Positions 1 through 64,000 of a stretch of DNA of 64,000 bases are shown here, piece by piece. The notes beneath the pieces were generated by a model. The model did not search any database. It was not told the origin of the DNA and worked only from the letters and a program-made list of their open reading frames with translations. Where the stretch lies: NCBI GenBank assembly GCA_021108075.1, contig JAIORP010000120.1, positions 21,557-85,556 of the forward strand. Direction: 5' to 3'. Within the stretch, counting starts at the first letter, position 1; the number at the start of each line of letters is the position of its first letter. A program made the translations under genes and the position numbers. The DNA comes from Candidatus Omnitrophota bacterium. Its GTDB lineage: Bacteria; Omnitrophota; Gorgyraeia; Zapsychrales; Zapsychraceae.

Positions 1-25
1 TGCCGGTTCAGAATGGGTCCTTCCA

Positions 26-450
26 ATGCTAACATCCTCCATGGTATTTGAAGGGCTTGCGCTTATTGTCCTGGGATATGTTGCCTGGCGAGTGGCCTGT
101 CTAGCGGTCAGAATGATTTGGAGTATTGGTGCGATGATCAAAGATCAATTCGGCGCCAAGGGCCAATATATCATCGAGCGTGAGGGAGGCAGGGCCCGTA
201 AGACGAATAGAGGAGCGACCGCCATATCGATCATATTATTTATAAGCGGTTTTGTTTTCTTTTTTGAATCTGCCTGGGGATGGGTTGCCCATCAATCCGA
301 TATGTTGTCGCGGGAACTTCCATCGACCGGTATTGATATCATGAGCGTGTCACCTGTTCAAGCAGCATGGCTGATGATTGCGGCTTTCGGTCTGGTTGCC
401 GCGGGTCTCTTGATATGTCTCTTTAAACGTCAACGGGCTGACCAGCGATT
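26..450 (+). other. N-terminal hydrophobic segment with about 3-4 predicted TM helices
   Basis: Hydrophobic stretches LALIVLGYVAWRVACLAV, AISIILFISGFVFFF and AAWLMIAAFGLVAAGLLICLF, followed by basic KRQR. Confidence 0.5.
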
Positions 451-3400
451 GTTGCCGCGCATCTTTTATAATAACGGAGAACCAACCGTTTTCTTCGCGT
501 CTGTCCGTGGATTGATCAGGAAATTTTTCCGCCCATCATTCAGCGATATTTTATCAGCGTATTTCAAAGATCAACCGGCCTTGAACGTGCTTGGCCTTGG
601 TGTTGGACAGGCGCATTTTGAACTCGGTCTCCGTCGACGGTTGGAACAAGCAGGTTATCACGTCAATCTGATGGGTGTTGATCACAATATGGACGCAAAA
701 GTCTTAAATCAGAAAAATCTGAAGGTCCCCGCGCAAAGAGATGAAGACGTGGTTGCTGTTCTTGGAGAACACTCACAGGATATTGTGGTTGTCAAAGCGC
801 CGGAATCCGGGCATATCCGTGAAGCCCTGGAAATGGCCTATCGATTGGTCAAAGACGGCGGATTAATTCTGACATCGATGTACGATTATCCTCGGGACCG
901 GATGTCTGTGAAGGTTTTAAGTGTGGAATCGCTTAATGGTTTTATATCATCAAAAATTGATCACTTTGCGCAGCAGAATGCAACAACACTTCAATTACAG
1001 GCGCTGGATTATCAGCCGTTGTTCACACCGAAGGGCGGGGATCCGGTATCCTATCCTATTTTTATCCAGGTGAGGAAGTCACGCGACAGGGAATATCAAA
1101 CAATGCAAATGAATCAATTTACGATGAAGCATATCACCTTCCTACTCCGTGAAGTGTTTGACCGCGGCGTCGGGGTCGTGATGTTATCTGTATGCTCACC
1201 ATTGATGCTTTTAATTGCCGTATTTATTAAATTGTTCCAGGGCGACGGGATTATGTTTATGCAAAAACGGATGGGCACAAACCGTGAGTTTGTGATGTAT
1301 AAATTCCGCACGATGACAACTGAGTTTGACCCGATTGAGAGATCGGAAACAACATTAGGGCGTATTCTTCGCCCCACACGTCTTGATGAACTGCCGCAAC
1401 TCTGGAATTTGGTTAATGGTGATATAGGTATTATTGGGCCGAGGCCGTTACCGCTCCGCCTTATCACGAAGGTTGGTCATCAAGCCTATAGAGCGAGCGG
1501 ATTAGCGCGACGCAAGAAGGGACTGATTGATGGATTAACGATGAATTTTATTTTACATGAACTCGTTAAACATTTGTCACAGAGCCGAATAACAGTCATT
1601 CAAGCATGGGCCAAACAACGGATCCAGAAATATTTTAGGAAATATTTGAATTATATCCGGGAGCAGCCAGACAAACAATTCATCTTTGAAGTGAACATGC
1701 TGTCCATTTTTGAGAAAACCCCGGTTGATTTCGAAAGCGTCAGCCAAAGCATTTTATTTAATAACCGTGAACACAATGACCGGGAGCCCATACGTAAGAA
1801 GTCGGCGATCCGTCTGTATTTACCGAAAGATTTTGAGAAACGATTTGCCCGGGTGAATACGGCAACCGCCCTTAATTTGATCCGTGATTTAGCCCGTCAA
1901 CCGCAAGGCCATGAAAGCGGAAGCTGGGTCCAACTGTCTGACCAGGAACAATTGGCCTTGATGGTGAAGGCTCTGGCTGCATCGCTGTGGCGCGATGATG
2001 TGACTGAACTTGCGCTCGCCCTGGAGGTCTTTGTCAAGTACGCGGATAACCTCCTGTATGATTTATGCGAAGACGCGACGGATTTGATTAAATCCTTCCT
2101 TAAAGTTTATCAAAAACGAGAAATTTTAAGATTTATACATTCTTCCTTCGGGGAGCAATTGCCACATGAATGGGTCGGATTTTTACGGGATGTGATTACT
2201 TATGTCTCGCTGCTGGAAAGTCAAGACGGGTATACTTATGGCCATGACACGCGTGTGGCGGAACTAAGCCTGGCTATCGCGCGAAAGATGCAAGCTAACG
2301 GACAAGCGCAATTTGATGCCGCGGCCTTACGCGATCTGTTCCTCGCTGGACTTCTGCATGACCTGGGCAAATTATTGGTACCGCTACCCGTTCTGAACAA
2401 GACAAAGCCGCGCACGCAAGCGGATGTCAGTATTTTCCACTTGCATCCGGAATGGGCCTTACAGTTGATCGATCTACCACCCGCGGCCAGCAGCGTCGGC
2501 GCCGGCGTTCTGTATCACCATATTTATCACAACCTGAAGAACGGGTACCCTCTTGACAGACTTTACGGCCAACCGTTGCCATTAAGCGCGCAAATCATCG
2601 CGGCTGCGGATACCTTCGACGCGCTCCATACAGACAGGACATACCGCAAAGGCGTTTCTGAACAGCAAGCCCTTGAGACAATGCACCCGTTGAAAGGCTC
2701 ACAATTATTGACAACAGCCGTCGAGGCTCTTGAGCAGCTGCACAAGGATAATCAGTTATCTTCTTATTATCACAATGGGCATGAACACAACCGCGCTTAC
2801 ATTTTATTGATCAAGTTGGTTAAGGATGCCAATGGTTTCAGCGCGAAGAAGGACACAAAAGATAAGGGTCAACCCGCCCGTTCAACCAGGTTCCCTCCGT
2901 ACATGCACTTAAAAGCTGAAGACCGGGAGATCATCAAAAAGATTAAACCAAAAACACAGATGATCCCCGGGGCCCGTCAAGGAGGACCCGCATTCTACTT
3001 GCCGCACTTCAATATCCCTGTTTATATTATTACACCGATTTATCCTTACCATATTAAGAAATTAGAAGAAGCCGTTGAGTGGATTGTGAAGAGCGGGTGG
3101 TTAACGTCTTATCCTGAAACCATGAAGTCCACAAATTGTATTTATATGGCCTATGATGAAACCGACCGGGCTGCGGGCGAAGCATATGATAACGGCGCGA
3201 CGTATGTTTACGTGAACGATTTTATGAAACAGTATGCCAGTTTCACCGCGGGAATCCTGATTCACGAAGATATTCATCATCAAAACAACCGGTTAACACC
3301 TTATTGGGACCGCTTAGATTTACCGGACAGTATTTTGAAGTACTATCCGAGGATCAGGCACGATTGGATGAAAGAAAGCTTCCGTATGCCGTCAGGCCTG

Positions 3401-6400
3401 TTGCATGAGTTGATTTCTTATTCGTATGAAATTCAATTTTTAAAACGCTTGTTGAGGCATAGTTTGGTTATGTCAAAGGCCGAGAGACAAAGCATTATGT
3501 CTATCATTCGGCATCGGAATGCAAAGAGCAAACACGTCTTAAAAATTTTATATTACCGCCGTCCGTTGATGAACACCGAAGGGGTGCAGATCTATTGGGA
3601 TTGTTGTTCGACCTGGCAGGACATTGATCAGTTTGTGAGCCGGAGGAGTCAACCGCGCAGTGTCGTTCCTACTCCGCGGCCAGTTTCAAGTAACCAGCAA
3701 GCTGATATGTTGAAATGGCTCGAGAGGAGAAAGCTCAAGCGTAAAGAAAAAGCTGATATCTGGGGATCATTCTATTTTGGCCTCCGGTATATTCATCGCG
3801 GCGGATCTGGCCTGATCAGACAAGCCGGGGCGATTTATCAAGCCTTTGTTACGGAATATGGATTTGCGCGCGGAACAATGCGCGCGTTCACGCATGCTAT
3901 CGCCACACCACACCATAAAGATCCGGCCTTTGCGCAATTACCGGATATCTTTAGATGGGCGATTGACGCGCATGAACAAGCCCATCACGCCGGGCTCAAT
4001 GAAAAGGCTGCTTACCTGGTTAATATCCAACCCTTGAGATCGGCACATGACCGCCATCCATTGAAAATATTCCGATTCTTAACCGTTATGAGCCTGAGAG
4101 CGAAACAGGTATTTATTTTGATGGTCATATTTGTCTATCTCTTTATCAATATTGTTTTCCCGGTTGACGCGGGGCAGGAAGCGGATAAGAACCTACCAGA
4201 TTCAGCAGGGGTTAAACTGCCGGTAAGAGTTGAAAGCCATGGGTTGTCCCATTGGTTGGATCAATTAGAACGGGTCGATCGGCATGTCACCATACCGCTT
4301 TCCGCGTTAGGACAGATGCGGGATTATCGGGCGGTTCCCCTTATCATAAAAAGATACGAGAAAGCGAAATCAACGGATGCGAAAGTCAAGATTATTTGGA
4401 CATTAAGACATTTTGATACGGAAGAGGTTGTTGCTTTCTTAACAGGGTTATATGTTCAGTATGGATTAGGATACCGGTTGCAACAGGCAGTTGAATCATC
4501 CCTGATCGAACTCAAACACATCGCGGTTCCTTATATCATAGACTTGATCGAGAAGTCAAATAAAAGATTACCCGGAGAGGTAAAGCTTCTTACGTTTGTC
4601 TCCGAACATGGTAGCGACCTGGCCGACGCATCCAAATCCGATCAGTCCGTCAGCCGTTTAAAGGCGAAGGTCAAACAAGGTCCGACATCTTCATTGTGGC
4701 AAGAAGGCCGGGTTGTTTCAGCCGCTAACAGTCTACTGGAAATGAGAACGCAAGATTATTCTAAGTTAAAGGCCCGATCAAAGATCAAAATATTGATGGA
4801 AAGAAGAGGAGCCTCTGGCCGGTATTTAACAAATTTGTGGGCGCAGACAAAGTCTTTAGACCAGCAGAAAAAGATTATTATTTTGTGGGGGGAGATCCGA
4901 TATATTTATGCTGTTCAAATTCTGAAAGATATTCAAGTCGGGGGAGCGCGGGAGTTACGCGCGTTAGCCGATAAATCGCTTCATCAGTTGGATGCTGAGA
5001 TCGAGCGCATTATCAGAAAAGAAAAAGAAAAACGCTGGATTATGTCTCAAGATAACAACCTTGTTTTCTTGGCTAAATATCATTTGGATATGCTCGTCAA
5101 ATATTTATCCGCGGATTATGAGGATTTTCATTTTGTTCTTTACAATGTCTTCGGTCAAGCTGGAAATAGCGAATCTGTGCCATGTCTCGTAGAAGGGCTT
5201 AACTCTGATGTCAGAAAAAATAGAGACGCGGCGGTTAAAAATTTGGGCCGGATCGGTGATCCCCTCGCGGTTCCGGCCCTCATTGACGTCATGAGAGATG
5301 GAAGTGTCATAACCGCATCGCTGGCATTATTAGAGGTAGACGACATTTATGGCATCATCGCGTCCTATGGTTACCGGGATAATGAATTGGTCCTGTATTT
5401 ATTGTCACCGATGCGAGAAGAGGTCCGGGTTCAATTGATCAAAGCCTTAAGAGATGAGGACAAGCGCATACAATGGGGCGCCTTAAAACTTATCCGTCAT
5501 TTCGGTGGAGTGGATCCGCAGGAATTAATTGATGTTTACACCCAATATGATTCTAAAGCGGGCCGCTTGATGGCAGAGATATTATCAGAGCAGGCAAAAG
5601 AAGAAGCGGTCAAGAAAATCCAGAGGAAGATCGAATCCACCATCGATGAAGATTTTAAACGGGTGAAAGAAGCGTATCTTCCACTGTTAAAGGATTTGGA
5701 CTCGAACGCCCATAGCCAGGCCAAATGGCATGTGTTCTGGAATTATTATTTGCCATTAGTCAGGGATAAAGCCATCATCTTGATCCTGCATTTGATACCG
5801 ATAACGATCCTGTTTATCCTTCTGAATCGATGGTTTAGAAGACAGAAAAGGGCTGATATCTGGGGATCATTCTATTTTGGCCTCCGGTATATTCACCGCG
5901 GCGGATCTGGCCTGATCAGACAAGCCGGGGCGATTTATCAAGCCTTTGTTACGGAATATGGATTTGCGCGCGGAACAATGCGCGCGTTCACGCATGCTAT
6001 CGCCACGCCAAATGACAAAGATTTGGCATTTAAGCATCTGCCGGAAACGATTAAACGGGGGATTGACGCGCATGAACAAGCTCATCGCGAAGGGCTCAAT
6101 GAAAAGGCCGCTTACCGCATCAATATCCAGTATTTCAGGGTTAAAGACCGTGTCGAGGCCATGATTGAAGACGTGATGGTTGACCGCGACCAATTGAGCC
6201 TGTTCATTCGAGAAATGTTAAGACGGTTTACGTTCGCGGAACATTTTGTTGACTTTTTGATCCGCCATAAAGAAGGTGTTCAGGTGGTTGCCCTTAAGGT
6301 GCATGACTTCAAGAATCAATTCATCGGACGCGGGGAAGAATTAGGCGTCGGACATAAACTCGGATCCATTGCCCTGTCGAACGTTATCGCTCGCCATCTT

Positions 6401-9400
6401 AGAGACGCCATCAATAAATACCTGAAAGACAATAATTTCCGCAGGATTGTTAAGGACAATGTTTTTAACGAAGGGGATACCTTCTTTGTCGTGATCGGAT
6501 ATACGCGTGCTACCCGTGAGAACCAATCGTTTGATATTGAGACGATGATACAGTATATTCTCAGGTCATCGTCTTTCCGCAGTAAAGTTGTTAAAGGTGT
6601 GAAGAAACGCTCCGGCATCGCCAGGAAATTAGACGATTTTACCGAGAAAGATTTTCATATGTATGGCGGTATTTCTAAATTATATGAAGGTTCGTTAAGC
6701 CAGGAAGATATGGGTACGGTCCTGAGCGTCGCGGACCGTCTGCAAATGCAAGCCATGCGCACAGCGAATATGATCCACCTTAAGTACACAAGTTACTATG
6801 CCGATTTCCTCGAAGAAATGAAAACCTTGCTGGCACGGACAGATTTAACGGAACAGGAAATGTTGGACCGCCGTGAATTGTTGTACCGAAGACTGAATAA
6901 GCTCATCCTGAGACAAAAAGTCAGCCGGGTCCAATTGTTTTCGACGATTATAGCAAAAGAAATTAAGAGAGCGCAAGGCGCAGGATTGACGAAGAAGATT
7001 AATCATTTTGACACAGTTACAGAACTTTATCCAGATGATAAGGTCTCCACTATTGACATCAAGGTTGCATTATGGGAAGCCATTCAAGCAAAAGACATTC
7101 ATGAAACAAGGACCCAGTTGAGGAAATTGATCAACCGCCGCATCATCTACCGCAGTAACCGTATTCCAGGAAGAGACAATATCTTCACCGGGTACACCAA
7201 TATCCGCCGTTTCATTAACTATCTTATTCGACGGCGTCCGAGTGAAAGTTTTGACATGGTTTATCGTCTTGGACGACAATCTGATGAATACGCTGTTCTG
7301 CTTTGGGATGCACTTAACCAAAAATTAGCTGTGTTCCGGTTTGACGCGATGAATGTCTCGACCATTGCCAATTATTATAGCCGGGCGGCGGCCAGTGAAA
7401 TGTTGGACGAAATGAGTTTAGCGATCAAACATGTTGTCAAAGAATCAGCCAAAGACCATAGAACTTTAGCAGCGCGATTAATTTATATCCGCAAGAATTT
7501 ACACCGTCACATCGGTGAACGATTTAAAGATAAACCTTATTATGCCACACCGGCTGTTTATGATGTTTTCTTTGAAGAAATGACGATCTGGCGAAAGCAA
7601 AAAATTTATCTATTGGTCAAAGGGACAAATACGTCCTATTCCATGAAATTTAAGAATGGATGTCCGGAAATACGCCATTCAAACGGTTCGCTGGTAAGGT
7701 GGAATAACCTTCCGTTCACATACAAACACATAAACGGTGATCAGGCAAAGATCAAATTATTAGAAATAAATAAATACGCGTTGTTGAGGATAAAACCAGA
7801 GGTTTATCAACGGCTCCAAAAAACAGGGCGCGTCTATAATGATGATGAAATGATAAACGGAACAGTTGTGATTCCGACCATTCCAATTCTGCCAGGGGGA
7901 TATTTGATTGTTGATGTCGCCGCTATCAGACAGGATGACCTGATGAAAGATTTTGGTGACTTGCAATGGTATGCCGATAGCATGGCCGAATGGATAAAGA
8001 ATCATGTGATTAGACCACACCAGATTATGGGCCGGATCATAAGGCCGCGGATGACAATATCGGAATGGCGCAATGATATTAAAAGTGATATTGCTCAATT
8101 AAAAGAGTATCATCCCACACCGTATAAAGTTTTAGTCGCGGAGATGATGTTGCAGCGCGTTCTGAAAGAAAAAGAACAAAGCGAAGAGAGGAAAAAAGAA
8201 GAGCGGGAGGACACATTAAGAGACGAGATAGATTCGGATACAGGTTATCAAACATCTGCGTTCGGTTCGTTTGTCTTTGGCAGCGTCATGACCGTGCCGG
8301 TTCTCTTCGGCGTGAAGCTCGCCGTAGTGCTGTCTCTATCAAGTCCGGCGCTTGGTGTTCTGACCGGACTTGTCAGTCTCGTCGCGGCTTTTGTCGCGGC
8401 GCATTATTTCAGAGAGTTTATTGAAATTGCTTTAGCCACGTTGCTCGTCAAGTTCGGACGCATACGCGGCCCGGATGCGGTCAGACAGAATTTGGCCGAA
8501 GAGTGGCGTACGGCTGTTGAACATGGCCGTGCGGTTGTGACTCCGACACTTAAACAACCGGCTCAGAAACGAAAGACAGAAAATGTCATCCGCGTAAACC
8601 CTCAAATTTTATCGCGCTTATCGGTGAGTGTTCAACAGGCGATTTACCGTCATGAGATGCTGCACCTTAATGGTCAGGGAGAAATAAGCGCCTATTTGCA
8701 ACAAAATTTAATCATAGACAATGTTTGGAAGGGCATCCGTTTAGTTGTTTCAAACAAGAAATACCCCGTGATCCAGCAACTCTTTAAGAATGTGACAGAG
8801 GCGGACTCAGGGGCAGTTGATGATCGGCATCACGGTAAAGGCCGGATTCCAGCATTGGCCCATGTCTTAGTCGCGTGGCTTTATTGGTTGACGCGAAGAG
8901 TTCATAAATCGAACTTACCTGTCGCCTACGAAAAAGCATTACGGGTGGCCAAGGCCATCCAGCCATTGATCGAACAGGTTCTTTTCTGGAAGATTTCATT
9001 GCTGCTCATGGGGCTTATCAATATTCCGATCGGGATCCTGATCACGTGGGGTCTTTTCTATGGTCTGCACTTTTTCGAAACAAAGGATTGGAAAAAGCCT
9101 TCTTCTTTCCAGATATTGTGGGTTTCTGTTGTGAATGTCCTTGCCCAGGATATCCTGGTCTTGATGCCTCTTGACCAGGTTGCGTTGTTTAATATTTTCA
9201 GTTTGAGTGCCCATCCATACGCTTATGCTGCGTTTGCGGCGGTACTTATTTATCACTATATTTACGAATACGGTTTTATCTATGTGTTCCGCCGTATATG
9301 GGGCCACCGGGTGAAAGTTCGATTACGTAAAGAATATGCGGAAAAGGGCCGATACGTCGGTGAATTTGAAGTTAAATACCGGTTTGGCCGGCCAAATTTA

Positions 9401-12400
9401 TTCGCTGATATTCTTTATCCCGCGAAAGCCTATAATGCCCACGTCTATGTTCCACAAAGAATAGTTAAGGAAGGATATAAAATTTATCGAGGGCGTATCA
9501 CGACCCATTCAAAACAAAAGCTGCATGACACGATTGACCGTATGCGGCGCGTCTCTGATATCTACATACCAAGATTCAAAGGGGTCCAATGGACGATTGC
9601 GGTTGATATCGATGATAAGGTCGGAAGTTTGTATGAACTCACACACCTATTAGGCCGTCACAATATTTTAATATCAGGTTTTCTCCCGCCGCAAATAAAT
9701 GAGCAACAGAAAAACGTCTGCCTGTTCCTCGAACTCGATGTGCCTAAACGAATCGGCAGTTATACGTCTTTGACAAAACTCATGCAAGAGAAATATCCTG
9801 AATTCGGAAAGGATGAAGACAGGCCGCCTATTCAGGGATCATTGTTTGAGAAGAAATTGAGTGAATTGATGGAAAACATCGGCATACGTCTATCCCTCCG
9901 GGAAGTGGACCTCTGGTTAAAGGCCTTATCGGTTAATAACCGTTATCTCTGTCGAGCCCGTAAAAATGAGCACGATGCTTACGTGGATCATTTTTTGAGG
10001 GTCGTTGAAATTTTAGTTTTGAAATTTGGCGTTAAGGACAAACAGGTCCTCCTGGCGGCCTTGTTGCATGACAGCGTTGAAGATGACGTCCTTACCCCAG
10101 AGGAACTGCGTCAATTATTTGGTGATGAGATCCATGATATCGTTATGCTGCTGTCTAAACGTCAACCTAAAATGGTTTATATTGATGAGAAGATGTACTT
10201 GTTAAATATGGTCAACGCGCTTGAATCGAACCGCAGCATTGCGTCAAAGGCGATCCTTATCAAATTAGCCGACCGCGTGCATAACATGCGAACATTAGAC
10301 ACCAAAGATGAAAATTTTCACCGCCGGTATTATTTCTCAACGATGGATACCTTTGTGAATGAGTTTGTCTTCGAGGTTATTAAGGCTTATGAACAGCAGC
10401 GTTTATCGGTACCAGAAAGCTATCCGATAAGCCGGGGTGTAAACTTGCTGGCCAAGCAAGTGTTGAAAACAGGTCGTCTGCTGTCCATCGTGACCTCTTC
10501 TAAAAAGATTCGTGTGGATGAGCTGTTTACTTATTTATCTAAGTTAGAAGAACCGATTGTCAAGGAGATGCTCAGGAAATTTAAAGTAGGAGAAAAAGTC
10601 GTGTCTGATATGGATTCAGAGGCGCTGGCCGTCTACCTGTATATGCTGTATCGACGGACAGTGTCAGGGAAATATAGTGATAATTATGAAGAAATTGTTA
10701 GCGTGGTCGCGATGTATACGGAAATTTACAAAGAGTTGGAACGCATGTCCGCGTTGAAATACCGACCATTGCGTTTGTTTGGGTATGATGAGGGTTCAGC
10801 GGGATCAGATCGAACGGGAACATCCGCATTGGCCTTCCCGAGACCAAATTGTTTTCTGGTGGAATTGTCCCGTCTAGGTATTGATGTGCTGAACTTAAAC
10901 GATAATATACCGGATAACAAGAAAGCTGTCTTTGACGATCAGATCATTATTTCTGCCCCGGAACTCATCTCTGTTATGGAATGTCTGCTTACGAGCGGCG
11001 AGCAATTTGATATTGATCATAATATCTATGTCTGTTCTCAGCTAACATACACGGTAAAAAATGACAGGATTCGAGAAGTCTGGCACGCGATATCCCATCG
11101 AGAATATCGTCAATTAGGACCTTTAGAGAAGAACAGCTATTTGCCATTTAAAGACTTTTTGAAATTAAACGTAGCTGATGTCTGGTTAGGCGCGCGCCGA
11201 AAAATGATTGAAGAAGACGAAGAGCTCCCAGGGCGTAAAGGTGTCAGCATGACGTTTATTACGAAATCTTTAAAAGAATTAGCGGACTATTGGCAAAAAC
11301 TAAAAGACATTTATCCTGGCGTGTCCATTTTTGGTTCATCACGGGTTCCTTCACCGGTCGCTAAAGAACTCGCTAAAAGACTTTCAGATCTGCTGTATGC
11401 CATCATTTCCGGCGGCGGTCCCGCGGCAATGTCCTCGGCTAATGAAGGTGGCCGTTTGGGTCGTCGAGGGGTTTCAGTTGGCCTGGCCTTACAATTACCG
11501 TTTGAAGAAGAAATCAATAAATATATTAATGAACCTTTCTATTTTGAATATTTCTTTACTCGACTCCTGGCATTCTTAACATTGAGTGTGGCCTTTATCC
11601 ATGTGAAAGGTGGTATTGGAACCCTTGATGAATTCTTTACCGTCGCAGCGATGAAAGATCTTGGTATTATTTCTGAAGAAACACCGATTATCCTCGTGGA
11701 CAAAAAATTGTATGGTCCGTTAGATAAATTGTTGAAGCAATGGGATGAACTGGGGTATACGCGCCTGAAATCAGATCAAATTTACTCCCTGTACGGTAAT
11801 AAAGACGTGGATGCCATTATCCATGAAGTCATTTTCGCTTTTGAAAGGTTAACACAGGACGATATCCTTAGGTTGAAGAAAAAACAAGTCCGCCGCGACT
11901 TGCTCAGGATAAACCGTCATCTCAGGAGACTCGGACCCACCGTCGGTATTGTGGGCGCGCATCGCGGTGTCGGTCCGCAAAATTATAATTACGAGATGGC
12001 TGAACAGATCAGCACAGCTTTAGCAGAATTGGATTTATCCATCCTGCGCGTCTCTGAGACCGGTATCGGAGACGCGGTCCAGCAAGGTTTTCTGCGGGCC
12101 AAAAAAGAAGCCCGTCAGGAAGGAAAGATGTTTACCGCGCGGGATTGTTTGATCGGAACAAAAGATGATATAAACGGCAATGGTCATCCGATTGATAAGG
12201 TCTTGCGCCTGTCGCATGATTCGTTAAAGAAAGTGATTTTTAGTTATGGTTACAGTGATATCCTGCTGGCCTTCCCTGGCGGTTATTCAACGATGGAAAT
12301 TATTACGGAGATCGCCACCCTTATTAATACGGGAAAGATGAATCCGGCGCGTCCGATTATTCTTTTTAACAGCAAATACTGGGCGCCATGGATGGATTTC

Positions 12401-15400
12401 CTCAGGCACATGGTTGACTCGGGGTTAGTGTCTTCTGCCATATTAGATATCTTTTATGTCGTCGATACACCTCAACAAGTGTTGGATATTGTGGTTACTC
12501 ATTTTGATACTCTCGGGTGGTATGATGACCTCAACCATCTACTGAAATTTGAGGTTGATAGATCAACAGCTCTGTCCTGGCCGTACCTTTATGACGTGAG
12601 TGGAATTCTCATCAAGATGCGGTCTGTGTCCAAACAAAAAGGCTTTAAAGACATGTTGGGATATATGGAAAATTTGGTCATCAGAGACGCCGTCACACAA
12701 ACGCAAGGGAATTTGATCCAGGCCGCCCGTCTGCTGAATATGCATGATCGTTATGTCGAACGCCGTATGGAAGCGCTACGGTCAAAAGCGAAGAATAAAT
12801 TTAATACCAGATATAAATTTTCCATACGTGAGATCCGCCATTTAAATCTACTTTATGCCATGTTAGGTGTCAGGGATATCTATGCTTTGTCCCGCCGGGC
12901 AAGAAGAGAAAGCAAGACGCATTGGCAGTTCGTGCGTGACCGGACCTTTGAGAGGGTCTTACGTGCTGGCCAACTGAGTTATTCCGAGATCAACCTGTTG
13001 TATGATCGAATCCCGGGTTGGACAGAATACATGAAAAAGAAGTTAGACCTGGATGACAGAAAACATCAAAGAAAACGCAATCACAAAGGGAAGAAATCAG
13101 GTGGCACTCTGGCAGGGCGATCACGCCAGGAGGGCAACTGTTTTGAGAAAGCGCTGAAAAAGTTATCTGTAGATGTCTTGGCTTTAAAGAGGTTCTTGAG
13201 TCAAACGGATAAGGATATTTTTGATGGGTATCACATCATTTATGTCATCCCAGTACTTAAGGCCCTTCAACGCGCTTATTCCCAAGAAAATTTGGATAAA
13301 ATTTATCAGGATGTCCTGGTCTCACATCAGGCGTCTTACGGCGTTAAGGCCGACGGTCAAAGACGTGATATTTGGCATGCCATTACACGACGGGAATGGA
13401 TTCAATTATCCATCGCGGAAAAGCAAGAATATATGACCTTTGGTGAATTTACGCGCATGGCCCCATTGGCGCAGGCCTGGTTAGGCGCGGAAGTGAATCA
13501 GCATATTGTTCAAAGGGCTGAGGCGCTCGCTTTGAAACGCGATATTTATGAAGGTTGGGCACAATATGAATTCTCGCCGGAGGAAAGTCTCGTCTTGAAA
13601 AAGGCCTGGTTACGTCTAATGGATCAATCCAAACGTTACGCGCGCTGGCAACCGCTCACAAAAGGCATCATCGCGCGGTTAAAAGCGGAAAAAGCATTAG
13701 GTCAAAATATTGAGATCATAACGCCGTCGCAGGAAGAGCTCTGGACGATGATCATGCAAGTTGCCATGGAAGAAAACATACATTTCCCGTCACCTGACAA
13801 CTTGCGCATTATCACATTGGCCGGCAATAAAGCCCTGCTGGGCGTTGAAGAAGAGGCCTCTCATTATCTTCTGGTCCCTATCGATGAAATTGAAGGATTA
13901 GATCAGTTGCGCCAGCATGACCGGTATGTTTACACTCAGTGGCTTGATCACGAAGTTGCTCGTTTGATTGCCTTGCACAAAGACCGGCAACGTTCAGAAA
14001 AAGACATCACACAAGATTACCCTGTTCATTTATTCATTGATCGAATGAAGATGCTTCGGGATAAAAAAGGTGATATACGTGTTTTCGTCAATCGCCGCAT
14101 AGAACAGTTGGCTTTATTGCAAAAATTCTTTAATGGACAGGTATTAACACAAAGTGACGTTGAAGATGGTTTTAATCATATGGAGATTTACGCGCATGCC
14201 GGGTTGTTAACGCCAACGGGTATTATTAAATTACCCAACTCTCAGAAAGGTCTTAAGATTGTCGCCAAAGGCGAGCATATCGGTGAGTCCGTTTCCTTGC
14301 GCCTCTTTAATGATCCTAATCAGGGCATCATGTGTCAATGTTTGGTTTTTGTTCATGGTGCTGACGGATATGTTTATGAGAGCGCCAATCATTATTTGAG
14401 GGATAAGGTCACGCGTGAGTCCCAGCATTTGAGGACAAGCCCCAGTCGGCTTGACGGCATTGTTACCCTTAATGAGTTAGATCTGTATGCTTACTTCAGG
14501 GGTGAAAAAATATATCCCGTTAAAGACAGCGAGGAAGTTATCACGCGCAGACGAATTGTTCAAGAAGGTGAAACATTTGAACTGCCCAACAAAATTCAAC
14601 CGGCAGGCCGGATTAGGTTGATGTATTTGAAACGACAATATTTGATTAATTTATGCGGGCCAAATGAACAGACGAATAAAACTCCAGTCTTCAAATTCAC
14701 GGGCAATGATAATTTAGGGACCGTCTTGGTCAGTGGCGCTAAAGGATCGCAACCCGGTAATTATTATTATCAAGACGAAGAGGGTGAGTTGCGGCATCTA
14801 CGCGTGAAATCCAGCAGGTACAACCGTCTTATGAGTTTAGCAGAATGGCACGCCATCAGTTTCTTGCTGGGCCGCGCGGACATCAAGGCGATACCAGGGG
14901 AAAATGTTTTTACAACGTTTAGCAAAGTCAAGCCGGATGGATATATCTCCTTGCCGTATTTTGGAAAATTAATGGTTGCTGAAGGCAATTCGGAATATGC
15001 GGCGCGCGACGTGTTCGCCCAGATCGCCCTTGTCAATGATCGTTATTACGGAACAATGCTCAGATGCTGCGTTGAGGGTGTGATCAGCAATTATTATTAC
15101 AAGGACTCGATGACAGGTCATCTGAGACATTTCCGTGTTGAGACATTAGGGCGTTATATCAAATTACGAACAGATCAATTGTGTGAGTTTGATATTTATC
15201 AGTATTTGAGGGGAAAGTCCTTTCATCACATTCCTGTCCGCCCGGATGAAAGCGACAACCGGATGACATCGATTATTTCACGGCAAGTTGTTAAGAATGG
15301 ATATTTCAAGTTTTTTGATATTCAGCCGGTTTATGTGGGAACTGTCTACAATGATCAGCATTTTAAACTATCATTCCAGCGGAATGAAAAGGGCCAAGTC

Positions 15401-18400
15401 GTTGTGGGCTATGGATTGCCGCATACCGATTTTCTGGGTTATATCGATCAAGAACTGAACCATCATCCGTATTTAATTTGTCCGTTATCAGAACACCGCA
15501 AAGCCCTGCTTCATTTGATAAAGAATCTTCCGTTGGAAGAAAGGACGTTCCTCATTAGAGAAGTGGAGAAATATCGTATTTATGATGAGAAAGATCAGAA
15601 CTTCTACCCTATTCTTGATATCGCGTTGACCAATGGCTACGCGCATTATTACGACCTTGATATGATGGGCGGACATGATCTTGATATTGCTCCAACAGAC
15701 GTGTTCTCGAGAATAGAAGGCACGTATCAAATGACAAATGGAAGTGTGGCCAGGAAGTTCCTGAAATATATAGAACGGGGTGAAAATAAAACATTAAGAG
15801 AACGATTTTATGCGCGTTTAAAACGCGTCTTAATGACGAGCTTATTAGATGTGATTTTAAAGAATTTATCCAACGGTTCAGTCGTTGATAAAATGGCCTT
15901 ATTGCGGATCTACCATCAGCTCATCGACGAATGGATGCGGCGCAACGATGTTCGTGGTCAAAAACTAGAAGTTGCGATCCTGAAAATGCAGCATCCATAT
16001 TTCTCTGTGACCGAGATAGCGCAGGTCTTTAATTTTTCAGAAGAGGAGATTGAAAAGAAAATAAAATTAGCAAACCGGCAAATTTGGTACACATCCCGCA
16101 AGCTGGGCCGTTGGGATCAACTGCTTCCTCTATTGCTTCAAGACGGTTCATTGGTCATGACAGCTATCAGCGGTCAGGTCTTAGAACTGAGCAGAAGTTT
16201 ATCCATTTTTGTCAAAGAGCTTTCTATCCAAGGCCTGCATCAATTGCCGCCGGAACAACGTGAAAGGATTATCGCCGATAAACTGCTGAATAATAAAAAT
16301 TATGAGGATCTTGATGGAGATATTTATTCAGCAGATGATTACCGTGAATTCTTTGAAGGTAAAATTGAAGCCAAACAACGCGGGGCACTGATGGTTTTCT
16401 TCGAATGGTTCAAAAGTATTCTGACAGAAGGTTTCATGCAGAAATTAGACTCAGGGTTTAACCGTTTATCCGGGTCAGCCCAGGAGTATTACCGTGAACA
16501 TGGGGAACGCTTAAAGAGTATAGAACAGCGTTATGGATTAACACTCCCTGTCGCGCGGGAGCACTTAAGCGATATTATCCGTCGATATGAACAAAGACGC
16601 AATGCGTCTGATGTCGTTGAAGACGATGTCTTCAGACGCGACAGTGCGGCCGCGGTTAAGACTAAGGGTCCGAATATCGGTTATTACGGAAACATGCAGG
16701 GTGTTGATCAATGTCAAATCAATAGGATCGCCGATAATCCCAGATTCGTAAAAACAGTCGAGCAGCATTTAAATCTTATCCCATTTTACCGGGAGGGTGA
16801 CGTTCCTGTTCAGGTCAAGGTGTTCAAGAAGCAGCCGGACAACACACCGCCGGAAGGATTTATCTGGGCCCGGTTTGAAATGGTCGAAGACCGAAAGACC
16901 CTGGTTATTTGTTTTTCGTCTGAAAACCTCCTGAAAATATTCCTTCGAGAGTTTAGTCTTTTTGAACGTACTCCGGCATACAGTGTTATTGCTCTGCATG
17001 AGTTGATCGAATTCCAGGACGGTCATACAATTGCGGATCGGACGGCACGAAAAAGTTATCCGCGATACGATAAACGCATTAAGTCACTGTTTAAGAAAGA
17101 ACCGTTCATCACCAGCGCTAACAAAGGTCATCGTTCGATGGCAGGGAAGCAGTTGCTAGAGCTTGATATCCACGCGCGGATCCATGAAGATTTCTTGGCC
17201 GCAGACCGGGATCAAAATCAAGGAGGGGCTGAAAGAAAAGTTTCTTGGTATTATGAAAAAGGGCCCCATTATCTAAAAGGATCAAGATTACCGCCACAGA
17301 AAGATTTAATTCGGTTAGGCGTACTGCTTGAGAAAGAATTGAGCGATGTTAAAGACCTTTTACAGCGGGTACAGGAATCTGTCACCGTGTTCGGTGGAAA
17401 TATTTCTGATGAAGAGTGGCAGAAGTTTGGGTATTTATTTGGCCAGAAGTTATTTGAAGTCCAGCTTGTTCCTCTGACAGGGGGCGGACCTGGAATGATG
17501 ATGATTATTTTGAAGGGGTATATCGACGCGCGTGGAACAAATCTCTATTGGTTCTTGAAACGGTTATTATCCCGTGCCGTTCTTGCGTTCCTTCCGCATA
17601 TGCCGAAGTTCCTAATGAAATGGATAAGCTCAGGTTTGACGCAAGGGTTTAAACTCTATATAAAAGGTCAGGACCTCAACCGGTATGTTGAAGTGTACCG
17701 TTATTTCACTCATTTTATCCCGCGTAAGGCGTCTTTGATCCGCAATTCGATTGTTGTTGTTTTATATGGTGGTTTTGGTACCACGGATGAGATGTTTGAG
17801 GTCTTACGAACCGGACGAAAGTTTATTTTAGCAGATTTCTGGCGTCCGATTATCAACCGCTACCGCCATGTCTTGGCACAAAAGAATTGGGTGGAAGAGC
17901 GCTTGGAAAACATCAGATATATTCCGGATATAGAAAAAGATATCGACGGGGCTATTCAGACAGCTATTAATTGGGTGAAAGAAGATATCAAGAATCCTGT
18001 TGAAAAGAAAGAAGAACTCAAGTCAACGGTCGCCGCTTTAGACGGCACGATTCATGAGCTTAAGAGTGTCATGCCCATCCTGCAGCAATGGGATCCCGCC
18101 TTGGTCGTCATGGGCAGCAGCCGGTTAGACCCCTACCGGCGCAAAGATCAACGCGACTTGTCTATTGCCAGATACACCGGGCGAATGGCGGCACGGCATG
18201 ATCTGCCGATACGTGTTGTCGGTAAAGGTTCGATCGCCAATGCGGTTATTCAGGGTATCGATGATGAAATTAAAGACAGGGATAAACGCGAACAATATAA
18301 ACAACGACGGTTGCAGGGCATATTTTCCTCAGAAGAAGTAAATATCATTCATATCCAGCAACATTTTAATAGCCGCCATGTCATCTCGACCCAAGATCCT

Positions 18401-21400
18401 TATATCCAGAAATTGGTATTGACTGAAAATGTGATGGGCTTTGTTGTTTTACCCGGGCGATTGGGAACACTTGATATCATCAGTGATGATGCCGTTGTTC
18501 AGCAGGTTTATTATTTGGAAAATAAAGAAATGATGTTTAAGCCGATCGTCTTTGTCAACCGCTCATTCTGGAAAACGTTCTGGAGTTTTTGGTTAACACG
18601 GGTGCAGCCGTATATTATGCCGGGAGCGGAAAAGATTTTCTATTATGTTGATACAAAGCGGGAAATCTATCAGGTATTAGAAGAGATCGTTGAAGCCTAT
18701 CGAGGTGCCCGGCGTATTAAGGGTTGGGATTATGACGCCCCGTCTCAGGAAGAAAAGAAGAGCATGACTTCGGATGACCATATTTTGATTTGGCCCGTTA
18801 ACGATTGGCGGGGAGATGAACAAAAATCAACGCTGTCCCACGACCTCCGCGTCAAAGCCGGACAACAGGCGGCGGCAGGCAAGAGACCGGCTGTCAGCCT
18901 TGATAACTCGATGGCAAATTTTAATGCCTTAGAAAAATACCGTTATATTAATTTTTATCATTTTTATTCTGAAATTATTATTCAAATGGGCCAGGGACTT
19001 CTGCGGCTGGGTGTGGACCGTCAACTTATTCATAAAATCTTCTTAGACCGGGCTCCGCATCAATTTGGGCAAGATGTTGGACAAGCGGCTAAATCGGTTA
19101 ATAGTGTCCTGATGGAAACGGCAGAGTATATTTTACACGCCCAGGAGTTGTTATCCGATATCAACATTAAAGATAAATGTGCGCAGGAAAGAATTGTTAG
19201 CGATTTGGTGATTAAGTCCATTGTTCAGCAGGGTGGTCAATTTAAGTTTGATATTGAATGGTTTAAGACACAGATGCATTTGGCCGTATCAGCTGGCATG
19301 TTTAGACAATTGATTGTTCAGGAGATTTTCTTCCAACGACAAAATAAAACGATCCAGGTGATACCAGAGGAAGCCTGGAATAAGATCGCCTTCGCGGTCC
19401 AGAAATTGTTAGAAGAACACAGAGAGGTAAACGGAATTGATACCATTGAGAATATGTGGGCATTATTTGTTTTAGATCTTGAACTTCAGAGGGAAATACG
19501 CATGGATAATAAGATCAGACTCCTTTTAAAGAATATTTTCAGACGTTATTCAAGGCCGTCGAAAGACATGGGCATGGGCGCACATGGCAATATTTATGAA
19601 AACGATGTTCCATTGCTCGAACAGCTCATCCGTGAAGAGAAATATCATGCGATCATGGAATTTGACGGTGTCGTTGAAGTGAAAGGCGTGCGGATTAAAT
19701 GGCGGGAATTAAAAGAATATATCAACGGTGAAAAGAAAGAGTTCATCTACGCCCGTTGGGCTGATCCAACAAAACAGACACTGGAAATTTACTTCTCATC
19801 ACATTCAGCTGTTAAGATTTTTGATAAGTTTATCGCGCATTCATTTGTCCCAGGATACATGCACGGACATTCATTAGAACAGCGGTTACAATTATTGGCT
19901 TTACATGAGATTTTGGAAAAGCGCTTTATCGCGGATGGGTATGCGCCGTGGGTAGCCCATATTCTGGCGGAGGAACGCATTGTCCAGCAACGCGATATCC
20001 GCGTTCATCATAATTATCAAGAGCATGTCTCTGAACGCGGGCATCATTTAGCGTCGGCACTACTTTTAAACGATAAATGTCAAGGACAAGATTTGGTCGG
20101 CCATGAAAACCGACGGAAGCAATTTATTCAAGCTGTTCATGGTGGTCCCTATACAATTTTTCCGTATTATGATGATCAGGAGCAGATGGTCCTGTTTACA
20201 TTTTTCTCCGGGGGGATTTTGTTGCCGGGAAAAATTAAGTCTCAGTCGAAAGAAAAAGACTTTGAGCCATTCCGGACCATAAAAGGCGATAAGGGTACAG
20301 GGTTTGGCATGATTATCAGTAAAAGGATTATTGAAAAACATGGCGGCGCTATTTCTGTTCAAAGCAAATTTGGTGAGGGCACAACAATGTTTGTGAAATT
20401 GCCGATAAGGGCAACTGAGCCTAGGCTGGAAGTTGTAACTGTTAATAATCCTGACGGTGCATTTACCGGGATGAGTACAAAAAATTCGGATGCGAAATTG
20501 GCGGAGCACAAGGAGGATGAAGGGATTAAGATGAAGGTTACGGAGTTTAAAGAGAATGAAACAGCGAGGACATGGGTGAGCGAGAAAAGAAAAGAAGCTT
20601 CAGCCACAGCGCCGCTTTTGCCGGATAATATTGAGACGGTTGTCGTAGAGAACCGGGAAGTGAGTTACGGGTTAAAATATGTTGAAAGAGATGACGACGG
20701 TAAAGCGAGGGTGTATGTAGAACGCCCGTGGCTGGATCGGGTGGATAAATTGCGGAAGATGTATGGAGACAAGTTGGCTGAGCCTATCCTTATTTGCGCT
20801 TTTGTCCATGAATTTACAGGGAAGAGCCATGAGAATAATGTAAGGGCAGAGGGTGTTTATCTGGAGGAATATTTTGCGGACAAAGATTTTAGCAATTTTA
20901 TACCGGCTATTATTAATAGTTTAGAAAATTTGCGAGAACAAGAGATCCTGGAGCCGATAAGTAAAAAGCCTAATATTGTTCAGGACAGTACGGTTTCAGG
21001 CCTGGAGAGTAAGGTTCCGGCGGATTCTGGAGATGTTTCAGGCTCGCCGGAGAGAACGTATAAGTTGCGCGGCAAAGATGGGCTGCTTGCATGGACAGGA
21101 ATAATAACGCAGAGCATAAAACAGAAAGCTGGACAAAAGGATTCATCGGATGGATTTTATAGGGGATTTACAACAGAGCAGGTAGAGGTATTATCCACAC
21201 AGGGGTGTTATTTTGTTGTCTTAAAAAATAGCCCCGCGCATAAGCGGTTAAAGGATTTGTTCAGGAACAGGTATAGTGAGGAGGAGAGAGGGAGAAATGA
21301 GGTGATTATTACAGTGCCGGGGGCTCTTGTGGTTTTCTCGTTACATATCGGGATGCCGAGGGAAGATTTACAGCGAATGTTTCAGGAGAAATGCCGAATA

Positions 21401-24400
21401 GAACGGACGCTTTCAGGGCATGTAGATTTATTAGCAGAATTTTTTAGCACGCCGGAGAGGCGGCGTATTTATAAAGAATTCCTGGGAGAAAGTCATTATG
21501 AAGACCCTGACAATCCGGGGACAGGTATAAAAGAAGAAATTGCTTTAAGAAAATTAATAACAGGGATTATTACAGAAATAAAATTTTCTGAAGCGGTTGT
21601 TTCAGGGAAGGATACTCTTAACGGAAACGCGAGAAGGATTCCGCAGAGTTTTATCAAAGATCTGATGCAATTTTTAATAGAAAATTTTTCAGGAAAAGAT
21701 ATTGTTTCAGAGTCGACAGCGGATCAAATTAAAGGAATATATGAACGTCATGAAATTATCAGTGAGAACGGGACAAAGAAGAGATATCGCGTATTAAGAA
21801 AAAATGTTCCGCAGGTTAGAACAATGTGGGGTGTTGTTGTGTCAGATAAAGATATTTCCCCCTGGGAAACTGTTGATATTGAAGTGAATTTTGAGATTGG
21901 GAGGGATTTAAACAAGGAAGAAATAGAGCGTCTTTTAAGAAGCAGGACAATAGATGTGAGGGTAAAGGTGAAGAGTTACCGGGATGCAAACGGAGATAGA
22001 CACAATACAGAAAAAGAGGAATCTTCAACGCTGAATTACGCGGTAAGGTATGAGGATATCGAAGTAATAGAGATGTTTTATGACGAAGGGGCGACTATGT
22101 GGCGTGGCGCAGTTGAGGAATACAATAATCAACGCGCGCGGAAGGTTCGTTTTAGAATGAAGGTGCGTTTCGCCCCTGTTCCGGGTACGTACACTGTGGA
22201 GGTGTATGTAATACAAAAACAGGGAATAGTCATTGTGGATGATATAGAGGAATACAGGAAAGGGATTGTTAACATAGCGGAGCCCGGGATGTTCACAGAA
22301 GAATTTTTTAGAAAGAGGTTTCCATCGAATTATAGAAAATACATCGGGACACCTGAAAAACAAAAATGGGAGTATAAAAAAGAATTAGTGAAAGAAGTAA
22401 TCCTCTCGTTGTTTGGCAGATATATTAAAGAATGTACAGAAGCAAGGAATAGATACAGAAGATGCAACGCGCTCGCGAAATTAATATATCTGCAAAAGAA
22501 ATATAATACGGCAACAGAGTTATTAGATGGCATTGTTACCCATGAGGATCAGAGGGTGAGGCTTGCAATCGCGGAGGATATGGAATGGTTGCCTGCTAAT
22601 GACGCGTTGGTATATCTTAAGAGGCTCATCAAAGACAAAGATAAGAACGTGAGGGAAGTTGCCCTTGATATAGAGGAGGACATTAGTGATGAAAGGAGTA
22701 ATTTTTATTTCTGGCACTGGATGAGAAATTATTTCATGCCGATGGGCGGGTTTTTAAACAGGACAATAAAGAAAATCAGTAAACAATGTATAGTTGAGGT
22801 TAATGAATTTATAAAACGGAGATTAAAGGATAGCAACCTTGATTTGGAGATGGATACTAAGGAGATATTTACAGAAAGATCAGTAAAGGAATCCTCAGAA
22901 GTTATTCTTAATAAGATAAAGCTTATTTTAGCCGAAGCACAGAGGGGGATTACAGATAAAGATGAGATTGAGCACATGGAGAATATCTGTTTTAAACTGG
23001 AAGGATTTATAAAAGTTTTGGATTCTTTCAATAAAGTGGAAGACCTGATAAGAATAGGAAAAAGGAGGGACGAGAGTATAGAACAGGCATTAACAGAAAA
23101 GGCAGAGTTAATTAAACAGGAGTTTTCTTGTATGGAAAGATTCATGAAGATGTTGCGGCAGGAAGGCGCGATTGTAGCAACATATTTGGAAATTATTAAA
23201 GAAAAACATATTATTATAACAGGAATGATCGATTCGATATTAAACCTTGGCAAAAAACAGGCAGTGCGTACAGAGACGATAAAAGATATTGTTATTAGTT
23301 TACAGTATGTGGAGAATTTAATGAAATTGGAAAGGTTAAAGAAGGCTAAGAAATTAGAGGCGTCGGGAGAATCAGAAAAGGCAGAAAAGTTAAAGAAAAC
23401 CAGCCTTAAGATAACATTTAGCTTTGGTAAAGGCGTGAACCTTAATACGGCAGTAAAGGTAGAAAAGACATTTGTAAGGCTTCTTGGTGAAATGGTTAAG
23501 AATTCAGAAGAGCATGGAGGAGAAAAGGTAACTATTACTTTTGTCCCTAACAAAGACAAGGTTACGATTCTTTATATAGACGATGGAGAAGGACTGGATG
23601 TTAATACAGGAGCAGAGAATATCTTCCTGCCATTATTTAGCGCAAAGGCCAAGATTATTTTAGACAAAGAAAAATGTGATCCAAAAAAGGAAAAATTAAA
23701 TGCAGATATTGTAAACAAAGTATACCTTTTGAGAAAGGGTGTTGAAATCATTGGCGGGCAGGTGGATATTGTCGAGCCAAATGGAAAAGGTTTTCAGTTA
23801 AGGATTACCGGTTTGCCGATTGAGTATGATCCGGAAAGATTTTATGACATCGGCGATATGTATGAATACCTGAAGAAAGAATTTGAAACGGCATTATCGC
23901 GGTTAGAGGATGTTGATGAAGATTTACTGGATACAGGGGATGTTCAGCATCTTGGAATGTTATTAATTCATTCCCTTGAAGAATATCGTGATGCTGTTAT
24001 TAAGGGAAGAATGAGATTTATTTTATCAAGCGCGGAAGAAGTAAAAAAGCAGTTAAACATATTGTCCGAAGAATTAGTAACTCTCCAGCATTCGGATAGT
24101 TACCTGGATGACCCTGATGTCAGGGGTCAAATAGATCCGGTTTTAATAACATTTGATAGGATTTTACGTCAGATAAAGTTAACGTCATTATCGTTAAGCC
24201 ATTCAATGAAAGATGTCTCAATAGGAGAATTTATGCAGAATATGATCAACCGGTTTAACGATGAAGTACAGGATGTAAATGTTAATCTTGAAATAGATGA
24301 GAGGATATTGAATGAGACGATTTTTACATTTTATGACCATCTTGAGGCAGGACTGACGAAACTGCTCTGGTATGCTGCTGCCTTTGAGAAGCCCGAAGGC

Positions 24401-27400
24401 TGTGAGATACAGATGAATGTGCGGCTGAATAAAGAGATGGCGGGGATAGCAAAGGCAGAGCAGGATGCTGAAATGCCGGTTATTTTTGTAGGGGGGCTTG
24501 GAGGTTCCAAACGAAATGAGGCAATACGGTTACTGTCGGGATTAGGGATATTCCTTGAGGTAGAGGTATTTGTAAAAGGCATGAGCCTTCCTGGGGAGAT
24601 AGTCAAAAAGGTAAGAGATGCACGCTGTCCGATGATAGACGCGAAGCATATTGAACATACATGGTTTGGCCTCTGGTGTCTGGATAATCAGTTAAAGGGT
24701 GTAGGGGGGCATTTACAGGTTGTATCCGAAGATTCCGGAACAAAATTTGTATTGTATGTGCCTGTTAATACCACGCCGGAGCTTGTTAAGAAAAAAGAAC
24801 TGGAGGGAGGGCGTTCCATTAATATGGGATTTTTCTCAAAGGTGCTTGCGTATTTTTGCCGGCAGGAAGGGATAGATTCTGATGACAACGATGCCCTTGT
24901 TAAATTATTGCGGGAACTTTATGTGGAAGGATTAAATAAATTTAGAGAAGAACCACTGCCTTTCTGGCGAGAATCCAGTACAGAGCCACAAAAAATTTCC
25001 GGTGAAAATATAAGAGATCAAATTAAAGATGCGATGATGGCTCTGGAAGATTATAAATTGATGGAGAAAATCACAAAGAACCCTGCTGTTCAAAAAGAAT
25101 ATCAACGGATAAATCAGGAAGTAATAAAATATAATAAAGCATTGGGATTTAAAAATGTTGTTTTAAAAGTTAGGGATTTGAGAAATACAGGGCAGCAGGA
25201 CAGGCATGGCCTGGAGGTATATGTTCGCCTTGACGGCAGTTTGCAGATACGTTCAGCCTGGCTGGGACGGCATCCTTCGGCTGTTGGAGAGCAGGATTAT
25301 GCAACAGGTGTAAAGAAAAATGGTATTGCAGTCGACGATGAAGTAAACCGGAAAGAAATTATAAGCATCGACACAGATAAACTTAATCCTCTCGCAATAT
25401 ATTTGACAATACAAACGGAACTTGTCAGAAGAGGATTTTTTTGCCGCAATGAATTTGTAGAGGCTTTGGGTAAGTTTAAAGAGAACGGATTTATTCATGA
25501 AGGGTTGTATCGAAGGTTGCTGCATGTGGTTAGAGGGAAGGTGGAAAAGGTTGAACAGGGTAGGCAGGAGGAAGATCAGTTAATTTCGGATTATTCAAAA
25601 ATCGACCCTGCCATTAATTGGGTAAATCCTGAAGGTGTGCCGGAAGGATTGGAGGGGGCAGAGGAAGGGGCATATTCAGGAGATACTTTTGATACGAGGT
25701 TGAGTGGCGAGGAGATAAGAAACGGTAGCTTTTATTTGAGGGGAGCGCTCGGGGCAGCGTTTGCAAGGGCAGTGGCGCAAAGGGCATTGGCGCAGGCAGG
25801 GGATGGAGCTGTGGAAGAAGTGGAAGGAAAGATAAGGAACAAATTTGTCGGCTATATTATTAAGAAAAATAATAAAGGTGAATTAGTAAGCATTCTCACC
25901 GCCTACCACAGAAACAGCGATACAATCCTCATCAGCAAAGCACTCCCAGCAATAATTGAAGCACTTAATAAACATCCTGAAATAGGGCGTAAAAATGGAA
26001 AACTCGGCGCGGGAGATATCCTCGCACAGGATCTTTGTGACCACGAATTGTGGCATAGAGGGGAAGGCAGGTCAGGAGCTAAAGCAGAAAATGAAAGAGA
26101 GGCAATAGATATCCTTCGCCTCCATGTTCTGGCAAGAGAGAACGGTATCGACATTAACACCTTTGCAGATGTCCTGGTTGAGATGAACGTTATTACGCCG
26201 GAGTTTGCAGGATTGTTGAAGAAGCCGGATGTAACTAAAGGGGTGCCGGAAGGATTGGAGGGGGCAGAGGAAGGGGCATATTCAGGAGATACTTTTGATA
26301 CGAGGTTGAGTGGCGAGGAGATAAGAAACGGTAGCTTTTATTTGAGGGGAGCGCTCGGGGCAGCGTTTGCAAGGGCAGTGGCGCAAAGGGCATTGGCGCA
26401 GGCAGGGGATGGAGCTGTGGAAGAAGTGGAAGGAAAGATAAGGAACAAATTTGTCGGCTATATTATTAAGAAAAATAATAAAGGTGAATTAGTAAGCATT
26501 CTCACCGCCTACCACAGAAACAGCGATACAATCCTTATCAGCAAAGCACTCCCAGCAATAATTGAAGCACTTAATAAACATTCTGAAATAGGGCGTAAAA
26601 ATGGAAAACTCGGCGCGGGAGATATCCTCGCACGGGGTCTTTGTGAACGCGAATTGTGGCATAGAGGGGAAGGCATGTCAGGAGCTAAAGCAGAAAATGA
26701 AGTGGTAGAACGGAAAGGGCAAATAATAACAAGTCTGAAGATAAAAGGTAAGAGGCGACCTGTTAAATATAGATTGTACTGGAGAAAAGGCAAATTAATC
26801 TGTTCATCATTGGAAGATATTTCTCCTGAAAAAGCAAGAGAATTGGGGGTAGATAAGGTTAGTCAATTTAAAACTGATGTTAATGGGGTATTATGTGTTT
26901 TAGAAGAAAAAATATTTTTAACAAAGAAGTACAAAAACAGGGAAGGGTATGCGGAGGTTAATGAGGCTGGTGTAGTTTCGAAAATAATATTAATGAAAAC
27001 AAAAAGAGATAAGGAGGTAGAGATTGGGGTAGAACGGGAAGGGGAAATTATAACGGGTTGGAAGATAAAAGGTGAGAAGCATTCTGTTAAATATAGATTG
27101 TACTGGAGGAGGGGTAAATTTATTTGTTCATCATTGAAAGGTTTTTCTTTTAAAAAAGTAAGAAAATTGGGGGTAGATAAGGTTAGTCAGTTGAAAGTGA
27201 ATGCTTTGGGGGTATTGACCGTGCTTGGTGAGGGTATACCGATAGGGACTTGTTATGCAGAAAGAGAGGGTTTTGCTTTGATAGACGGTTCGGGAGTACG
27301 GGAGATAACATTGATTGCAACAAGGCGGGAGCCGGAAGAGAAAATAAAAATCAAAAGAGAGGGTAGAGTTATTAAAAAATTTGAATTTTATTTTCAGGGA

Positions 27401-30400
27401 ACTGAAAGTGTAAGAGAAGTTGCATATATTTCTTTAAGGCGGGAAGATGGGCACCTGATATCATATTCTTCCTTATGTGATCCTTATTTTATAAGTAGGA
27501 AAATTAAGAGAAATAAATTCAGCGGTATAGTAGAGGGCATGGAGGTGACTAAATTCGGGTGGGTAAGCATTGGGATAGATAACTTTTTTATTCCGCAGAC
27601 ACGCGGCTGGGCTGTAGATATTAAGTATGATAACGGAGAGGCAGTAAAACTTTATCTGATTAATCCTGAAAGTGGAGAAAGATTAGAAAAAGATGCGGAA
27701 GAGGTAAAGGTAGAAACAAGTGACGAGTGGACAGAAGAAAGAAAAGCAATGTTTAAGAGAAAAAAGGGTATTATTCTTGATAGGGCTAAAAGATATTGTA
27801 ATTATGCAGGTATATATGGAATAAATTTCCATGAGCTTGTTTCAGAAGGAGAAAAAGCATTAATGGGAGCAATATTGCGTAACTATAAACCTGGAGAAAT
27901 TAGATATGAATATGCAGTTCTTTGTATAAATGGAGGGATGTTAAACCTGATTGATAATGAGAGAAAAGCAAGAAATATCAGAAAGCAGGACAGCAGGAGG
28001 ATAGCCTGGTTATACAAAACAATGCAAGAGCTGGAAAAGGAATTAAATAGAGAACCTGAGGCTCAGGAGATATGTGAGGCGATGGATATAAGTATGGAAG
28101 AGTTATTTGAGATACAGAAAATTCGGGGAAGGTTAGCCACCTCTAGTATGGATTTTCCGACCGGAGGGAGAGGGGAAGAATACAGGTCAATGCATGAAGT
28201 AATAGGCGATAAGGCAATGTTAGCAGATGAGATAATGGAGGCGTCAGAACGGGAGGCAGCCATTAGAGATGCAATGAGTAGGCTGTCGGAAGAAGAAAGG
28301 GAATATATCAGGATGCTTTTTGGATTTAATGAAGAGATATATTCAGCGGAAGAAATTGCTCGGTTAGAGGGAATTACCTTGGAGAAATTTAATGTCATTA
28401 AATTCGAAATATTTGCGAAAATGGGAGAATATGTAAAGGAGTATAGTTCGCATGGATCGAGGATTAAAGGAAGAATTGAGCAAGATTCAAAAATCGACCC
28501 TGCTATCAATTGGATGGCTCCTAAAGGTGTGCCGGAAGGATTGGAGGGGGCAGATGAAGGGGCATATTCAGGAGATACTTTTGATACGAGGTTGAGTGGC
28601 GAGGAGATAAGAAACGGTAGCTTTTATTGGAGGGATTTGTCAGCGGGAGCGCTCGGGGCGGCGCTTGCAAGGGCATTGGCACAGGAAGGGGATGGAGATG
28701 TAGAAGCAGGGGAAGGAAAGACAAGGTACAAATTTGTCGGCTATATTATTAAGAGAAATGATGAAGGTGAATTAGTAAGCATTTTCACCGCCTACCACAG
28801 AAACAGCGATACAATCCTCATCAGCAAAGCACTCCCATCAATAATTGAAGCATTTAATAAACATCCTGAAATAGGGCGTAAAAATGGAAAATTCGGCGCG
28901 GGAGATATTCTCGCAGAGGCTCTGTTTAAACATGAACTGTCGCATAGAGGGGAAGGCAGGTCAGGATCAGATGTGGAAAAGGAACAAGACGCAAAAGATA
29001 TCCATTGCCACCGTGATTTGGCAAGAGAGAACAGTATTGACATTAATACCCTCGCGGATGTCCTGGTTGAGATGAATGTTATTACGGTGGCATTTGCAGG
29101 GTTGTTGAAGAAGCCGGACATGATTCCGCAGTCAGAGGTGAAAGGAGACAGGGAAGAAATTGTTTTGGAACAAAGTGGATGGGCCTGCGCGGCCTGTGGA
29201 AAATCTGTCGATGGTTTGATCCAGCGATGGGAAGAGACCATTATTGAAAGGAATGACCTGCAGGCGCTCAAAGCCCGGGTGAAGACATCAAGAACTGTTT
29301 ATGAGACGACATTAGACCATACGGGTGTTGATGCGCGTTATCTACGCGTTGGATCATTTATTTTAATCGATCGATCTGTAGATCAAGCGCAAGCGTGGCA
29401 GGCGGTATTACCCCATAACGTCATTTTAATCGAACGACCATTGGAGTATGACACATACATTGTCTCTATGATCGCCGCGCTGTTGGATCTGGCACAGGAA
29501 AATATTTTGAATAATGCTGTTGTGGAAATCCACGGTGTTGATACCGGATTGATGGTTTATGTGGCCTTGCGTTTGGGAGCAAAGCGCGTGGTTGGGATTG
29601 ACCGTGGAGAAGAAGCCATTCAACAAACGGCACAGTTGCTGAGTGACCATCATTACCGGGGGGCTGTTTTAACTGAAGAAGACTGGTTCACTTATGCGAG
29701 CGAACAGGATGAGGATTATGTCCTGGTTCAAGGGGAGTTAAAGAATTGGTATGCGGTATCGTATCAGCAACGTCAAAATTTACGCGGTCAAAAGGAGTAT
29801 ATCCGTCTCAATGATACGGGGCCGCATTATTCCATTCATCAAGACGCGATGCGAGACATGTTAAGAGACCCCGACGCTGTTGCCATCGTGCTTGGTAATT
29901 ATATTAATTCATCGCCTTTGGCCCGATCGCAAACCCCCGGCGGTTTAAAATCCTTAGGGGATGAAGTCGATATTTCAGCCCTGCAGGCCATCGGTTGGAC
30001 AGTGGAACAAATTGCTTATCCGACAAAATATAAAGATTTTGTGACGCTTGTTGCTCAAAGGGAGCGGAACGCGTCAAAGAAAAAATTGGCCGATCACCCG
30101 GTCGAAAATCTTGGCCGACAGTCCGGGGATCCCGGGTTTCTCACCGGCCGGCCAGTAACCGTACAGTCCATTCCACAACCGCGTAAAGTTTTTGTCGGAG
30201 GAGGTGAGCGCGTCAATCAAGAGGATTTCGTTCCTGTTATCACAGACAGCATCAAGCAAGTCGCGCAAACACAATTAACCCGGTTATTAGATCGATATCA
30301 TTTTGATTCCAATGCCGTCTTTTACCGTTTCCATCAGGGAACAGATCCAGCGCAAACGCTTGAACAGGAACGCCAACAGCTGATCGATGCTCAGGGTGGA

Positions 30401-33400
30401 ACATGTTTGGGTTTATCCTCTATGTTACAAGAGAACATGTTGACGGCATTATTTCGACCGGACTTTGCCAGTGACTTATCGCGCCGTCTGGGATCAAGGG
30501 TTGATACGCATATTTTAGAACATGATGACCGTCAATACCGTTTCGTCATTACTGTCGATGGCAAAAATTTTGTCATTCATGGGTATTTAATCGGCGCGTT
30601 AGCGATTGATCAATTCAATCACCGTTCCAGATCCCGCGTGTCTGCCCGGGAGAGTGAATATTATCGTTACCTGCATTATGCTAATATACTGAAAATTTAT
30701 AGTGAGCAGGAGTCGGTTGCCGCGTTTGTCAGCGATCCGGGCTTTGGTGTTCATTATCTCCTTCCATTAAATGAATCCGTTATGGGGTTACGCGCTCAAG
30801 TCAGGGTCCGGCCGTTAGCGCGCGATGAATGGCCTGTCTATCAATATGATAACCGTGAACTGGCGTGGTTCAACCGTCCGGCTTACCGGGTTTTTGGTGA
30901 AAGCATTCAGAATAAGTTGTTGATTTTAGAAGGGGTGTCCGCGCGCCCAATGGTCTTTGTTGATCAACTGTCTGAATCTGTTTACCGACGACGTTTTTAT
31001 CAAGGGTATCTCGCGATCAGCTTAAATAATATTCAGAGGATTATGCGTTTTGAAGCGAAGACGGGCAGAGTCAAGGTATTGGCCGAAGTATCCTTTGGCT
31101 CCGAACGAAGTCCGCGGTTGACGTTTAAGCTAAGATATTACAACGCGCAAGGAAAACGAATGAAAGTGGTCTTAAATGAAAAACAATTGCGCTTAGCGCT
31201 TGAAAACATGCGTACTTATCGAGAAGGGCGGGATCAAACAGTTTTGCCGAGACACAGCGCGATGGCGCTCGAAGCCGGAGAACTATTGGGACAAACACGA
31301 CAAGAGTGGGAAGACCGTATTGCCGTTATTTTAGATCAATTCGCATACCGTAAGGAAAAGACATTCAGGACTCAATCCGGCCTGTCTGAGAGCACTGTGC
31401 CGGAAGGCGCGTGGGATGTGGATCAGCGCACATATGTCACAGAAGATGACCGTGTTTACGATAAATTTGATTATCAGGATCTGGTCGAGCAGGGTTATAC
31501 CGTCTATAGGAATCATCAGGTCGAACTGGTATTCTTATTACGTAAAGACGCGTCGGTCGTCTTGATCGATGTCATTGCCGTGACAGATCGTCAAGCCATG
31601 GAATACATGGGATGGATCCATGCGAGCTTCCGGTCGCCGTTAATGCTTGACCGGTCCTTACATGATGTTGATTTACGTTTCACTTTGGCCACGGTTGAAT
31701 TCTTATCCGGACTGGACGCGAATATACTGGACGAGATTTATCACATGCCGCGGCAACAAGTGGCCTTGTTTGTCGATCTGTCCTATCAGAATGTTAAGAA
31801 ATACGCGCAATTTTATAATATTGATAAAATATTGATGAGTTCGGTCTTGAACCTCGCGCAGCACTCGGGATTTGAACGCTTCACCGTCAATCCGGCCCAA
31901 AATAAATACGACTATTACCGCGAACGTTTTCACGCAGAGTCCTCCGGTCATTTTACCCGGAACATGCTGGATATGGTGTATTACCTGGCGATTGACATTA
32001 CCGAACAGATCGATATGCCATATATTCTTTTTGATCGTGATCATTTGAACCGGCTCCGATATTTGCTTGTTGAACGCAGCCATCCAGCGCTTGATACTGT
32101 TGTCCGTGTCATTATTCGCGAACGCGCGACAGGACGTTATTTGGTGTTGCAAAAATTAGCGGCCTCAGTCGCTCCGGGCTGCTGGGAAACTCCTGGTGGA
32201 AACGTCGATACATACGAGACATGGCGACAAGCGGCCTTAAGGGAAACAGAAGAAGAGACCGGTTTTGATATTGATTGGGTCGAGGCATTGAATCCAGGGC
32301 AACCGGTGATTTGCTGTTTTGACCGGTTTGTCCGCAGAATTTATGGTTTTTATACGGAGATGGATCGCGTGCACGAACCGTCTATTAATAATAAGTTCAA
32401 AGAAGATGGAACATGTGAAGATAAGCATGCCGCAGCCAGTTGGAAGACGGAGAAAGAAATAAGAATACTTATGGACATGAACCCATCTGAACAGGCCTCC
32501 ATGCTGAAGACCAGCCGGGTTGTTTTTGATTTGCTGTTGTCCGATGGCGTTATCGACATGGAACGGGTGTCAAGAATCGTTCATTGTGTTCGTGATTTAC
32601 CGCGAAATTGCGCTTATAAGAATGTCTCCACGAAAGAAAAATCTGATTTATTAACACATCTCCTGATTCAGATCCACCGGAAGCAAATAGATGAGGTTGT
32701 CGAGCGGCAATGGGATGACGACGGAAACATTCAAAATTATTACATCAAGGCCGGAGCATTAAAGACTGCTCTGCAATCTAAATTGTATGTTCAACCCGTT
32801 AAGGATAACTATTGGCATGTGGTCACAGATAAAGCCCAGTTTTATCGTGGGCCGGAAGGAACGGATAACCCTTGGACGATTCAAGACCTTGATGATGACG
32901 ATTACGTTGGAGCACGCAAACGTAAAAGACGTTCCAGACACGATAAAGAATCCGTTGTTAAATTAGAGATGGAGAAAAAAGCACAGCCGGATCATCAGAT
33001 TGAATACATTCAAGAACGCCGGATCATCAGCCGTAAGTTTATCACCCGCTCCATCAAAGAATTGGATATGTATTGGCAGATGTTTGATGTGATTTATCCG
33101 GCGATAGCCATTTATGGTTCAGCTCGAATCCCATCTGCTGTGGGCAGAGACCTGGCCAAACGTTTTTCAACATTAGGCTACGCGATCACAACCGGTGGAG
33201 GACCGGGTTGTATGGAGTCAGTCAACCAGGGCGCGTTAGAAGGCCTTCGACGGTTATCTGTTGGTTTAGGCCTGAAATTGCCGTATGAAGATAAATTAAA
33301 TGACTATGTTAACATCCCATTTGAATTTCAATACCTTTTCACGCGGTTATTAGCCTTCCTCACATTTAATCGCGCCCATCTGCATGTCAAAGGCGGGCTG

Positions 33401-36400
33401 GGCACATTAAATGAATTCTTTACCGTGACAGCGGCCAAAGAGATCGGTTTTATCTCGGGAGATACACCAATCGTCCTGATCGATAAATGGATGTGGGGTG
33501 TTTTTGATCAATTGATTCGGCAATGGGATGATCGCGGCTTTAGCTCTTACCGTGCGCAGGATATGTATCAACTATACGGCGCAAAACAAAGATCTCAAAT
33601 TGTCCATGATGTCCATCAGACCGCGAAGCATATGCAACGCCAGAACGTGTTATGTATTAACACCGAACTGATTTTTAGGGAATTGAATAATATTAACCGG
33701 CGGCTGAAGGGGCTTGGACCGACAGTCGGTATTATCGGTGATGACCGCAGTATACGCGAAGGAGAGTATGACTTCGGCGTCGCTGAAAGATTGGCGTCAG
33801 TTTTGGCAAAAGAAGGTCTTTCTATCCTGCGCACCAGTGAACGGGGGATCGGCGACGCTGTGCATCGGGGATTTGTCGATGCCCGCCGTGTTGCGCGGCA
33901 GGCTCCGTACAGAGTCAAAGAGCGTTTGATCGGTACAGCCCATGACATCAACGGAAATGGGAATGGTACAGCCCATACATTAAAACTATCATATGACTTT
34001 TTAAAGAAGATCGTGCTGAGCAGTCCATACACGGATGCCTTGATTGTCTTCCCGGGCGGTTATCACGTGATGGATGTTTTGATGGAAGAAGCGTGCTTGA
34101 TCAAGACCCACAAGATCGCTCCCCGGCCGATAATCCTCATGAACAGCAGGTATTGGACCCCATGGCGTGAAGATTTTCTGCGGGCTAAAATGGTCGCTGC
34201 CAAAACAGCCAATCATAAGGAAATCAATTATTTACATATCGCGGATACGCCGGAACAGGTCAAAAAAATTCTGATGCCGCATTTGTATCAGCAAGGTTGG
34301 TATGGTGAACAGGCCAAGACCTCAAAGTCCAGGGCGATCGTCTCTAACATCGGCAAGGTTTCTTCGAAGAGAAAGCAGCGTAATAAAAGCAAGAAGAATC
34401 AAAATGGCGATAAGAACGATCATTCGATCCGTCCGGTTGTCCAACTTCTTATCGGTCTATTGTTATTCTGGTGGCCGAAAGTGGGTAAAGGTTTTAGGCG
34501 TGTTGGTACTGAAACGTTCAGGGCGCGGAACGACTATTTATTAACATCAGCAACTTATCGCGGCCCACCATGGGTGAAGGTTATCGCGGCCTTTGTCCGA
34601 GCTTGGCTTTTACCGGTTGCCCGGGGCGTTGATGCGGACGGTCAGGTGCGCTGGTATGTGCCGCGATCGTACCGAATTTTAAATCTGTCCTATCAGACTC
34701 AATATTCGATTGACCGGCATGAAAGACAATATTCCGCACGTCCTATCCTCGGACTCTTTTTAGGGGAATTTAAAGGCCTTCGGGCCCAGGTACAGGGATT
34801 CCTCAATAAAGAGTGGATGTTTGAATATTTAGATCGCTTAGACATCATGCAGTATACACAGAAAGATAGCTTATACGGACGAGGATTATCAGTGCCCCGT
34901 GAACACGCAACTTCTTTATTCGACCGGCTCGTTCGGTCCAAACATCTGCACGCGTCTTCGGATGTTTTAGGGCGTGAATATCAACGTGTTTTCAGCCAGT
35001 ATTCTGCCTTCTGGGCTGATCATATTCTCGCGAGCCATGCTTTGATATTATCCGGGGCAAAAAATATCCGGCGGGATTCTGTTACGGTTGTCGGTGTTGG
35101 CGCGGCAAGGGAGATTCCTTTAACGGAATTAGCGGTGCTATTTAATACAGTCAAGATTATTGATATGGATGACTCAAGTTTGAGAGATGCCTACCTATCT
35201 GTTCCGGCCCAGGCTGTTGATGAAACCGGGGTACTATTGCGGTCGAAAATTCAGATGATTCAAAGGGATATAACAGATGATCAGATGCTTCAGTTAGCGC
35301 GGGCAGGATTGAAGATTATCGAACAGAATACAGAACCTCAAAAAGCTTATTTAGAGTTGGTCAAATTGTACCGCGACACAAAATTGCAACCGGTGTCCGC
35401 AATGGATGACGATTTGGCCGCCTCCTATATTGTTTCTTCATGTGTTTCCAGCCAAATCATGTGTTATCCCGTTGATTTTATCTACCAAAAATTCTCTAAG
35501 AAATTCGGCCTAAAATGGGATGACCTGGAAGCATGGAATAATATTTTGGAAAAAGATCAGGGATCTGCGCTATTGACGGTTTACCACGACGCGTTTGAGC
35601 GACTTCAGTTGCAGGTCTTCAGCCAGCATGTCCAACTGCTGCAGTCCATCGTCCATCCAGAAGGGCATATTTACTGGTCTGATACGGTCATATCATTACC
35701 GCTGCTCCAGAGCATGAAAAAGGAAGATATGGGGCTGTTTTATGACCGGTACTTCAGGGCGATCAAACCTGATATCGCAAGGATGGATGCTGACAGCGCG
35801 GCGCAGGCAAAGTTTGAAGATCGTAAGCTTTATTACCGCCGAAAACATCCGTCATTGGGCGAAGACCGGATCGCAGCCATTGCTTATATATCATTGATGG
35901 GTGAACAGATTCTTCCATTTAAGAAAGAATATAAGGGCATCTGGACTTTGATGAAAATAGCGCCAAAGGTTTCGACATCTGCTATCGGCCACATGCTGAA
36001 TCAGGAACAACTGCAACAGCTGGAGTGTATTTTAGGAACACCTGACAGCCGCAGAGACTGGTTCTGGGTCGCGAATCCATTTAATGTTTCCCACGGAGAG
36101 TCAAACGGCGCTTTCCTTGTTCAATCCAGATTGTTTACAGCACGGGATAAAAAAGCACTTCTCTCAGACAAGGCGTCGAGTGACCGGTCCGCTCTGGTTG
36201 AGCAAGAATTCTCCATGGAAGTCGAAGACCCCGGCCTGTTTGAAGAACAGATGAGTTGTACCGCAAAGAATGGTTGGTTCTGCGCGGCGTTACCGGATAT
36301 GTCCGGAAAGGTGGCGGTCATTCGCCGGTCAGGGATCGGGAAGGCGAAAGCCTTATCGGAGATCGAACAGATTATCCGTCAGGAACAATACTTACAGTTC

Positions 36401-39400
36401 AAACCTTTTACTTTGACGTATTCCTGGATTAAACAGGTGTTGGCATATTACGTCTCCATCAATAAAACAATACAGGCGCAGCAACTAACCGCGATGGTTA
36501 AACAGGGATTTGTCCGTGCCGGCCCATTGAAATATTCAAGAGGTTTCGCTTTCGGGGATTATATTGTTATTGCCGATGAAGATGTTTGCAATCCAGGTGC
36601 TCTTCTCGTCAGCTTGTCGAATGGTGCACGGCTTTCCGTTCTCAATCATCGGACACGTTTATACTTTGGCATATACCAGTTCACTCAAAGATTGCGGCAA
36701 TATCCTGTCCGGCTCCGTGACCGCCGCAAATTAAATCAAGCCGGATTAATCAAGTTTGCCGGAAGACATAATAAAATCCTTCCGGAGAAGTTGAGCAAGT
36801 CGTATCACGAATTAACCGGAATATACATCGGATTAAAAGGCCTGTCAGAAACGCTTAAATATTTCGGTATCGCTTCAGGCGTAAGCGGGGCGTTATGCGG
36901 CCAGGTCTGGCTGGGCGTCCTTGTCTTTCTGTTAGGCCTGTTTGCCGGTGGTTTAACGCGTATGAGTGTCACTTTAGTCCTTAAAGTAACGCGCTACCGG
37001 GATATCCCGCTGCGACGGTTATTCTATCCACCGGCGCTATTGCCCTATTTTGGTTTCCCGTATTGTCTGCTTGTCTTATCAACACCCAGGTATACGCTCA
37101 GAGAACTGCTGGCGTTAAGAAATATTTATTACAAAGTCAAATGGGGGCTCGTTAAAGCGGTTAAAGATGGTGATGTCACAGATGGACAAATGCAGGTTAT
37201 TCGCGGATCCTTACTGGAAGTTTCCCGGGATATTCTTGATTATCAACGAACGCATTTAACCCTCCGTCAAGGATATCGCGGAAGAGCGGAACGTAGGATG
37301 CGTATCAGATATCCAAAATTCAGTTCAAAGACAGAACCGTATATGTTCACAGCCCTGCTTAAAGGACGTCCGTTCTTATTTGTCGGTTCAAGCGCTGGCA
37401 TCGAAAGGACGAGGAAAAAGGTGCAGCAAAGATTCGGCTTGAAGTATCAGCCGAAAATATATTACTACGATATCAGTCAAGTTTTGAATGTTTCCAACGG
37501 TGATGCCTGGCCAGAAACTTTTGTTAAACCGTTAATGGCTGATACAGAGGAACGTTCCCCTCAAACGGTGGTGCATATGGAACCGCGAAAGAAAGATGCC
37601 CCTCAGCCACGCATGACCGAAAGTCGAGTTAAGTTGGTCTATCAAAATGTGCATGGAAAAGTAATCGCTTGGGTTATTAATAAGAAAGGATTATTTGTTC
37701 TAAGGGAACAAATATTTGAAGGGGTTCTGGAAAAACAAATCTTCATCGGTATTTATCACGTTTCAGCAGATGATGGAGCAGAAAGTCGTGTCGGGGAGCG
37801 TAAGTATGTTATCCGGGAGGATAAAATTATTGCCGGAGCTTCAGGAGATTATGATTTCCATATTGACCCGTCCTACAGATCTCTTGGTCTGGGAGTTGTG
37901 GTTTTGACCCACGTATTTAAACAAGCGGTGGCCCATCAAACAGATATGATGATAATTCATTTTCCGGAATACCGTATCCAACAGACATTGCAGCGGGTAT
38001 ATGGTTTTGGTCAGGAACGGTTTAAACCGGGTATAGGCCGTTTTATCGAGAAAACTCATTTGCGGCAGCAAGCCGACGAATTTGTCTGGCTCGTAGAGGA
38101 TCATTTAGCGCGGCGTCAAAAGGAAAAAGCGTTTCAGTCCCGGTTCATAACAGCGTTTCAAAAGGGCGCTGAACCAATTGAGGTTATTTTAGAGAAGAAA
38201 GATCTCTCGGCTGATTCCATTCATTCTCAGGCAGGTTTAAGCCGGGCAGGTCGAATCAAAGAAATTTTATCGCGTAACTGCGTCTATCAGGCAGTAACGG
38301 TTAAAGAACGGAGATTATTGGTTCAGGCCATTGAGGCTTCCTCCCGGGAGGACAGAGCGCTGTTAAGGGTTGCGCCGCATCCGGTATCCGGTCAGGCAAA
38401 AGTCTGGTTAGATGCGTCCTTTGCCAGAAATTTTGTTCAGCAGAAGATGAAATATCCTATTTATGTTGAAAACATCAAACCAGGGTATTGGCATGCCATC
38501 AAAGAATACCGGCCAGGATCTGTTCCCATCTTCGATCCAGCAGTGACGGGTTGGATAGGTGCTAAGTTAAAGAACCGGGAGAAAGCTCAAATTCTTATGC
38601 AAGAGATTGAATCTTTATTTGCGCAAAAGCAAAAGAATGTTTCATCCGCTCGTCGATTTTTTATTCGCCAACGCGTTAAATCGCTACAGGCCCGGGTCAG
38701 GCGGTTTAAGAAAGACAAGAAATATGCGACGTTGATTTCTGATTTAGAACAATGCAAAGTTGATATGGCAAGCCCGTGCGACTGGAACAAATCATGGGAT
38801 CTCGCGATCCGCCAACAAAAAAGCAAGAAGCAAAGAGTTCAGACATCAGGATTTTTAAAGGAAAAAGTGTTTGGCCTGATGCGTCGGCGACACAAAAAGG
38901 GCGCACCGGATGAGGTCCTGGATGTTGACTCAATTGAAGAGGTACAGGAAGTAGAGTCGGAACAGCCAGAAACTGTTGCCGCGCAATCAGCAGATCTTCG
39001 ATGGAAGCCAACACGTCCAACGTATACCGGACGAGAAATCCGGAAATTTTCGCGCATAACAATCAATCAGAGAACAAAATTTATCAGCGATTTAGAGCGT
39101 GTCCGGCTTCGAGTAAACGGATTCGCGCGAGAACAATTGACCGATAAGACAAAAGCAGCGTTCACTCGGGATATTAAGGCCTTATCCGATAAGATTCATG
39201 CGGGTAACGGGGAAAGCGCGTCTTTCTTCCGAAGAGAAATCAAAAAGATTCAAGCCGTTCTTGATCAGGTCGATGTCCAGGAGATGAAAGATGCTGAAGG
39301 AGTGATAAAGGACAAGAACGGCAAGAATAAAAAGAGTGACGGCCAGTTCATGCCAGCAGAAGGGGATCAAAGCGCTCAAGCGGATATGGTTGGTACGATG

Positions 39401-42400
39401 ATATTGATGCTTGCTATAGATTTGAATCTCGACTTAACACAGCCCGCGCTTTTTACTCGTTTGAAACGGATTTATGAGAAGATGCCGGAAGCCATCGATA
39501 CGTTAGTAACCTCTAAGAAATCATCAGTGCCAGAACACAAAGAACAGTTGAAAATATTAGTGAGCCGAGATGCAACCGATTTTGACATTGAAGAGCGGCT
39601 CAACATTGTCGATCAGATCGCAAACCCTTCTATTGCTTTTGAGGTCACGCTGTCTGAACTCAACAATGATCAAATTGATAACATCATCCGTTATGCACGT
39701 TTAAACCGTTCTGTCAAGCAGGATAAGGTTGAGGTGAACATGGCGGACTTCTTCAATGGACCTGACGGTAAGATTGAGGAACGTATAAAAGAAAGGATTT
39801 CCCGGGAGGCGTATAACCTCAGTAATGCTGATCAGCTCAAAAATAATTTAAGAAACGTTGAGGACGTTATCGACGAACTAGAAGGATTAAAGCAATTGAT
39901 TCAAAAAACGCTGGATCAGTTTCCTCAGCATGAAATTAAAAACTTCACGATTACGAACCGCACAAGCAATGATATCTGCATCAGAATTAATGATGAAAAG
40001 ATTTTAAATGAATTAAGGATCGGGACCCTGATCACGTGTGATGACCATCAGGGCCGATGGACGTTAGCCATTCGGGATATTAACGATGGCCATATCCGGT
40101 GTGCTTCTACTAAAAGTTTACGATTATTAGTCCCTCGAACCGTCAGGATGACGTTTAAAGCTCAGACCTCGGCAGAGGATCAGAATATCAAGGTTTTAAT
40201 CAAGTTATTAAGGCAGTTGAGAAAGCAAGGTTATACGGGCGTCGAGGCTGTTGATTGGGCCTTACGTTTACGCATCCCGCCAAGATCGATCCAAAGTCTG
40301 CAGGAGTTAAAAGCGGCAAAGGGGCTAACAACAAAAATGGCCGGCTTAGATGAATTTCAACGCGCCGCTGTTTATTTAATGGCAAAAACGCGGTTTGGGT
40401 TTGTCCATGGTCCGGCTGCGAGCGGAAAAACACGGGTGATCAGGGCCGGGGTCGCGACACTCATCCATCAATTTAAGCGTTTCATTTTCACGGCAGCTTA
40501 TCAAAATGTCAATGTCGATGACTTAACAACAAAGATCGGACAGGATAAAAGTATCCCGGTTGTGCGTCTTGGACATCCCACGAGTATCGCCCCGGATGTT
40601 TATGATGCGTATGCCTATAAAAATAAAGAGGCCTGGAACCGGTTTAAAAATAAATATGATGATCTTAATACGTTCCAAGACGAATGTGGCGCGACGTTAA
40701 CGATGACCTTAATGGGTGGGGCTTATGATGAATCATTGCAGAAATTTTTAATATATCGGGCGAAAAATCCAAATGACGCGCGTTTCAAGAAGTTAACGCT
40801 TATCATCGATGAAGCCGCCATTATTAGTTATGTTGATATGCTTGTCGCCTTGTATTTGATCAATCCTTATGCGGTTATTTTTGTCGGTGATTATGTTCAA
40901 ACCCGTCCATTACCCTTTGATGCTGAATATCAAGATGTTATCCCGCAAAAGCATATCGCTCAAATCATTGAACAACAGGCAAAGGACGTTCGCCGCTATG
41001 AAAAGAGCCTGTTCGAAGATTTAGCGGATGAGCCGTATGACCGTGTCCGTTTGTTACGCAATTATCGTAACCATTGGGCGCATGTTGATTTGATGCAGCC
41101 GTTTTATTCCTTCCCATTGCTCAGCGCCAGCCGGGAAAGAGGGGACCCATTAGAAGAAGACACCGTTGTTATTCTCGATACCGCTCAACCGGGCGTCCTG
41201 GACGAATGGCTTGATCAAAAAGGATTAACATGTTTAGATTTTACGACCAGTCGAACGGCAATTCATCAAGGTCATCAAAGTTATGCCCTTGCAGGAGAGG
41301 CCCGTTGGTCGGTCGGAAAAATCATGCGGTATGTTTTGGCACGTCAAAACCAGGAATCCGCTTTTGACGCAAAGGATTATTTATTCATCAGCCCATATTG
41401 CGGCCAGGTTAAAGAGATCAGCCGGCAAATAAGGACGATGAGTCGTCTGCACGGGTTAGCCTTGTGGCAGCAGCAAGCTTTATTACAGCGCGTGTTAACA
41501 GCACGTTTAGCACAAGGGTTAGAAGCCCTGGATGTTGTGATTTCTTTTGGACGGGCAACAGCTCCGAATAAAAGAAATGTCCGGGCGGGAGCAAATGGTT
41601 TTGCCCGTATGAATTTGCCTTTGGTCGCTGATCCTCATGCTTTACTTGTGATGCTCTCACGCGCCCGAAAACGTCTTTTTGTGATCGGTCATCGTCCGAC
41701 GCTGGAGTTTCTCAGCCGGAAGGGATCTGATCCGCAGATGTATAGCAGGCTCTTTAACTACAAACCGATGCCTCGCCGGCAACATCAAGATGATGGCTGG
41801 TTCTGTGCTATGTCAACACCTGTTTTCCAACCGGCTGTGACTGAACCGATCAACGATGAGGCAGCCCAATTAATATCAAAGGGCATTTTCTTGGAATTGA
41901 AACGTAAAATTTCAGAAGGCATGTTCAATCAAGAAGAGAATATCCGCTGTCAATCGAAGGCCTATTCGCATGACCGCATTTCATATTATCGTCTCGAAGA
42001 AACAGACGGGAAGCTGCGTCATGTCATGGATACGGTTTATATGCGCGTCGGACATTTATTTGTCATGAATGCAGATATTTGGAAGGTGCTAACACCAATC
42101 ATGCAAGACGCGATTCGAACAAATGTGATTATTGTTCCAAGTATTAACGCCTTATCCTTATCCCGCAATAATTATTTTTATTACACTATTTCTACGATCG
42201 TTGCCATGATGCAGACGGATTTAAGAGGAAAAAGAGTGATTGATGCCGGCGCAGCAGAAGGCTTACTTGGGCTGGTGGCTTTGAAATTAGGCGCCCACTC
42301 GGTTGATTTGATCGAATATGACCGGCGCTTATTAGAAGGAGCTCAAGGTATTTTATCACTGAACGGTTACCAACCCGATATTCATTACCGTATCCATTGG

Positions 42401-45400
42401 ACCAGTCTCGTCCATACGTATTTTTTATCATTGCGTTTGAATCAGACTGATTTGCCGAGCGTACTCATTTCCAATATCGGCCCGTGGGCTTGGACAGGGG
42501 ATGTATCCAATAAGGATTCCATTGATTTATTGGCGGCGTTGAAGAATGTTCAAACATTTATTGCCAGCGGCTATGACTGGGATCATACCACGATGATTGG
42601 AGCAGACCATGAATACATCCGTCCACTCGGTTTCAAAGAATTAGACTTTGTTCAATGTCAGCTCGGGCACAAGGAATTGCTGACCTGGATGGTTAGCAAG
42701 ACAGAACCGAGCTCTGTTAAGAACGAAGAATATTTCAAATATATTAAAGATTGCGACTTGGACAATCTTCTGACGGCCAGCAATGTCTACCGGTATTTAG
42801 AGGAAGAGATTGATCCATCATTGGCCGTAGTCCTCCGTTTTGCTGCAGACAAGATAACCGGCGCTGAGTTGATGACGCAGATCGTCTTTATCCCGTCCGA
42901 TGGTTTATTCAAGGAAAGAGTGCTGTTGCGCAGCGCGTTTCTCCAAAAGCATTTGCCACTTGCGGTCCAAGGACAATTGTTCATTGAACCAACGGTCAAT
43001 TATCATATGTTGGCACATGCAAACCATTCCAAAGCGCTGTCCTTAGCTGACGCTGATCCAAATATTTTGATAGGTCCTCGTCAGGAAGAAGATTTAATCA
43101 GTGATTATCCTGAAGAGAGTTTAGCTCCGTATTGGACGTGGCTCGCTCCTGTCGCGCGCGCCTCGGTTGAATCGAAATTCCATCACGCCTTACGACCGAT
43201 TATCCCACTGATGTTAAGTGTATTGCAATACGTGAAAGTCCCTGGAGCGAAGCGATTAGCAAAGATCGGGATGGAAACATATCGTGTGAACAAAGAATTT
43301 TTCAGGGAGCATCCTTATTTACGTGGTCCACCTTGGATCCGGGCCTTATTTCAGCCTGTTGCCAGAGGGTTTGACCACGATAATGCCATCTGTTGGCAAT
43401 TGCCGTATCCGTACATTAAGAAAATCAAACATTCTTCACGGTTTTTCATTGAGGTTCATGAACGTCAAATATTCGACATTGAAGTCCCCAAACAATTCAG
43501 ACGCCGTGTCTTGTCACAGATCGCGGCTGCCGTCCTGCGTTTTATCGGCGAGATTAAAGCCTGGGTTTATTACTTCAGGAATTACAAATCCTTGCTCAAA
43601 CAATATGTTCATAAAGAAGAAAAGAGATCAACAGTTGTTGACCGGTTTATTTTAGACTTTAAACCATTGACAGACATGACGCCACAAGAACAATTGTTGT
43701 ATGCCCGGGCGAATACGGAAGCACGTGTTAAGCGCAAGGAAACATGGATGCGGGAAAACGCCCAGGAGGTTCAGCGCCGAGACGGTGAGACTCTTATGGC
43801 CTGGGTCAAACGTGTGTTGTATGACTTGAACTGTGAAGTGAGTGAAGCGGACTTGGACATTGTTGAAATATCAGACCAGAAACTTGTGACGTCAAACTGT
43901 AACAACTGTCCGATCCTTGACGCTTGTGAGAATCTGGGACTTGATACACACTTCGTCTGTAAAGAAATTATGCATAAACCATTTGCCCGTTTGGTGGAAC
44001 TCATGGACCCGCGCCTGACATTTGACCGGGATTATGTCTATGGGTTACGACCGCAAGCTTTGAGCTGTATTGAGATTATAACGATTGATGAAAGCAAAAA
44101 AGACAACAATCACAACGGCCGTCCTAATAATGGTCAACATACCCGGGTGATTAACCGCAAAGACATTCTTCCTTTACTTTTTGGGAATTGTTTATTGAAG
44201 GGGCTTTTGGACTTGGAAGCCTATGTCCAACTGGATAATATTTATAAACATATTTTTACTTATGATGGTCCTGAAAAAATCATAAAGATCATTACGGATG
44301 ATCACGGGCAAGAACGGCTTTTGGTCAAGAAGGATTATATCCAGAGATTCATCCCCGAGGACATAAGAGATAAGCTGATGATCAAACCAACCGCTTATGG
44401 ATATCATGTCCGAGTCGTTGATGATGTTCCTGCCTACGAGCAGGAAGACTATCAAGCGTTCAGGTTGATGCCCGATGGAATATTTCTGGGGATAGATGAT
44501 GCATCAGAAAACACGAATGAGTCAGAGGCGCCTGCGGCACCGCTGAATGTTGTTGGTCCAGAGGGTCCTCCGGACGATGAAGACGATGACCGGATTCCTT
44601 GGTGGTGGTTTTTGTTAGCTTTCATCATGTGGGGGCTATTACTTCGCAAGCATATTTTTCAGGAACAAGACTTTACAAATCCAGATCCATTATTGAAAAG
44701 AGTTGAAACCGTATATTATCGCGCACCGCTGTTAGAGCCGAGGCCAAGGAATCCAAGATTAAGGTTTATCGACGGCATATTCAAGAAGTACGCACCTGTT
44801 GTTGATCCGACCCCTGCAAAATGGCCATTCCCGGCAGATAAAGAAAGGTTTCCGGAGACCGTAATTCCGGGGCATATCCTTTCGGACGTGCGTATCCGCA
44901 AGATGCCCCCCAGGATCCTCGTCCAGCCGTATACGGTCTTTCCAATGCTGTATATTCAGCGGGAGGTCGATCAAATGGGTCTGCCGCAGTTTGGGCCAAT
45001 GCCCCCGAATACTTTTATTGATGTCCGTCCTTATAATTTTGATTTCTTTTTCTTATTCGTGAAACTCATGGCGATCGGGTATGGCAGTTATTCTGTTGTC
45101 ATATTAGGGTCCATCATGATGATTTTTTTGCCAAGAAGTTGGATGGACTTATCACCGGTTTTTCTTGTTATTGAGTTTGCGACAGCTTGGCGGAGGAAGA
45201 TACAAAATGTGATCAGACCGCTTACGTCTGCACGCTATCAAAGACCGGATTATCGGTCATTGTGGAACCATGTTTTTGGAAATATGTATTTAATGACTAA
45301 AAAATTTCTTATGTCGAGATCCCTGACCGAAGATATGAAGAATCAGCGGTTGATCAAAACAACCTCTGACGGAGGTCGGGATGTGTCTGACAATGTTCCT

Positions 45401-46675: not shown

Positions 46676-46708
46676 TGGTCCGAGGGGGAAAAGAGGTGCT
46701 GAAAGTGT

Positions 46709-46748
46709 CGATTCTCTAGTTCATATCAGGGAATCGGCATTTTTTTTC
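46709..46748 (+). terminator. Weak candidate intrinsic terminator after the giant gene
   Basis: Short imperfect stem CGATTC...GAATCG followed by GCATTTTTTTT. The loop is long, so this is weak. Confidence 0.2.
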
Positions 46749-46855
46749 AACGCATTTGAAGTCCCATCAGAGGCAGTGATAAAAGACATTGATTGGATCT
46801 TACTGGTTGACAGGTTTGGTGTAAAGATCCCCTACCGGTGATGAACATCAACGCG

Positions 46856-47332
46856 TTAATGCGCCGTTTTTTTTTGGTCAGGCAGGTTTTTATAAATAAT
46901 GATGAGGAGTACGATGATAAATAGTAGTCCAAAAACGAGAATGTAAAAATATTCTATCGAGTGTTCCACATATCCGATGATGTCTTTTCTGCCGGGCTGA
47001 TAGTTATCTAAATAATGATTATAATCCCCTTTTGTGGAAACCAGATCTCCATCGACAGAAACCACCCTGTGGACAAGGATCTTTTTTTTCAGCGGGTTAT
47101 AGAAGGCAATGGGTCTGCCGATGAGATTGTTTAAGTCATCGCCCCATCTGTTATTAATAAGCACGAGACTATTTTTTGGAATATAAGGGGCCATCGAATT
47201 GCTTGTGACCATAAAGATCGGGGTAGATGTGTTTTTCCAATGGCACCATCCTAGTATGGCGAGTGTTATAAAGAGAAATAAAAGAATGGCCGCGATAAGA
47301 ACGATCTTTGCCGTTGTATGTGTTTTTTTCAT
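46856..47332 (-). CDS. Signal peptidase I, SipW/eukaryotic-type (S26B): N-terminal TM, catalytic core and C-terminal TM
   Basis: Box-B-like TSNSMAPYIPKNSLVLI (Ser nucleophile), HRVV box, N-terminal TM IVLIAAILLFLFITLAILGW and C-terminal TM ILVFGLLFIIVLLIII. Confidence 0.65.
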   Translation of the reverse strand: MKKTHTTAKIVLIAAILLFLFITLAILGWCHWKNTSTPIFMVTSNSMAPYIPKNSLVLINNRWGDDLNNLIGRPIAFYNPLKKKILVHRVVSVDGDLVSTKGDYNHYLDNYQPGRKDIIGYVEHSIEYFYILVFGLLFIIVLLIIIYKNLPDQKKTAH

Positions 47333-47485
47333 GGTGAGGTGTGAACCCCTTTCTTATGACGCTTGAAAAGGCATCAGATAACATGCCTGTTGCCTTAGAA
47401 TAATGCTTGATGCAGCTTTTTATATGACGTGTTTATCATAGGTAAGGCTTTGTCGTTTTACAAGAATAAAAGTAAAAATATCCTC

Positions 47486-47525
47486 TTGACAAAGAGTGTA
47501 TTAGTGTATTATACTTCTAATACAC
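47486..47525 (+). promoter_or_regulatory. Putative sigma-70 promoter overlapped by a GntR-type operator palindrome, upstream of the gntR-ABC operon
   Basis: TTGACA at 47486-47491, an 18 nt spacer and TATACT at 47510-47515. Inverted repeat GTGTATTAG (47496-47504) / CTAATACAC (47517-47525). RBS AAGGA at 47537-47541. Confidence 0.4.
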
Positions 47526-47550
47526 ATGATGCAAAAAAGGATAATTGATC

Positions 47551-47955
47551 ATGACAGCTGAATCAAAATATTATTTTCATATTCTCACATCTTCAGGGGT
47601 ACCGATTTATCGACAAATCATTGATCAGGTCAAGATGCACATTGCCACAGGGCGATTACCCCAGGACACGTTTTTGCCCTCCGTTCGCCATGTCGCGCAA
47701 GAATTAGAAATTAACCCCATGACCGTTTCCAAGGCCTACTCTATATTAGAACGTGAAGGAGTTTTAGAATCCGTGCGGGGAAAGGGGATGCGTATTAAAG
47801 CCACCCGGCAATCCAATAAAGACCTTAAGCGCAAAGAGGATAGCATTAAGCCGTTATTGAAACAAGTGATCAGCAGAGCTCAACAGCTTTCTTTGGATAT
47901 GAAGAAGGTAACAGCGATATTTCATTCTTTATGGGAGGAAGAAAATCATGAATGA
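47551..47955 (+). CDS. GntR-family transcriptional regulator, short YtrA-like subfamily
   Basis: N-terminal wHTH LPSVRHVAQELEINPMTVSKAYSILEREGVLESVRGKGMRIKA and a short C-terminus. ATG at 47551 is preferred over the TTG at 47545 in the ORF track. The end overlaps the next gene. Confidence 0.8.
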   Translation: MTAESKYYFHILTSSGVPIYRQIIDQVKMHIATGRLPQDTFLPSVRHVAQELEINPMTVSKAYSILEREGVLESVRGKGMRIKATRQSNKDLKRKEDSIKPLLKQVISRAQQLSLDMKKVTAIFHSLWEEENHE

Positions 47956-48826
47956 CCCGATCATACAATTAAAAGAGGTACGCAAGTCCTATGGATTACG
48001 TCTTATTTTAGATCGTCTTAGTTTGAGTGTGCCCGAAGGATCTGTTTTTGGGTTGCTAGGTAAGAATGGAGCAGGAAAGACGACGTTAATCAAGACGATA
48101 TTAGGCCTGCTTAAACCTCAGGAAGGGGATGTTTACACATTTCGAGACAATCCCTGGGATTTTAAAGAAGCAACAAAAGAAAAAATTGGATATGTTCCTC
48201 AATCGGATGTGATGTACCCCTGGCTCAAAATTAAAGAGATCATCGCGTATAGTGCGTCTTTTTACTCGCATTGGAATTCAGAATTGGTCGATCAATTGTT
48301 GAAAGAGTGGGAATTGGATGCAGATGATAAAATTGGTTTGCTTTCCGAGGGACAAGCTCAGAAATTGTCCATTATATTATCATTAGGGCATGAACCGGAA
48401 CTGCTTATTTTTGACGAGCCGGTCGCCAGTCTGGATCCGTACGCGCGCAGGCAGTTTCTCAAGACGATTCTCAATCTCGTGTCGAATCGTTCCTGCACCA
48501 TATTTTTTTCGACACACATTACTTCCGACTTAGAACGCGTTGCGGATCATGTCGCTTTACTGAAAGATGGAAATATTGATTTTAGTGGAGAATTAGACCG
48601 GCTTAAAGATGAAGTCAAGCGGCTACATGTTACGTTTCGTAAGGATTTTAATAATGATTTCAATTTTAAAGGTTTATTACATTTTGAGTCGCTAAAAAAT
48701 GAAGCCATTTTTTCTGTCCGTAGTTTCACCCCGGGCATGAAGACGTTTATTGAAGAAAAATTGAATGCAAAGGTAACCGTTCAGGATCTTAATTTAGAAG
48801 AAATTTTTTTGGAGCTGACGAGATGA
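47948..48826 (+). CDS. ABC transporter ATP-binding protein
   Basis: Walker A GKNGAGKTT, Q-loop, signature LSEGQAQKLSI, Walker B LLIFDEP, H-loop STH. RBS GGGAGGAAG. The start overlaps the gntR stop. Confidence 0.9.
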   Translation: MNDPIIQLKEVRKSYGLRLILDRLSLSVPEGSVFGLLGKNGAGKTTLIKTILGLLKPQEGDVYTFRDNPWDFKEATKEKIGYVPQSDVMYPWLKIKEIIAYSASFYSHWNSELVDQLLKEWELDADDKIGLLSEGQAQKLSIILSLGHEPELLIFDEPVASLDPYARRQFLKTILNLVSNRSCTIFFSTHITSDLERVADHVALLKDGNIDFSGELDRLKDEVKRLHVTFRKDFNNDFNFKGLLHFESLKNEAIFSVRSFTPGMKTFIEEKLNAKVTVQDLNLEEIFLELTR

Positions 48827-50211
48827 AACATTTACGTAGCCTGGGGCATATTTTATGGTTGTATGTTCGCAATCCGTTCTTTATTATGTTGGCGGTCATG
48901 TATGTGTTAGGTGCGATTGTCTCGAAGTGGATGTTTTTTCACGGCCACAATATTGTTGGTAATGATATATGCACACTCATTTTTATTGTCACCATTTGGT
49001 TAGCTTGCATTATTGGGATTATTGTTAAAAGGCAAATGGCCAGTCATCGCGCGAGTTTATTGCCCGGGTATCGCGAGACGCATATTTTCGCCATCTTTTT
49101 TTGGTACGCCATTTTTATTTTTATCGTTTATCTCTGGGAGCAGGGCCTGCGGCTGGATATCGCTTATACCGAAAATGGGTTTGTTGGCATTTATTTAGCA
49201 AGCTTATTTGCCGCTATCCTGATCACGTATTTAGGATATTTATCCATTGGCCGGATTTTGATTTATGCCTATCTGCTGACATTGTTTATTTCTTCTCAGT
49301 CTGCAACCATCGTTTTTTTTATTAATGAACATCCCGCCGTCAATTATTTTTTTGTTAGCGCAAATATCGTTCTTGTCATCTTATTTGTGTATCGTTTGCG
49401 CAAGCTGAAGGAAGACATGTTCGAGTATCATGCGTTATTATCATGGCCGCCACAATCATTTATCCGGAACCAGATGAAGACCGATAATAAATTGCAACTA
49501 TGGATCCAGCGCAAATTTCCGTTTTGGAGATCGTCAAGGACAGTAGGGGTTATCCCGGCCTATCAATCTTTGAAATCATTTGAATCGAGGATGCGCCATT
49601 GGTTGTTTTTTGAAGAAAAAGAGTTTAGACAGATTGGTTGTTTTCTGATTTTTTTTACCCCGATCTATTTAAGCCTTATCAGTTTAATTGACAAGACACA
49701 TGAATTTTTTATGACGCCCTATAATAATTTTCTTTTATTGACCGTAGGGCCGATCCTGTTATTGATTAGTGCAAATTACAAGAAGATGCCGTATTGGAAG
49801 TATGAACTCTTAAAACCTATTCAACGCCGTGATTACATTCTTGAGCGGGGCTTTGGTTTATTAGGTTCTTTGGAGTTGTTTTGGTTATTATTATCATTGT
49901 TCATCGTGATCTTTCCCTCCATACTTCTGAATCCGGCAGCGTTAGGTACATGGCGATTTTGGTTATATTTGGTCTTTACAGAAACCTTTTGTGTATTGAT
50001 TTTTTCAGTTTTATTATCTTTGATCTGCATCAAACAGACCCGGAAAGTAATTTTTTATGGCATCCCTTTTGGGTTTTTTATCATCATTGAGTTTTATCTT
50101 ATCCCGTTTGTAAGTGCAAGAAGTATTCTTTATCATCTTTTATTTTGTTATGTCATTCTTTGGAAACTGTTACCTGCCGTTTTTCGGCAATGGTTAAAAA
50201 AGGAATTGTGA
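48823..50211 (+). CDS. Polytopic membrane protein, likely the ABC-2-type permease partner of the upstream ATPase
   Basis: ATGA start/stop overlap with the ATPase gene. Highly hydrophobic with about 10 or more TM segments. No recognisable motif otherwise. Confidence 0.6.
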   Translation: MKHLRSLGHILWLYVRNPFFIMLAVMYVLGAIVSKWMFFHGHNIVGNDICTLIFIVTIWLACIIGIIVKRQMASHRASLLPGYRETHIFAIFFWYAIFIFIVYLWEQGLRLDIAYTENGFVGIYLASLFAAILITYLGYLSIGRILIYAYLLTLFISSQSATIVFFINEHPAVNYFFVSANIVLVILFVYRLRKLKEDMFEYHALLSWPPQSFIRNQMKTDNKLQLWIQRKFPFWRSSRTVGVIPAYQSLKSFESRMRHWLFFEEKEFRQIGCFLIFFTPIYLSLISLIDKTHEFFMTPYNNFLLLTVGPILLLISANYKKMPYWKYELLKPIQRRDYILERGFGLLGSLELFWLLLSLFIVIFPSILLNPAALGTWRFWLYLVFTETFCVLIFSVLLSLICIKQTRKVIFYGIPFGFFIIIEFYLIPFVSARSILYHLLFCYVILWKLLPAVFRQWLKKEL

Positions 50212-50273
50212 AGACGTGTTGAGTGCTGTTGCAGGCACTTAGCATGAGACTCAGAAGAAGGGAGGTGAATACG

Positions 50274-50504
50274 ATGACACAGGAAGGGATTCTTAAATTT
50301 GTACAGGCTTTGTCTGTTGTGACTGTGGTCGCCGGAGGGTATGGCATGATTCTTTGTGTGCCTTATATTATGCATTACAATGTGCATATCATTTCCGCGG
50401 CAAGTTTGCCCTTTATCGCCGGGGCGGTCCTGGTCGGTTCAGGATTGACAGCATTCGCAATTTTGGTGGACAAAGTCGAATTCAAGCGGTCTACGAAGAA
50501 ATAA
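50274..50504 (+). CDS. Small membrane protein (2 TM), hypothetical
   Basis: Strong RBS GGGAGGTG 6 nt before ATG 50274. The ORF track starts earlier at GTG 50223. Two hydrophobic helices. Confidence 0.4.
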   Translation: MTQEGILKFVQALSVVTVVAGGYGMILCVPYIMHYNVHIISAASLPFIAGAVLVGSGLTAFAILVDKVEFKRSTKK

Positions 50505-50755
50505 TGAGACCGGCAATATTATAGATGGCGCCATCTATAACATCGTTTTGCGCTTGATGGAGAGTGTTTTTGACTGTCATTTGTAACATGAGAACGATTG
50601 GTTTGTATTGTTATTTTAGCAGTATGGTTATGGCCTGTTTCCGCGGGGGAGAATTTGTCGAACGGCCTGGCTTGTACCGGTTTTATTTATAGGTTTAATT
50701 CGGGGGAATGAATGATTTATCTTTTATTTTATGTATAAGAAATTAGAAGGATGAT

Positions 50756-51148
50756 ATGTTTTCAATATTTATAAATAAAAGAAAGCGGCGCTCTTACGCG
50801 CGCAGAGTGATTCGGTCTTTATTAACAATCCATTTGATTTTAAGTGTCATTGCGTTTTACCGAAACCTTTATTTGCCGATGGATCGTTGTGCCGCGGTTA
50901 TTTTTTCCGATCAGTCGATGATGTCGGAAGATGTTTGGGCCTCACCCCTGGCACAAATCGGAGCCTATCCGTATTGGAGTGCTTATTTTAATAATCAAGG
51001 TATGAAAACAGCCTGGTTCCATGGCTCAGAGTTGTCTGATTTAAAAGCCCTGATCGATTCACGCCAGTTTCAACAGATCGTATTTCTCGGCGAAGGGCCT
51101 CAGGATCATTTGACGGGCTTAAAACTAAAGATGAATATTCATACGTAG
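50756..51148 (+). CDS. Hypothetical protein with an N-terminal TM anchor
   Basis: RBS GAAGGA before the ATG. One TM (LLTIHLILSVIAFY). Confidence 0.4.
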   Translation: MFSIFINKRKRRSYARRVIRSLLTIHLILSVIAFYRNLYLPMDRCAAVIFSDQSMMSEDVWASPLAQIGAYPYWSAYFNNQGMKTAWFHGSELSDLKALIDSRQFQQIVFLGEGPQDHLTGLKLKMNIHT

Positions 51149-51158
51149 ACGATATTTT

Positions 51159-51776
51159 GTGTCGAATAAAAGTATTCTTGACATAACGTCTCGTTTAAGG
51201 CACCAGGCTCATGACGGGAACATTATTATGAAATTTAAGCAATATTGTCTGGTTTTACTTATTTCTTTAATCGTTTATTATTGCGGCCGGTCCTTTCCTG
51301 CCGGGATTTATCATTTGTTTGCTGTGTCGTCCGGTGAAATGGTCGCCTTTATTATGGGGTGGCTGCCGATGACAAACGAATGGGGGGAGCTTTTTATTGT
51401 CGCACCGCAAAAACCCATTCATATAACGCCTAAATGCAATGGCTTTGGATTTTTTTCCCTTTTGCTGGCTTTTGTTTGGGTCCGCGTGCTGTTTAAAAAA
51501 CAAGAGGTCATATCGGCGTTTGGCCAGTTTTGGCTGATTTTGTTTAGTGTTTATTTCATTGCTATTCTATCGAATGTGATGCGGATGCTGCTGGCTTATT
51601 ATGTGCACTTAATGTCGGTTCATGTGCTGCCGACTAAGTATCAATCGGGAATTCATATGGGGATAGGTGTGGTGACTTTTTTATTTGTTTTTATGGGGAT
51701 CAGCATCTGTTTAGATTTCTGGGACCGTTTAACGGCAGGCAACAGCCCGCGAGTTGCGCAGGGTGGTCGATTCTGA
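51159..51776 (+). CDS. Exosortase/archaeosortase-family protein (short; XrtN-like?). The start is uncertain: GTG 51159 or ATG 51228.
   Basis: Three ordered signature motifs of the family: ITPKCNGFGFF (Cys motif, compare CSG), LSNVMRMLL (NxxR) and GIHMGIG (HxG). Multiple TM helices. Confidence 0.5.
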   Translation: MSNKSILDITSRLRHQAHDGNIIMKFKQYCLVLLISLIVYYCGRSFPAGIYHLFAVSSGEMVAFIMGWLPMTNEWGELFIVAPQKPIHITPKCNGFGFFSLLLAFVWVRVLFKKQEVISAFGQFWLILFSVYFIAILSNVMRMLLAYYVHLMSVHVLPTKYQSGIHMGIGVVTFLFVFMGISICLDFWDRLTAGNSPRVAQGGRF

Positions 51777-51801
51777 CGTTTAATTATGGGAGGGACTTAT
51801 T

Positions 51802-54800
51802 GTGAACAAGAAAAATATATCGGTTGCGTTTCCACCGTTCATTTATTTACCCAAAATGCTGGTTTGGGTTAATATCCTTCCTCAGACGATGCTTTTGTTG
51901 TTAAATCTGCGCGTTTTCTGGATTGTCTGCAAGGAGGAGGGGGTTGACCTGGCGCAAGTCTGGTTTCTATTGGCGTTCCAACTGTTTTTGATCGCAGCCA
52001 GTTTTGTTGTCTGGCGATGGTCCAATGTTAAAAAATTTCTTCCCGCTTCGGCAATGATTTTCTTATTGCTTGGGCAAATAGGTTATTTATGGGCTTTCAT
52101 GTACAAACAACAATTTTTTATCCCATGGCGTATTGAACCCTGGATTATCAATCAAGAACTTGTCAATTTAAACCAGTTCGCCATGATGATGCCCGGCATT
52201 TTTTATGCTATCCTGCGCTTATCGAGTTTTCGTTGGAAAGTTCCCTTTGCCATGGACCTGGGCATTAGTCTTTCTACGATTGTTGGCGTCCCGATTTTGT
52301 TTTTTATTTTTTTACAATTATTCAATGTTTTTTGGATTCTTCCGCAAAGCAGTGCCTTCTCGTGGTTTTACCAGATATTTTTTATTGTCGGTACGATTAT
52401 CGTCTTTCTGGCCCTTGTCCGGGTGACGGTGTTGCTGTTTTATTTAATCCAACAAAAGGTCTGGTCGAAGAATCTGGATATTCTTTTTGCCTTTTTTGTC
52501 GGGGTTCTCGGCCCGATTGGAGGGTTATGCCTGAATAAGAATATTCCTTTTCCAGCCGACTTTCAGTCCCCGTATATTTACGCCTTGGCTTTTATCAATG
52601 GATGCATTTTGATGATCCCTGTCCTCAAAAATAAGAATGGCCGATTAGTTACCTTGTATTTTCGGACATTGTTCTATCCGTTTACATGCTATTTTTTTGT
52701 TGTTTTTTTGCCTTTTTTACCATTGTCCATCCCGTCTATCATCGCGATGGGCTTAGGATTCCTGATCCTCGTTCCCTTTGTTTTGTGGATTATTCACACA
52801 AAACGCATTCATGATGATATTCAATTATTAAAAGTTCAGATGCCCATGCAGAGGATAGTCATTTTAATGATCGCTGCATTAGTCATCATGCCAGGCATAT
52901 TTTTTAATAATGCTTTTCATGACCGCAAGTCGTTACATCAAGCGATTGATTACGTGTATCAGCCCGATTACCAAAAAGACGTTCATTTCGACGGGTCTGC
53001 TAATAATGTCAAGCGGACATTAGTGAAATTAAATAAAATGAAACGCGGTGCGCAGTTACCGTACTTATCTTCAGTTTATAATACTATTGTGTTTGATGGA
53101 ATGGTCCTGCCAGACCGGAAAATTTCGTATCTCCATCAACTCTTTTCTGGTGAGAAGCTTCAGGAATTTCCTTACGGTGGCGCGTCATTTTGGGGGAGGG
53201 GAGGTCAATGGAGAGGGAGGCGTCAAAGGGTTGCAGAGATGACCTTGGGTGAATTGATGGCAAAACCCGATGAAGAACCCCGCGTTTCTGAGGTGACATT
53301 GTTAGATCTTGAGACTTCACAACACGTTTTGGGCCAGATGATGAGCACAACGGTTCATTTTAAGATGAAGAACGGGACCCAAAGCGATAATGCTGAATAT
53401 TTCACAACGATACATTTACCGAAAGGTGTTTTGATCAAAGATTATCACTTAAAGGTTGGGGATGAAATGGTTCCCGGGCGGATTTTTGAAAAAAAGACAG
53501 CGATGTGGGTTTATCATATGATCCGTGATTTTACGCGCAGAGACCCGGGGATTCTTGTCTATCAATCTCCCCAGGATATCGATTTTCGAGTCTATCCCTT
53601 CCTTCGTTCTGAACTGCGGGAAGCCTCATTAACATTGCTTTATCCTAAAGATATCAATCCCATCATTACGGTCGCGGACAGGGAATTGTCTCTTCAATCG
53701 CAAGCCCCCGCGTTGACAGATGCCGTGCTCATCAATCAACCGTCTGGCGCATATGATTTTTCCTTTATTTCAGCAAAAAGGATCGCGGAATTACCCGCTT
53801 TTAAACGGGAACCATATTTTCATTTTATTCTGGATTACAGCCTTTCAGGTTATGATTCAGCGGAAGATTATGCGCAGCAAATAGATTTGATTTTTAAGCA
53901 ATTCCCTCAAATCAAACAGATGGCTGTTACGGCCGCTCATTTTGATATTGAGACATTGTTGGATGATCCGCTCCCTGTTCAAGCGATAGCGCAGCGCGAC
54001 CAGGCTTTGCGGAGATGCCGTTTGAAGAAAAAGGGGTCATTGGATTTAAATCGTGTCCTAAAGAAAATATTCTTGGACTATGAGCTGAAATTGACAACAG
54101 CGAAAAATAGTTCTCATCCGGGGCTTTGGAATAAATACCCGGTCTTTGTGGTTTTAAGTAAACGCCCCCAAGATGTTTTATTTGTTCATGATAATTTAGC
54201 TTATTATGATTATTTGCTGCCTGAGCAAAATTATTTTTATATCAACCAGCTAGGCACACCTTTAAAGCGTGTCAATCTATGGCGCAAGAGACCATTTCGG
54301 GAGCAACAAGATGTTGTCGCCTTGAGACGAGGCACAAGGGTTACGGTCATTCCTAAGAATTTTGATCAACCCCAGTTTGCATTCCATTTAACAAAAGATC
54401 ACAATCAGCAAAGCGCATGGCTGGAGGTTTTTGATTCGGGGCAGAATGATTTTATATCCATCAATGGAGCAAAAAAGATCCCGGCGGATCAAATTTATAC
54501 GAAAGGGATTGAATCTGTTCTAGATAGTTATATCTCTGTGCAGCATCCTAAGGATATCCAGCTTCCCAGGCAGATTCTTGAGCAAAGCCGAAAATTGAAT
54601 ATTTTGACACCCTTAACATCTTTCATCGTTGTTGAACGGGACTCGCAATGGAAGACTCTGGAGCTCAAAGAAAAACAAAAAATGCGTTCTCACCAAGCCT
54701 TTGATTTTGAAGACGATTTTGATACCCCGACGCCTTCGTTTTTATATCTCGTTATTTGCTTGCTGGGATTTCATTTTGTTATCAAAATAGTGTCGAAAAA

Positions 54801-54816
54801 AATCAACACTGTTTAA
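51802..54816 (+). CDS. Large membrane protein: about 10 N-terminal TM helices, an extracytoplasmic VIT-like (vault/inter-alpha-trypsin) domain and a C-terminal hydrophobic tail. Probable exosortase-system partner.
   Basis: GTG start with RBS GGGAGGG. VIT-like VHFKMKNGTQSDNAEYFTTIHLPKGVLIKDYHLKVGDEMVPGRIFEKKTAMWVY. C-terminal ...PTPSFLYLVICLLGFHFVIKIVSKK. Adjacent to the exosortase-like gene. Confidence 0.65.
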   Translation: MNKKNISVAFPPFIYLPKMLVWVNILPQTMLLLLNLRVFWIVCKEEGVDLAQVWFLLAFQLFLIAASFVVWRWSNVKKFLPASAMIFLLLGQIGYLWAFMYKQQFFIPWRIEPWIINQELVNLNQFAMMMPGIFYAILRLSSFRWKVPFAMDLGISLSTIVGVPILFFIFLQLFNVFWILPQSSAFSWFYQIFFIVGTIIVFLALVRVTVLLFYLIQQKVWSKNLDILFAFFVGVLGPIGGLCLNKNIPFPADFQSPYIYALAFINGCILMIPVLKNKNGRLVTLYFRTLFYPFTCYFFVVFLPFLPLSIPSIIAMGLGFLILVPFVLWIIHTKRIHDDIQLLKVQMPMQRIVILMIAALVIMPGIFFNNAFHDRKSLHQAIDYVYQPDYQKDVHFDGSANNVKRTLVKLNKMKRGAQLPYLSSVYNTIVFDGMVLPDRKISYLHQLFSGEKLQEFPYGGASFWGRGGQWRGRRQRVAEMTLGELMAKPDEEPRVSEVTLLDLETSQHVLGQMMSTTVHFKMKNGTQSDNAEYFTTIHLPKGVLIKDYHLKVGDEMVPGRIFEKKTAMWVYHMIRDFTRRDPGILVYQSPQDIDFRVYPFLRSELREASLTLLYPKDINPIITVADRELSLQSQAPALTDAVLINQPSGAYDFSFISAKRIAELPAFKREPYFHFILDYSLSGYDSAEDYAQQIDLIFKQFPQIKQMAVTAAHFDIETLLDDPLPVQAIAQRDQALRRCRLKKKGSLDLNRVLKKIFLDYELKLTTAKNSSHPGLWNKYPVFVVLSKRPQDVLFVHDNLAYYDYLLPEQNYFYINQLGTPLKRVNLWRKRPFREQQDVVALRRGTRVTVIPKNFDQPQFAFHLTKDHNQQSAWLEVFDSGQNDFISINGAKKIPADQIYTKGIESVLDSYISVQHPKDIQLPRQILEQSRKLNILTPLTSFIVVERDSQWKTLELKEKQKMRSHQAFDFEDDFDTPTPSFLYLVICLLGFHFVIKIVSKKINTV

Positions 54817-54927
54817 TTTTTTATATTGTTTGTCAGGAAACAATACCCCCTCGTCCAGAAAAGTGCCACTGTTTTATGATGTTAAATTGCGAACAAAACG
54901 AACTCATTTGGTTTCGTTTATGATAAG

Positions 54928-54956
54928 TTGACAAAATGAGAATAGCATGTAATATA
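54928..54956 (+). promoter_or_regulatory. Candidate sigma-70 promoter for the small wHTH gene
   Basis: TTGACA at 54928-54933, a 16-17 nt spacer and TAATAT. Confidence 0.25.
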
Positions 54957-55026
54957 ACAAGTAGGATAAATGCTTACAAATAAAAAAGATCTTCGGATCT
55001 TTAGATGTGTTAGAGAGGAGCGGAAC

Positions 55027-55260
55027 ATGATGATGACTAAGTTGGGAATTATTTCTGGAGAAATATTAACTCTGCTTGAAGAGAAGAAAAGACCTCTTCG
55101 GTTTAAAGAAATAGACGAATATATTGATGAGCCACGTGAGTTGATTGATATGAGCTTGGGTTGGTTGACCAGAGAAGGGTTGACAGACATTGAGTGGGAA
55201 AATGATCAAGATTTCATTGTCATTGATAAACACATTCATACAGAACAAACAACAAATTGA
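55027..55260 (+). CDS. Small winged-helix DNA-binding-like protein (hypothetical)
   Basis: RBS GAGGAG 9 nt upstream of ATG 55027. ILTLLEEKKRPLRFKEIDEYI...SLGWLTREGL resembles a wHTH. Confidence 0.4.
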   Translation: MMMTKLGIISGEILTLLEEKKRPLRFKEIDEYIDEPRELIDMSLGWLTREGLTDIEWENDQDFIVIDKHIHTEQTTN

Positions 55261-55644
55261 TCTTGTAAGGCCATGCTACTAAACAACTTATGTTTATAAT
55301 AGATCTCTCCGGGCGAAATTTTGCCGTTACTTTCGATGATGTTTTCCCCTGTCGTCATTTGTTTCATTCCATCCGATCATTTCCTCATTAAAGCGCTTCA
55401 AATAATATAATCTCCTTATATTAAAAGGCTTTGACTTGAGCCTCCGCTTTTTTGCTGTACAAAAAGCTTGATCATCCAATTGCATTTTTCGGGTTTATGC
55501 TTTCTACCTGATTTTTTGGTGCTTTCACATCTGAAAATCGTTAGGTGGATGTCTCTGTTTAGCGAGGAACAGTTAGGAGTCTGTTTCACCGGTTTTTTCA
55601 AGGAGCCTCAATTGGTGATCTAATCATTCTTTGTTGATCAGGTT

Positions 55645-57531
55645 TTATTGGATGCGCTTGAATTGTTTATCAAGGAACTGTTCGTCCATTTCAATAACGG
55701 TCGGCCGTCCATGTGGGCAGGTGAACGGATCGAGACAATGAAGCAGTTGCTGACATTGATGTTGGGCTTGCTCTGGTTTGAGGCGGTCTCCTGCCATGAT
55801 TGATGACCGGCAGGCCCGGCGCGCAATTGAATCAAAGTCGCATTGGCCGATATGATCTCCGGCCAAAAGATGGCGGACGGCCTGTTCGATATTCTTGATT
55901 AAGACCGGGTGGGTGTCAATCGCTATTATGGCTGGATCAAATTGGTGGTTTTCAAACCCGATTTCTTTCAATTTCATTTGCACCTCTTCCCAAACAATCA
56001 TTTCCTGGGGAGAGAGTTTGACCAATACCGGGCTTAAGAGATGTTGGGCCTCAACGGTTCCTTTTTGCATTTGATGCAGCAATATTTCATAAGTGATGCG
56101 TTCCTGGGCGGCATGTTGATCCATTAACAAAAGGGAAGTCTGTGACTGGAAAAGCAAATATTTGTTTAAGAACGATCCGATGTAACCGGCCTGCTCAAGC
56201 TTTGCGTGGAAGCTATTTGAATGTTGACTGAAGGTATTATTTTTGGAATAGAAGAAGGAAGCCTGATCTTCTTTTCGAGGATCTGGATGATGTTTAAGGT
56301 GAGGGCTTGTCCTTTTTTCTGGTTGAGAATGCGGGAGGGTATGAGGGTAGGATTCAATCCCGGATGATAATGCTGAATAGGCATCATCAGAGGAAAAAGT
56401 CTTAGAGTCGTAGTCTATTGCCGGAGTATGCGTTGACGTTAACGCTTTCGTTGTGTCCGAAGACGCGGATCGGGCTGAAGAAAAATTATTCTTTGTCAGG
56501 TCGACCGAGACTTGTTTGGTTTGTCCGGCTCGCATCAGGGCTTGTTCGCAAATGGTCCGCAGGTAGCGTGACAGTTCCTTTTCGGTCCTGATTTTTACTT
56601 CTCTTTTTGTGGGATGAATATTCACATCGATCTCTTCAGGGTTCATTTCGATATAGATCGCAAAAAAAGGATAGACGCTGTCCGGCATGATCAAACGGTA
56701 AATGTTATTGATATGATAGGAAATGCTTTTGTTTTGAACCGGACGGCCATTGATAAAAAGGAATTGCATATCCCGCCGGGAACGCTGGATGTTAATATCA
56801 CCTAAAACCATGCGGATCGCGAGGCTTTCTTTATCAATGCGTTGGTTTGTCTCGAGTAAATATTCAGGATTAACATTCAGGGCATCAGCTGCACGGGTCA
56901 CAAAGCTGTCGGTCGTCTTTAAAGAAATCAGTGTCCGGTTTTGGTGTGTCAGGGTGAACTGACAATCCGTGTGTAATAACGTGTAGGGAATAAACGTGTT
57001 CAAGATTTGATGCAGTTCGGTCGTGTTTGTTTTAAGAAATTTTTTTCGCGCCGGCGTGTTGAAAAAAAGTTCACGGATGATCATCTCCGTACCGGTTGAT
57101 GGTCGCGCGCAAGGTTTGAGCCCGATTTTTTCTCCCCCTCTAAAATGGATTTCCCATCCGGGATTTTGATCCTGTGTGCGGCTTTGGACGACGATATCGG
57201 CAATCGCCCCAATGCTGTAGAGGGCCTCACCTCGAAAACCCAAAGACATGATGGCATAAAGATCGTCAATGGTTGTTATTTTGCTCGTGGCATGACGGAT
57301 GAAAATGTTCTCAAGGTCATCCTGGGCTATACCCTGACCATTGTCTTTGATCACCATCGAGGTTTTGCCAGCGTTCTGCAAATGGACTTCGATTTGGCTG
57401 GCCTTAGCATCAAGGGCGTTCTCAACACATTCTTTGATGACAGAAGCCGGTCGATCAATCACTTCACCGGCAGCGATCTTGCTGACGATTTCTGAGGGGA
57501 GAATTTTTACTTTGCTCATAAGGTATTTCAC
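55645..57531 (-). CDS. mutL: DNA mismatch repair protein MutL
   Basis: N-terminal GHKL ATPase: IAAGEVIDRPASVIKECVENALDA, DNGQGI, GFRGEAL. C-terminal dimerisation domain. Lies immediately downstream of mutS on the same strand. Confidence 0.9.
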   Translation of the reverse strand: MKYLMSKVKILPSEIVSKIAAGEVIDRPASVIKECVENALDAKASQIEVHLQNAGKTSMVIKDNGQGIAQDDLENIFIRHATSKITTIDDLYAIMSLGFRGEALYSIGAIADIVVQSRTQDQNPGWEIHFRGGEKIGLKPCARPSTGTEMIIRELFFNTPARKKFLKTNTTELHQILNTFIPYTLLHTDCQFTLTHQNRTLISLKTTDSFVTRAADALNVNPEYLLETNQRIDKESLAIRMVLGDINIQRSRRDMQFLFINGRPVQNKSISYHINNIYRLIMPDSVYPFFAIYIEMNPEEIDVNIHPTKREVKIRTEKELSRYLRTICEQALMRAGQTKQVSVDLTKNNFSSARSASSDTTKALTSTHTPAIDYDSKTFSSDDAYSALSSGIESYPHTLPHSQPEKRTSPHLKHHPDPRKEDQASFFYSKNNTFSQHSNSFHAKLEQAGYIGSFLNKYLLFQSQTSLLLMDQHAAQERITYEILLHQMQKGTVEAQHLLSPVLVKLSPQEMIVWEEVQMKLKEIGFENHQFDPAIIAIDTHPVLIKNIEQAVRHLLAGDHIGQCDFDSIARRACRSSIMAGDRLKPEQAQHQCQQLLHCLDPFTCPHGRPTVIEMDEQFLDKQFKRIQ

Positions 57532-57554
57532 TTTTTTTTGGGTTAATCTTGTTT

Positions 57555-60131
57555 TTACGTTTCGCTCTGTAAAATCTTTTTAAGCTCGTCGATTTTGTTC
57601 AATGCTTGAATAGGGGTAATATGGTTGATATCCATCGCGCTAAAGACAGTCTTGACTTTATCAAATATTGGATCAGGTGAGGCCGGCTGTGAAAACAAGT
57701 CCAATTGTCTTTCATTGGCCTTTTTTCTCGTGTCCGCATGATCACGAATATCTTGTTTTAATTCAAGCTTAGTTAATATTTTTTTCGCCTGGCTGATGAT
57801 AGAAGAGGGGATCCCGGCCAATTTAGCGACATAAATACCATAGCTGTCATCTGTTCCGCCTGGAATAATTTTGTGTAAGAATATAATCTCTTCTTCCCAT
57901 TCTTTCACCGCGACATTGTAGTTTTTTACACCGGTAAAATCCTGAGCTAAAGCTGTTAATTCGTGAAAGTGCGTTGCAAAAAGAGTGCGCGCTTTTGTTT
58001 GCTGCAAGTGTTCTGCCAGGGCCCACGCCAGGCTCAATCCGTCATACGTGCTTGTTCCGCGACCGATTTCATCTAAGATGATCAGGCTGCGTTCCGTCAA
58101 GTTATTTAAAATATCGGCGGTCTCATTCATTTCAACCATAAAGGTGCTTTGGCCTCTGGTGATATCATCGTGCGCCCCGATACGGGTGAAAATTTTATCA
58201 ACGATTCCGATTTGGGCTGATACCGCGGGGAGATAACTACCAATTTGAGCCATAATAACAAGGATCGCCACTTGACGAATGTATGTTGATTTTCCTGCCA
58301 TATTGGGCCCGGTTAAGATGATCAGGTGATCCTCTTTACAATTGAGGTGCACATCATTGGGGGTGAATGTTTCGGTAATGGTCTTTTCAACAACCGGGTG
58401 GCGGCCGTCTTCAATGATTAAGTGAGATGATGCATTGATGGACGGGCAGATGTATCCAGGGTTTTGGGAGAGAGTGGTCATGGAGGAAATCGCATCAATA
58501 GTGGCAATCGCATCGCAAAGGGCATGTAAAGAAACAGATTGTTTCAGAATTTCCATACGGAGTTCGTTGATAAGTTCATTTTCAATCTTAATGATTTTAT
58601 CTTGGGCTGTCAGAATTTTTTCTTCATATTCCTTCAATTCAGGGGTAATGAATCGTTCGGCGTTAACCAGGGTTTGTTTACGAATATAATGTTGGGGAAC
58701 ATTTTTAAGTTTTGTTTTTGTTATTTCAATATAGTAACCAAAAATTTTGTTAAAACCGATTTTCAACGAGTTGATCCCTGTCTGTTTGATTTCTTGCTCT
58801 TGTAATTTTTTTAACCATTGGTGTCCATTGGCCTGGATGTCGCGCAGTTGGTCCAATTGGGCATGATATCCCGTCTGGATAATTTTTCCTTCAGGCTTTG
58901 AGAGGGGGATATCTTCGTTAATGGCCCGGCAAAGTAAGTCTCTTAAATTCGGGATATCGGCAAGATGAAACAGAAAGTTTTTTTCTTCAAGGGGTTTTGT
59001 CAGTTCGATCAAATGCGGGATGTTTGTTAACGTTTGCCGGATAGCTAATAGATCCTTGGCATGGGTATACCCGCAACTGAGACGGGAAATGTTTTTCTCA
59101 ATATCAGGAATTTTTTGTAAAAGATATTTGAGGTCTTGCGCCGTGCTCGTTTGATCTCTTAGTAATTGGATCGCTTTCTGACGTTGGACAATGTTCTCTG
59201 TGTTTTTTAATGGATGATAAAGCCAAAAACGAAATTTACGTTTCCCTGATGCGGTGATCGTATGGTCGATCGTTTTAAGCAAGGTCGGCAATTCAAGTCC
59301 GCGGTAAGCCGCGGGAGAGATGAAGACATAATCATCGTCCAGATACAGTGTGATTTTATCAATATGTTCCAGCGGTTGTTTGTTCATGTGTTTCAGGTAT
59401 TCTAATAAAGCTCCAGCGCTTGAAACCGCTGAAGGAAGTTGCTCGATCCCAAACCCATGTAAGTTATGAATAGAAAAATGTTCACAAAGTGTTTTTTTCG
59501 CGATATCTGGATTAAAGCACCAATCATTATGCGGACTCAGGGTGATGTTTTTTATTTTCAACAAGGTTTGACTGAAAATATTTTTAATTTCTTCATCTTG
59601 ACTGTCCGGGTAGATGCATTCGTACACCGGGAGCCGTGATATCAGTTCTGTTAATCTTTTTTTATTGAGAGGAAATTGATTTGTTTGAATGGTGCCACTG
59701 GTTGGATCAATGAATGAGACACCAACCGATCGGGCATTGGGACTTAAGCACATAAGGTAACGGGTATCGGTGGTATTTTCATCTAAATATGTTCCGGAAG
59801 AAATGATACGGGTGACATCGCGTTTAACAATTCCTTTGGCCAGGGCCGGATCTTCCATTTGATCGCAGATGGCAATTTTATATCCCGCTTTGACGAGTCT
59901 GGCGATATAATTGTCAGCGGCGTGATGAGGAAATCCGCACATAGGTACTTTATTTGTTGGTGACTTTCCCCGGGAGGTGAGGACGAGATTAAGTTCGCGG
60001 GACACCATTTGGGCGTCTTCAAAAAACATTTCATAAAAGTCACCCAACCGGAAAAAAAGAATGCATCCCTGGTGTTTTTCTTTTATTTGATGATACTGTT
60101 TCAGCATCGGAGTGCTTGCTGTCTTGTCCAT
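57555..60131 (-). CDS. mutS: DNA mismatch repair protein MutS
   Basis: N-terminal mismatch-binding TPMLKQYHQIKEKHQGCILFFRLGDFYEMFFEDA. Walker A GPNMAGKST. DEIGRGTSTYDG. C-terminal HTH. Confidence 0.92.
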   Translation of the reverse strand: MDKTASTPMLKQYHQIKEKHQGCILFFRLGDFYEMFFEDAQMVSRELNLVLTSRGKSPTNKVPMCGFPHHAADNYIARLVKAGYKIAICDQMEDPALAKGIVKRDVTRIISSGTYLDENTTDTRYLMCLSPNARSVGVSFIDPTSGTIQTNQFPLNKKRLTELISRLPVYECIYPDSQDEEIKNIFSQTLLKIKNITLSPHNDWCFNPDIAKKTLCEHFSIHNLHGFGIEQLPSAVSSAGALLEYLKHMNKQPLEHIDKITLYLDDDYVFISPAAYRGLELPTLLKTIDHTITASGKRKFRFWLYHPLKNTENIVQRQKAIQLLRDQTSTAQDLKYLLQKIPDIEKNISRLSCGYTHAKDLLAIRQTLTNIPHLIELTKPLEEKNFLFHLADIPNLRDLLCRAINEDIPLSKPEGKIIQTGYHAQLDQLRDIQANGHQWLKKLQEQEIKQTGINSLKIGFNKIFGYYIEITKTKLKNVPQHYIRKQTLVNAERFITPELKEYEEKILTAQDKIIKIENELINELRMEILKQSVSLHALCDAIATIDAISSMTTLSQNPGYICPSINASSHLIIEDGRHPVVEKTITETFTPNDVHLNCKEDHLIILTGPNMAGKSTYIRQVAILVIMAQIGSYLPAVSAQIGIVDKIFTRIGAHDDITRGQSTFMVEMNETADILNNLTERSLIILDEIGRGTSTYDGLSLAWALAEHLQQTKARTLFATHFHELTALAQDFTGVKNYNVAVKEWEEEIIFLHKIIPGGTDDSYGIYVAKLAGIPSSIISQAKKILTKLELKQDIRDHADTRKKANERQLDLFSQPASPDPIFDKVKTVFSAMDINHITPIQALNKIDELKKILQSET

Positions 60132-60400
60132 GGTTATTTCGTGGTTTGAATGATGATTGTTTCTTTGTGAACTAAGCGTGCCGCTGAGGGCAAAAAGAGT
60201 GCCCAGTGCAAAGTTATTTTATACCATAAAATGTGATGAGGGGAAATAAAAAGATCATCCGATGGGGACAAGGCAAAACAGAAGAAGGGGACGGGGCGTT
60301 TTGTTCTGTGAAATAATGCTTGGGGATGATGGGCAAAACATTCTCTAGTGGCGAAACGGTTTACGGGGTTTTTGGGCGGTATCATAGGAAAGGGGTCACA

Positions 60401-61018
60401 TTATTCATCAAAGTGTTGTTCCATCATCAGCTGCAGGACTTCTTCACTGCTGGTGAGTGGCAGGATAAACATGCGGCATTCTAAATTTTGTTTATATGTT
60501 ATAAACGTGGATTCCATGATCAAGAGTTCATCTTTCTCTGAGGCGATGCTCATGATGTATTCTTGAAAAACCGTGCTCAGGAAATCTTTAATAACAATGG
60601 GCGGGCTGGGTTTTAGGTTAATACAAAAATCGCGTGATAAAATATTGGTACAAGCGCTGGCTAAAATATTGCCCAGTTCTTGGATGGCACTGGCCGTGTA
60701 AGCGTCATATTCTGTGGTCGTTCCGACGGGGCGTTGAAGGATGAGATCCGTTATTGTAAAAGTATCTTTAAGATATGTATAGAAAAGAAATTTAAAGGGG
60801 GCGTCACCGACCAGATCGATAAACGTGGCCACAATCTCCGCTTGTTTTTCATTCATGATACGCTTGCTTATATCTGTCATATCCCCATAATAAATGTTTT
60901 CTAATTCAACGCGAGCTCCTGTCTTTAACATTTTAGATAAAAGCTGAGAACATCTCTCGACGCACAGTGTTGCAATCAGTTGTAACCCTTTTTGGGTTTT
61001 TGTTAGTTCAGGCATCAT
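60401..61018 (-). CDS. CheC/CheX-family (chemotaxis phosphatase-like) protein
   Basis: AIQELGNILASACTNILSRDFCINLKPSPP resembles the CheC/CheX/FliY conserved segment. Confidence 0.45.
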   Translation of the reverse strand: MMPELTKTQKGLQLIATLCVERCSQLLSKMLKTGARVELENIYYGDMTDISKRIMNEKQAEIVATFIDLVGDAPFKFLFYTYLKDTFTITDLILQRPVGTTTEYDAYTASAIQELGNILASACTNILSRDFCINLKPSPPIVIKDFLSTVFQEYIMSIASEKDELLIMESTFITYKQNLECRMFILPLTSSEEVLQLMMEQHFDE

Positions 61019-61254
61019 CGTTTCCTGTTTATTCGCATCGTTTGGTCAGGTAGGATCCCCCGACCAGGCTGTTTTTCAGTCTGGCGGTCATTTGATTGTA
61101 TATTAGTATAAATGTATATTGAAAAAATTTCAATAAACAATGTAAAAAATTTCAGGATCGCCCAGACTATTAAAATTTGGCGCTTAATGGCCTGAATGGT
61201 ATACTTCGTTCGTCACACCACAAAAATATTCGCAAAAGGCAGGTATTCATTCCC

Positions 61255-62073
61255 ATGAAATCATTCTATCAAACGGTGATTATTTTAATTATTGGAGTCA
61301 CTTTTTTTGGGGCTGAACAAGTGACGATGGCACAAGATGATCCGATCAATAAATTGGAGTATGACCGTAGTATCCATCGCCTCCGTCTAGAGAAAAATAT
61401 TATTCATGATCGGTTGATTAATATAAAATCTGAAAACCAGCGGTTGTTTCGTTTGTGTTTTGATCAAGCAGGAGGTCTGGCGGTCCTGGACGGTTATTGT
61501 CAAGAACTACGGCGCATTATCCATCATGAACGAGCGATGAAGTTCAGGCAGACACAGCAGATTTCCGAGTTTTATCAGGGGCGGGAACGGAACGCGCGCC
61601 TGAAAGCCATGTCGGCATATCCTCAGCCCCCGGAGCAAACGTATTTATGGGCTGACATGAATAAAGAAATAGATTTGCTCACAATCAACCTGATGGAGGT
61701 TTTAGATCAGCATGAGCTTCACCTTTCCGAACTTGATCAATATGAGCGTGCCTTTTATGCCTTACAGGTTCAACTGTTGAGACAAGGTTTAAAGAATGCG
61801 TCTTTGAGTGATCAGATCCTATTATCAGGCGACACCTATCAACAGGATAATGATTCGTTGTGGGATTCATTAGTGGATCAGGTTGAAAGGAATAAGTATA
61901 AAAAGAAAATTATATCCCACCAAAAAGTTAAGATCGATCAATTAAAAGCAACGGTCACGGAATATCGACGATTGGTCGATTGGCAATCAGAGCTTATCCG
62001 CAAACAGGATCAGCATATCCTAACCCTTGAAGGTCGAATGTCAGGTTTATCTGCCTGGCTATATGGGCATTGA
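61255..62073 (+). CDS. Hypothetical coiled-coil protein with an N-terminal signal/TM. The start is ambiguous: the ORF track gives TTG 61177.
   Basis: MKSFYQTVIILIIGVTFFGAEQVTMA, then a Q/E/R-rich helical sequence. Confidence 0.45.
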   Translation: MKSFYQTVIILIIGVTFFGAEQVTMAQDDPINKLEYDRSIHRLRLEKNIIHDRLINIKSENQRLFRLCFDQAGGLAVLDGYCQELRRIIHHERAMKFRQTQQISEFYQGRERNARLKAMSAYPQPPEQTYLWADMNKEIDLLTINLMEVLDQHELHLSELDQYERAFYALQVQLLRQGLKNASLSDQILLSGDTYQQDNDSLWDSLVDQVERNKYKKKIISHQKVKIDQLKATVTEYRRLVDWQSELIRKQDQHILTLEGRMSGLSAWLYGH

Positions 62074-62307
62074 TACCAATTCCATTAAATGATTACCAAA
62101 ATCAATTCTGCCTTTCAGAATTGAAATAGAACAATTAATTAATGGATTTGGTATGACTTTTTCATCAAACGTTTTTTATTTATTATTTTATGGGGAACCG
62201 AAAAATCGTATTTTTTTGCTGTTAATCCTAAAAATTTTAATATAATACTCAATTGAATTAGCGACGAAGAAGTGTTGTCCTGAATATTTATAAATAAGGA
62301 GTATACG

Positions 62308-63615
62308 ATGAAAAGAAATATTTTCCGACCCGTTTTGTTGATAAGCTTTTTATTATGCGGACTGGTCCAAATTTGTATTCCGCTAACAAGTGTAGCTGTC
62401 ACGGACCAATTTAAAAGCGAATCCCAGCGGTTATCACGTTGGTTAGAAAATAACAGGGACCCACGCACCGGACTTCCCTATAGTCACGTCGGTGACAAGC
62501 GTTTTGAGCAATGGGCGATTACCTATGATGCAGCATTAACCACGTTGGCCTACATCAGTATCAATGAAATTGAACCGGCAGCACGCATTATGGATTTTTA
62601 TTTGCAAACACCCAAGGTTTGGCGTTTAGGGGGTGTGATTGAAGCTTATTTGACCGGGGAGGTGATTCGTAGCCAGGATTGGACGGTGCGGAGCGGGGCG
62701 AATATATGGTTAGCTTTGGCCAGTTACCATCTTTACAAAGTCACAAATATCAAGACTTATTTAAATTTTTCTGAAAAAATAGCCGCGACGGTTCTTGCGC
62801 TGCAAAACAAGTCCGAAGACGATCCTAATCATGGCGGGATTCCGCTGGGGCCACCAGGGTCGTCCGAGAATCCCGGAGATCAGCATTTCGGCTATGACAC
62901 AGATAAACCCTCTTTTCACACCGTCTTTTCCTCAGAGGTGACCATTGATGCGTACGCCCTGTTTTCATTTTTGTACGCAGAAACACAGGAGGAGAAATAT
63001 TTGCGATCAAAGGAATTATGTTTGGTGTGGTTAAAAAATAATGCGTATCAACCCGGTCGTTCCTATCTTTTTCGCGGTTATCATGATTCTGTTGTGGCCA
63101 GCGATGTCCAGCATTGGGCTATTTCAGCAATGGGTCCTGAAATATTAAACGAGATAGAGGCGGACCTGCCGTTTAAGATGATTAAGTTTGTGGAAGATCA
63201 TTGTGTCCATGAAATTGAATATGTGAATAATGATAGCAAAACTGTGACGATAAGAGGTGTGGATTTTATTGATAAAAAGAGGGCGGAAGATATCGGCCGA
63301 AGTGTGATGGTTAGTCCAGAATGGACATTTCAATTAGCTAATGCGTATTTGCGGTTGGAGCAATATCAGGCCAAAAAAAAGAAGTGGCGGGACGTTAATG
63401 CCCTCATGCAAAAAAGAACGGGCTTATTAAGGGAGATGCTGAAGTTAGCCATTGAGAATGAAGGCGGTTTGGCGTATCCGTACGCCACTTTGGCTGATGC
63501 CCCGATTGGTCATGAGTTTCATACCCCGAAGCAAGGCACCCTAAGTACCAGCGGCGTCGCTTATGGCATTATGGCTTTGCAGGGGTTTGATCCTTTGGCC
63601 CCGCATGAAGAATAG
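62308..63615 (+). CDS. Secreted hypothetical protein (signal peptide), possibly an alpha/alpha-toroid glycosidase-like fold
   Basis: RBS AAGGAG before ATG 62308. Signal peptide MKRNIFRPVLLISFLLCGLVQICIPLTSVAV. No firm motif. Confidence 0.55.
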   Translation: MKRNIFRPVLLISFLLCGLVQICIPLTSVAVTDQFKSESQRLSRWLENNRDPRTGLPYSHVGDKRFEQWAITYDAALTTLAYISINEIEPAARIMDFYLQTPKVWRLGGVIEAYLTGEVIRSQDWTVRSGANIWLALASYHLYKVTNIKTYLNFSEKIAATVLALQNKSEDDPNHGGIPLGPPGSSENPGDQHFGYDTDKPSFHTVFSSEVTIDAYALFSFLYAETQEEKYLRSKELCLVWLKNNAYQPGRSYLFRGYHDSVVASDVQHWAISAMGPEILNEIEADLPFKMIKFVEDHCVHEIEYVNNDSKTVTIRGVDFIDKKRAEDIGRSVMVSPEWTFQLANAYLRLEQYQAKKKKWRDVNALMQKRTGLLREMLKLAIENEGGLAYPYATLADAPIGHEFHTPKQGTLSTSGVAYGIMALQGFDPLAPHEE

Positions 63616-64000
63616 ATGACGGCATCCAATCTATCCTGATTTATGATGATAATCATAAAAAAAAAGTATGCTCAGAGAGGAATTAATATTTTTTTAAACT
63701 GATTATCTTCTGTCCGGGGCCTGCTATTTATAATTAACTGATATTAAATAACTTAAGGATTCTGGCCGTAACTAAAACTTATAACGATACACTTGTCATA
63801 AAGTGTTTTATATGTTATTTTTATAATACATCTTCAGTGAAGCTACTTACATATATATTGCTATTTAAAATTTACAACCTTAGTTCATACTAAGGACTTT
63901 TTATCCCGAGATTTTCATTAGTGATGAGAATTCGAGATGAATCCCGTAGAATAACGGGTAAGCCCTGTAATGGAGTTTATACAGACGGGGTCTACTCTGC

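Follow-up and report, generated by a model that had tools for sequence, protein, structure and literature searches.

Neighbouring Upf1-like helicase and PrmA-like methyltransferase modules in a giant protein of Omnitrophota

The window, a stretch of 64,000 nucleotides from a Candidatus Omnitrophota bacterium, contains a giant open reading frame that is intact across 46.6 kb and encodes 15,549 amino acids in the +1 frame with zero internal stops. The helicase and methyltransferase modules both sit in the C-terminal quarter of its product (Table 1). Elsewhere in this protein, Pfam identified Bac_transf, HD_5/HD_4, HEAT_2, HATPase_c and NUDIX domains, as well as approximately eight stretches of Lysine_decarbox/SLOG. 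The membrane topology was read from a crude hydropathy scan, in which TM-like hydrophobic segments appeared at residues 10-28, 63-81, 115-133 and 383-401; these N-terminal segments agree with the membrane anchoring of the host protein that a first-pass annotation of this DNA had proposed. Further candidate segments in the same scan, at residues 12289-12307 and 15017-15035, flank the helicase and methyltransferase stretch. The approximately 2,700 residues between them would face the cytoplasm, because the modules require ATP or SAM. The MutS of the window shows 61-62% identity to Omnitrophota MAGs.

Table 1. Features of the giant open reading frame, with positions in the window
Feature	Residues or motif	Position (nt)	Strand	Evidence
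Giant ORF, host of both modules		26..46675	+	ORF reading
Second, weaker methyltransferase copy	9754-10015	29285..30070	+	hmmsearch, i-E 3.3e-11; weak Methyltransf_31 match
Helical N-terminal extension	13011-13277	39056..39856	+	blastp; model helices 1-158
Predicted stalk helix, six-stranded beta-barrel and second stalk helix	13278-13401	39857..40228	+	AlphaFold DSSP
Helicase module, RecA1 and RecA2	13373-13913	40142..41764	+	Omnitrophota subfamily HMM, 642 bits, hmmsearch
Motif I / Walker A	GPAASGKT (Lys13468)	40409..40432	+	Lys invariant in subfamily
Short two-helix insertion between motifs Ib and Ic	~13517-13551	40574..40678	+	model H404-410, H415-428
Motif II / Walker B	LIIDEAA (Asp13595, Glu13596)	40799..40819 (DEAA at 40808)	+	subfamily alignment
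Motif III	VGDYVQTRP (Gln13625)	40883..40909 (GDYVQTRP at 40886)	+	aligned to Upf1 GDHCQLGP
Motif IV, first arginine finger	RNYRNHW (Arg13681)	41057..41077	+	aligned to Upf1 QYRMH; R invariant
Motifs V/Vb	TARLAQGLEALDVVISFGRAT (Gln13830, Gly13831, Glu13833, Arg13843)	41498..41560	+	subfamily and Upf1 alignment
Motif VI, arginine finger kept	ADPHALLVMLSRARKRLFVIG (Arg13879)	41627..41689	+	subfamily and Upf1 alignment
PrmA-like class I SAM methyltransferase, N-terminal beta-rich subdomain and Rossmann domain	13979-14229	41960..42712	+	family HMM, 257 bits
SAM-binding motif I and post-I Glu	VIDAGAAEG (Asp14073, Gly14075, Ala14077, Gly14079); Glu14097 in DLIEYD	42236..42322	+	family alignment
Methyltransferase motif IV	LISNIGPWAW (Ser14149, Asn14150, Ile14151, Gly14152, Trp14154)	42464..42493	+	family alignment

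Residues 13373-13913 form a genuine but divergent Upf1-like SF1B helicase domain. Both Pfam families of this group exceed their gathering score of 27 bits, AAA_12 at residues 13658-13890 (50.7 bits, E 2.2e-13) and AAA_11 at residues 13441-13526 (38.2 bits, E 1.8e-9). When the subfamily profile was compared with the PDB, Upf1 (3.5e-26, profile positions 64-501) and DNA2 (1e-25) were matched best, followed by NAM7, ZNFX1, IGHMBP2, Sen1 and Aquarius. An AlphaFold model (pLDDT 75, pTM 0.71) shows a stalk/barrel/stalk arrangement and two RecA domains, and the top Foldseek matches of this model are all Upf1-like SF1B helicases, such as Dna2, Upf1, SETX and IGHMBP2 (E ~1e-22), with TM scores of 0.61-0.64 when the cores of Upf1 or IGHMBP2 are used for normalisation. 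Matches of this strength cannot be put down to chance. The Upf1-like core proposed in the first-pass annotation is thereby borne out: Walker A, Walker B, motif III and both arginine fingers are intact, and the HMM assignments did not lead to a non-helicase P-loop family.

In the model, the predicted stalk and barrel (H159-179, E184-258, H263-282; pLDDT 76-95 in the stalk and 53-74 in the barrel) occupy the same position as the 1B domain of the Upf1 family, and the short two-helix insertion (pLDDT 85-91) aligns with the Upf1 1C region in the PDB profile alignment. The helical N-terminal extension has no known family in Pfam and PDB searches, and by blastp it is conserved only in P0001 and P0003, which are the closest among the embedded relatives. 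In free-standing relatives, homology to the giant protein begins at residues 13261-13276. Both ends of the two modules lie further out than the span of 40330-42560 first assigned to them: the stalk and barrel start at about nt 39857 and family homology at nt 40142, and the methyltransferase extends approximately 150 nt further, to about nt 42712.

All motifs quoted in the first-pass annotation are present in the single ORF at the positions given for them. VISFGRAT (nt 41537), which had been taken as motif VI, is actually the tail of motif V/Vb; motif VI is ADPHALLVMLSRARKRL, with MLSRARKRL at nt 41651. GPAASGKT is the sole G....GK[ST] anywhere in the giant protein. A second DEAA, at nt 41855, is incidental. 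Among 9 aligned subfamily members, Lys13468, Asp13595/Glu13596, Gln13625, Arg13681, Gln13830/Gly13831, Arg13843 and Arg13879 are invariant, as are the G, D and Q of motif III, and 4 more metagenome loci carry the same helicase motifs. In total, 42 columns, all catalytic residues included, are invariant among relatives that are only 23-36% identical to the query. The RecA1 motifs Ia (PQH..ADD), Ib (VLR.G) and Ic (T.MGG), which make nucleic-acid contacts in the Upf1-like family, are likewise invariant in the subfamily alignment. The Walker A glycine is degenerate in some members, such as those with GTAKT or GTIKT.

Several hallmark residues are replaced. The canonical RR doublet of motif VI is His13871-Ala13872 in the query. 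Of 10 subfamily members, 9 have x-Leu there, whereas 38 of 42 canonical relatives retain RR. The glutamine of DEAxQ is Ile in the query; it occurs in 39 of 42 canonical relatives and in none of 10 subfamily members. The Asn after the motif VI doublet and the 'VD' of motif V are also replaced throughout the subfamily. Because the RR doublet, the DEAxQ glutamine and the motif V 'VD' are lost, coupling to nucleic acid could be weakened or altered in this subfamily.

The subfamily itself appears rare and specific to Omnitrophota, the phylum of all its named members, which are annotated as 'AAA family ATPase' or 'DEAD/DEAH box helicase'. These members are embedded in proteins of several thousand residues, and a free form of approximately 1,060 residues also occurs. 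The free-standing homologues begin with a hydrophobic, signal-like segment. Their neighbours are the housekeeping genes miaB/miaA/pdxA/surA/mfd, the homologues lying between miaA and pdxA/surA/mfd, and no defence island was found around them.

A PrmA-like SAM methyltransferase had been predicted approximately 0.5 kb downstream of the helicase, and the family HMM, the PDB profile comparison and the fold search all agree with this. In the PDB, the family profile matches PRMT7, PRMT1 and PrmA at ~1e-9, with similarity limited to the SAM-binding third. The model (pLDDT 90.7) places PrmA structures first in Foldseek, over approximately 265 columns that include the N-terminal subdomain. The query alone reaches 19-20.6 bits against Pfam PrmA, below the cut-off of 22, and the same domain was found in 24 of 24 family members; the assignment is secure despite the low score because of the family profile and the model. 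GKRVIDAGAAEGLLGLVALKLGA lies at nt 42227 and DLIEYD at nt 42305. Of 104 family members, 18 have the Gly-to-Ala variant at the centre of motif I. In motif IV, S, I and G are invariant, N and W are conserved to at least 90%, and SNIG or ANIG predominates in the family.

No DNA-methylase family or motif was matched by this module; N-methylation of an amino group on a protein, and not methylation of DNA, is its most probable reaction. GenBank labels relatives '50S ribosomal protein L11 methyltransferase'; L11 is the known substrate of PrmA. A housekeeping role on L11 is unlikely, however, because the module is present in multiple copies per protein and is embedded in giant proteins.

The two modules are approximately 80 residues apart in the query. 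This arrangement is not conserved: the methyltransferase lies downstream of the helicase in just 1 of approximately 16 helicase relatives, P0001, where a HATPase_c domain lies in between. The helicase occurs without the methyltransferase in P0003, P0004, P0008, P0011, P0075 and L082-L085. The methyltransferase, with more than 100 copies across giant proteins and small free proteins of Omnitrophota, occurs without the helicase in up to 4 copies per protein, and the second copy in the query likewise shows that its recurrence does not depend on the helicase. No nuclease (PLD or other) or further nucleic-acid domain was detected within approximately 1,000 residues on either side. The two modules look independent rather than parts of a restriction-like machine.

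Family membership, fold, residue conservation and the absence of a conserved linkage are established here. The reading that we consider reasonably probable is that an independent Upf1-like helicase and an independent PrmA-like methyltransferase stand side by side in a giant multi-enzyme protein of Omnitrophota. Residues ~13278-13913 would comprise a stalk, a 1B-like barrel, a RecA1 domain that carries a short insertion resembling 1C, and RecA2. Because the ATP-site set and motifs Ia, Ib and Ic are conserved, the helicase is predicted to be an active ATPase and translocase, which may move 5'->3' on single-stranded nucleic acid, with RNA the slightly likelier substrate, as a tethered part of the membrane-bound giant protein. 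The grip of RecA2 on nucleic acid is probably unlike that of Upf1, because the subfamily as a whole has substitutions at the RR doublet, at the Asn after it and at the DEAxQ glutamine. Beside this motor, and also on the cytoplasmic side, a separate protein N-methyltransferase would be placed.

The same replacements would also fit a module that keeps its ATPase and has lost helicase function, serving as an NTP-driven switch, clamp or remodeller with a non-nucleic-acid partner, or binding without unwinding; such a module might regulate the enzyme modules next to it or organise them. RR, Asn, Gln and the motif V Asp are gone across the subfamily while all ATP-site residues are invariant, and the corresponding RR793AA allele of yeast Upf1 is described as RNA-binding deficient (PMC5196439). 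The lack of other nucleic-acid domains in the flanks points the same way. However, the motifs lining the RecA1 nucleic-acid channel are invariant, and a full Upf1-like architecture, stalk and barrel included, is predicted. No Upf1-like helicase is known to act on a substrate other than nucleic acid, and this alternative is considered unlikely. Decay of both modules into inactive passengers of a fast-evolving giant gene could account for the low identity to the nearest relatives, the non-canonical helicase residues and the motif I alanine of the methyltransferase. Yet the catalytic residues are invariant at that low identity, the deviations are common to the whole subfamily rather than private to the query, the alanine recurs among relatives, and the ORF is unbroken, which makes a relic highly improbable.

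The RNA/DNA-targeting or restriction-like conflict function suggested at first would make helicase and methyltransferase one restriction-modification-like or anti-phage unit against DNA or RNA. The modules do adjoin, PADLOC gives partial matches of the helicase to Mokosh MkoA (E 2e-15) and of the methyltransferase to mad2 (3.5e-6), and the giant protein has many nucleotide-centred domains (SLOG, NUDIX, HD), which are known from conflict systems too. The MkoA match, however, is confined to the generic RecA2 part of the profile (positions 796-1080 of 1112); the match to PLuB in NCBIfam scores 34 bits where the cut-off is 999; and the methyltransferase is of the PrmA/PRMT type with SNIG. This reading is unsupported because the linkage is rare, a nuclease and a DNA-methylase motif were not found, and the free homologues have housekeeping neighbours; it is regarded as highly improbable. 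A giant protein, or fragments of it, delivered by predatory Omnitrophota as an effector against the RNA or ribosomes of prey would find ATP and SAM inside the prey, and would be in keeping with the action of PrmA on L11 and the signal-like start of the free helicases. Giant proteins of Omnitrophota have been linked to predation (bioRxiv 10.1101/2023.11.21.568195). Against this, a secretion or delivery signal, a toxin domain and a processing site were not identified, the charges around the signal-like segment do not settle its direction, and giant proteins with TM segments only have been read as cytoplasm-facing (10.64898/2026.06.07.730766). The proposal is pure conjecture and is regarded as very unlikely.

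Among known systems, the eukaryotic Upf1-like SF1B helicases (UPF1/NAM7, IGHMBP2, DNA2, SETX/Sen1, ZNFX1, Aquarius) match the query best, by sequence profile as well as by fold. They share AAA_11/AAA_12, the motif order Q-like, I, Ia, Ib, Ic, II, III, IIIa, IV, V, VI, the catalytic Lys, Asp-Glu, Gln and both Arg fingers, a predicted stalk and beta-barrel ahead of RecA1, and a helical insertion at 1C. The query differs in having no CH, R3H or nuclease accessory domain, in its changes from RRLNV to xLLLV (motif VI), DEAxQ to DEAA(L/I) and VDxFQG to SRxxQG (motif V), in its shorter 1C insertion and additional loops after motif III and between V and VI, and in being embedded in a bacterial membrane protein. 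The SF1B Upf1-like core is also common to Mokosh MkoA and the PLuB helicase-like protein (PLuB_AAA, E 4.6e-9 in NCBIfam), but both matches are partial and far below the family cut-offs, and the query has neither a PLD or nuclease partner nor a defence-island context. With PrmA and the PRMT core, the methyltransferase shares the class I Rossmann fold, motif I, the acidic post-I residue and an (S/A)N(I/L)G motif IV, and with PrmA also the subdomain preceding the catalytic domain; it scores 16 bits against the PrmA equivalog cut-off of 183.

Archaeovorin-type giant proteins (West-Roberts et al. 2023, bioRxiv 10.1101/2023.11.21.568195; 10.64898/2026.06.07.730766) carry divergent SecA-DEAD motor domains, and the main texts of these two reports do not mention AAA_11, AAA_12 or Upf1. 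The query, in contrast, has no SecA_DEAD match in Pfam at E <= 0.01 and is smaller, at 15.5k residues. Both belong to the phylum Omnitrophota, and both are membrane-anchored multi-enzyme proteins built like 'beads on a string'; the domains they have in common are HEAT_2, HATPase_c, NUDIX, Lysine_decarbox, HD and methyltransferase.

One uninterrupted open reading frame occupies nt 26 to 46675 of the positive strand and encodes a giant protein of 15,549 aa. All the amino-acid strings quoted in the first-pass annotation were found in the frame of this ORF, each at its reported position. A hydropathy scan gave three hydrophobic segments at the N-terminus of the protein; two further candidate segments, at aa 12289-12307 and 15017-15035, flank the region that contains the helicase and methyltransferase modules.

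The proposal of a Upf1-like SF1B helicase was supported by Pfam, by a profile of the subfamily and by the fold of the predicted model. In the Pfam comparison AAA_12 scored 50.7 bits and AAA_11 38.2 bits, where the cut-off is 27; in a context of 4,149 aa the scores were 47.5 and 27.9 bits. When the helicase was searched against the PDB as a single sequence, IGHMBP2 and Upf1 alone were matched, weakly and across RecA1. A phmmer search of the PDB with the RecA2 half was empty, and Upf1 was reached by the family profile alone. A word-indexed protein search with the single sequence found no relative, and the same kind of search with the subfamily alignment returned canonical fungal and bacterial Upf1-like helicases and nothing else. 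True relatives thus required an exhaustive HMMER search of 1.84 billion representatives, in which 258 matches were obtained; about a dozen of them span the helicase in full and are 33-38% identical to it. The named ones come from Omnitrophota and are recorded as 'AAA family ATPase', 'AAA domain-containing protein' or 'DEAD/DEAH box helicase', such as MBU1862171.1 (3,064 aa) and MFH1061386.1 (1,074 aa). Just four more loci were obtained from metagenomes because a single degenerate pattern was used to scan for the helicase motifs. The profile of nine subfamily members matched the Upf1 helicase core over almost its full length (E 3.5e-26), followed by DNA2 (1e-25) and then by NAM7, ZNFX1, IGHMBP2, Sen1 and Aquarius.

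The region aa 13120-13915 was modelled by AlphaFold from an extended alignment of nine sequences (pLDDT 75.3, pTM 0.71). The predicted layout would correspond to that of the Upf1 family, stalk / 1B barrel / stalk / 1A(+1C) / 2A, the 1B barrel and the 1C insertion being tentative; the pLDDT of the barrel is just 53-74. Foldseek recognised the two RecA-like domains of the Upf1-family fold in the model, and its top matches were exclusively Upf1-like SF1B helicases: Dna2 (2.8e-23) and Upf1 (5.5e-22), then SETX, IGHMBP2, Sen1, ZNFX1, Aquarius and nsp13. With the Upf1 and IGHMBP2 cores as reference for normalisation, the TM-score was 0.61-0.64.

An alignment of nine relatives that share just 23-36% identity with the query has 42 invariant columns, including some positions of RecA1 motifs Ia, Ib and Ic. 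Most of the other invariant motif residues are listed in the table; among them are Arg13681 and Arg13879, which correspond to the ATP-contacting arginine fingers of the Upf1 and PcrA structures. The same motifs are present in the four additional metagenome loci. Such conservation would be expected of a working ATPase. Neither of the findings that the first-pass annotation had named as contrary to a helicase, a broken Walker B or arginine finger or an assignment to a non-helicase P-loop family, was obtained.

The residues replaced in the Omnitrophota-specific subfamily are equally regular when 10 of its members are aligned with 42 canonical Upf1-like helicases. The canonical RRLNV of motif VI has become xLLLV, with both the RR doublet and the Asn absent. 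The second Arg of the doublet is found in 38 of the 42 canonical helicases and in none of the 10 subfamily members; the query has His13871-Ala13872 at this doublet. The Gln of DEAxQ (39/42 canonical, 0/10 subfamily) is Ile in the query, and the Asp of the motif V 'VD' is systematically absent from the subfamily. The four extra metagenome loci have the RR doublet and the DEAxQ Gln replaced likewise. In yeast, the Upf1 allele RR793AA serves as an RNA-binding-deficient mutant (PMC5196439). By allele names and motif sequence RR793 maps to the motif VI doublet, because RR793 and TR800 lie seven residues apart, as in RRLNVxLTR. Since the ATP-site residues are kept but the motif VI, DEAxQ and 'VD' hallmarks are gone, the ATPase engine is probably intact, whereas the RecA2 grip on the substrate probably differs from that of Upf1.

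Coordinates of features of the giant protein and of free-standing helicase homologues (nt, window; aa, giant protein; helicase model, model residues; L082 and L083, positions in the locus)
Feature	Position	Strand	Sequence or residues	Remark
String	nt 40409	+	GPAASGKT	ORF frame
String	nt 40808	+	DEAA	ORF frame
String	nt 40886	+	GDYVQTRP	ORF frame
String	nt 41537	+	VISFGRAT	ORF frame
String	nt 41651	+	MLSRARKRL	ORF frame
String	nt 42227	+	GKRVIDAGAAEGLLGLVALKLGA	ORF frame
String	nt 42305	+	DLIEYD	ORF frame
AAA_11	aa 13441-13526	+		Pfam, above gathering
AAA_12	aa 13658-13890	+		Pfam, above gathering
Walker A	Lys13468		GPAASGKT	Agrees with GxxxxGK[TS]; Lys invariant in subfamily
Walker B	Asp13595/Glu13596		IIDEAA	Glu-Ala-Ala 13596-13598 invariant; Asp in 8/9
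Motif III	Gly13621, Asp13622, Gln13625		GDYVQ	Invariant; aligns with Upf1 GDHCQ
Motif IV	Arg13681		NYRN	Invariant; aligns with Upf1 QYRMH
Motif V	Gly13831			Invariant
'VRS' element	Arg13843			Invariant
Motif VI	Arg13879 of (T/S)RA		LSRA	Invariant; aligns with Upf1 LTRA
Helicase model, helical N-terminal region				AlphaFold, in order
Helicase model, long helix	159-179			AlphaFold
Helicase model, six beta-strands	184-258			AlphaFold
Helicase model, second long helix	263-282			AlphaFold
Helicase model, RecA1	two-helix insertion 404-428			AlphaFold
Helicase model, RecA2				AlphaFold
Free-standing helicase homologue	L082:8426-11626			~1,060 aa
Free-standing helicase homologue	L083:2346-5531			~1,060 aa
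C-terminal tail, copy one	aa 14761-14998			Internal comparison
C-terminal tail, copy two	aa 15085-15277			Internal comparison
C-terminal tail, copy three	aa 15368-15440			Internal comparison

The methyltransferase module was likewise recognised as PrmA-like, in agreement with the first-pass annotation, by a family profile, by Pfam matches of its relatives and by a structural model. Among the 150 HMMER matches listed, 129 cover query residues ~650-890, which correspond to aa ~13983-14223 of the giant protein. The relatives are Omnitrophota proteins with 1-4 copies of the module each, together with many free proteins of 260-480 aa, and several are named '50S ribosomal protein L11 methyltransferase' in GenBank. 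In an alignment of 24 members, the Asp/Gly/Gly of motif I and the Ser-(Asn)-Ile-Gly of motif IV are invariant, and all 24 match Pfam PrmA (best E 3.6e-11); the profile of this alignment reached PRMT7, PRMT1 and PrmA at ~1e-9 across the SAM-binding third. The query itself has VIDAGAAEG as motif I, Glu14097 as acidic post-I residue and SNIG as motif IV. The model (pLDDT 90.7, pTM 0.89) found full-length PrmA as its best structural matches (3cjt, 2nxj, 3cjr; ~250-270 columns, TM 0.56-0.60), and the TM-score to the PrmA catalytic domain 3grz was 0.75. The likeness to PrmA thus includes the class I SAM-methyltransferase fold and the two-domain build of N-terminal substrate domain and catalytic domain. 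The query falls below the PrmA cut-offs of Pfam (19.1-20.6 bits versus 22) and of the NCBIfam equivalog (16 bits versus 183), and is therefore PrmA-like rather than PrmA. A housekeeping L11 role is disfavoured by the many module copies per giant protein; a second, weak copy lies at aa 9754-10015 of the same protein.

The first-pass annotation had also suggested a restriction-like conflict function for the helicase and the modifying enzyme, and this suggestion was not borne out: the linkage is not conserved, neither a nuclease nor a DNA-methylase motif was found, and the neighbours in other loci are housekeeping genes. On this evidence, helicase and methyltransferase do not form a unit. They are linked in one of ~16 helicase relatives, P0001, in which the methyltransferase follows ~350 aa downstream with HATPase_c between; no methyltransferase adjoins the helicase in P0003, P0004, P0008, P0011 and P0075, and the methyltransferase module also recurs without the helicase. 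A free protein with a hydrophobic segment at its start is encoded in each of the metagenome loci L082 and L083, and the helicase makes up its C-terminal half. Within 10 kb of its gene there is no methyltransferase; nearby genes are one like miaB, then miaA, those of an HTH_8 and a HATPase_c protein, pdxA, surA and mfd. The segment at the start of both homologues, MNKILFKIISLILIQVLLLGNMGMA, resembles a signal or anchor, both are located immediately downstream of miaA, and their first ~400 aa are unmatched in the giant protein.

The flanks, aa 12308-13372 and 14230-15549, were searched with Pfam (E <= 0.1) and PDB phmmer, and neither a nuclease nor any further domain for nucleic acids was credibly matched within ~1,000 aa of the modules. 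The methyltransferase does not carry a DNA-methyltransferase signature, either N6/N4 (D/N)PP(Y/F) or C5 PC/ENV, its motif IV being SNIG, and DNA-methylase families are absent from the Pfam matches of the 24 members (PrmA, MTS, Methyltransf_31/25 and similar). Matches in defence libraries are generic. The match to Mokosh MkoA is limited to the RecA2 part, positions 796-1080 of a profile of 1112, and the PLD nuclease that partners MkoA gave no match; PLuB reached 34 bits, far from its cut-off of 999. Membership in Mokosh, PLuB and mads was rejected, since each match was either incomplete or below threshold. With both an associated nuclease and conserved linkage missing, a restriction-like helicase/methyltransferase unit is very improbable.

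Family assignment, fold, residue conservation and the independence of the modules are observed; the mechanism that we infer beside them is as follows. The helicase would most likely be an active ATPase, moving 5'->3' on single-stranded RNA or DNA like other Upf1-like enzymes; it would contact its substrate differently through RecA2 and stay attached to the giant membrane protein as it moves. For the methyltransferase, the most likely reaction would be to transfer a methyl group from SAM onto a protein amino group. Both modules require cytoplasmic cofactors, and the protein between the hydrophobic segments near aa 12300 and 15020 is therefore most likely exposed to the cytoplasm; TM-only giant proteins have been read in accordance with this orientation (10.64898/2026.06.07.730766).

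Other readings are less probable. With the ATP site kept and motif VI rewritten, the helicase may be an ATP-driven switch in which nucleic-acid unwinding has been lost, which appears unlikely. The chance that it is an effector acting inside prey is slim. A decayed relic is scarcely to be believed: the central glycine of methyltransferase motif I is Ala in the query, but this variant recurs in 18 of 104 relatives and is thus no sign of decay, and the ATP-site residues of the helicase are invariant. It is also conceivable, although quite doubtful, that the helicases represent an undescribed, Omnitrophota-restricted Upf1-like lineage of translocases with a non-canonical substrate or mode, in which the ATPase engine is kept, the RecA2 gripping surface is rebuilt and a link to the membrane is always present, given either by a hydrophobic segment at the N-terminus of the helicase protein or by the giant protein that houses it. 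If so, it may, for example, handle mRNAs of great length at the membrane, or act on prey nucleic acid or ribosomes in concert with protein methylases of the PrmA-like type.

Around these modules, the giant protein contains Pfam matches to Bac_transf, HD_5, HD_4, HEAT_2, HATPase_c and NUDIX, and ~8 Lysine_decarbox/SLOG stretches scattered along its length. A ~430-aa block with Lysine_decarbox/SLOG is present twice, at window 11243-12529 and 33026-34309 (aa 3740-4168 and 11001-11428), with 48% identity and 7,000 residues between the copies. Between window 20001 and 30000 (aa ~6660-10000), the skews reach 0.27-0.42 for GC and 0.12-0.19 for AT, several times the values in the remainder of the ORF. 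The protein encoded there is rich in E/K/G/R and includes another internal duplication, aa 8511-8892 versus 9481-9699, with 74-76% identity. The C-terminal tail (window 44306-46345, aa 14761-15440) contains three related copies with 32-42% identity, for which a search gave no family; a hydrophobic segment follows copy one (aa 15017-15035) and copy three (aa 15474-15492). A check ruled out that the helicase is part of an internal repeat. A further helicase or P-loop copy was also sought in the giant protein and not found, there being a single Walker A and a single helicase HMM match. A weak PhoH-like P-loop match at window ~36383-36580 (aa ~12120-12185; E 0.0017, 18 bits, under the cut-off) was rejected as a second P-loop, being without G....GK[ST] / Walker A. 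Scans of the window for tRNAs and tandem repeats were both empty.

The genes flanking the giant ORF include mutS and mutL. The closest MutS relatives, 61-62% identical, come from a Candidatus Omnitrophota MAG and from a MAG recorded as Planctomycetales, and all named relatives of the helicase and of the methyltransferase belong to Omnitrophota. On the 3' side, the giant gene is followed by an ABC ATPase (window 47948-48826) and a 462-aa partner without Pfam match; further on, a weak exosortase-like membrane protein (51159-51776) adjoins a 1,004-aa VIT-domain protein (51802-54816).

Each of the two modules can be placed in a known family, and their relatives have already been annotated by automatic pipelines. 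A new kind of system is not revealed here, and the restriction-like idea fails; what is mildly unusual is solely that the helicase subfamily is Omnitrophota-specific and combines an intact ATP site with a rewritten motif VI. The loss of the RR doublet throughout this subfamily, beside a conserved ATP site, provides a small natural experiment on ATP-substrate coupling in Upf1-like motors. The intact Upf1-type ATPase engine and the PrmA-type methyltransferase offer two excisable domains for biochemistry, and a topology anchor is gained for a stretch of ~2,700 residues. Omnitrophota giant proteins are mostly unannotated, and the motors named in published surveys are SecA-like only. AAA_11, AAA_12 and Upf1-like helicases are unmentioned in the main texts of 10.1101/2023.11.21.568195 and 10.64898/2026.06.07.730766, and one supplementary file of the latter is without AAA_11, AAA_12 and PrmA entries.

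'Archaeovorin-type' giant proteins have been described for Omnitrophota (bioRxiv 10.1101/2023.11.21.568195), and SecA-DEAD-like motors were reported in both papers (10.1101/2023.11.21.568195, 10.64898/2026.06.07.730766). Whereas the published members are said mostly to carry a divergent SecA-DEAD motor, no SecA_DEAD was recognised here by Pfam at E <= 0.01 over the whole ORF, although a very divergent copy may have escaped recognition. In other respects, the giant protein resembles the Archaeovorin-type proteins in its Omnitrophota origin, its multiple predicted TM segments and its NUDIX, methyltransferase, HEAT, HATPase_c and Lysine_decarbox domains, and this domain mix also fits the 'multi-enzyme, TM-only' class of the 2026 preprint (10.64898/2026.06.07.730766).

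What the first reader, a model, noticed from the sequence alone, without database searches (positions are those of the whole stretch)
44446..46672. The C-terminus consists of three degenerate ~0.8-1 kb repeats, each with a buried hydrophobic hairpin
Each unit starts (Y/D)Q(A/T)FRL(M/I)P(D/A)G(I/L)(F/L)(L/M)G and contains a PxDPD(G/R)P segment. Each has a roughly 50-aa hydrophobic block (F(F/L)F(L/S)FV(K/N)..., ...IFLPRxxxDxSPxFxxxEFATxW) and ends ARYQ(R/T)PDYRSLW(N/D)H. Copy 1 also has an acidic DDEDDD stretch followed by a Trp-rich TM helix (IPWWWFLLAFIMWGLLL). The last copy is truncated exactly at the stop. A repeated membrane-inserting C-terminal module is reminiscent of pore or translocation domains of large toxins, but has no obvious named homologue.
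Basis: partly seen in the sequence, partly recalled or inferred. Interest (0 to 1): 0.6.

Follow-up and report, generated by a model that had tools for sequence, protein, structure and literature searches.

The report
Triplicated hydrophobic tail of giant protein
The last 743 amino acids of a 22,742-residue Omnitrophota protein are three diverged tandem copies of an orphan module, a proline-rich spacer followed by a hydrophobic helical block; it is most likely a C-terminal membrane tether and fits what is already known about these giant proteins.

Summary
The repeats are real. Three tandem units (969, 801 and 459 nt) end a giant ORF from a Candidatus Omnitrophota MAG. That ORF is 22,742 aa on its source contig, and the window cuts off its N-terminus. 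Each unit has a Pro-rich head or spacer, a roughly 95-aa helical hydrophobic core, and the motif ARYQ(R/T)PDYRSLW(N/D)H.

Several details of the finding need correcting:
- Copy 3 is short because of an internal deletion of about 140 aa, not because the stop truncates it.
- The stop position is conserved in the only relative found.
- Copy 2 has lost most of its hydrophobicity.
- PxDPD occurs in two of the three copies.

No homologue turned up in Pfam, NCBIfam, PHROGs, PDB, the protein searches or the contig scans. The exception is one syntenic metagenome contig. It conserves only the terminal unit (dN/dS about 0.18) and carries its own, different tandem repeats upstream.

The internal copies evolve under relaxed constraint (core ω 0.36–0.65, head ω about 1) but contain no stops. 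The hydrophobicity of the cores falls between same-genome TM helices and soluble controls. Copy 3 holds the longest charge-free run (37 aa) in 15,549 aa. AlphaFold2 gave no usable model.

Best reading: a lineage-specific C-terminal membrane-hairpin anchor, expanded by recent tandem duplication. A toxin or pore role is unsupported. Interest is modest.

The parts
26..46675 (+). Window part of the giant ORF (15,549 aa here; 22,742 aa on the source contig). It carries Bac_transf, HD_5, HD_4, several LOG/SLOG, HATPase_c, Sigma70_r3, NUDIX, SF1 helicase and HEAT domains.
44318..44401 (+). Linker 0 (LLVKKDYIQRFIPEDIRDKLMIKPTAYG). It is homologous to the two inter-unit linkers and marks the 5' boundary of the duplicated segment.
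   Evidence: (family D3)
44444..44569 (+). Unit 1 head (EDYQAFRLMPDGIFLG...VVGPEGP). Pro-rich and predicted non-helical.
   Evidence: (D2)
44570..44752 (+). Insertion unique to unit 1: acidic PDDEDDDR, then the Trp-rich helix IPWWWFLLAFIMWGLLL (44594-44644), then RKH... The WW19 sum of -15.5 is among the three lowest in the protein.
44753..45010 (+). Unit 1 variable Pro-rich insert. It is homologous to the unit 2 insert and absent from unit 3.
45011..45289 (+). Unit 1 core: hydrophobic block 45038-45133, amphipathic helix 45173-45226 (muH 0.65), motif ARYQRPDYRSLWNHVF 45230-45277.
45290..45373 (+). Linker 1 (LMTKKFLMSRSLTEDMKNQRLIKTTSDG).
45413..45847 (+). Unit 2 head (45413-45538, with PMNTVDPDGP) and variable insert.
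45848..46126 (+). Unit 2 core: degenerate hydrophobic block 45875-45970 (interrupted by K, Q, P, S, R, E and R), amphipathic helix 46010-46063 (muH 0.64), motif ARYQTPDYRSLWDHVF 46067-46114.
46127..46210 (+). Linker 2 (FLIKKAYIPRFIYEDLKNNRMIITTVDE). Conserved in the relative L002.
46214..46381 (+). Unit 3 head (PGDQTFRLMPDGLFMG...PVDPDRP) and short spacer. The variable insert is missing.
46382..46672 (+). Unit 3 core, the terminal unit and the only one conserved in the relative: 37-aa charge-free block 46394-46504, helix 46544-46597, motif ARYQRPDYRSLWNHIF 46601-46648, tail RVNYLSGC.
46673..46675 (+). Stop codon. Its position relative to the motif is the same in L002.

Best explanation
The region is the C-terminal end of an Omnitrophota multi-enzyme giant protein.

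The functional element is the terminal unit, U3. It has four parts:
- a flexible Pro-rich spacer;
- a 35-37-residue charge-free helix-turn-helix block;
- the sequence FLPRxW and an amphipathic helix;
- an invariant basic/aromatic motif, RYQRPDYRSLWxH.

I infer that the block inserts into the cytoplasmic membrane as a hairpin or re-entrant wedge. The amphipathic helix and the motif would lie at the membrane interface. This would tether the C-terminus of a protein that is already stitched to the membrane by other hydrophobic segments.

U1 and U2 are products of tandem duplication of a linker + head + variable + core segment within this lineage. They have since evolved under relaxed constraint. 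U2 has largely lost its hydrophobic character. U1 gained an insertion carrying a probable transmembrane helix.

U1 and U2 are kept free of stops mainly because any stop would remove U3. They may add spacer length or extra weak membrane contacts.

Shown: the repeat architecture, the duplication boundaries, the rarity, the differential constraint and the hydrophobicity ranking. Inferred: membrane insertion, hairpin topology and the tethering role.
For: ARCHITECTURE AND DUPLICATION
- Unit structure and similarity.
- The linker is triplicated, including a copy before U1.

THE TERMINAL UNIT IS THE CONSERVED ONE
- The only relative is L002. It is syntenic, with flanks 75% identical at nucleotide level.
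- L002 aligns only to the end of U2, the linker and U3 (40% aa identity over 212 aa).
- The U3 core is 55-58% identical to L002, against 47-49% for the U1 and U2 cores.
- NG86 omega for the U3 core against L002 is 0.17-0.18, bootstrap CI 0.09-0.37.
- The stop position is conserved.

RELAXED INTERNAL COPIES
- Paralogue core omega is 0.36-0.65.
- Head omega is 1.0-2.1 with low dS (0.18-0.40).
- The head motif is not conserved in L002.

THE READING FRAME IS MAINTAINED
- The frame has 0 stops, against 33-48 in the other frames.
- Simulated random divergence of 14% leaves a unit stop-free in only 0.4-6.5% of trials.

HYDROPHOBICITY
- U3 has the longest charge-free run in 15,549 aa (37 aa; L002 has 35; the charged fraction is 0.27).
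- The U1 and U3 cores rank among the 18 best Hessa-scale segments of the protein.
- They exceed all soluble controls on the Hessa and WW scales.
- An amphipathic helix follows the block: muH 0.65 in U1, 0.64 in U2 and 0.38 in U3.
- AF2 places helices on the block, but at low confidence.

CONTEXT
- The organism is Candidatus Omnitrophota.
- The domain set matches the published multi-enzyme and signalling giant proteins. About 94% of those carry TM helices, and internal diverged repeats are the rule.
- L002 has independently expanded different repeats at the same position.
Against: - The cores are only marginally hydrophobic. Hessa19 is 1.3-1.5, against -1.5 to -5.8 for TM helices of membrane proteins in the same window.
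- KD19 is 1.8-1.96, against 2.4-3.15 for those helices.
- A buried segment of the protein's own LOG domain reaches Hessa 2.7, KD 1.88 and WW -10.7.
- No dedicated TM predictor such as DeepTMHMM could be run.
- Both AF2 models are unusable (pLDDT 38.8 and 35.8).
- Flanking charges do not give a clean positive-inside topology.
- Synonymous sites between the two lineages are saturated (dS 1.7-2.7 or undefined), so the orthologue omega values are rough.
- In L002 the gene is interrupted by a frame change and stops upstream of the last unit. That lineage may therefore express the unit separately or not at all.
- Only two lineages are available.
Confidence: 0.5

Rival explanations
1. The core is a small soluble all-helical domain. 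Its aromatic-rich segment forms a buried hydrophobic core, and it serves protein-protein docking or oligomerisation at the C-terminus rather than membrane insertion.
For: - The hydrophobicity is intermediate and overlaps with a buried LOG-domain segment.
- The most invariant residues are polar or aromatic (FLPR, RYQ.PDYRSLW.H), as expected for a binding surface.
- Copy 2 tolerates charged residues inside the block.
Against: - A 35-37-aa charge-free run is conserved in two lineages. The longest such run in 8,301 aa of the enzymatic part is 19 aa.
- AF2 finds no compact fold.
- No soluble family matches.
Confidence: 0.22
2. The whole region, U3 included, is functionless duplication debris at the 3' end of a fast-evolving giant gene. 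It is tolerated because it is harmless.
For: - Head omega is about 1-2.
- Paralogue core omega reaches 0.65, with a CI that includes 1.
- The region evolves faster than every neighbouring gene: dN is 0.36-0.83, against 0.07-0.24 for the neighbours.
- L002 shows frame disruptions and unrelated repeats at the same place.
- No homologues exist elsewhere.
Against: - The U3 core against its orthologue gives omega of about 0.18 (CI 0.09-0.37), with 29 invariant positions across four sequences.
- The stop position is conserved.
- The frame stays open through 743 codons despite 23-33% nucleotide divergence between copies. For the three units together, the simulated chance of this at 14% random substitution per unit is of the order of 1e-6.
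Confidence: 0.15
3. One reading: a repeated pore-forming or translocation module, like those of large secreted toxins (RTX, MARTX, polymorphic toxins).
For: Only the generic combination of a very large protein with repeated hydrophobic C-terminal segments.
Against: - No toxin, RTX or translocation Pfam or NCBIfam domain was found anywhere in the 15,549 aa.
- There is no GGxGxD repeat.
- The neighbours are an SPase I-like protein, GntR, an ABC-2-type ATPase with its permease, and XrtK with an MSEP-CTERM protein. They are not T1SS, T5SS, T6SS or T7SS genes.
- The domains that are identified (HD, LOG, NUDIX, helicase, sigma-70, methyltransferase, histidine-kinase ATPase) are nucleotide-dependent and of cytoplasmic type.
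- Only one of the three copies is conserved between lineages.
Confidence: 0.04

Closest known systems
Omnitrophota giant multi-enzyme / signalling proteins ('Archaeovorin'-type, West-Roberts et al. 2023, bioRxiv 10.1101/2023.11.21.568195; 'multi-enzyme cluster' class, Nielsen & Lui 2026, bioRxiv 10.64898/2026.06.07.730766)
   Same: - The phylum is the same.
- The length is comparable: 22,742 aa.
- The Pfam repertoire matches: HEAT_2, HATPase_c, NUDIX, Lysine_decarbox, HD and methyltransferase domains.
- Hydrophobic segments are scattered along the protein.
- There are many diverged internal duplications with no recent nucleotide tandems.
   Different: - The C-terminal unit itself matches nothing outside one sister lineage.
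- No SecA_DEAD domain was seen in the window part. The N-terminal ~7,200 aa were not examined.
- Neither paper, as far as read, describes this module or a conserved C-terminal anchor.
Reticulon/REEP-type membrane hairpin plus amphipathic helix (functional analogy only, from general knowledge)
   Same: - The hydrophobic stretch of about 35 aa is too long for one span. It has a central polar or Gly turn (WHCG, GYGS).
- An amphipathic helix follows it.
   Different: - There is no sequence relationship, and no Pfam hit at E<=1.
- The source is bacterial, and there is one hairpin per unit.
- The hydrophobicity is marginal and the topology is untested.
PEP-CTERM / MSEP-CTERM exosortase sorting signals (an XrtK-like exosortase and an MSEP-CTERM protein lie 4.5-8 kb downstream)
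   Same: A C-terminal hydrophobic element in a genome that encodes an exosortase system.
   Different: - The giant protein has no PEP or SEP motif.
- Its hydrophobic block ends 56 aa before the stop instead of being followed by a short basic tail.
- There is no NCBIfam hit.
RTX/MARTX and polymorphic-toxin C-terminal modules
   Same: A very large protein with repeated C-terminal segments.
   Different: There are no RTX nonapeptides, no toxin or translocation domains and no dedicated secretion genes nearby.

Membership tests
Omnitrophota giant multi-enzyme proteins | Encoded in an Omnitrophota genome | tested here: met
   Neighbouring MutS, ABC ATPase and MSEP-CTERM proteins are exact matches to NCBI entries MCD4780667.1, MCD4780659.1 and MCD4780664.1, named 'Candidatus Omnitrophota bacterium'.
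Omnitrophota giant multi-enzyme proteins | Length of at least 10,000 aa | tested here: met
   15,549 aa in the window; the called gene is 22,742 aa on the source contig.
Omnitrophota giant multi-enzyme proteins | Many distinct enzymatic or signalling Pfam domains, none dominating (HATPase_c, HEAT_2, NUDIX, Lysine_decarbox, HD...) | tested here: met
   Pfam scans compared with the lists.
Omnitrophota giant multi-enzyme proteins | Scattered transmembrane helices | tested here: inconclusive
   Hydropathy scales give about 15-18 TM-grade segments. No trained TM predictor was available.
Omnitrophota giant multi-enzyme proteins | Divergent SecA DEAD / preprotein-binding domain (present in 'most', per West-Roberts 2023) | tested here: not met
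   No SecA Pfam hit at E<=1e-3 in the 15,549 aa of the window. The N-terminal ~7,200 aa outside the window were not examined.
RTX/MARTX/polymorphic toxin pore or translocation module | Recognisable toxin, RTX or translocation domain, or GGxGxD nonapeptide repeats | tested here: not met
   No such Pfam or NCBIfam hit; the regex GG.G.D has 0 matches.
RTX/MARTX/polymorphic toxin pore or translocation module | Dedicated secretion system genes adjacent (T1SS HlyB/HlyD/TolC or similar) | tested here: not met
   The neighbours are an SPase I-like protein, GntR, an ABC-2-type ATPase, a permease, XrtK, an MSEP-CTERM protein, MutL and MutS.
Helical membrane hairpin anchor (functional class, not a sequence family) | Charge-free hydrophobic stretch of about 30-40 aa with a central turn, conserved between lineages | tested here: met
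   37 aa in U3 and 35 aa in L002, the longest in the protein; the turns are WHCG/WHCG.
Helical membrane hairpin anchor (functional class, not a sequence family) | Hydrophobicity sufficient for membrane integration | tested here: inconclusive
   Values fall between the same-genome TM helices and the soluble controls. U2 fails.
Helical membrane hairpin anchor (functional class, not a sequence family) | Experimentally membrane-integral, with both ends on the same side | not testable with these tools
   Needs fractionation and topology reporters.
PEP-CTERM/MSEP-CTERM sorting signal | Signature motif + TM helix + basic cluster at the extreme C-terminus | tested here: not met
   There is no motif in the last 60 aa, and the block ends 56 aa before the stop. 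No NCBIfam hit.

The most novel reading that the evidence does not exclude
The terminal unit founds a previously undescribed, lineage-restricted family of monotopic 'hairpin plus amphipathic helix' anchors. It would staple the C-terminus of a 22.7-kaa, mostly cytoplasmic multi-enzyme protein to the inner membrane of an ultra-small Omnitrophota cell. The 3' end of the gene would be a hotspot where such spacer-anchor modules are repeatedly and independently amplified: three copies here, and a different repeat family in the sister lineage. This would tune the reach or the number of membrane contacts.
Probability: 0.3. Interest if true: 0.45.

Novelty: new member of a known kind. Interest (0 to 1): 0.3.

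Why it matters
How proteins of tens of thousands of residues are positioned and held at the membrane in Omnitrophota is an open question. The published surveys rest on topology predictions alone. A small, conserved, experimentally tractable C-terminal module of about 100 aa could be tested for membrane targeting in a heterologous host. The independent repeat expansions at the same gene end in two lineages illustrate how these genes grow. The case is one orphan module in two metagenomic lineages, with an inferred rather than demonstrated function. It fits the already described pattern of repeats plus scattered hydrophobic segments, so its wider impact is limited.

Tried and rejected
HOMOLOGY SEARCHES
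- Pfam, NCBIfam and PHROGs scans of each unit gave nothing.
- PDB phmmer and a profile hmmsearch gave nothing. The only row was IF-3 at E 1.2, which is noise.
- Three searches of the 5.8-billion-protein set gave nothing. The queries were the unit profile, the core profile and the last 1,166 aa.
- That index did not return P0001 even though P0001 was a row of the query. A negative result from it is therefore weak.
- The exhaustive 1.84-billion-representative HMM search returned one hit, P0001. It did not return the giant protein itself. Very long proteins may be missing from that library, so giant homologues could have been missed.

CONTIG SCANS
- Two GTDB genome scans, two JGI metagenome scans and one IMG/VR scan all returned nothing.

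STRUCTURE
- AlphaFold2 was run on unit 3 with a 4-row alignment, and on the whole 743 aa as a single sequence. Mean pLDDT was 38.8 and 35.8.
- Because these models are meaningless as queries, fold search was not run.

OTHER ATTEMPTS
- I looked for closer strains to obtain unsaturated dS. L003 and L004 do not reach the giant gene. L005 and L006 are identical to the window.
- Tandem Repeats Finder does not see the repeats, because the copies are too diverged and the period exceeds 500 nt.

IDEAS CONSIDERED AND REJECTED
- Exosortase sorting signal.
- RTX-type toxin.
- Assembly artefact.
- Non-coding 3' region.

I did not attempt a full topology model, because the charge flanks are ambiguous.
Full report
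WHAT IS THERE

The finding lies in the last 2.2 kb of a single open reading frame that spans window 26..46675 on the + strand. The window cuts this gene. On its source contig (ENA ERZ26872899 NODE_24, 100,871 bp) the called product is 22,742 aa. Exact matches of neighbouring proteins to NCBI entries named 'Candidatus Omnitrophota bacterium' identify the organism.

Pfam finds the following in the 15,549 aa visible here:
- a bacterial sugar transferase;
- HD_5 and RelA/SpoT-type HD_4 domains;
- several LOG/SLOG ('Lysine_decarbox') domains;
- two HATPase_c domains;
- a sigma-70 region 3;
- NUDIX;
- an SF1 helicase (AAA_11/AAA_12);
- weak methyltransferase matches;
- HEAT repeats.

This is the repertoire listed for Omnitrophota giant proteins by West-Roberts et al. 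2023. It also matches the 'signal-transduction/regulatory' module and the 'multi-enzyme' class of Nielsen & Lui 2026.

THE OBSERVATION

The three repeats are real.
- Unit starts (Q[AT]FRL[MI]P[DA]G) are at nt 44453, 45422 and 46223.
- The ARYQ(R/T)PDYRSLW(N/D)H motifs end at nt 45271, 46108 and 46642.
- MAFFT gives 47% and 54% identity to copy 1.
- blastp gives E 3e-61 for U1-U2 and 5e-33 for the U1-U3 cores.
- At DNA level two blocks are 67-77% identical.
- An independent Logan assembly from another sequencing run is identical over the last 8,728 nt of the gene, so this is not a repeat-collapse artefact.

Several details of the finding need correcting.
- The units are 969, 801 and 459 nt long.
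- Unit 3 has a complete core and motif. It is short because it lacks the variable insert of about 140 aa and the trailing linker.
- The linker sequence is also present just before unit 1 (44318-44401). The duplicated segment was therefore linker + head + variable + core.
- PxDPD(G/R)P is present only in units 2 and 3.
- The acidic stretch and the Trp-rich helix lie in an insertion unique to unit 1.

ANATOMY OF A UNIT

The head and variable parts are the most proline-rich stretches of the entire protein: 10-18% Pro against 3.6% overall, and the top 150-aa window starts at aa 14845. AlphaFold2 models them as coil, at low confidence.

The core of about 95 aa consists of four elements:
- an aromatic-rich hydrophobic block (YHFQFFFLFV...IIFLP) with a central polar turn;
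- the invariant sequence FLPR;
- an amphipathic helix, with muH 0.65, 0.64 and 0.38 in U1, U2 and U3;
- the invariant motif PL..RYQ.PDYRSLW.H.F.

IS IT MEMBRANE-EMBEDDED?

No trained predictor was available, so I used three hydropathy scales and calibrated them on proteins from the same window.

| Sequence | Hessa19 minimum | KD19 maximum |
|---|---|---|
| Bona fide membrane proteins (permease, XrtK, MSEP N-terminus, SPase I) | -1.5 to -5.8 | 2.4 to 3.15 |
| Soluble controls (MutS, MutL, ABC ATPase, GntR, CheC) | 4.2 or higher | 1.81 or lower |
| U1 and U3 cores | 1.46 and 1.29 | 1.81 and 1.96 |
| U2 core | 7.3 | 1.49 |

- The U1 and U3 cores have WW19 sums of -8.8 and -13.4. The soluble controls do not go below -4.9.
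- The cores are therefore beyond every soluble control on the Hessa and WW scales, but well short of canonical TM helices.
- A buried segment of the protein's own LOG domain reaches 2.7 (Hessa), 1.88 (KD) and -10.7 (WW).
- U2 is no longer TM-like.
- The strongest argument for membrane embedding is the charge-free run. U3 has 37 aa, the longest in 15,549 aa with a charged fraction of 0.27. The orthologue has 35 aa. The longest run in 8,301 aa of the enzymatic region is 19 aa.
- The Trp-rich helix of U1 has a WW19 sum of -15.5, among the three lowest in the protein. It is the only segment to reach pLDDT of about 51.

Overall, membrane association is plausible. A hairpin or re-entrant geometry fits the length and the central turn. 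It is not demonstrated.

RELATIVES

The unit is almost unique.
- Pfam, NCBIfam, PHROGs and PDB gave nothing.
- The word-indexed searches of the 5.8-billion-protein set gave nothing.
- The GTDB, JGI and IMG/VR contig scans gave nothing.
- The exhaustive profile search of 1.84 billion representatives returned one protein, P0001 (344 aa, E 7e-42).

P0001 sits on a 7.3-kb JGI contig, L002. L002 is syntenic with the window: SPase I-like, GntR, ABC ATPase, a 462-aa permease and a 130-aa ORF follow in the same order. Those flanks are 75% identical at nucleotide level.

Only the end of U2, the linker and U3 have counterparts in L002 (40% aa identity over 212 aa). The U3 core is the closest to it, at 55-58% identity against 47-49% for U1 and U2. 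The protein ends at the same position, 10 residues after SLW(N/K)H.

Upstream, L002 has its own repeats with a 480-570-nt period and about 90% nucleotide identity. They encode a G/P/T/V-rich spacer plus a short hydrophobic helix. There is a frame change and stops between the called genes. Whether these disruptions are real cannot be decided from the data.

The giant protein did not retrieve itself in the representative search. Very long proteins may be absent from these libraries, so giant homologues could have been missed.

EVOLUTIONARY SIGNAL

All values below are Nei-Gojobori estimates with bootstrap confidence intervals.
- U3 core against L002: omega of about 0.18 (CI 0.09-0.37). dS is saturated at about 2, so this figure is rough.
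- dN for the U3 core (0.36) and for the linker plus head (0.83) exceeds that of all five neighbouring genes (0.07-0.24).
- Within the window, paralogous cores have omega 0.36-0.65 with dS 0.49-0.76.
- Heads have omega 1.0-2.1 with dS of only 0.18-0.40.
Its similarity among copies therefore reflects recent duplication or gene conversion rather than protein-level selection.
- The paralogue dS is much lower than the orthologue dS. This suggests that U1 and U2 arose, or were homogenised, after the two lineages split.

All 743 codons remain open, with 0 stops against 33-48 in the other frames. In simulation, 14% random substitutions leave a unit stop-free in only 0.4%, 1.8% and 6.5% of trials for U1, U2 and U3. 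The simplest reading is that U3 is the selected element and that upstream stops are purged because they would delete it.

MECHANISM PROPOSED

- Shown: an orphan module, triplicated in tandem; the terminal copy is conserved; the internal copies are relaxed.
- Inferred: U3 is a C-terminal membrane tether. It would comprise a flexible Pro-rich spacer, a helical hairpin dipping into the cytoplasmic membrane, and an interfacial amphipathic helix with a basic/aromatic motif.
- The identified domains are nucleotide-dependent and of cytoplasmic type. Elsewhere in the protein hydrophobic segments often occur in close pairs, for example aa 2745-2763/2775-2793 and 12289-12307/12332-12350. That pattern would keep the catalytic domains on one side of the membrane.
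- U1 and U2 act at most as extra spacers or weak contacts.
- Confidence in the anchor reading is about 0.5.

RIVALS

- A soluble helical docking domain (0.22).
- Functionless duplication debris, including U3 (0.15).
- A toxin-like pore or translocation module (0.04). No toxin, RTX or secretion feature supports it.

COMPARISON WITH KNOWN SYSTEMS

The host protein meets the tested criteria for the published Omnitrophota multi-enzyme giants, with one exception: no SecA-like domain was seen in the part available. For that class, scattered TM helices (about 94% of proteins) and diverged internal repeats (65% of proteins) are described as the rule.

The module is not a member of any named family. 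Its resemblance to reticulon-type hairpin-plus-amphipathic-helix wedges is functional analogy only. It is not an exosortase sorting signal, despite the nearby XrtK/MSEP-CTERM pair.

VERDICT

This is a genuine, correctly spotted repeat with some details wrong. The membrane reading is plausible and the toxin reading is unsupported. I classify it as a new member of a known kind and score its interest at 0.3.

Noticed in passing
window 1-46675: The ORF listed as starting at nt 26 runs off the window. There is no in-frame stop in nt 2-25, and the called gene is 22,742 aa on the source contig, so about 7,200 N-terminal residues are not in the window.
   Followed up: partly
window 20001-30000: There is strong purine bias on the coding strand: GC skew 0.27-0.42 and AT skew 0.12-0.19, against about 0.1 and 0 elsewhere. 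The region is inside the giant ORF and overlaps its most recent internal duplications.
   Followed up: no
window ORF aa 8536-8690 vs 8738-8892 (nt ~25631-26701); also aa 8511-8736 vs 9481-9699, 1232-1338 vs 1932-2038, 3732-4168 vs 10993-11428: The giant protein has further internal duplications at 95%, 74%, 77% and 47% identity. The last is a double LOG/SLOG cassette. The C-terminal triplication is thus one of many such events.
   Followed up: partly
window ORF aa 11463-11568 and 14384-14481 (nt ~34412-34729 and ~43175-43468): A hydrophobic helix followed by a conserved 'RGPPW...PVARG.D...ERQ' module occurs twice (32% identity, E 5e-15). The second copy lies about 330 aa upstream of the repeats. 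It has no family assignment.
   Followed up: no
window ORF aa 1080, 1316, 2016, 2876, 8673, 9636: There are six HExxH motifs, four of them inside duplicated modules (DAHEQAH x2, HELWHRGEG/HELSHRGEG). They may be metalloprotease-like sites that could process the giant protein. This was not tested.
   Followed up: no
window 46856-47332 (-): A signal peptidase I-like (S24/S26) gene lies convergent to, and 180 nt downstream of, the giant gene. It is conserved at the same place in L002. I did not find an AxA site after the hydrophobic blocks by eye.
   Followed up: partly
window 47545-50211 (+): A GntR (PmtR-like) regulator, an ABC ATPase and a 462-aa polytopic permease form an operon-like set with overlapping starts and stops. 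They are 83-87% identical at amino-acid level to those of L002.
   Followed up: partly
window 51159-54816 (+): An XrtK-like exosortase lies next to a 1,004-aa MSEP-CTERM/VIT-domain protein (TIGR04286, E 4e-125), forming an exosortase sorting pair.
   Followed up: partly
L002 1-1800: The sister lineage has its own tandem repeats with a 478-573 nt period and about 90% nt identity. They encode a G/P/T/V-rich spacer plus 'LIPNELFRLARVYYYALILARMIVLTVPQS'. A frame shift and stops split the gene calls into 3-1286 and 1390-2424. It is undecided whether this is real or an assembly error.
   Followed up: partly
window ORF aa ~9300-9450 (sigma-70 region 3, Pfam hit at residues 1729-1769 of the piece starting at nt 22826): A sigma-70-like segment is embedded in the giant protein, flanked by repeated ~150-aa modules. 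This is an unusual place for a sigma-factor domain.
   Followed up: no

Follow-up and report, generated by a model that had tools for sequence, protein, structure and literature searches.

A mini-exosortase gene and its adjacent MSEP-CTERM-family partner in Candidatus Omnitrophota as a probable sorting pair

We analyzed a 64,000-nucleotide stretch of a Candidatus Omnitrophota contig (the window) and concentrated on two adjacent forward-strand genes, a small one encoding an XrtK-like mini-exosortase and a large one encoding an MSEP-CTERM-family protein. Table 1 collects these genes, their parts and the neighboring features that bear on them. The reading frame of the small gene is open upstream as far as a GTG at 51159, giving an ORF of 205 aa (51159-51776). 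The ATG at 51228 is the likely start, because NCBI calls the gene there and a 73%-identical JGI homologue is equally long, and residues are numbered below from the 182-aa product. A gap of 25 nt, containing a GGGAGGG Shine-Dalgarno sequence, separates the small gene from the large one.

Table 1. Positions in the window of the gene pair, its motifs and domains, and neighboring features
Feature	Position	Strand	Remarks
SipW-like signal peptidase ORF	46856-47332	-	S26-like
Possibly associated upstream module, four genes	47545-50504	+	Kept with the xrt/MSEP pair in loci L001, L004 and L005
GntR regulator	47545-47955	+	Module gene
ABC ATPase	47948-48826	+	Module gene
462-aa polytopic permease	48823-50211	+	Module gene
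93-aa membrane protein	50223-50504	+	Module gene
Mini-exosortase gene	51228-51776	+	182 aa, XrtK-like; NCBI K8S27_08980, 'hypothetical protein'
PKCNGFGFF motif	51429-51455	+	Read from the sequence
Cys70 codon, predicted nucleophile	51435-51437	+	Inside PKCNGFGFF; Cys93 in 205-aa numbering
NVMR motif (Asn116, Arg119)	51573-51584	+	Asn invariant in 152/154, Arg in 154/154
HMGIG motif (His143, Gly147)	51654-51668	+	Both invariant in 154/154
Shine-Dalgarno-like GGGAGGG	51788-51794	+	11 nt past the exosortase stop, 7 nt ahead of the substrate GTG
MSEP-CTERM-family protein gene, predicted sole substrate	51802-54816	+	1004 aa from GTG
N-terminal polytopic membrane domain	51856-52959	+	aa 19-386; about 11 TM helices (AF2), N-terminus predicted inside
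VIT beta-sandwich, predicted periplasmic	53293-53691	+	aa 498-630; PF08487, AF2 strands, Foldseek
vWA-like alpha/beta domain	53725-54291	+	aa 642-830; AF2 secondary structure, structural matches to ITIH1 and MIDAS domains
DYSLS in the vWA-like domain	53833-53847	+	D-x-S part conserved
Acidic box AFDFED	54697-54714	+	Just 5' of the sorting motif; consensus A-L-E/D-F-E-E in 99 homologues
TPTPS, PEP-like P-x-P predicted recognition motif	54724-54738	+	Consensus [T/S/M]-P-[E/A]-P-[S/G/P]
C-terminal TM helix FLYLVICLLGFHFVIKIV, then basic SKK	54739-54801	+	AF2 helix 980-1003

The small protein belongs to the exosortase family, as a sequence-only reading of the locus had proposed from three ordered motifs, all of which we found in that order. 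Against the exosortase/archaeosortase signature TIGR04178 it scores 23.8 bits as the 205-aa form and 24.2 bits as the 182-aa form, a small margin over the cutoff of 23, and all 23 aligned neighbors of MSEP genes match the same model at E<=0.01. In the alignment of these 23 proteins, only C70, N116, R119, H143 and G147 are invariant. An exhaustive search for relatives returned 992 clusters at E<=1e-10; in the 154 best representatives, C70, R119, H143 and G147 are invariant throughout. The median length of the family is 178 aa. The AF2 model of the small protein (pLDDT 85.4, pTM 0.80) has five helices and a small beta-sheet, and we found no solved exosortase structure with which to compare it.

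Among the specific exosortase families, XrtK (TIGR04287) is the top match for the small protein and for all 23 aligned neighbors. The match scores 26.8-27.5 bits (E 2-3e-6) over profile positions 59-155 of 163; at about 27 bits against a curated cutoff of 55 the protein falls outside strict TIGR04287 membership, which is why NCBI names it 'hypothetical'. Its counterparts in other Omnitrophota and in PVC bacteria reach 22-44 bits, all below the cutoff, against 112-114 bits for Bacteroidota controls. Identity between the window enzyme and Bacteroidota XrtK is only 14-17%; bona fide members from Bacteroidota (loci L026 and L027) align end to end with it and with the others.

The sequence-only reading had named a different type, XrtN, paired with a VIT-domain target. 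A target model of that kind does exist (TIGR04477), it matches part of the VIT region of the large protein (40.3 bits, aa 521-607), and the XrtN model picks up three of the 23 small proteins at E<=0.01. However, the window enzyme has no XrtN match at E<=1, and the large protein reaches 40 bits against the TIGR04477 cutoff of 250, compared with 419 against 150 for TIGR04286. We rejected the XrtN system (TIGR04476 enzyme, TIGR04477 target), as neither enzyme nor target reaches its cutoff, and such a pair here is extremely improbable.

The large protein, which NCBI lists in this Candidatus Omnitrophica MAG as 'MSEP-CTERM sorting domain-containing protein', matches TIGR04286 ('MSEP-CTERM sorting domain protein') with 418.8 bits (E 4e-125; cutoff 150), and 106 homologues share its architecture. 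Its AF2 model has a pLDDT of 89.3 and a pTM of 0.88. The long N-terminus had been described from the sequence as an atypical addition with 10 TM helices. It is indeed polytopic, but the model gives about 11 helices, and it is a regular part of the family: positions 6-449 of the 920-position TIGR04286 profile align to aa 17-456, polytopic region included, and 99 of 99 full-length homologues carry it. This membrane domain has no sequence match in Pfam or the PDB.

Beyond the membrane domain, Pfam VIT (PF08487) scores 26.7 bits against a cutoff of 26.5, in agreement with the VIT-like domain of the sequence-only reading; with TIGR04178 on the small protein, exosortase and VIT models are thus both supported. 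In the vWA-like domain, Asp678 is kept in 95 of the 99 homologues and Ser680 in 93, while the third Ser is not conserved. A Foldseek search with the AF2 model matched the ectodomain to ITIH1 (PDB 6FPY) over 595 columns (E 2.3e-10, prob 1.0). As modeled, then, the fold of the whole ectodomain is that of an inter-alpha-inhibitor heavy chain (VIT, vWA-like and hybrid-like domains). Sequence identity to ITIH1 is 11%, and the ectodomain has no sequence-level match to any PDB chain. ITIH1 differs in being eukaryotic and secreted, with neither a membrane domain nor an exosortase, and its MIDAS motif is complete, whereas the MSEP-CTERM homologues conserve D-x-S only.

The C-terminus of the large protein reads ...DFDTPTPSFLYLVICLLGFHFVIKIVSKKINTV. 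The sorting signal proposed there by the sequence-only reading has held up, in that the layout of the tail is common to the 99 homologues: P-x-P, about 14 hydrophobic residues and an R/K cluster, with a family mean of 4.3 K/R residues after the helix and a minimum of 2. Within the window, the combination of motif, TM helix and basic tail is unique among 235 ORFs. The second Pro of the motif is present in 96/99 homologues and the first, which the MSEP forms replace by Ser, in 80/99; the middle Thr of TPTPS is rare (2/99). Literal MSEP is found in Bacteroidota members only; members from outside that phylum carry [T/S]-P-[A/E]-P. The TPTPS region (aa 974-979) is disordered in the AF2 model. Pfam PEP-CTERM (PF07589) has no match to the tail at E<=1, and a precomputed PF07589 match exists for one of the 106 homologues (P0044). 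The earlier reading had overlooked the P-x-P directly ahead of the helix as a recognition motif.

Charge distribution gives an indication of membrane orientation. Across the substrate family, K+R residues number 9.05 in predicted inside loops versus 2.07 in outside loops; the enzyme has a net-acidic segment, predicted to be periplasmic, ahead of the Cys, while its loop after H3 and its C-terminal tail are basic. From these patterns the Cys70 active site and the cleavage motif are both predicted to be periplasmic, and hence on compatible sides of the membrane, in an orientation that rests on charge bias and leaves the first two enzyme helices ambiguously placed.

A further line of evidence is gene order. 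DNA upstream of the MSEP gene is available for 24 loci, and every one of them has an xrt-like ORF there, so that the adjacency remarked on in the window is obligate across them, and 20 of the 24 ORFs abut or overlap the MSEP gene (-28 to +209 nt). Because Cys, Arg and His are invariant in 154/154 enzymes and the pair recurs at every one of these loci, both the pairing and the motif invariance exceed chance.

The same does not hold for other neighbors to which the sequence-only reading had tied the pair, namely a SipW-type signal peptidase and a giant protein of 15,549 aa. The peptidase ORF is present and is S26-like, since its sequence shows SMAP and HRV boxes, but it misses every curated signal-peptidase cutoff (TIGR02228, 45.9 versus 51.85 bits; TIGR02227, 32.2 versus 47; NF046067, 20.3 versus 190), so that a curated assignment fails. 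It is conceivable that peptidase, exosortase pair and giant protein form one larger surface-assembly system: the three are physically close in the window, and the peptidase resembles S26/ER-type enzymes. However, the peptidase lies on the opposite strand and is separated from the pair by a GntR-led operon, and the other 26 fetched loci contain neither a counterpart of it nor a homologue of the giant protein. The giant protein itself has no PxP/TM/basic tail, the substrate begins with its polytopic domain and lacks a cleavable signal peptide, and the two papers on Omnitrophota giant genes mention neither exosortases nor signal peptidases. We consider such a system very improbable.

The pair is instead an Omnitrophota copy of an already catalogued two-gene system, and as such an ordinary find. 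In Bacteroidota, where XrtK (TIGR04287)/MSEP-CTERM (TIGR04286) was defined, the gene order is the same, the enzyme gene directly preceding that of its partner and often overlapping it. The Bacteroidota enzyme is like ours in size (about 178 aa), helix plan and invariant Cys/Asn/Arg/His/Gly, and its partner likewise has about 11 TM helices, a VIT domain, a vWA-like domain and the C-terminal motif, TM helix and basic tail. The window pair differs in its host phylum, Omnitrophota, and in its motif, where MSEP gives way to TPTPS, a P-x-P of the PEP-like kind that other Omnitrophota and PVC members also carry. The two genes probably constitute a dedicated one-enzyme, one-substrate C-terminal sorting system of the exosortase K/MSEP-CTERM type.

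More distant relatives share parts of this design. The classical PEP-CTERM/exosortase A system (EpsH, XrtA) is built on the same Cys/Arg/His core and on a signal with the same three parts (P-E/A-P, TM helix, basic cluster), and the XrtA model weakly matches six of the 23 small-protein relatives. EpsH-type enzymes have about eight TM helices, whereas here the Pfam Exosortase_EpsH alignment is limited to the C-terminal half and to profile positions 126-252 of 254. They also serve many substrates per genome and are located in exopolysaccharide loci (PMC1569441), in contrast to the single adjacent substrate here; we recognized no exopolysaccharide genes among those examined, at 44-64 kb of the window. 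The archaeal system of archaeosortase A (ArtA) and PGF-CTERM in Haloferax volcanii belongs to the homologous enzyme superfamily, in which experiments have established catalytic residues and cleavage for ArtA alone (PMC9263693). Cys173, Arg214 and Arg253 of ArtA are essential, and the enzyme cuts a tripartite motif/TM/basic signal, followed by lipid attachment (PMC9263693). ArtA Arg214 is homologous to our Arg119, but the ArtA motif is PGF and, in place of His, the third critical residue is reportedly Arg253. ArtA acts on the S-layer glycoprotein among other substrates, and its product is lipid-anchored.

A literature search found no experiment on any XrtK/MSEP-CTERM system, and we infer cleavage, transfer and biological role from homologous enzymes, namely ArtA and other exosortases. 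The 182-aa enzyme would be a stripped-down membrane cysteine transpeptidase/protease, with Cys70, Arg119 and His143 at the periplasmic face. Its substrate would insert through its roughly 11 N-terminal TM helices, N-terminus inside, and display a periplasmic ectodomain of about 590 residues, with the C-terminal helix as a second hold on the membrane and the basic SKK end in the cytoplasm. The enzyme would then recognize TPTPS just outside this helix and cut through a thioester acyl-enzyme, removing the helix and basic tail. The new C-terminus might pass to a lipid head-group (as in ArtA), a glycan or water.

If water were the only nucleophile, the enzyme would be simply a site-specific hydrolase: one end of the ectodomain would be released or activated, but would not be transferred to a lipid or glycan. 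We know of no acceptor for any exosortase, which favors this view, and the 11 TM helices would keep the substrate in the membrane regardless, so that re-anchoring is not obviously needed. On the other side, the related ArtA links cleavage to lipid attachment (PMC9263693), the Cys/Arg/His chemistry is like that of sortase transpeptidases, and the conserved acidic box before the PxP suggests more than a plain cut site. On balance we regard pure hydrolysis as rather unlikely.

The ectodomain fold invites a more specific comparison. ITIH chains shed a C-terminal pro-segment as the new C-terminus becomes ester-linked to a glycan (PMC7170535), a parallel in C-terminal chemistry that is an analogy and not evidence. 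The pair could be a bacterial counterpart of this animal heavy-chain transfer, in which the ITIH-fold C-terminus, cut at the acidic-box/PxP site by an enzyme stripped of its usual N-terminal helices, would form a covalent ester or amide bond with a glycan or lipid delivered by the co-conserved, GntR-regulated ABC exporter, with the 11-TM domain as docking platform or acceptor conduit. This reading is quite improbable; if true, it would identify a long-sought acceptor class for an exosortase.

The sorting pair may also be part of a longer transcription unit. As a tentative extension of the exosortase K/MSEP-CTERM explanation, and not one that excludes it, the GntR, ABC ATPase, permease and 93-aa protein genes would form a six-gene operon with the exosortase and its substrate, the exporter supplying an acceptor or partner. 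The GntR/ABC/permease module accompanies the pair in four of the six Omnitrophota-type loci, a further difference from the Bacteroidota system. The other two (L003 and L006) lack it, as do all PVC loci and the Bacteroidota loci, and in the window a 251-nt gap and an orphan 130-aa ORF separate it from the xrt gene. GntR-ABC operons are also common stand-alone units, and the four genomes may retain the gene order simply through relatedness. In favor of the operon, the module genes lie on the same strand and overlap or nearly abut, and the strongest promoter-like site of the region (47486-47515) lies upstream of GntR. Moreover, the gene set is kept in L001, L004 and L005 at only 30-68% protein identity, and the insertion of three genes in L004 has not broken up the cluster.

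We found the two adjoining forward-strand ORFs that the sequence-only reading had described as an exosortase-like gene and a VIT-domain gene, with exactly the coordinates it gave, and the motifs of the small protein in the order claimed (PKCNGFGFF, then NVMR, then HMGIG). Both products are already recorded at NCBI for a Candidatus Omnitrophica MAG, the larger as a 1004-aa 'MSEP-CTERM sorting domain-containing protein' and the smaller, with its start at ATG 51228, as a 'hypothetical protein' of 182 aa (K8S27_08980), to which a JGI relative of equal length is 73% identical. Between the genes is a GGGAGGG Shine-Dalgarno sequence, 11 nt downstream of the small-gene stop and 7 nt upstream of the large-gene GTG.

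Coordinates of the gene pair, its neighbours and comparable features in other loci (L-numbers denote fetched loci encoding relatives of the large protein; other positions are those of the window)
Feature	Location	Strand	Description
Small ORF (XrtK-like enzyme)	51159-51776	+	205 aa from GTG
Large ORF (MSEP-CTERM-family substrate)	51802-54816	+	1004 aa from GTG
Acidic box	54697-54714		substrate aa 966-971; consensus A-L-E/D-F-E-E; 4-9 residues before PxP
Giant ORF	26-46675	+	15,549 aa; fills 73% of the window
SipW-like ORF	46856-47332	-	158 aa; ER/SipW-type S26 signal-peptidase-like; SMAP and HRV boxes
Upstream module	47545-50504	+	GntR regulator, PmtA-like ABC ATPase, 462-aa permease (no Pfam family), 93-aa membrane protein
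Same module, other loci	L001:143-2821; L004:1380-5853; L005:6413-9410
Orphan ORF	50756-51148	+	130 aa; basic N-terminus, one TM helix; between ABC module and exosortase gene
DUF2582 wHTH	54970-55260	+	downstream of substrate gene
mutL, mutS		-	downstream genes
CheC-like protein	60401-61018	-	downstream gene
ORFs without family	61177-62073; 62308-63615		downstream
Inserts between exosortase and substrate genes	L008:6711-10001; L014:562-3803; L012:1720-3156; L010:739-2233
Different upstream set	L003:4670-7305; L011:7052-9390; L023:7109-9390		also in L009, L016, L018, L020
PF18566 proteins	L006:5582-6760; L009:7429-8982; L018:7674-9191

The large protein scores 418.8 bits against the NCBIfam equivalog model TIGR04286 (MSEP-CTERM; cutoff 150), and by this curated test it is a member of that family. 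Its best stretch aligns residues 17-456 with profile positions 6-449 of 920; the family definition therefore includes the long polytopic N-terminus that had been called atypical. The proposed VIT domain passes narrowly (Pfam VIT, 26.7 vs 26.5), as does the small protein on the generic exosortase/archaeosortase signature TIGR04178 (23.8-24.2 vs 23), which makes the enzyme a member of the exosortase superfamily, as its motifs had suggested. The best specific family of the small protein is exosortase K (XrtK, TIGR04287), at 26.8-27.5 bits, but this is well under the 55-bit cutoff, and we call the enzyme XrtK-like, not XrtK. An XrtN-type pairing, as had been suggested, is ruled out by the HMM scores: the HMM search gave no XrtN match for the small protein, and the XrtN-target model TIGR04477 reaches 40 bits vs a cutoff of 250 on the large one, in the VIT region only. 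The pair evidently corresponds to the XrtK/MSEP-CTERM system listed in NCBIfam and would work in the same way. We found no experimental or descriptive paper in the literature on MSEP-CTERM/XrtK; the F. johnsoniae exosortase study concerns XrtF.

Conservation of the pair was assessed in 26 additional, distinct loci, each with a gene for a relative of the large protein; they belong to Omnitrophota, Kiritimatiellae, Victivallales, Verrucomicrobia and Phycisphaerae, and two to Bacteroidota. In all 24 loci that retain upstream DNA, a homologue of the small protein lies upstream of the large gene on the same strand, and in 20 of these the two genes abut or overlap (-28 to +209 nt). A 166-aa gene-caller prediction upstream of the substrate gene in L004 is in the wrong frame, the true exosortase ORF being L004:7532-8014. 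In four Victivallales/Verrucomicrobia loci, an insertion of 1.4-3.3 kb separates the exosortase gene from the substrate gene; in L008, L012 and L014 it holds ORFs of 140-186 aa clustering with the MSEP family. The exosortase ORF of L014 is apparently truncated after the Arg motif.

Only five columns are invariant in an alignment of 23 small proteins that takes in two Bacteroidota members: Cys70, Asn116, Arg119, His143 and Gly147. An exhaustive profile search returned 992 clusters (50% identity) at E<=1e-10, with a median length of 178 aa; among the best 154 representatives, Cys, Arg, His and Gly are present in all 154 and Asn in 152. The XrtK model gives the Bacteroidota proteins 112-114 bits vs 22-44 bits for every Omnitrophota/PVC counterpart, a gap indicating that the curated model is limited to one branch, Bacteroidota, of a wider family. 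Built on Bacteroidota, it fails to detect the enzyme in Omnitrophota, Kiritimatiellae, Victivallales, Verrucomicrobia and Phycisphaerae, groups in which the partner model TIGR04286 still finds substrates. For this reason the enzyme is labelled 'hypothetical' in the NCBI MAG record and the pairing is invisible from the annotation.

The large protein ends in DFDTPTPS-FLYLVICLLGFHFVIKIV-SKKINTV. The sequence-only reading had recognised the helix and the KK of this sorting signal and missed the TPTPS motif that precedes them. Across 99 full-length homologues the C-terminal order is an acidic box, [T/S/M]-P-[E/A]-P-[S/G/P], about 14 hydrophobic residues and an R/K cluster (mean 4.3 basic residues). 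The second proline of the P-x-P motif is kept in 96 of the 99; the T-P-T-P-S of the window is a rare variant, with Thr at the middle position in two. The motif is M-S-E-P in Bacteroidota and an ordinary PEP/PAP-like motif in the other groups; 'MSEP' is thus the form that an ordinary PEP-like P-x-P signal takes in Bacteroidota alone. The acidic box is conserved in almost every one of the 99 homologues, so that the element recognised may extend beyond a plain PEP-CTERM signal. By a hydropathy criterion, no other ORF of the 235 in the window showed a comparable sorting tail, and we found no other substrates among them.

AlphaFold2 models of both proteins are confident (pLDDT 85.4 and pTM 0.80 for the small protein, 89.3 and 0.88 for the large one). 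The small protein is modelled as helices 3-20 and 24-43, a three-stranded sheet (46-66), Cys70, and helices 73-88, 94-130 and 136-171. Across the family, a net-acidic segment (K+R 0.8, D+E 2.0) precedes the Cys, and both the loop that follows helix 3 (K+R 1.9 over 4.5 residues) and the C-tail are basic; Cys70, Arg119 and His143 are therefore predicted at the periplasmic face. In the model of the large protein, about 11 TM helices (19-386) and juxtamembrane helices lead through a disordered linker (462-493) to a beta-sandwich (498-630), which precedes an alpha/beta domain (642-830); beyond these lie more beta and helical structure, then TPTPS (974-979), modelled as disordered, and a terminal helix (980-1003). 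With the N-terminus inside, mean K+R is 9.05 for predicted inside loops and 2.07 for outside loops, a bias that predicts a periplasmic ectodomain and P-x-P motif and a cytoplasmic SKK. The Cys motif and the C-terminal P-x-P are thus predicted on the same periplasmic side, an arrangement compatible with the proposed sorting.

Foldseek against the PDB found no solved structural relative of the enzyme (best E 0.4), and no PDB chain matched its profile; the substrate membrane domain had no Pfam match and no PDB sequence match. The whole soluble part of the substrate matches human inter-alpha-inhibitor heavy chain 1 (6FPY) in Foldseek with E 2.3e-10 and probability 1.0, over 595 columns at 11% identity, a similarity undetectable at the sequence level. 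In the window, the vWA-like domain has the full DxSxS (DYSLS); we do not assert a canonical MIDAS or metal-dependent adhesion, because the family conserves only D-x-S.

The mechanism we propose follows from homology with archaeosortase A, the one characterised relative, in which Cys173, Arg214 and Arg253 are essential and a motif/TM/basic signal is cleaved, with lipid attachment after (PMC9263693). The mini-exosortase would attack the substrate at or near TPTPS, forming a thioester; the C-terminal helix would be discarded and the new C-terminus handed to an acceptor. Because its 11-TM domain is retained, the substrate would not be released by the reaction: pinned at both ends beforehand, it would end up with its C-terminus free or modified. 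Mammalian ITIH heavy chains, which share a fold with the substrate, lose a C-terminal pro-segment as the C-terminus is ester-linked to chondroitin sulfate (PMC7170535). The C-terminal linkage chemistry is a feature of ITIH, and we offer it as a suggestive analogy only.

The locus itself is unsurprising; what it chiefly offers is a corrected annotation and a clean, minimal model system, and the gains are modest. A 180-aa enzyme with one adjacent substrate and confident models is attractive for exosortase biochemistry, as is an ectodomain with the predicted fold of a protein family glycan-linked through its C-terminus. We know of no exosortase with a known acceptor or a solved structure.

The suggested functional tie of the pair to the SipW-like peptidase and the giant protein is unsupported. 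The peptidase-like ORF, which is convergent with the end of the giant gene and under all curated NCBIfam cutoffs, has no homologue in any of the 26 fetched loci. For the giant protein, phmmer with all 15,549 residues against every ORF of the other loci found no homologue at E<1e-5, and the protein has no sorting tail; a link was rejected. Long near-identical internal repeats are visible in its translation, and there is a stretch rich in purines at about 20-30 kb (GC skew 0.27-0.42, AT skew 0.12-0.19). Giant genes in Omnitrophota have already been described (bioRxiv 10.1101/2023.11.21.568195); two papers on Omnitrophota giant genes mention neither exosortases nor signal peptidases. The orphan ORF, which has no family match, and the DUF2582 wHTH were likewise rejected as partners, as neither has a homologue in any other fetched locus.

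The upstream module accompanies the pair in four of the six Omnitrophota-type loci (the window, L001, L004 and L005), with a permease of about 460 aa and a small membrane protein of about 70-93 aa. Identities between the window and the other three are 57-68% for GntR, 62-64% for the ABC ATPase, 30-36% for the permease and 42-46% for the small membrane protein, whose gene in L001 lies downstream of the substrate gene instead (6380-6586). The best promoter-like site of the region precedes GntR. Because the module is missing from L003, L006 and all PVC and Bacteroidota loci, we regard it only tentatively as a possible clade-specific accessory. In L004, the exosortase gene is separated from the ABC module by inserted genes for a PrsW-family protease, a B12-binding radical SAM protein and a protein of 286 aa (L004:4133-7554).

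PVC-type loci and L003 have a different upstream set, a protein of about 200-250 aa with an HTH_34/ArsR-type winged-helix regulator. It is followed by a DUF4153 membrane protein in L003, to which the 462-aa permease is not related, and by ORFs of about 420-460 aa without a Pfam family in the PVC loci. In several loci, genes flanking the pair encode proteins that carry a linalool dehydratase/isomerase-like domain (PF18566, E 1e-7 to 1e-9) and cluster by BLAST with the ORFs of about 420 aa in L011, L020 and L023. The window has no gene of this type, and its 435-aa ORF (62308-63615) is not the Ldi-like neighbour seen in other loci. Downstream of the pair, from 54970 to 64000, the window holds unrelated housekeeping genes.
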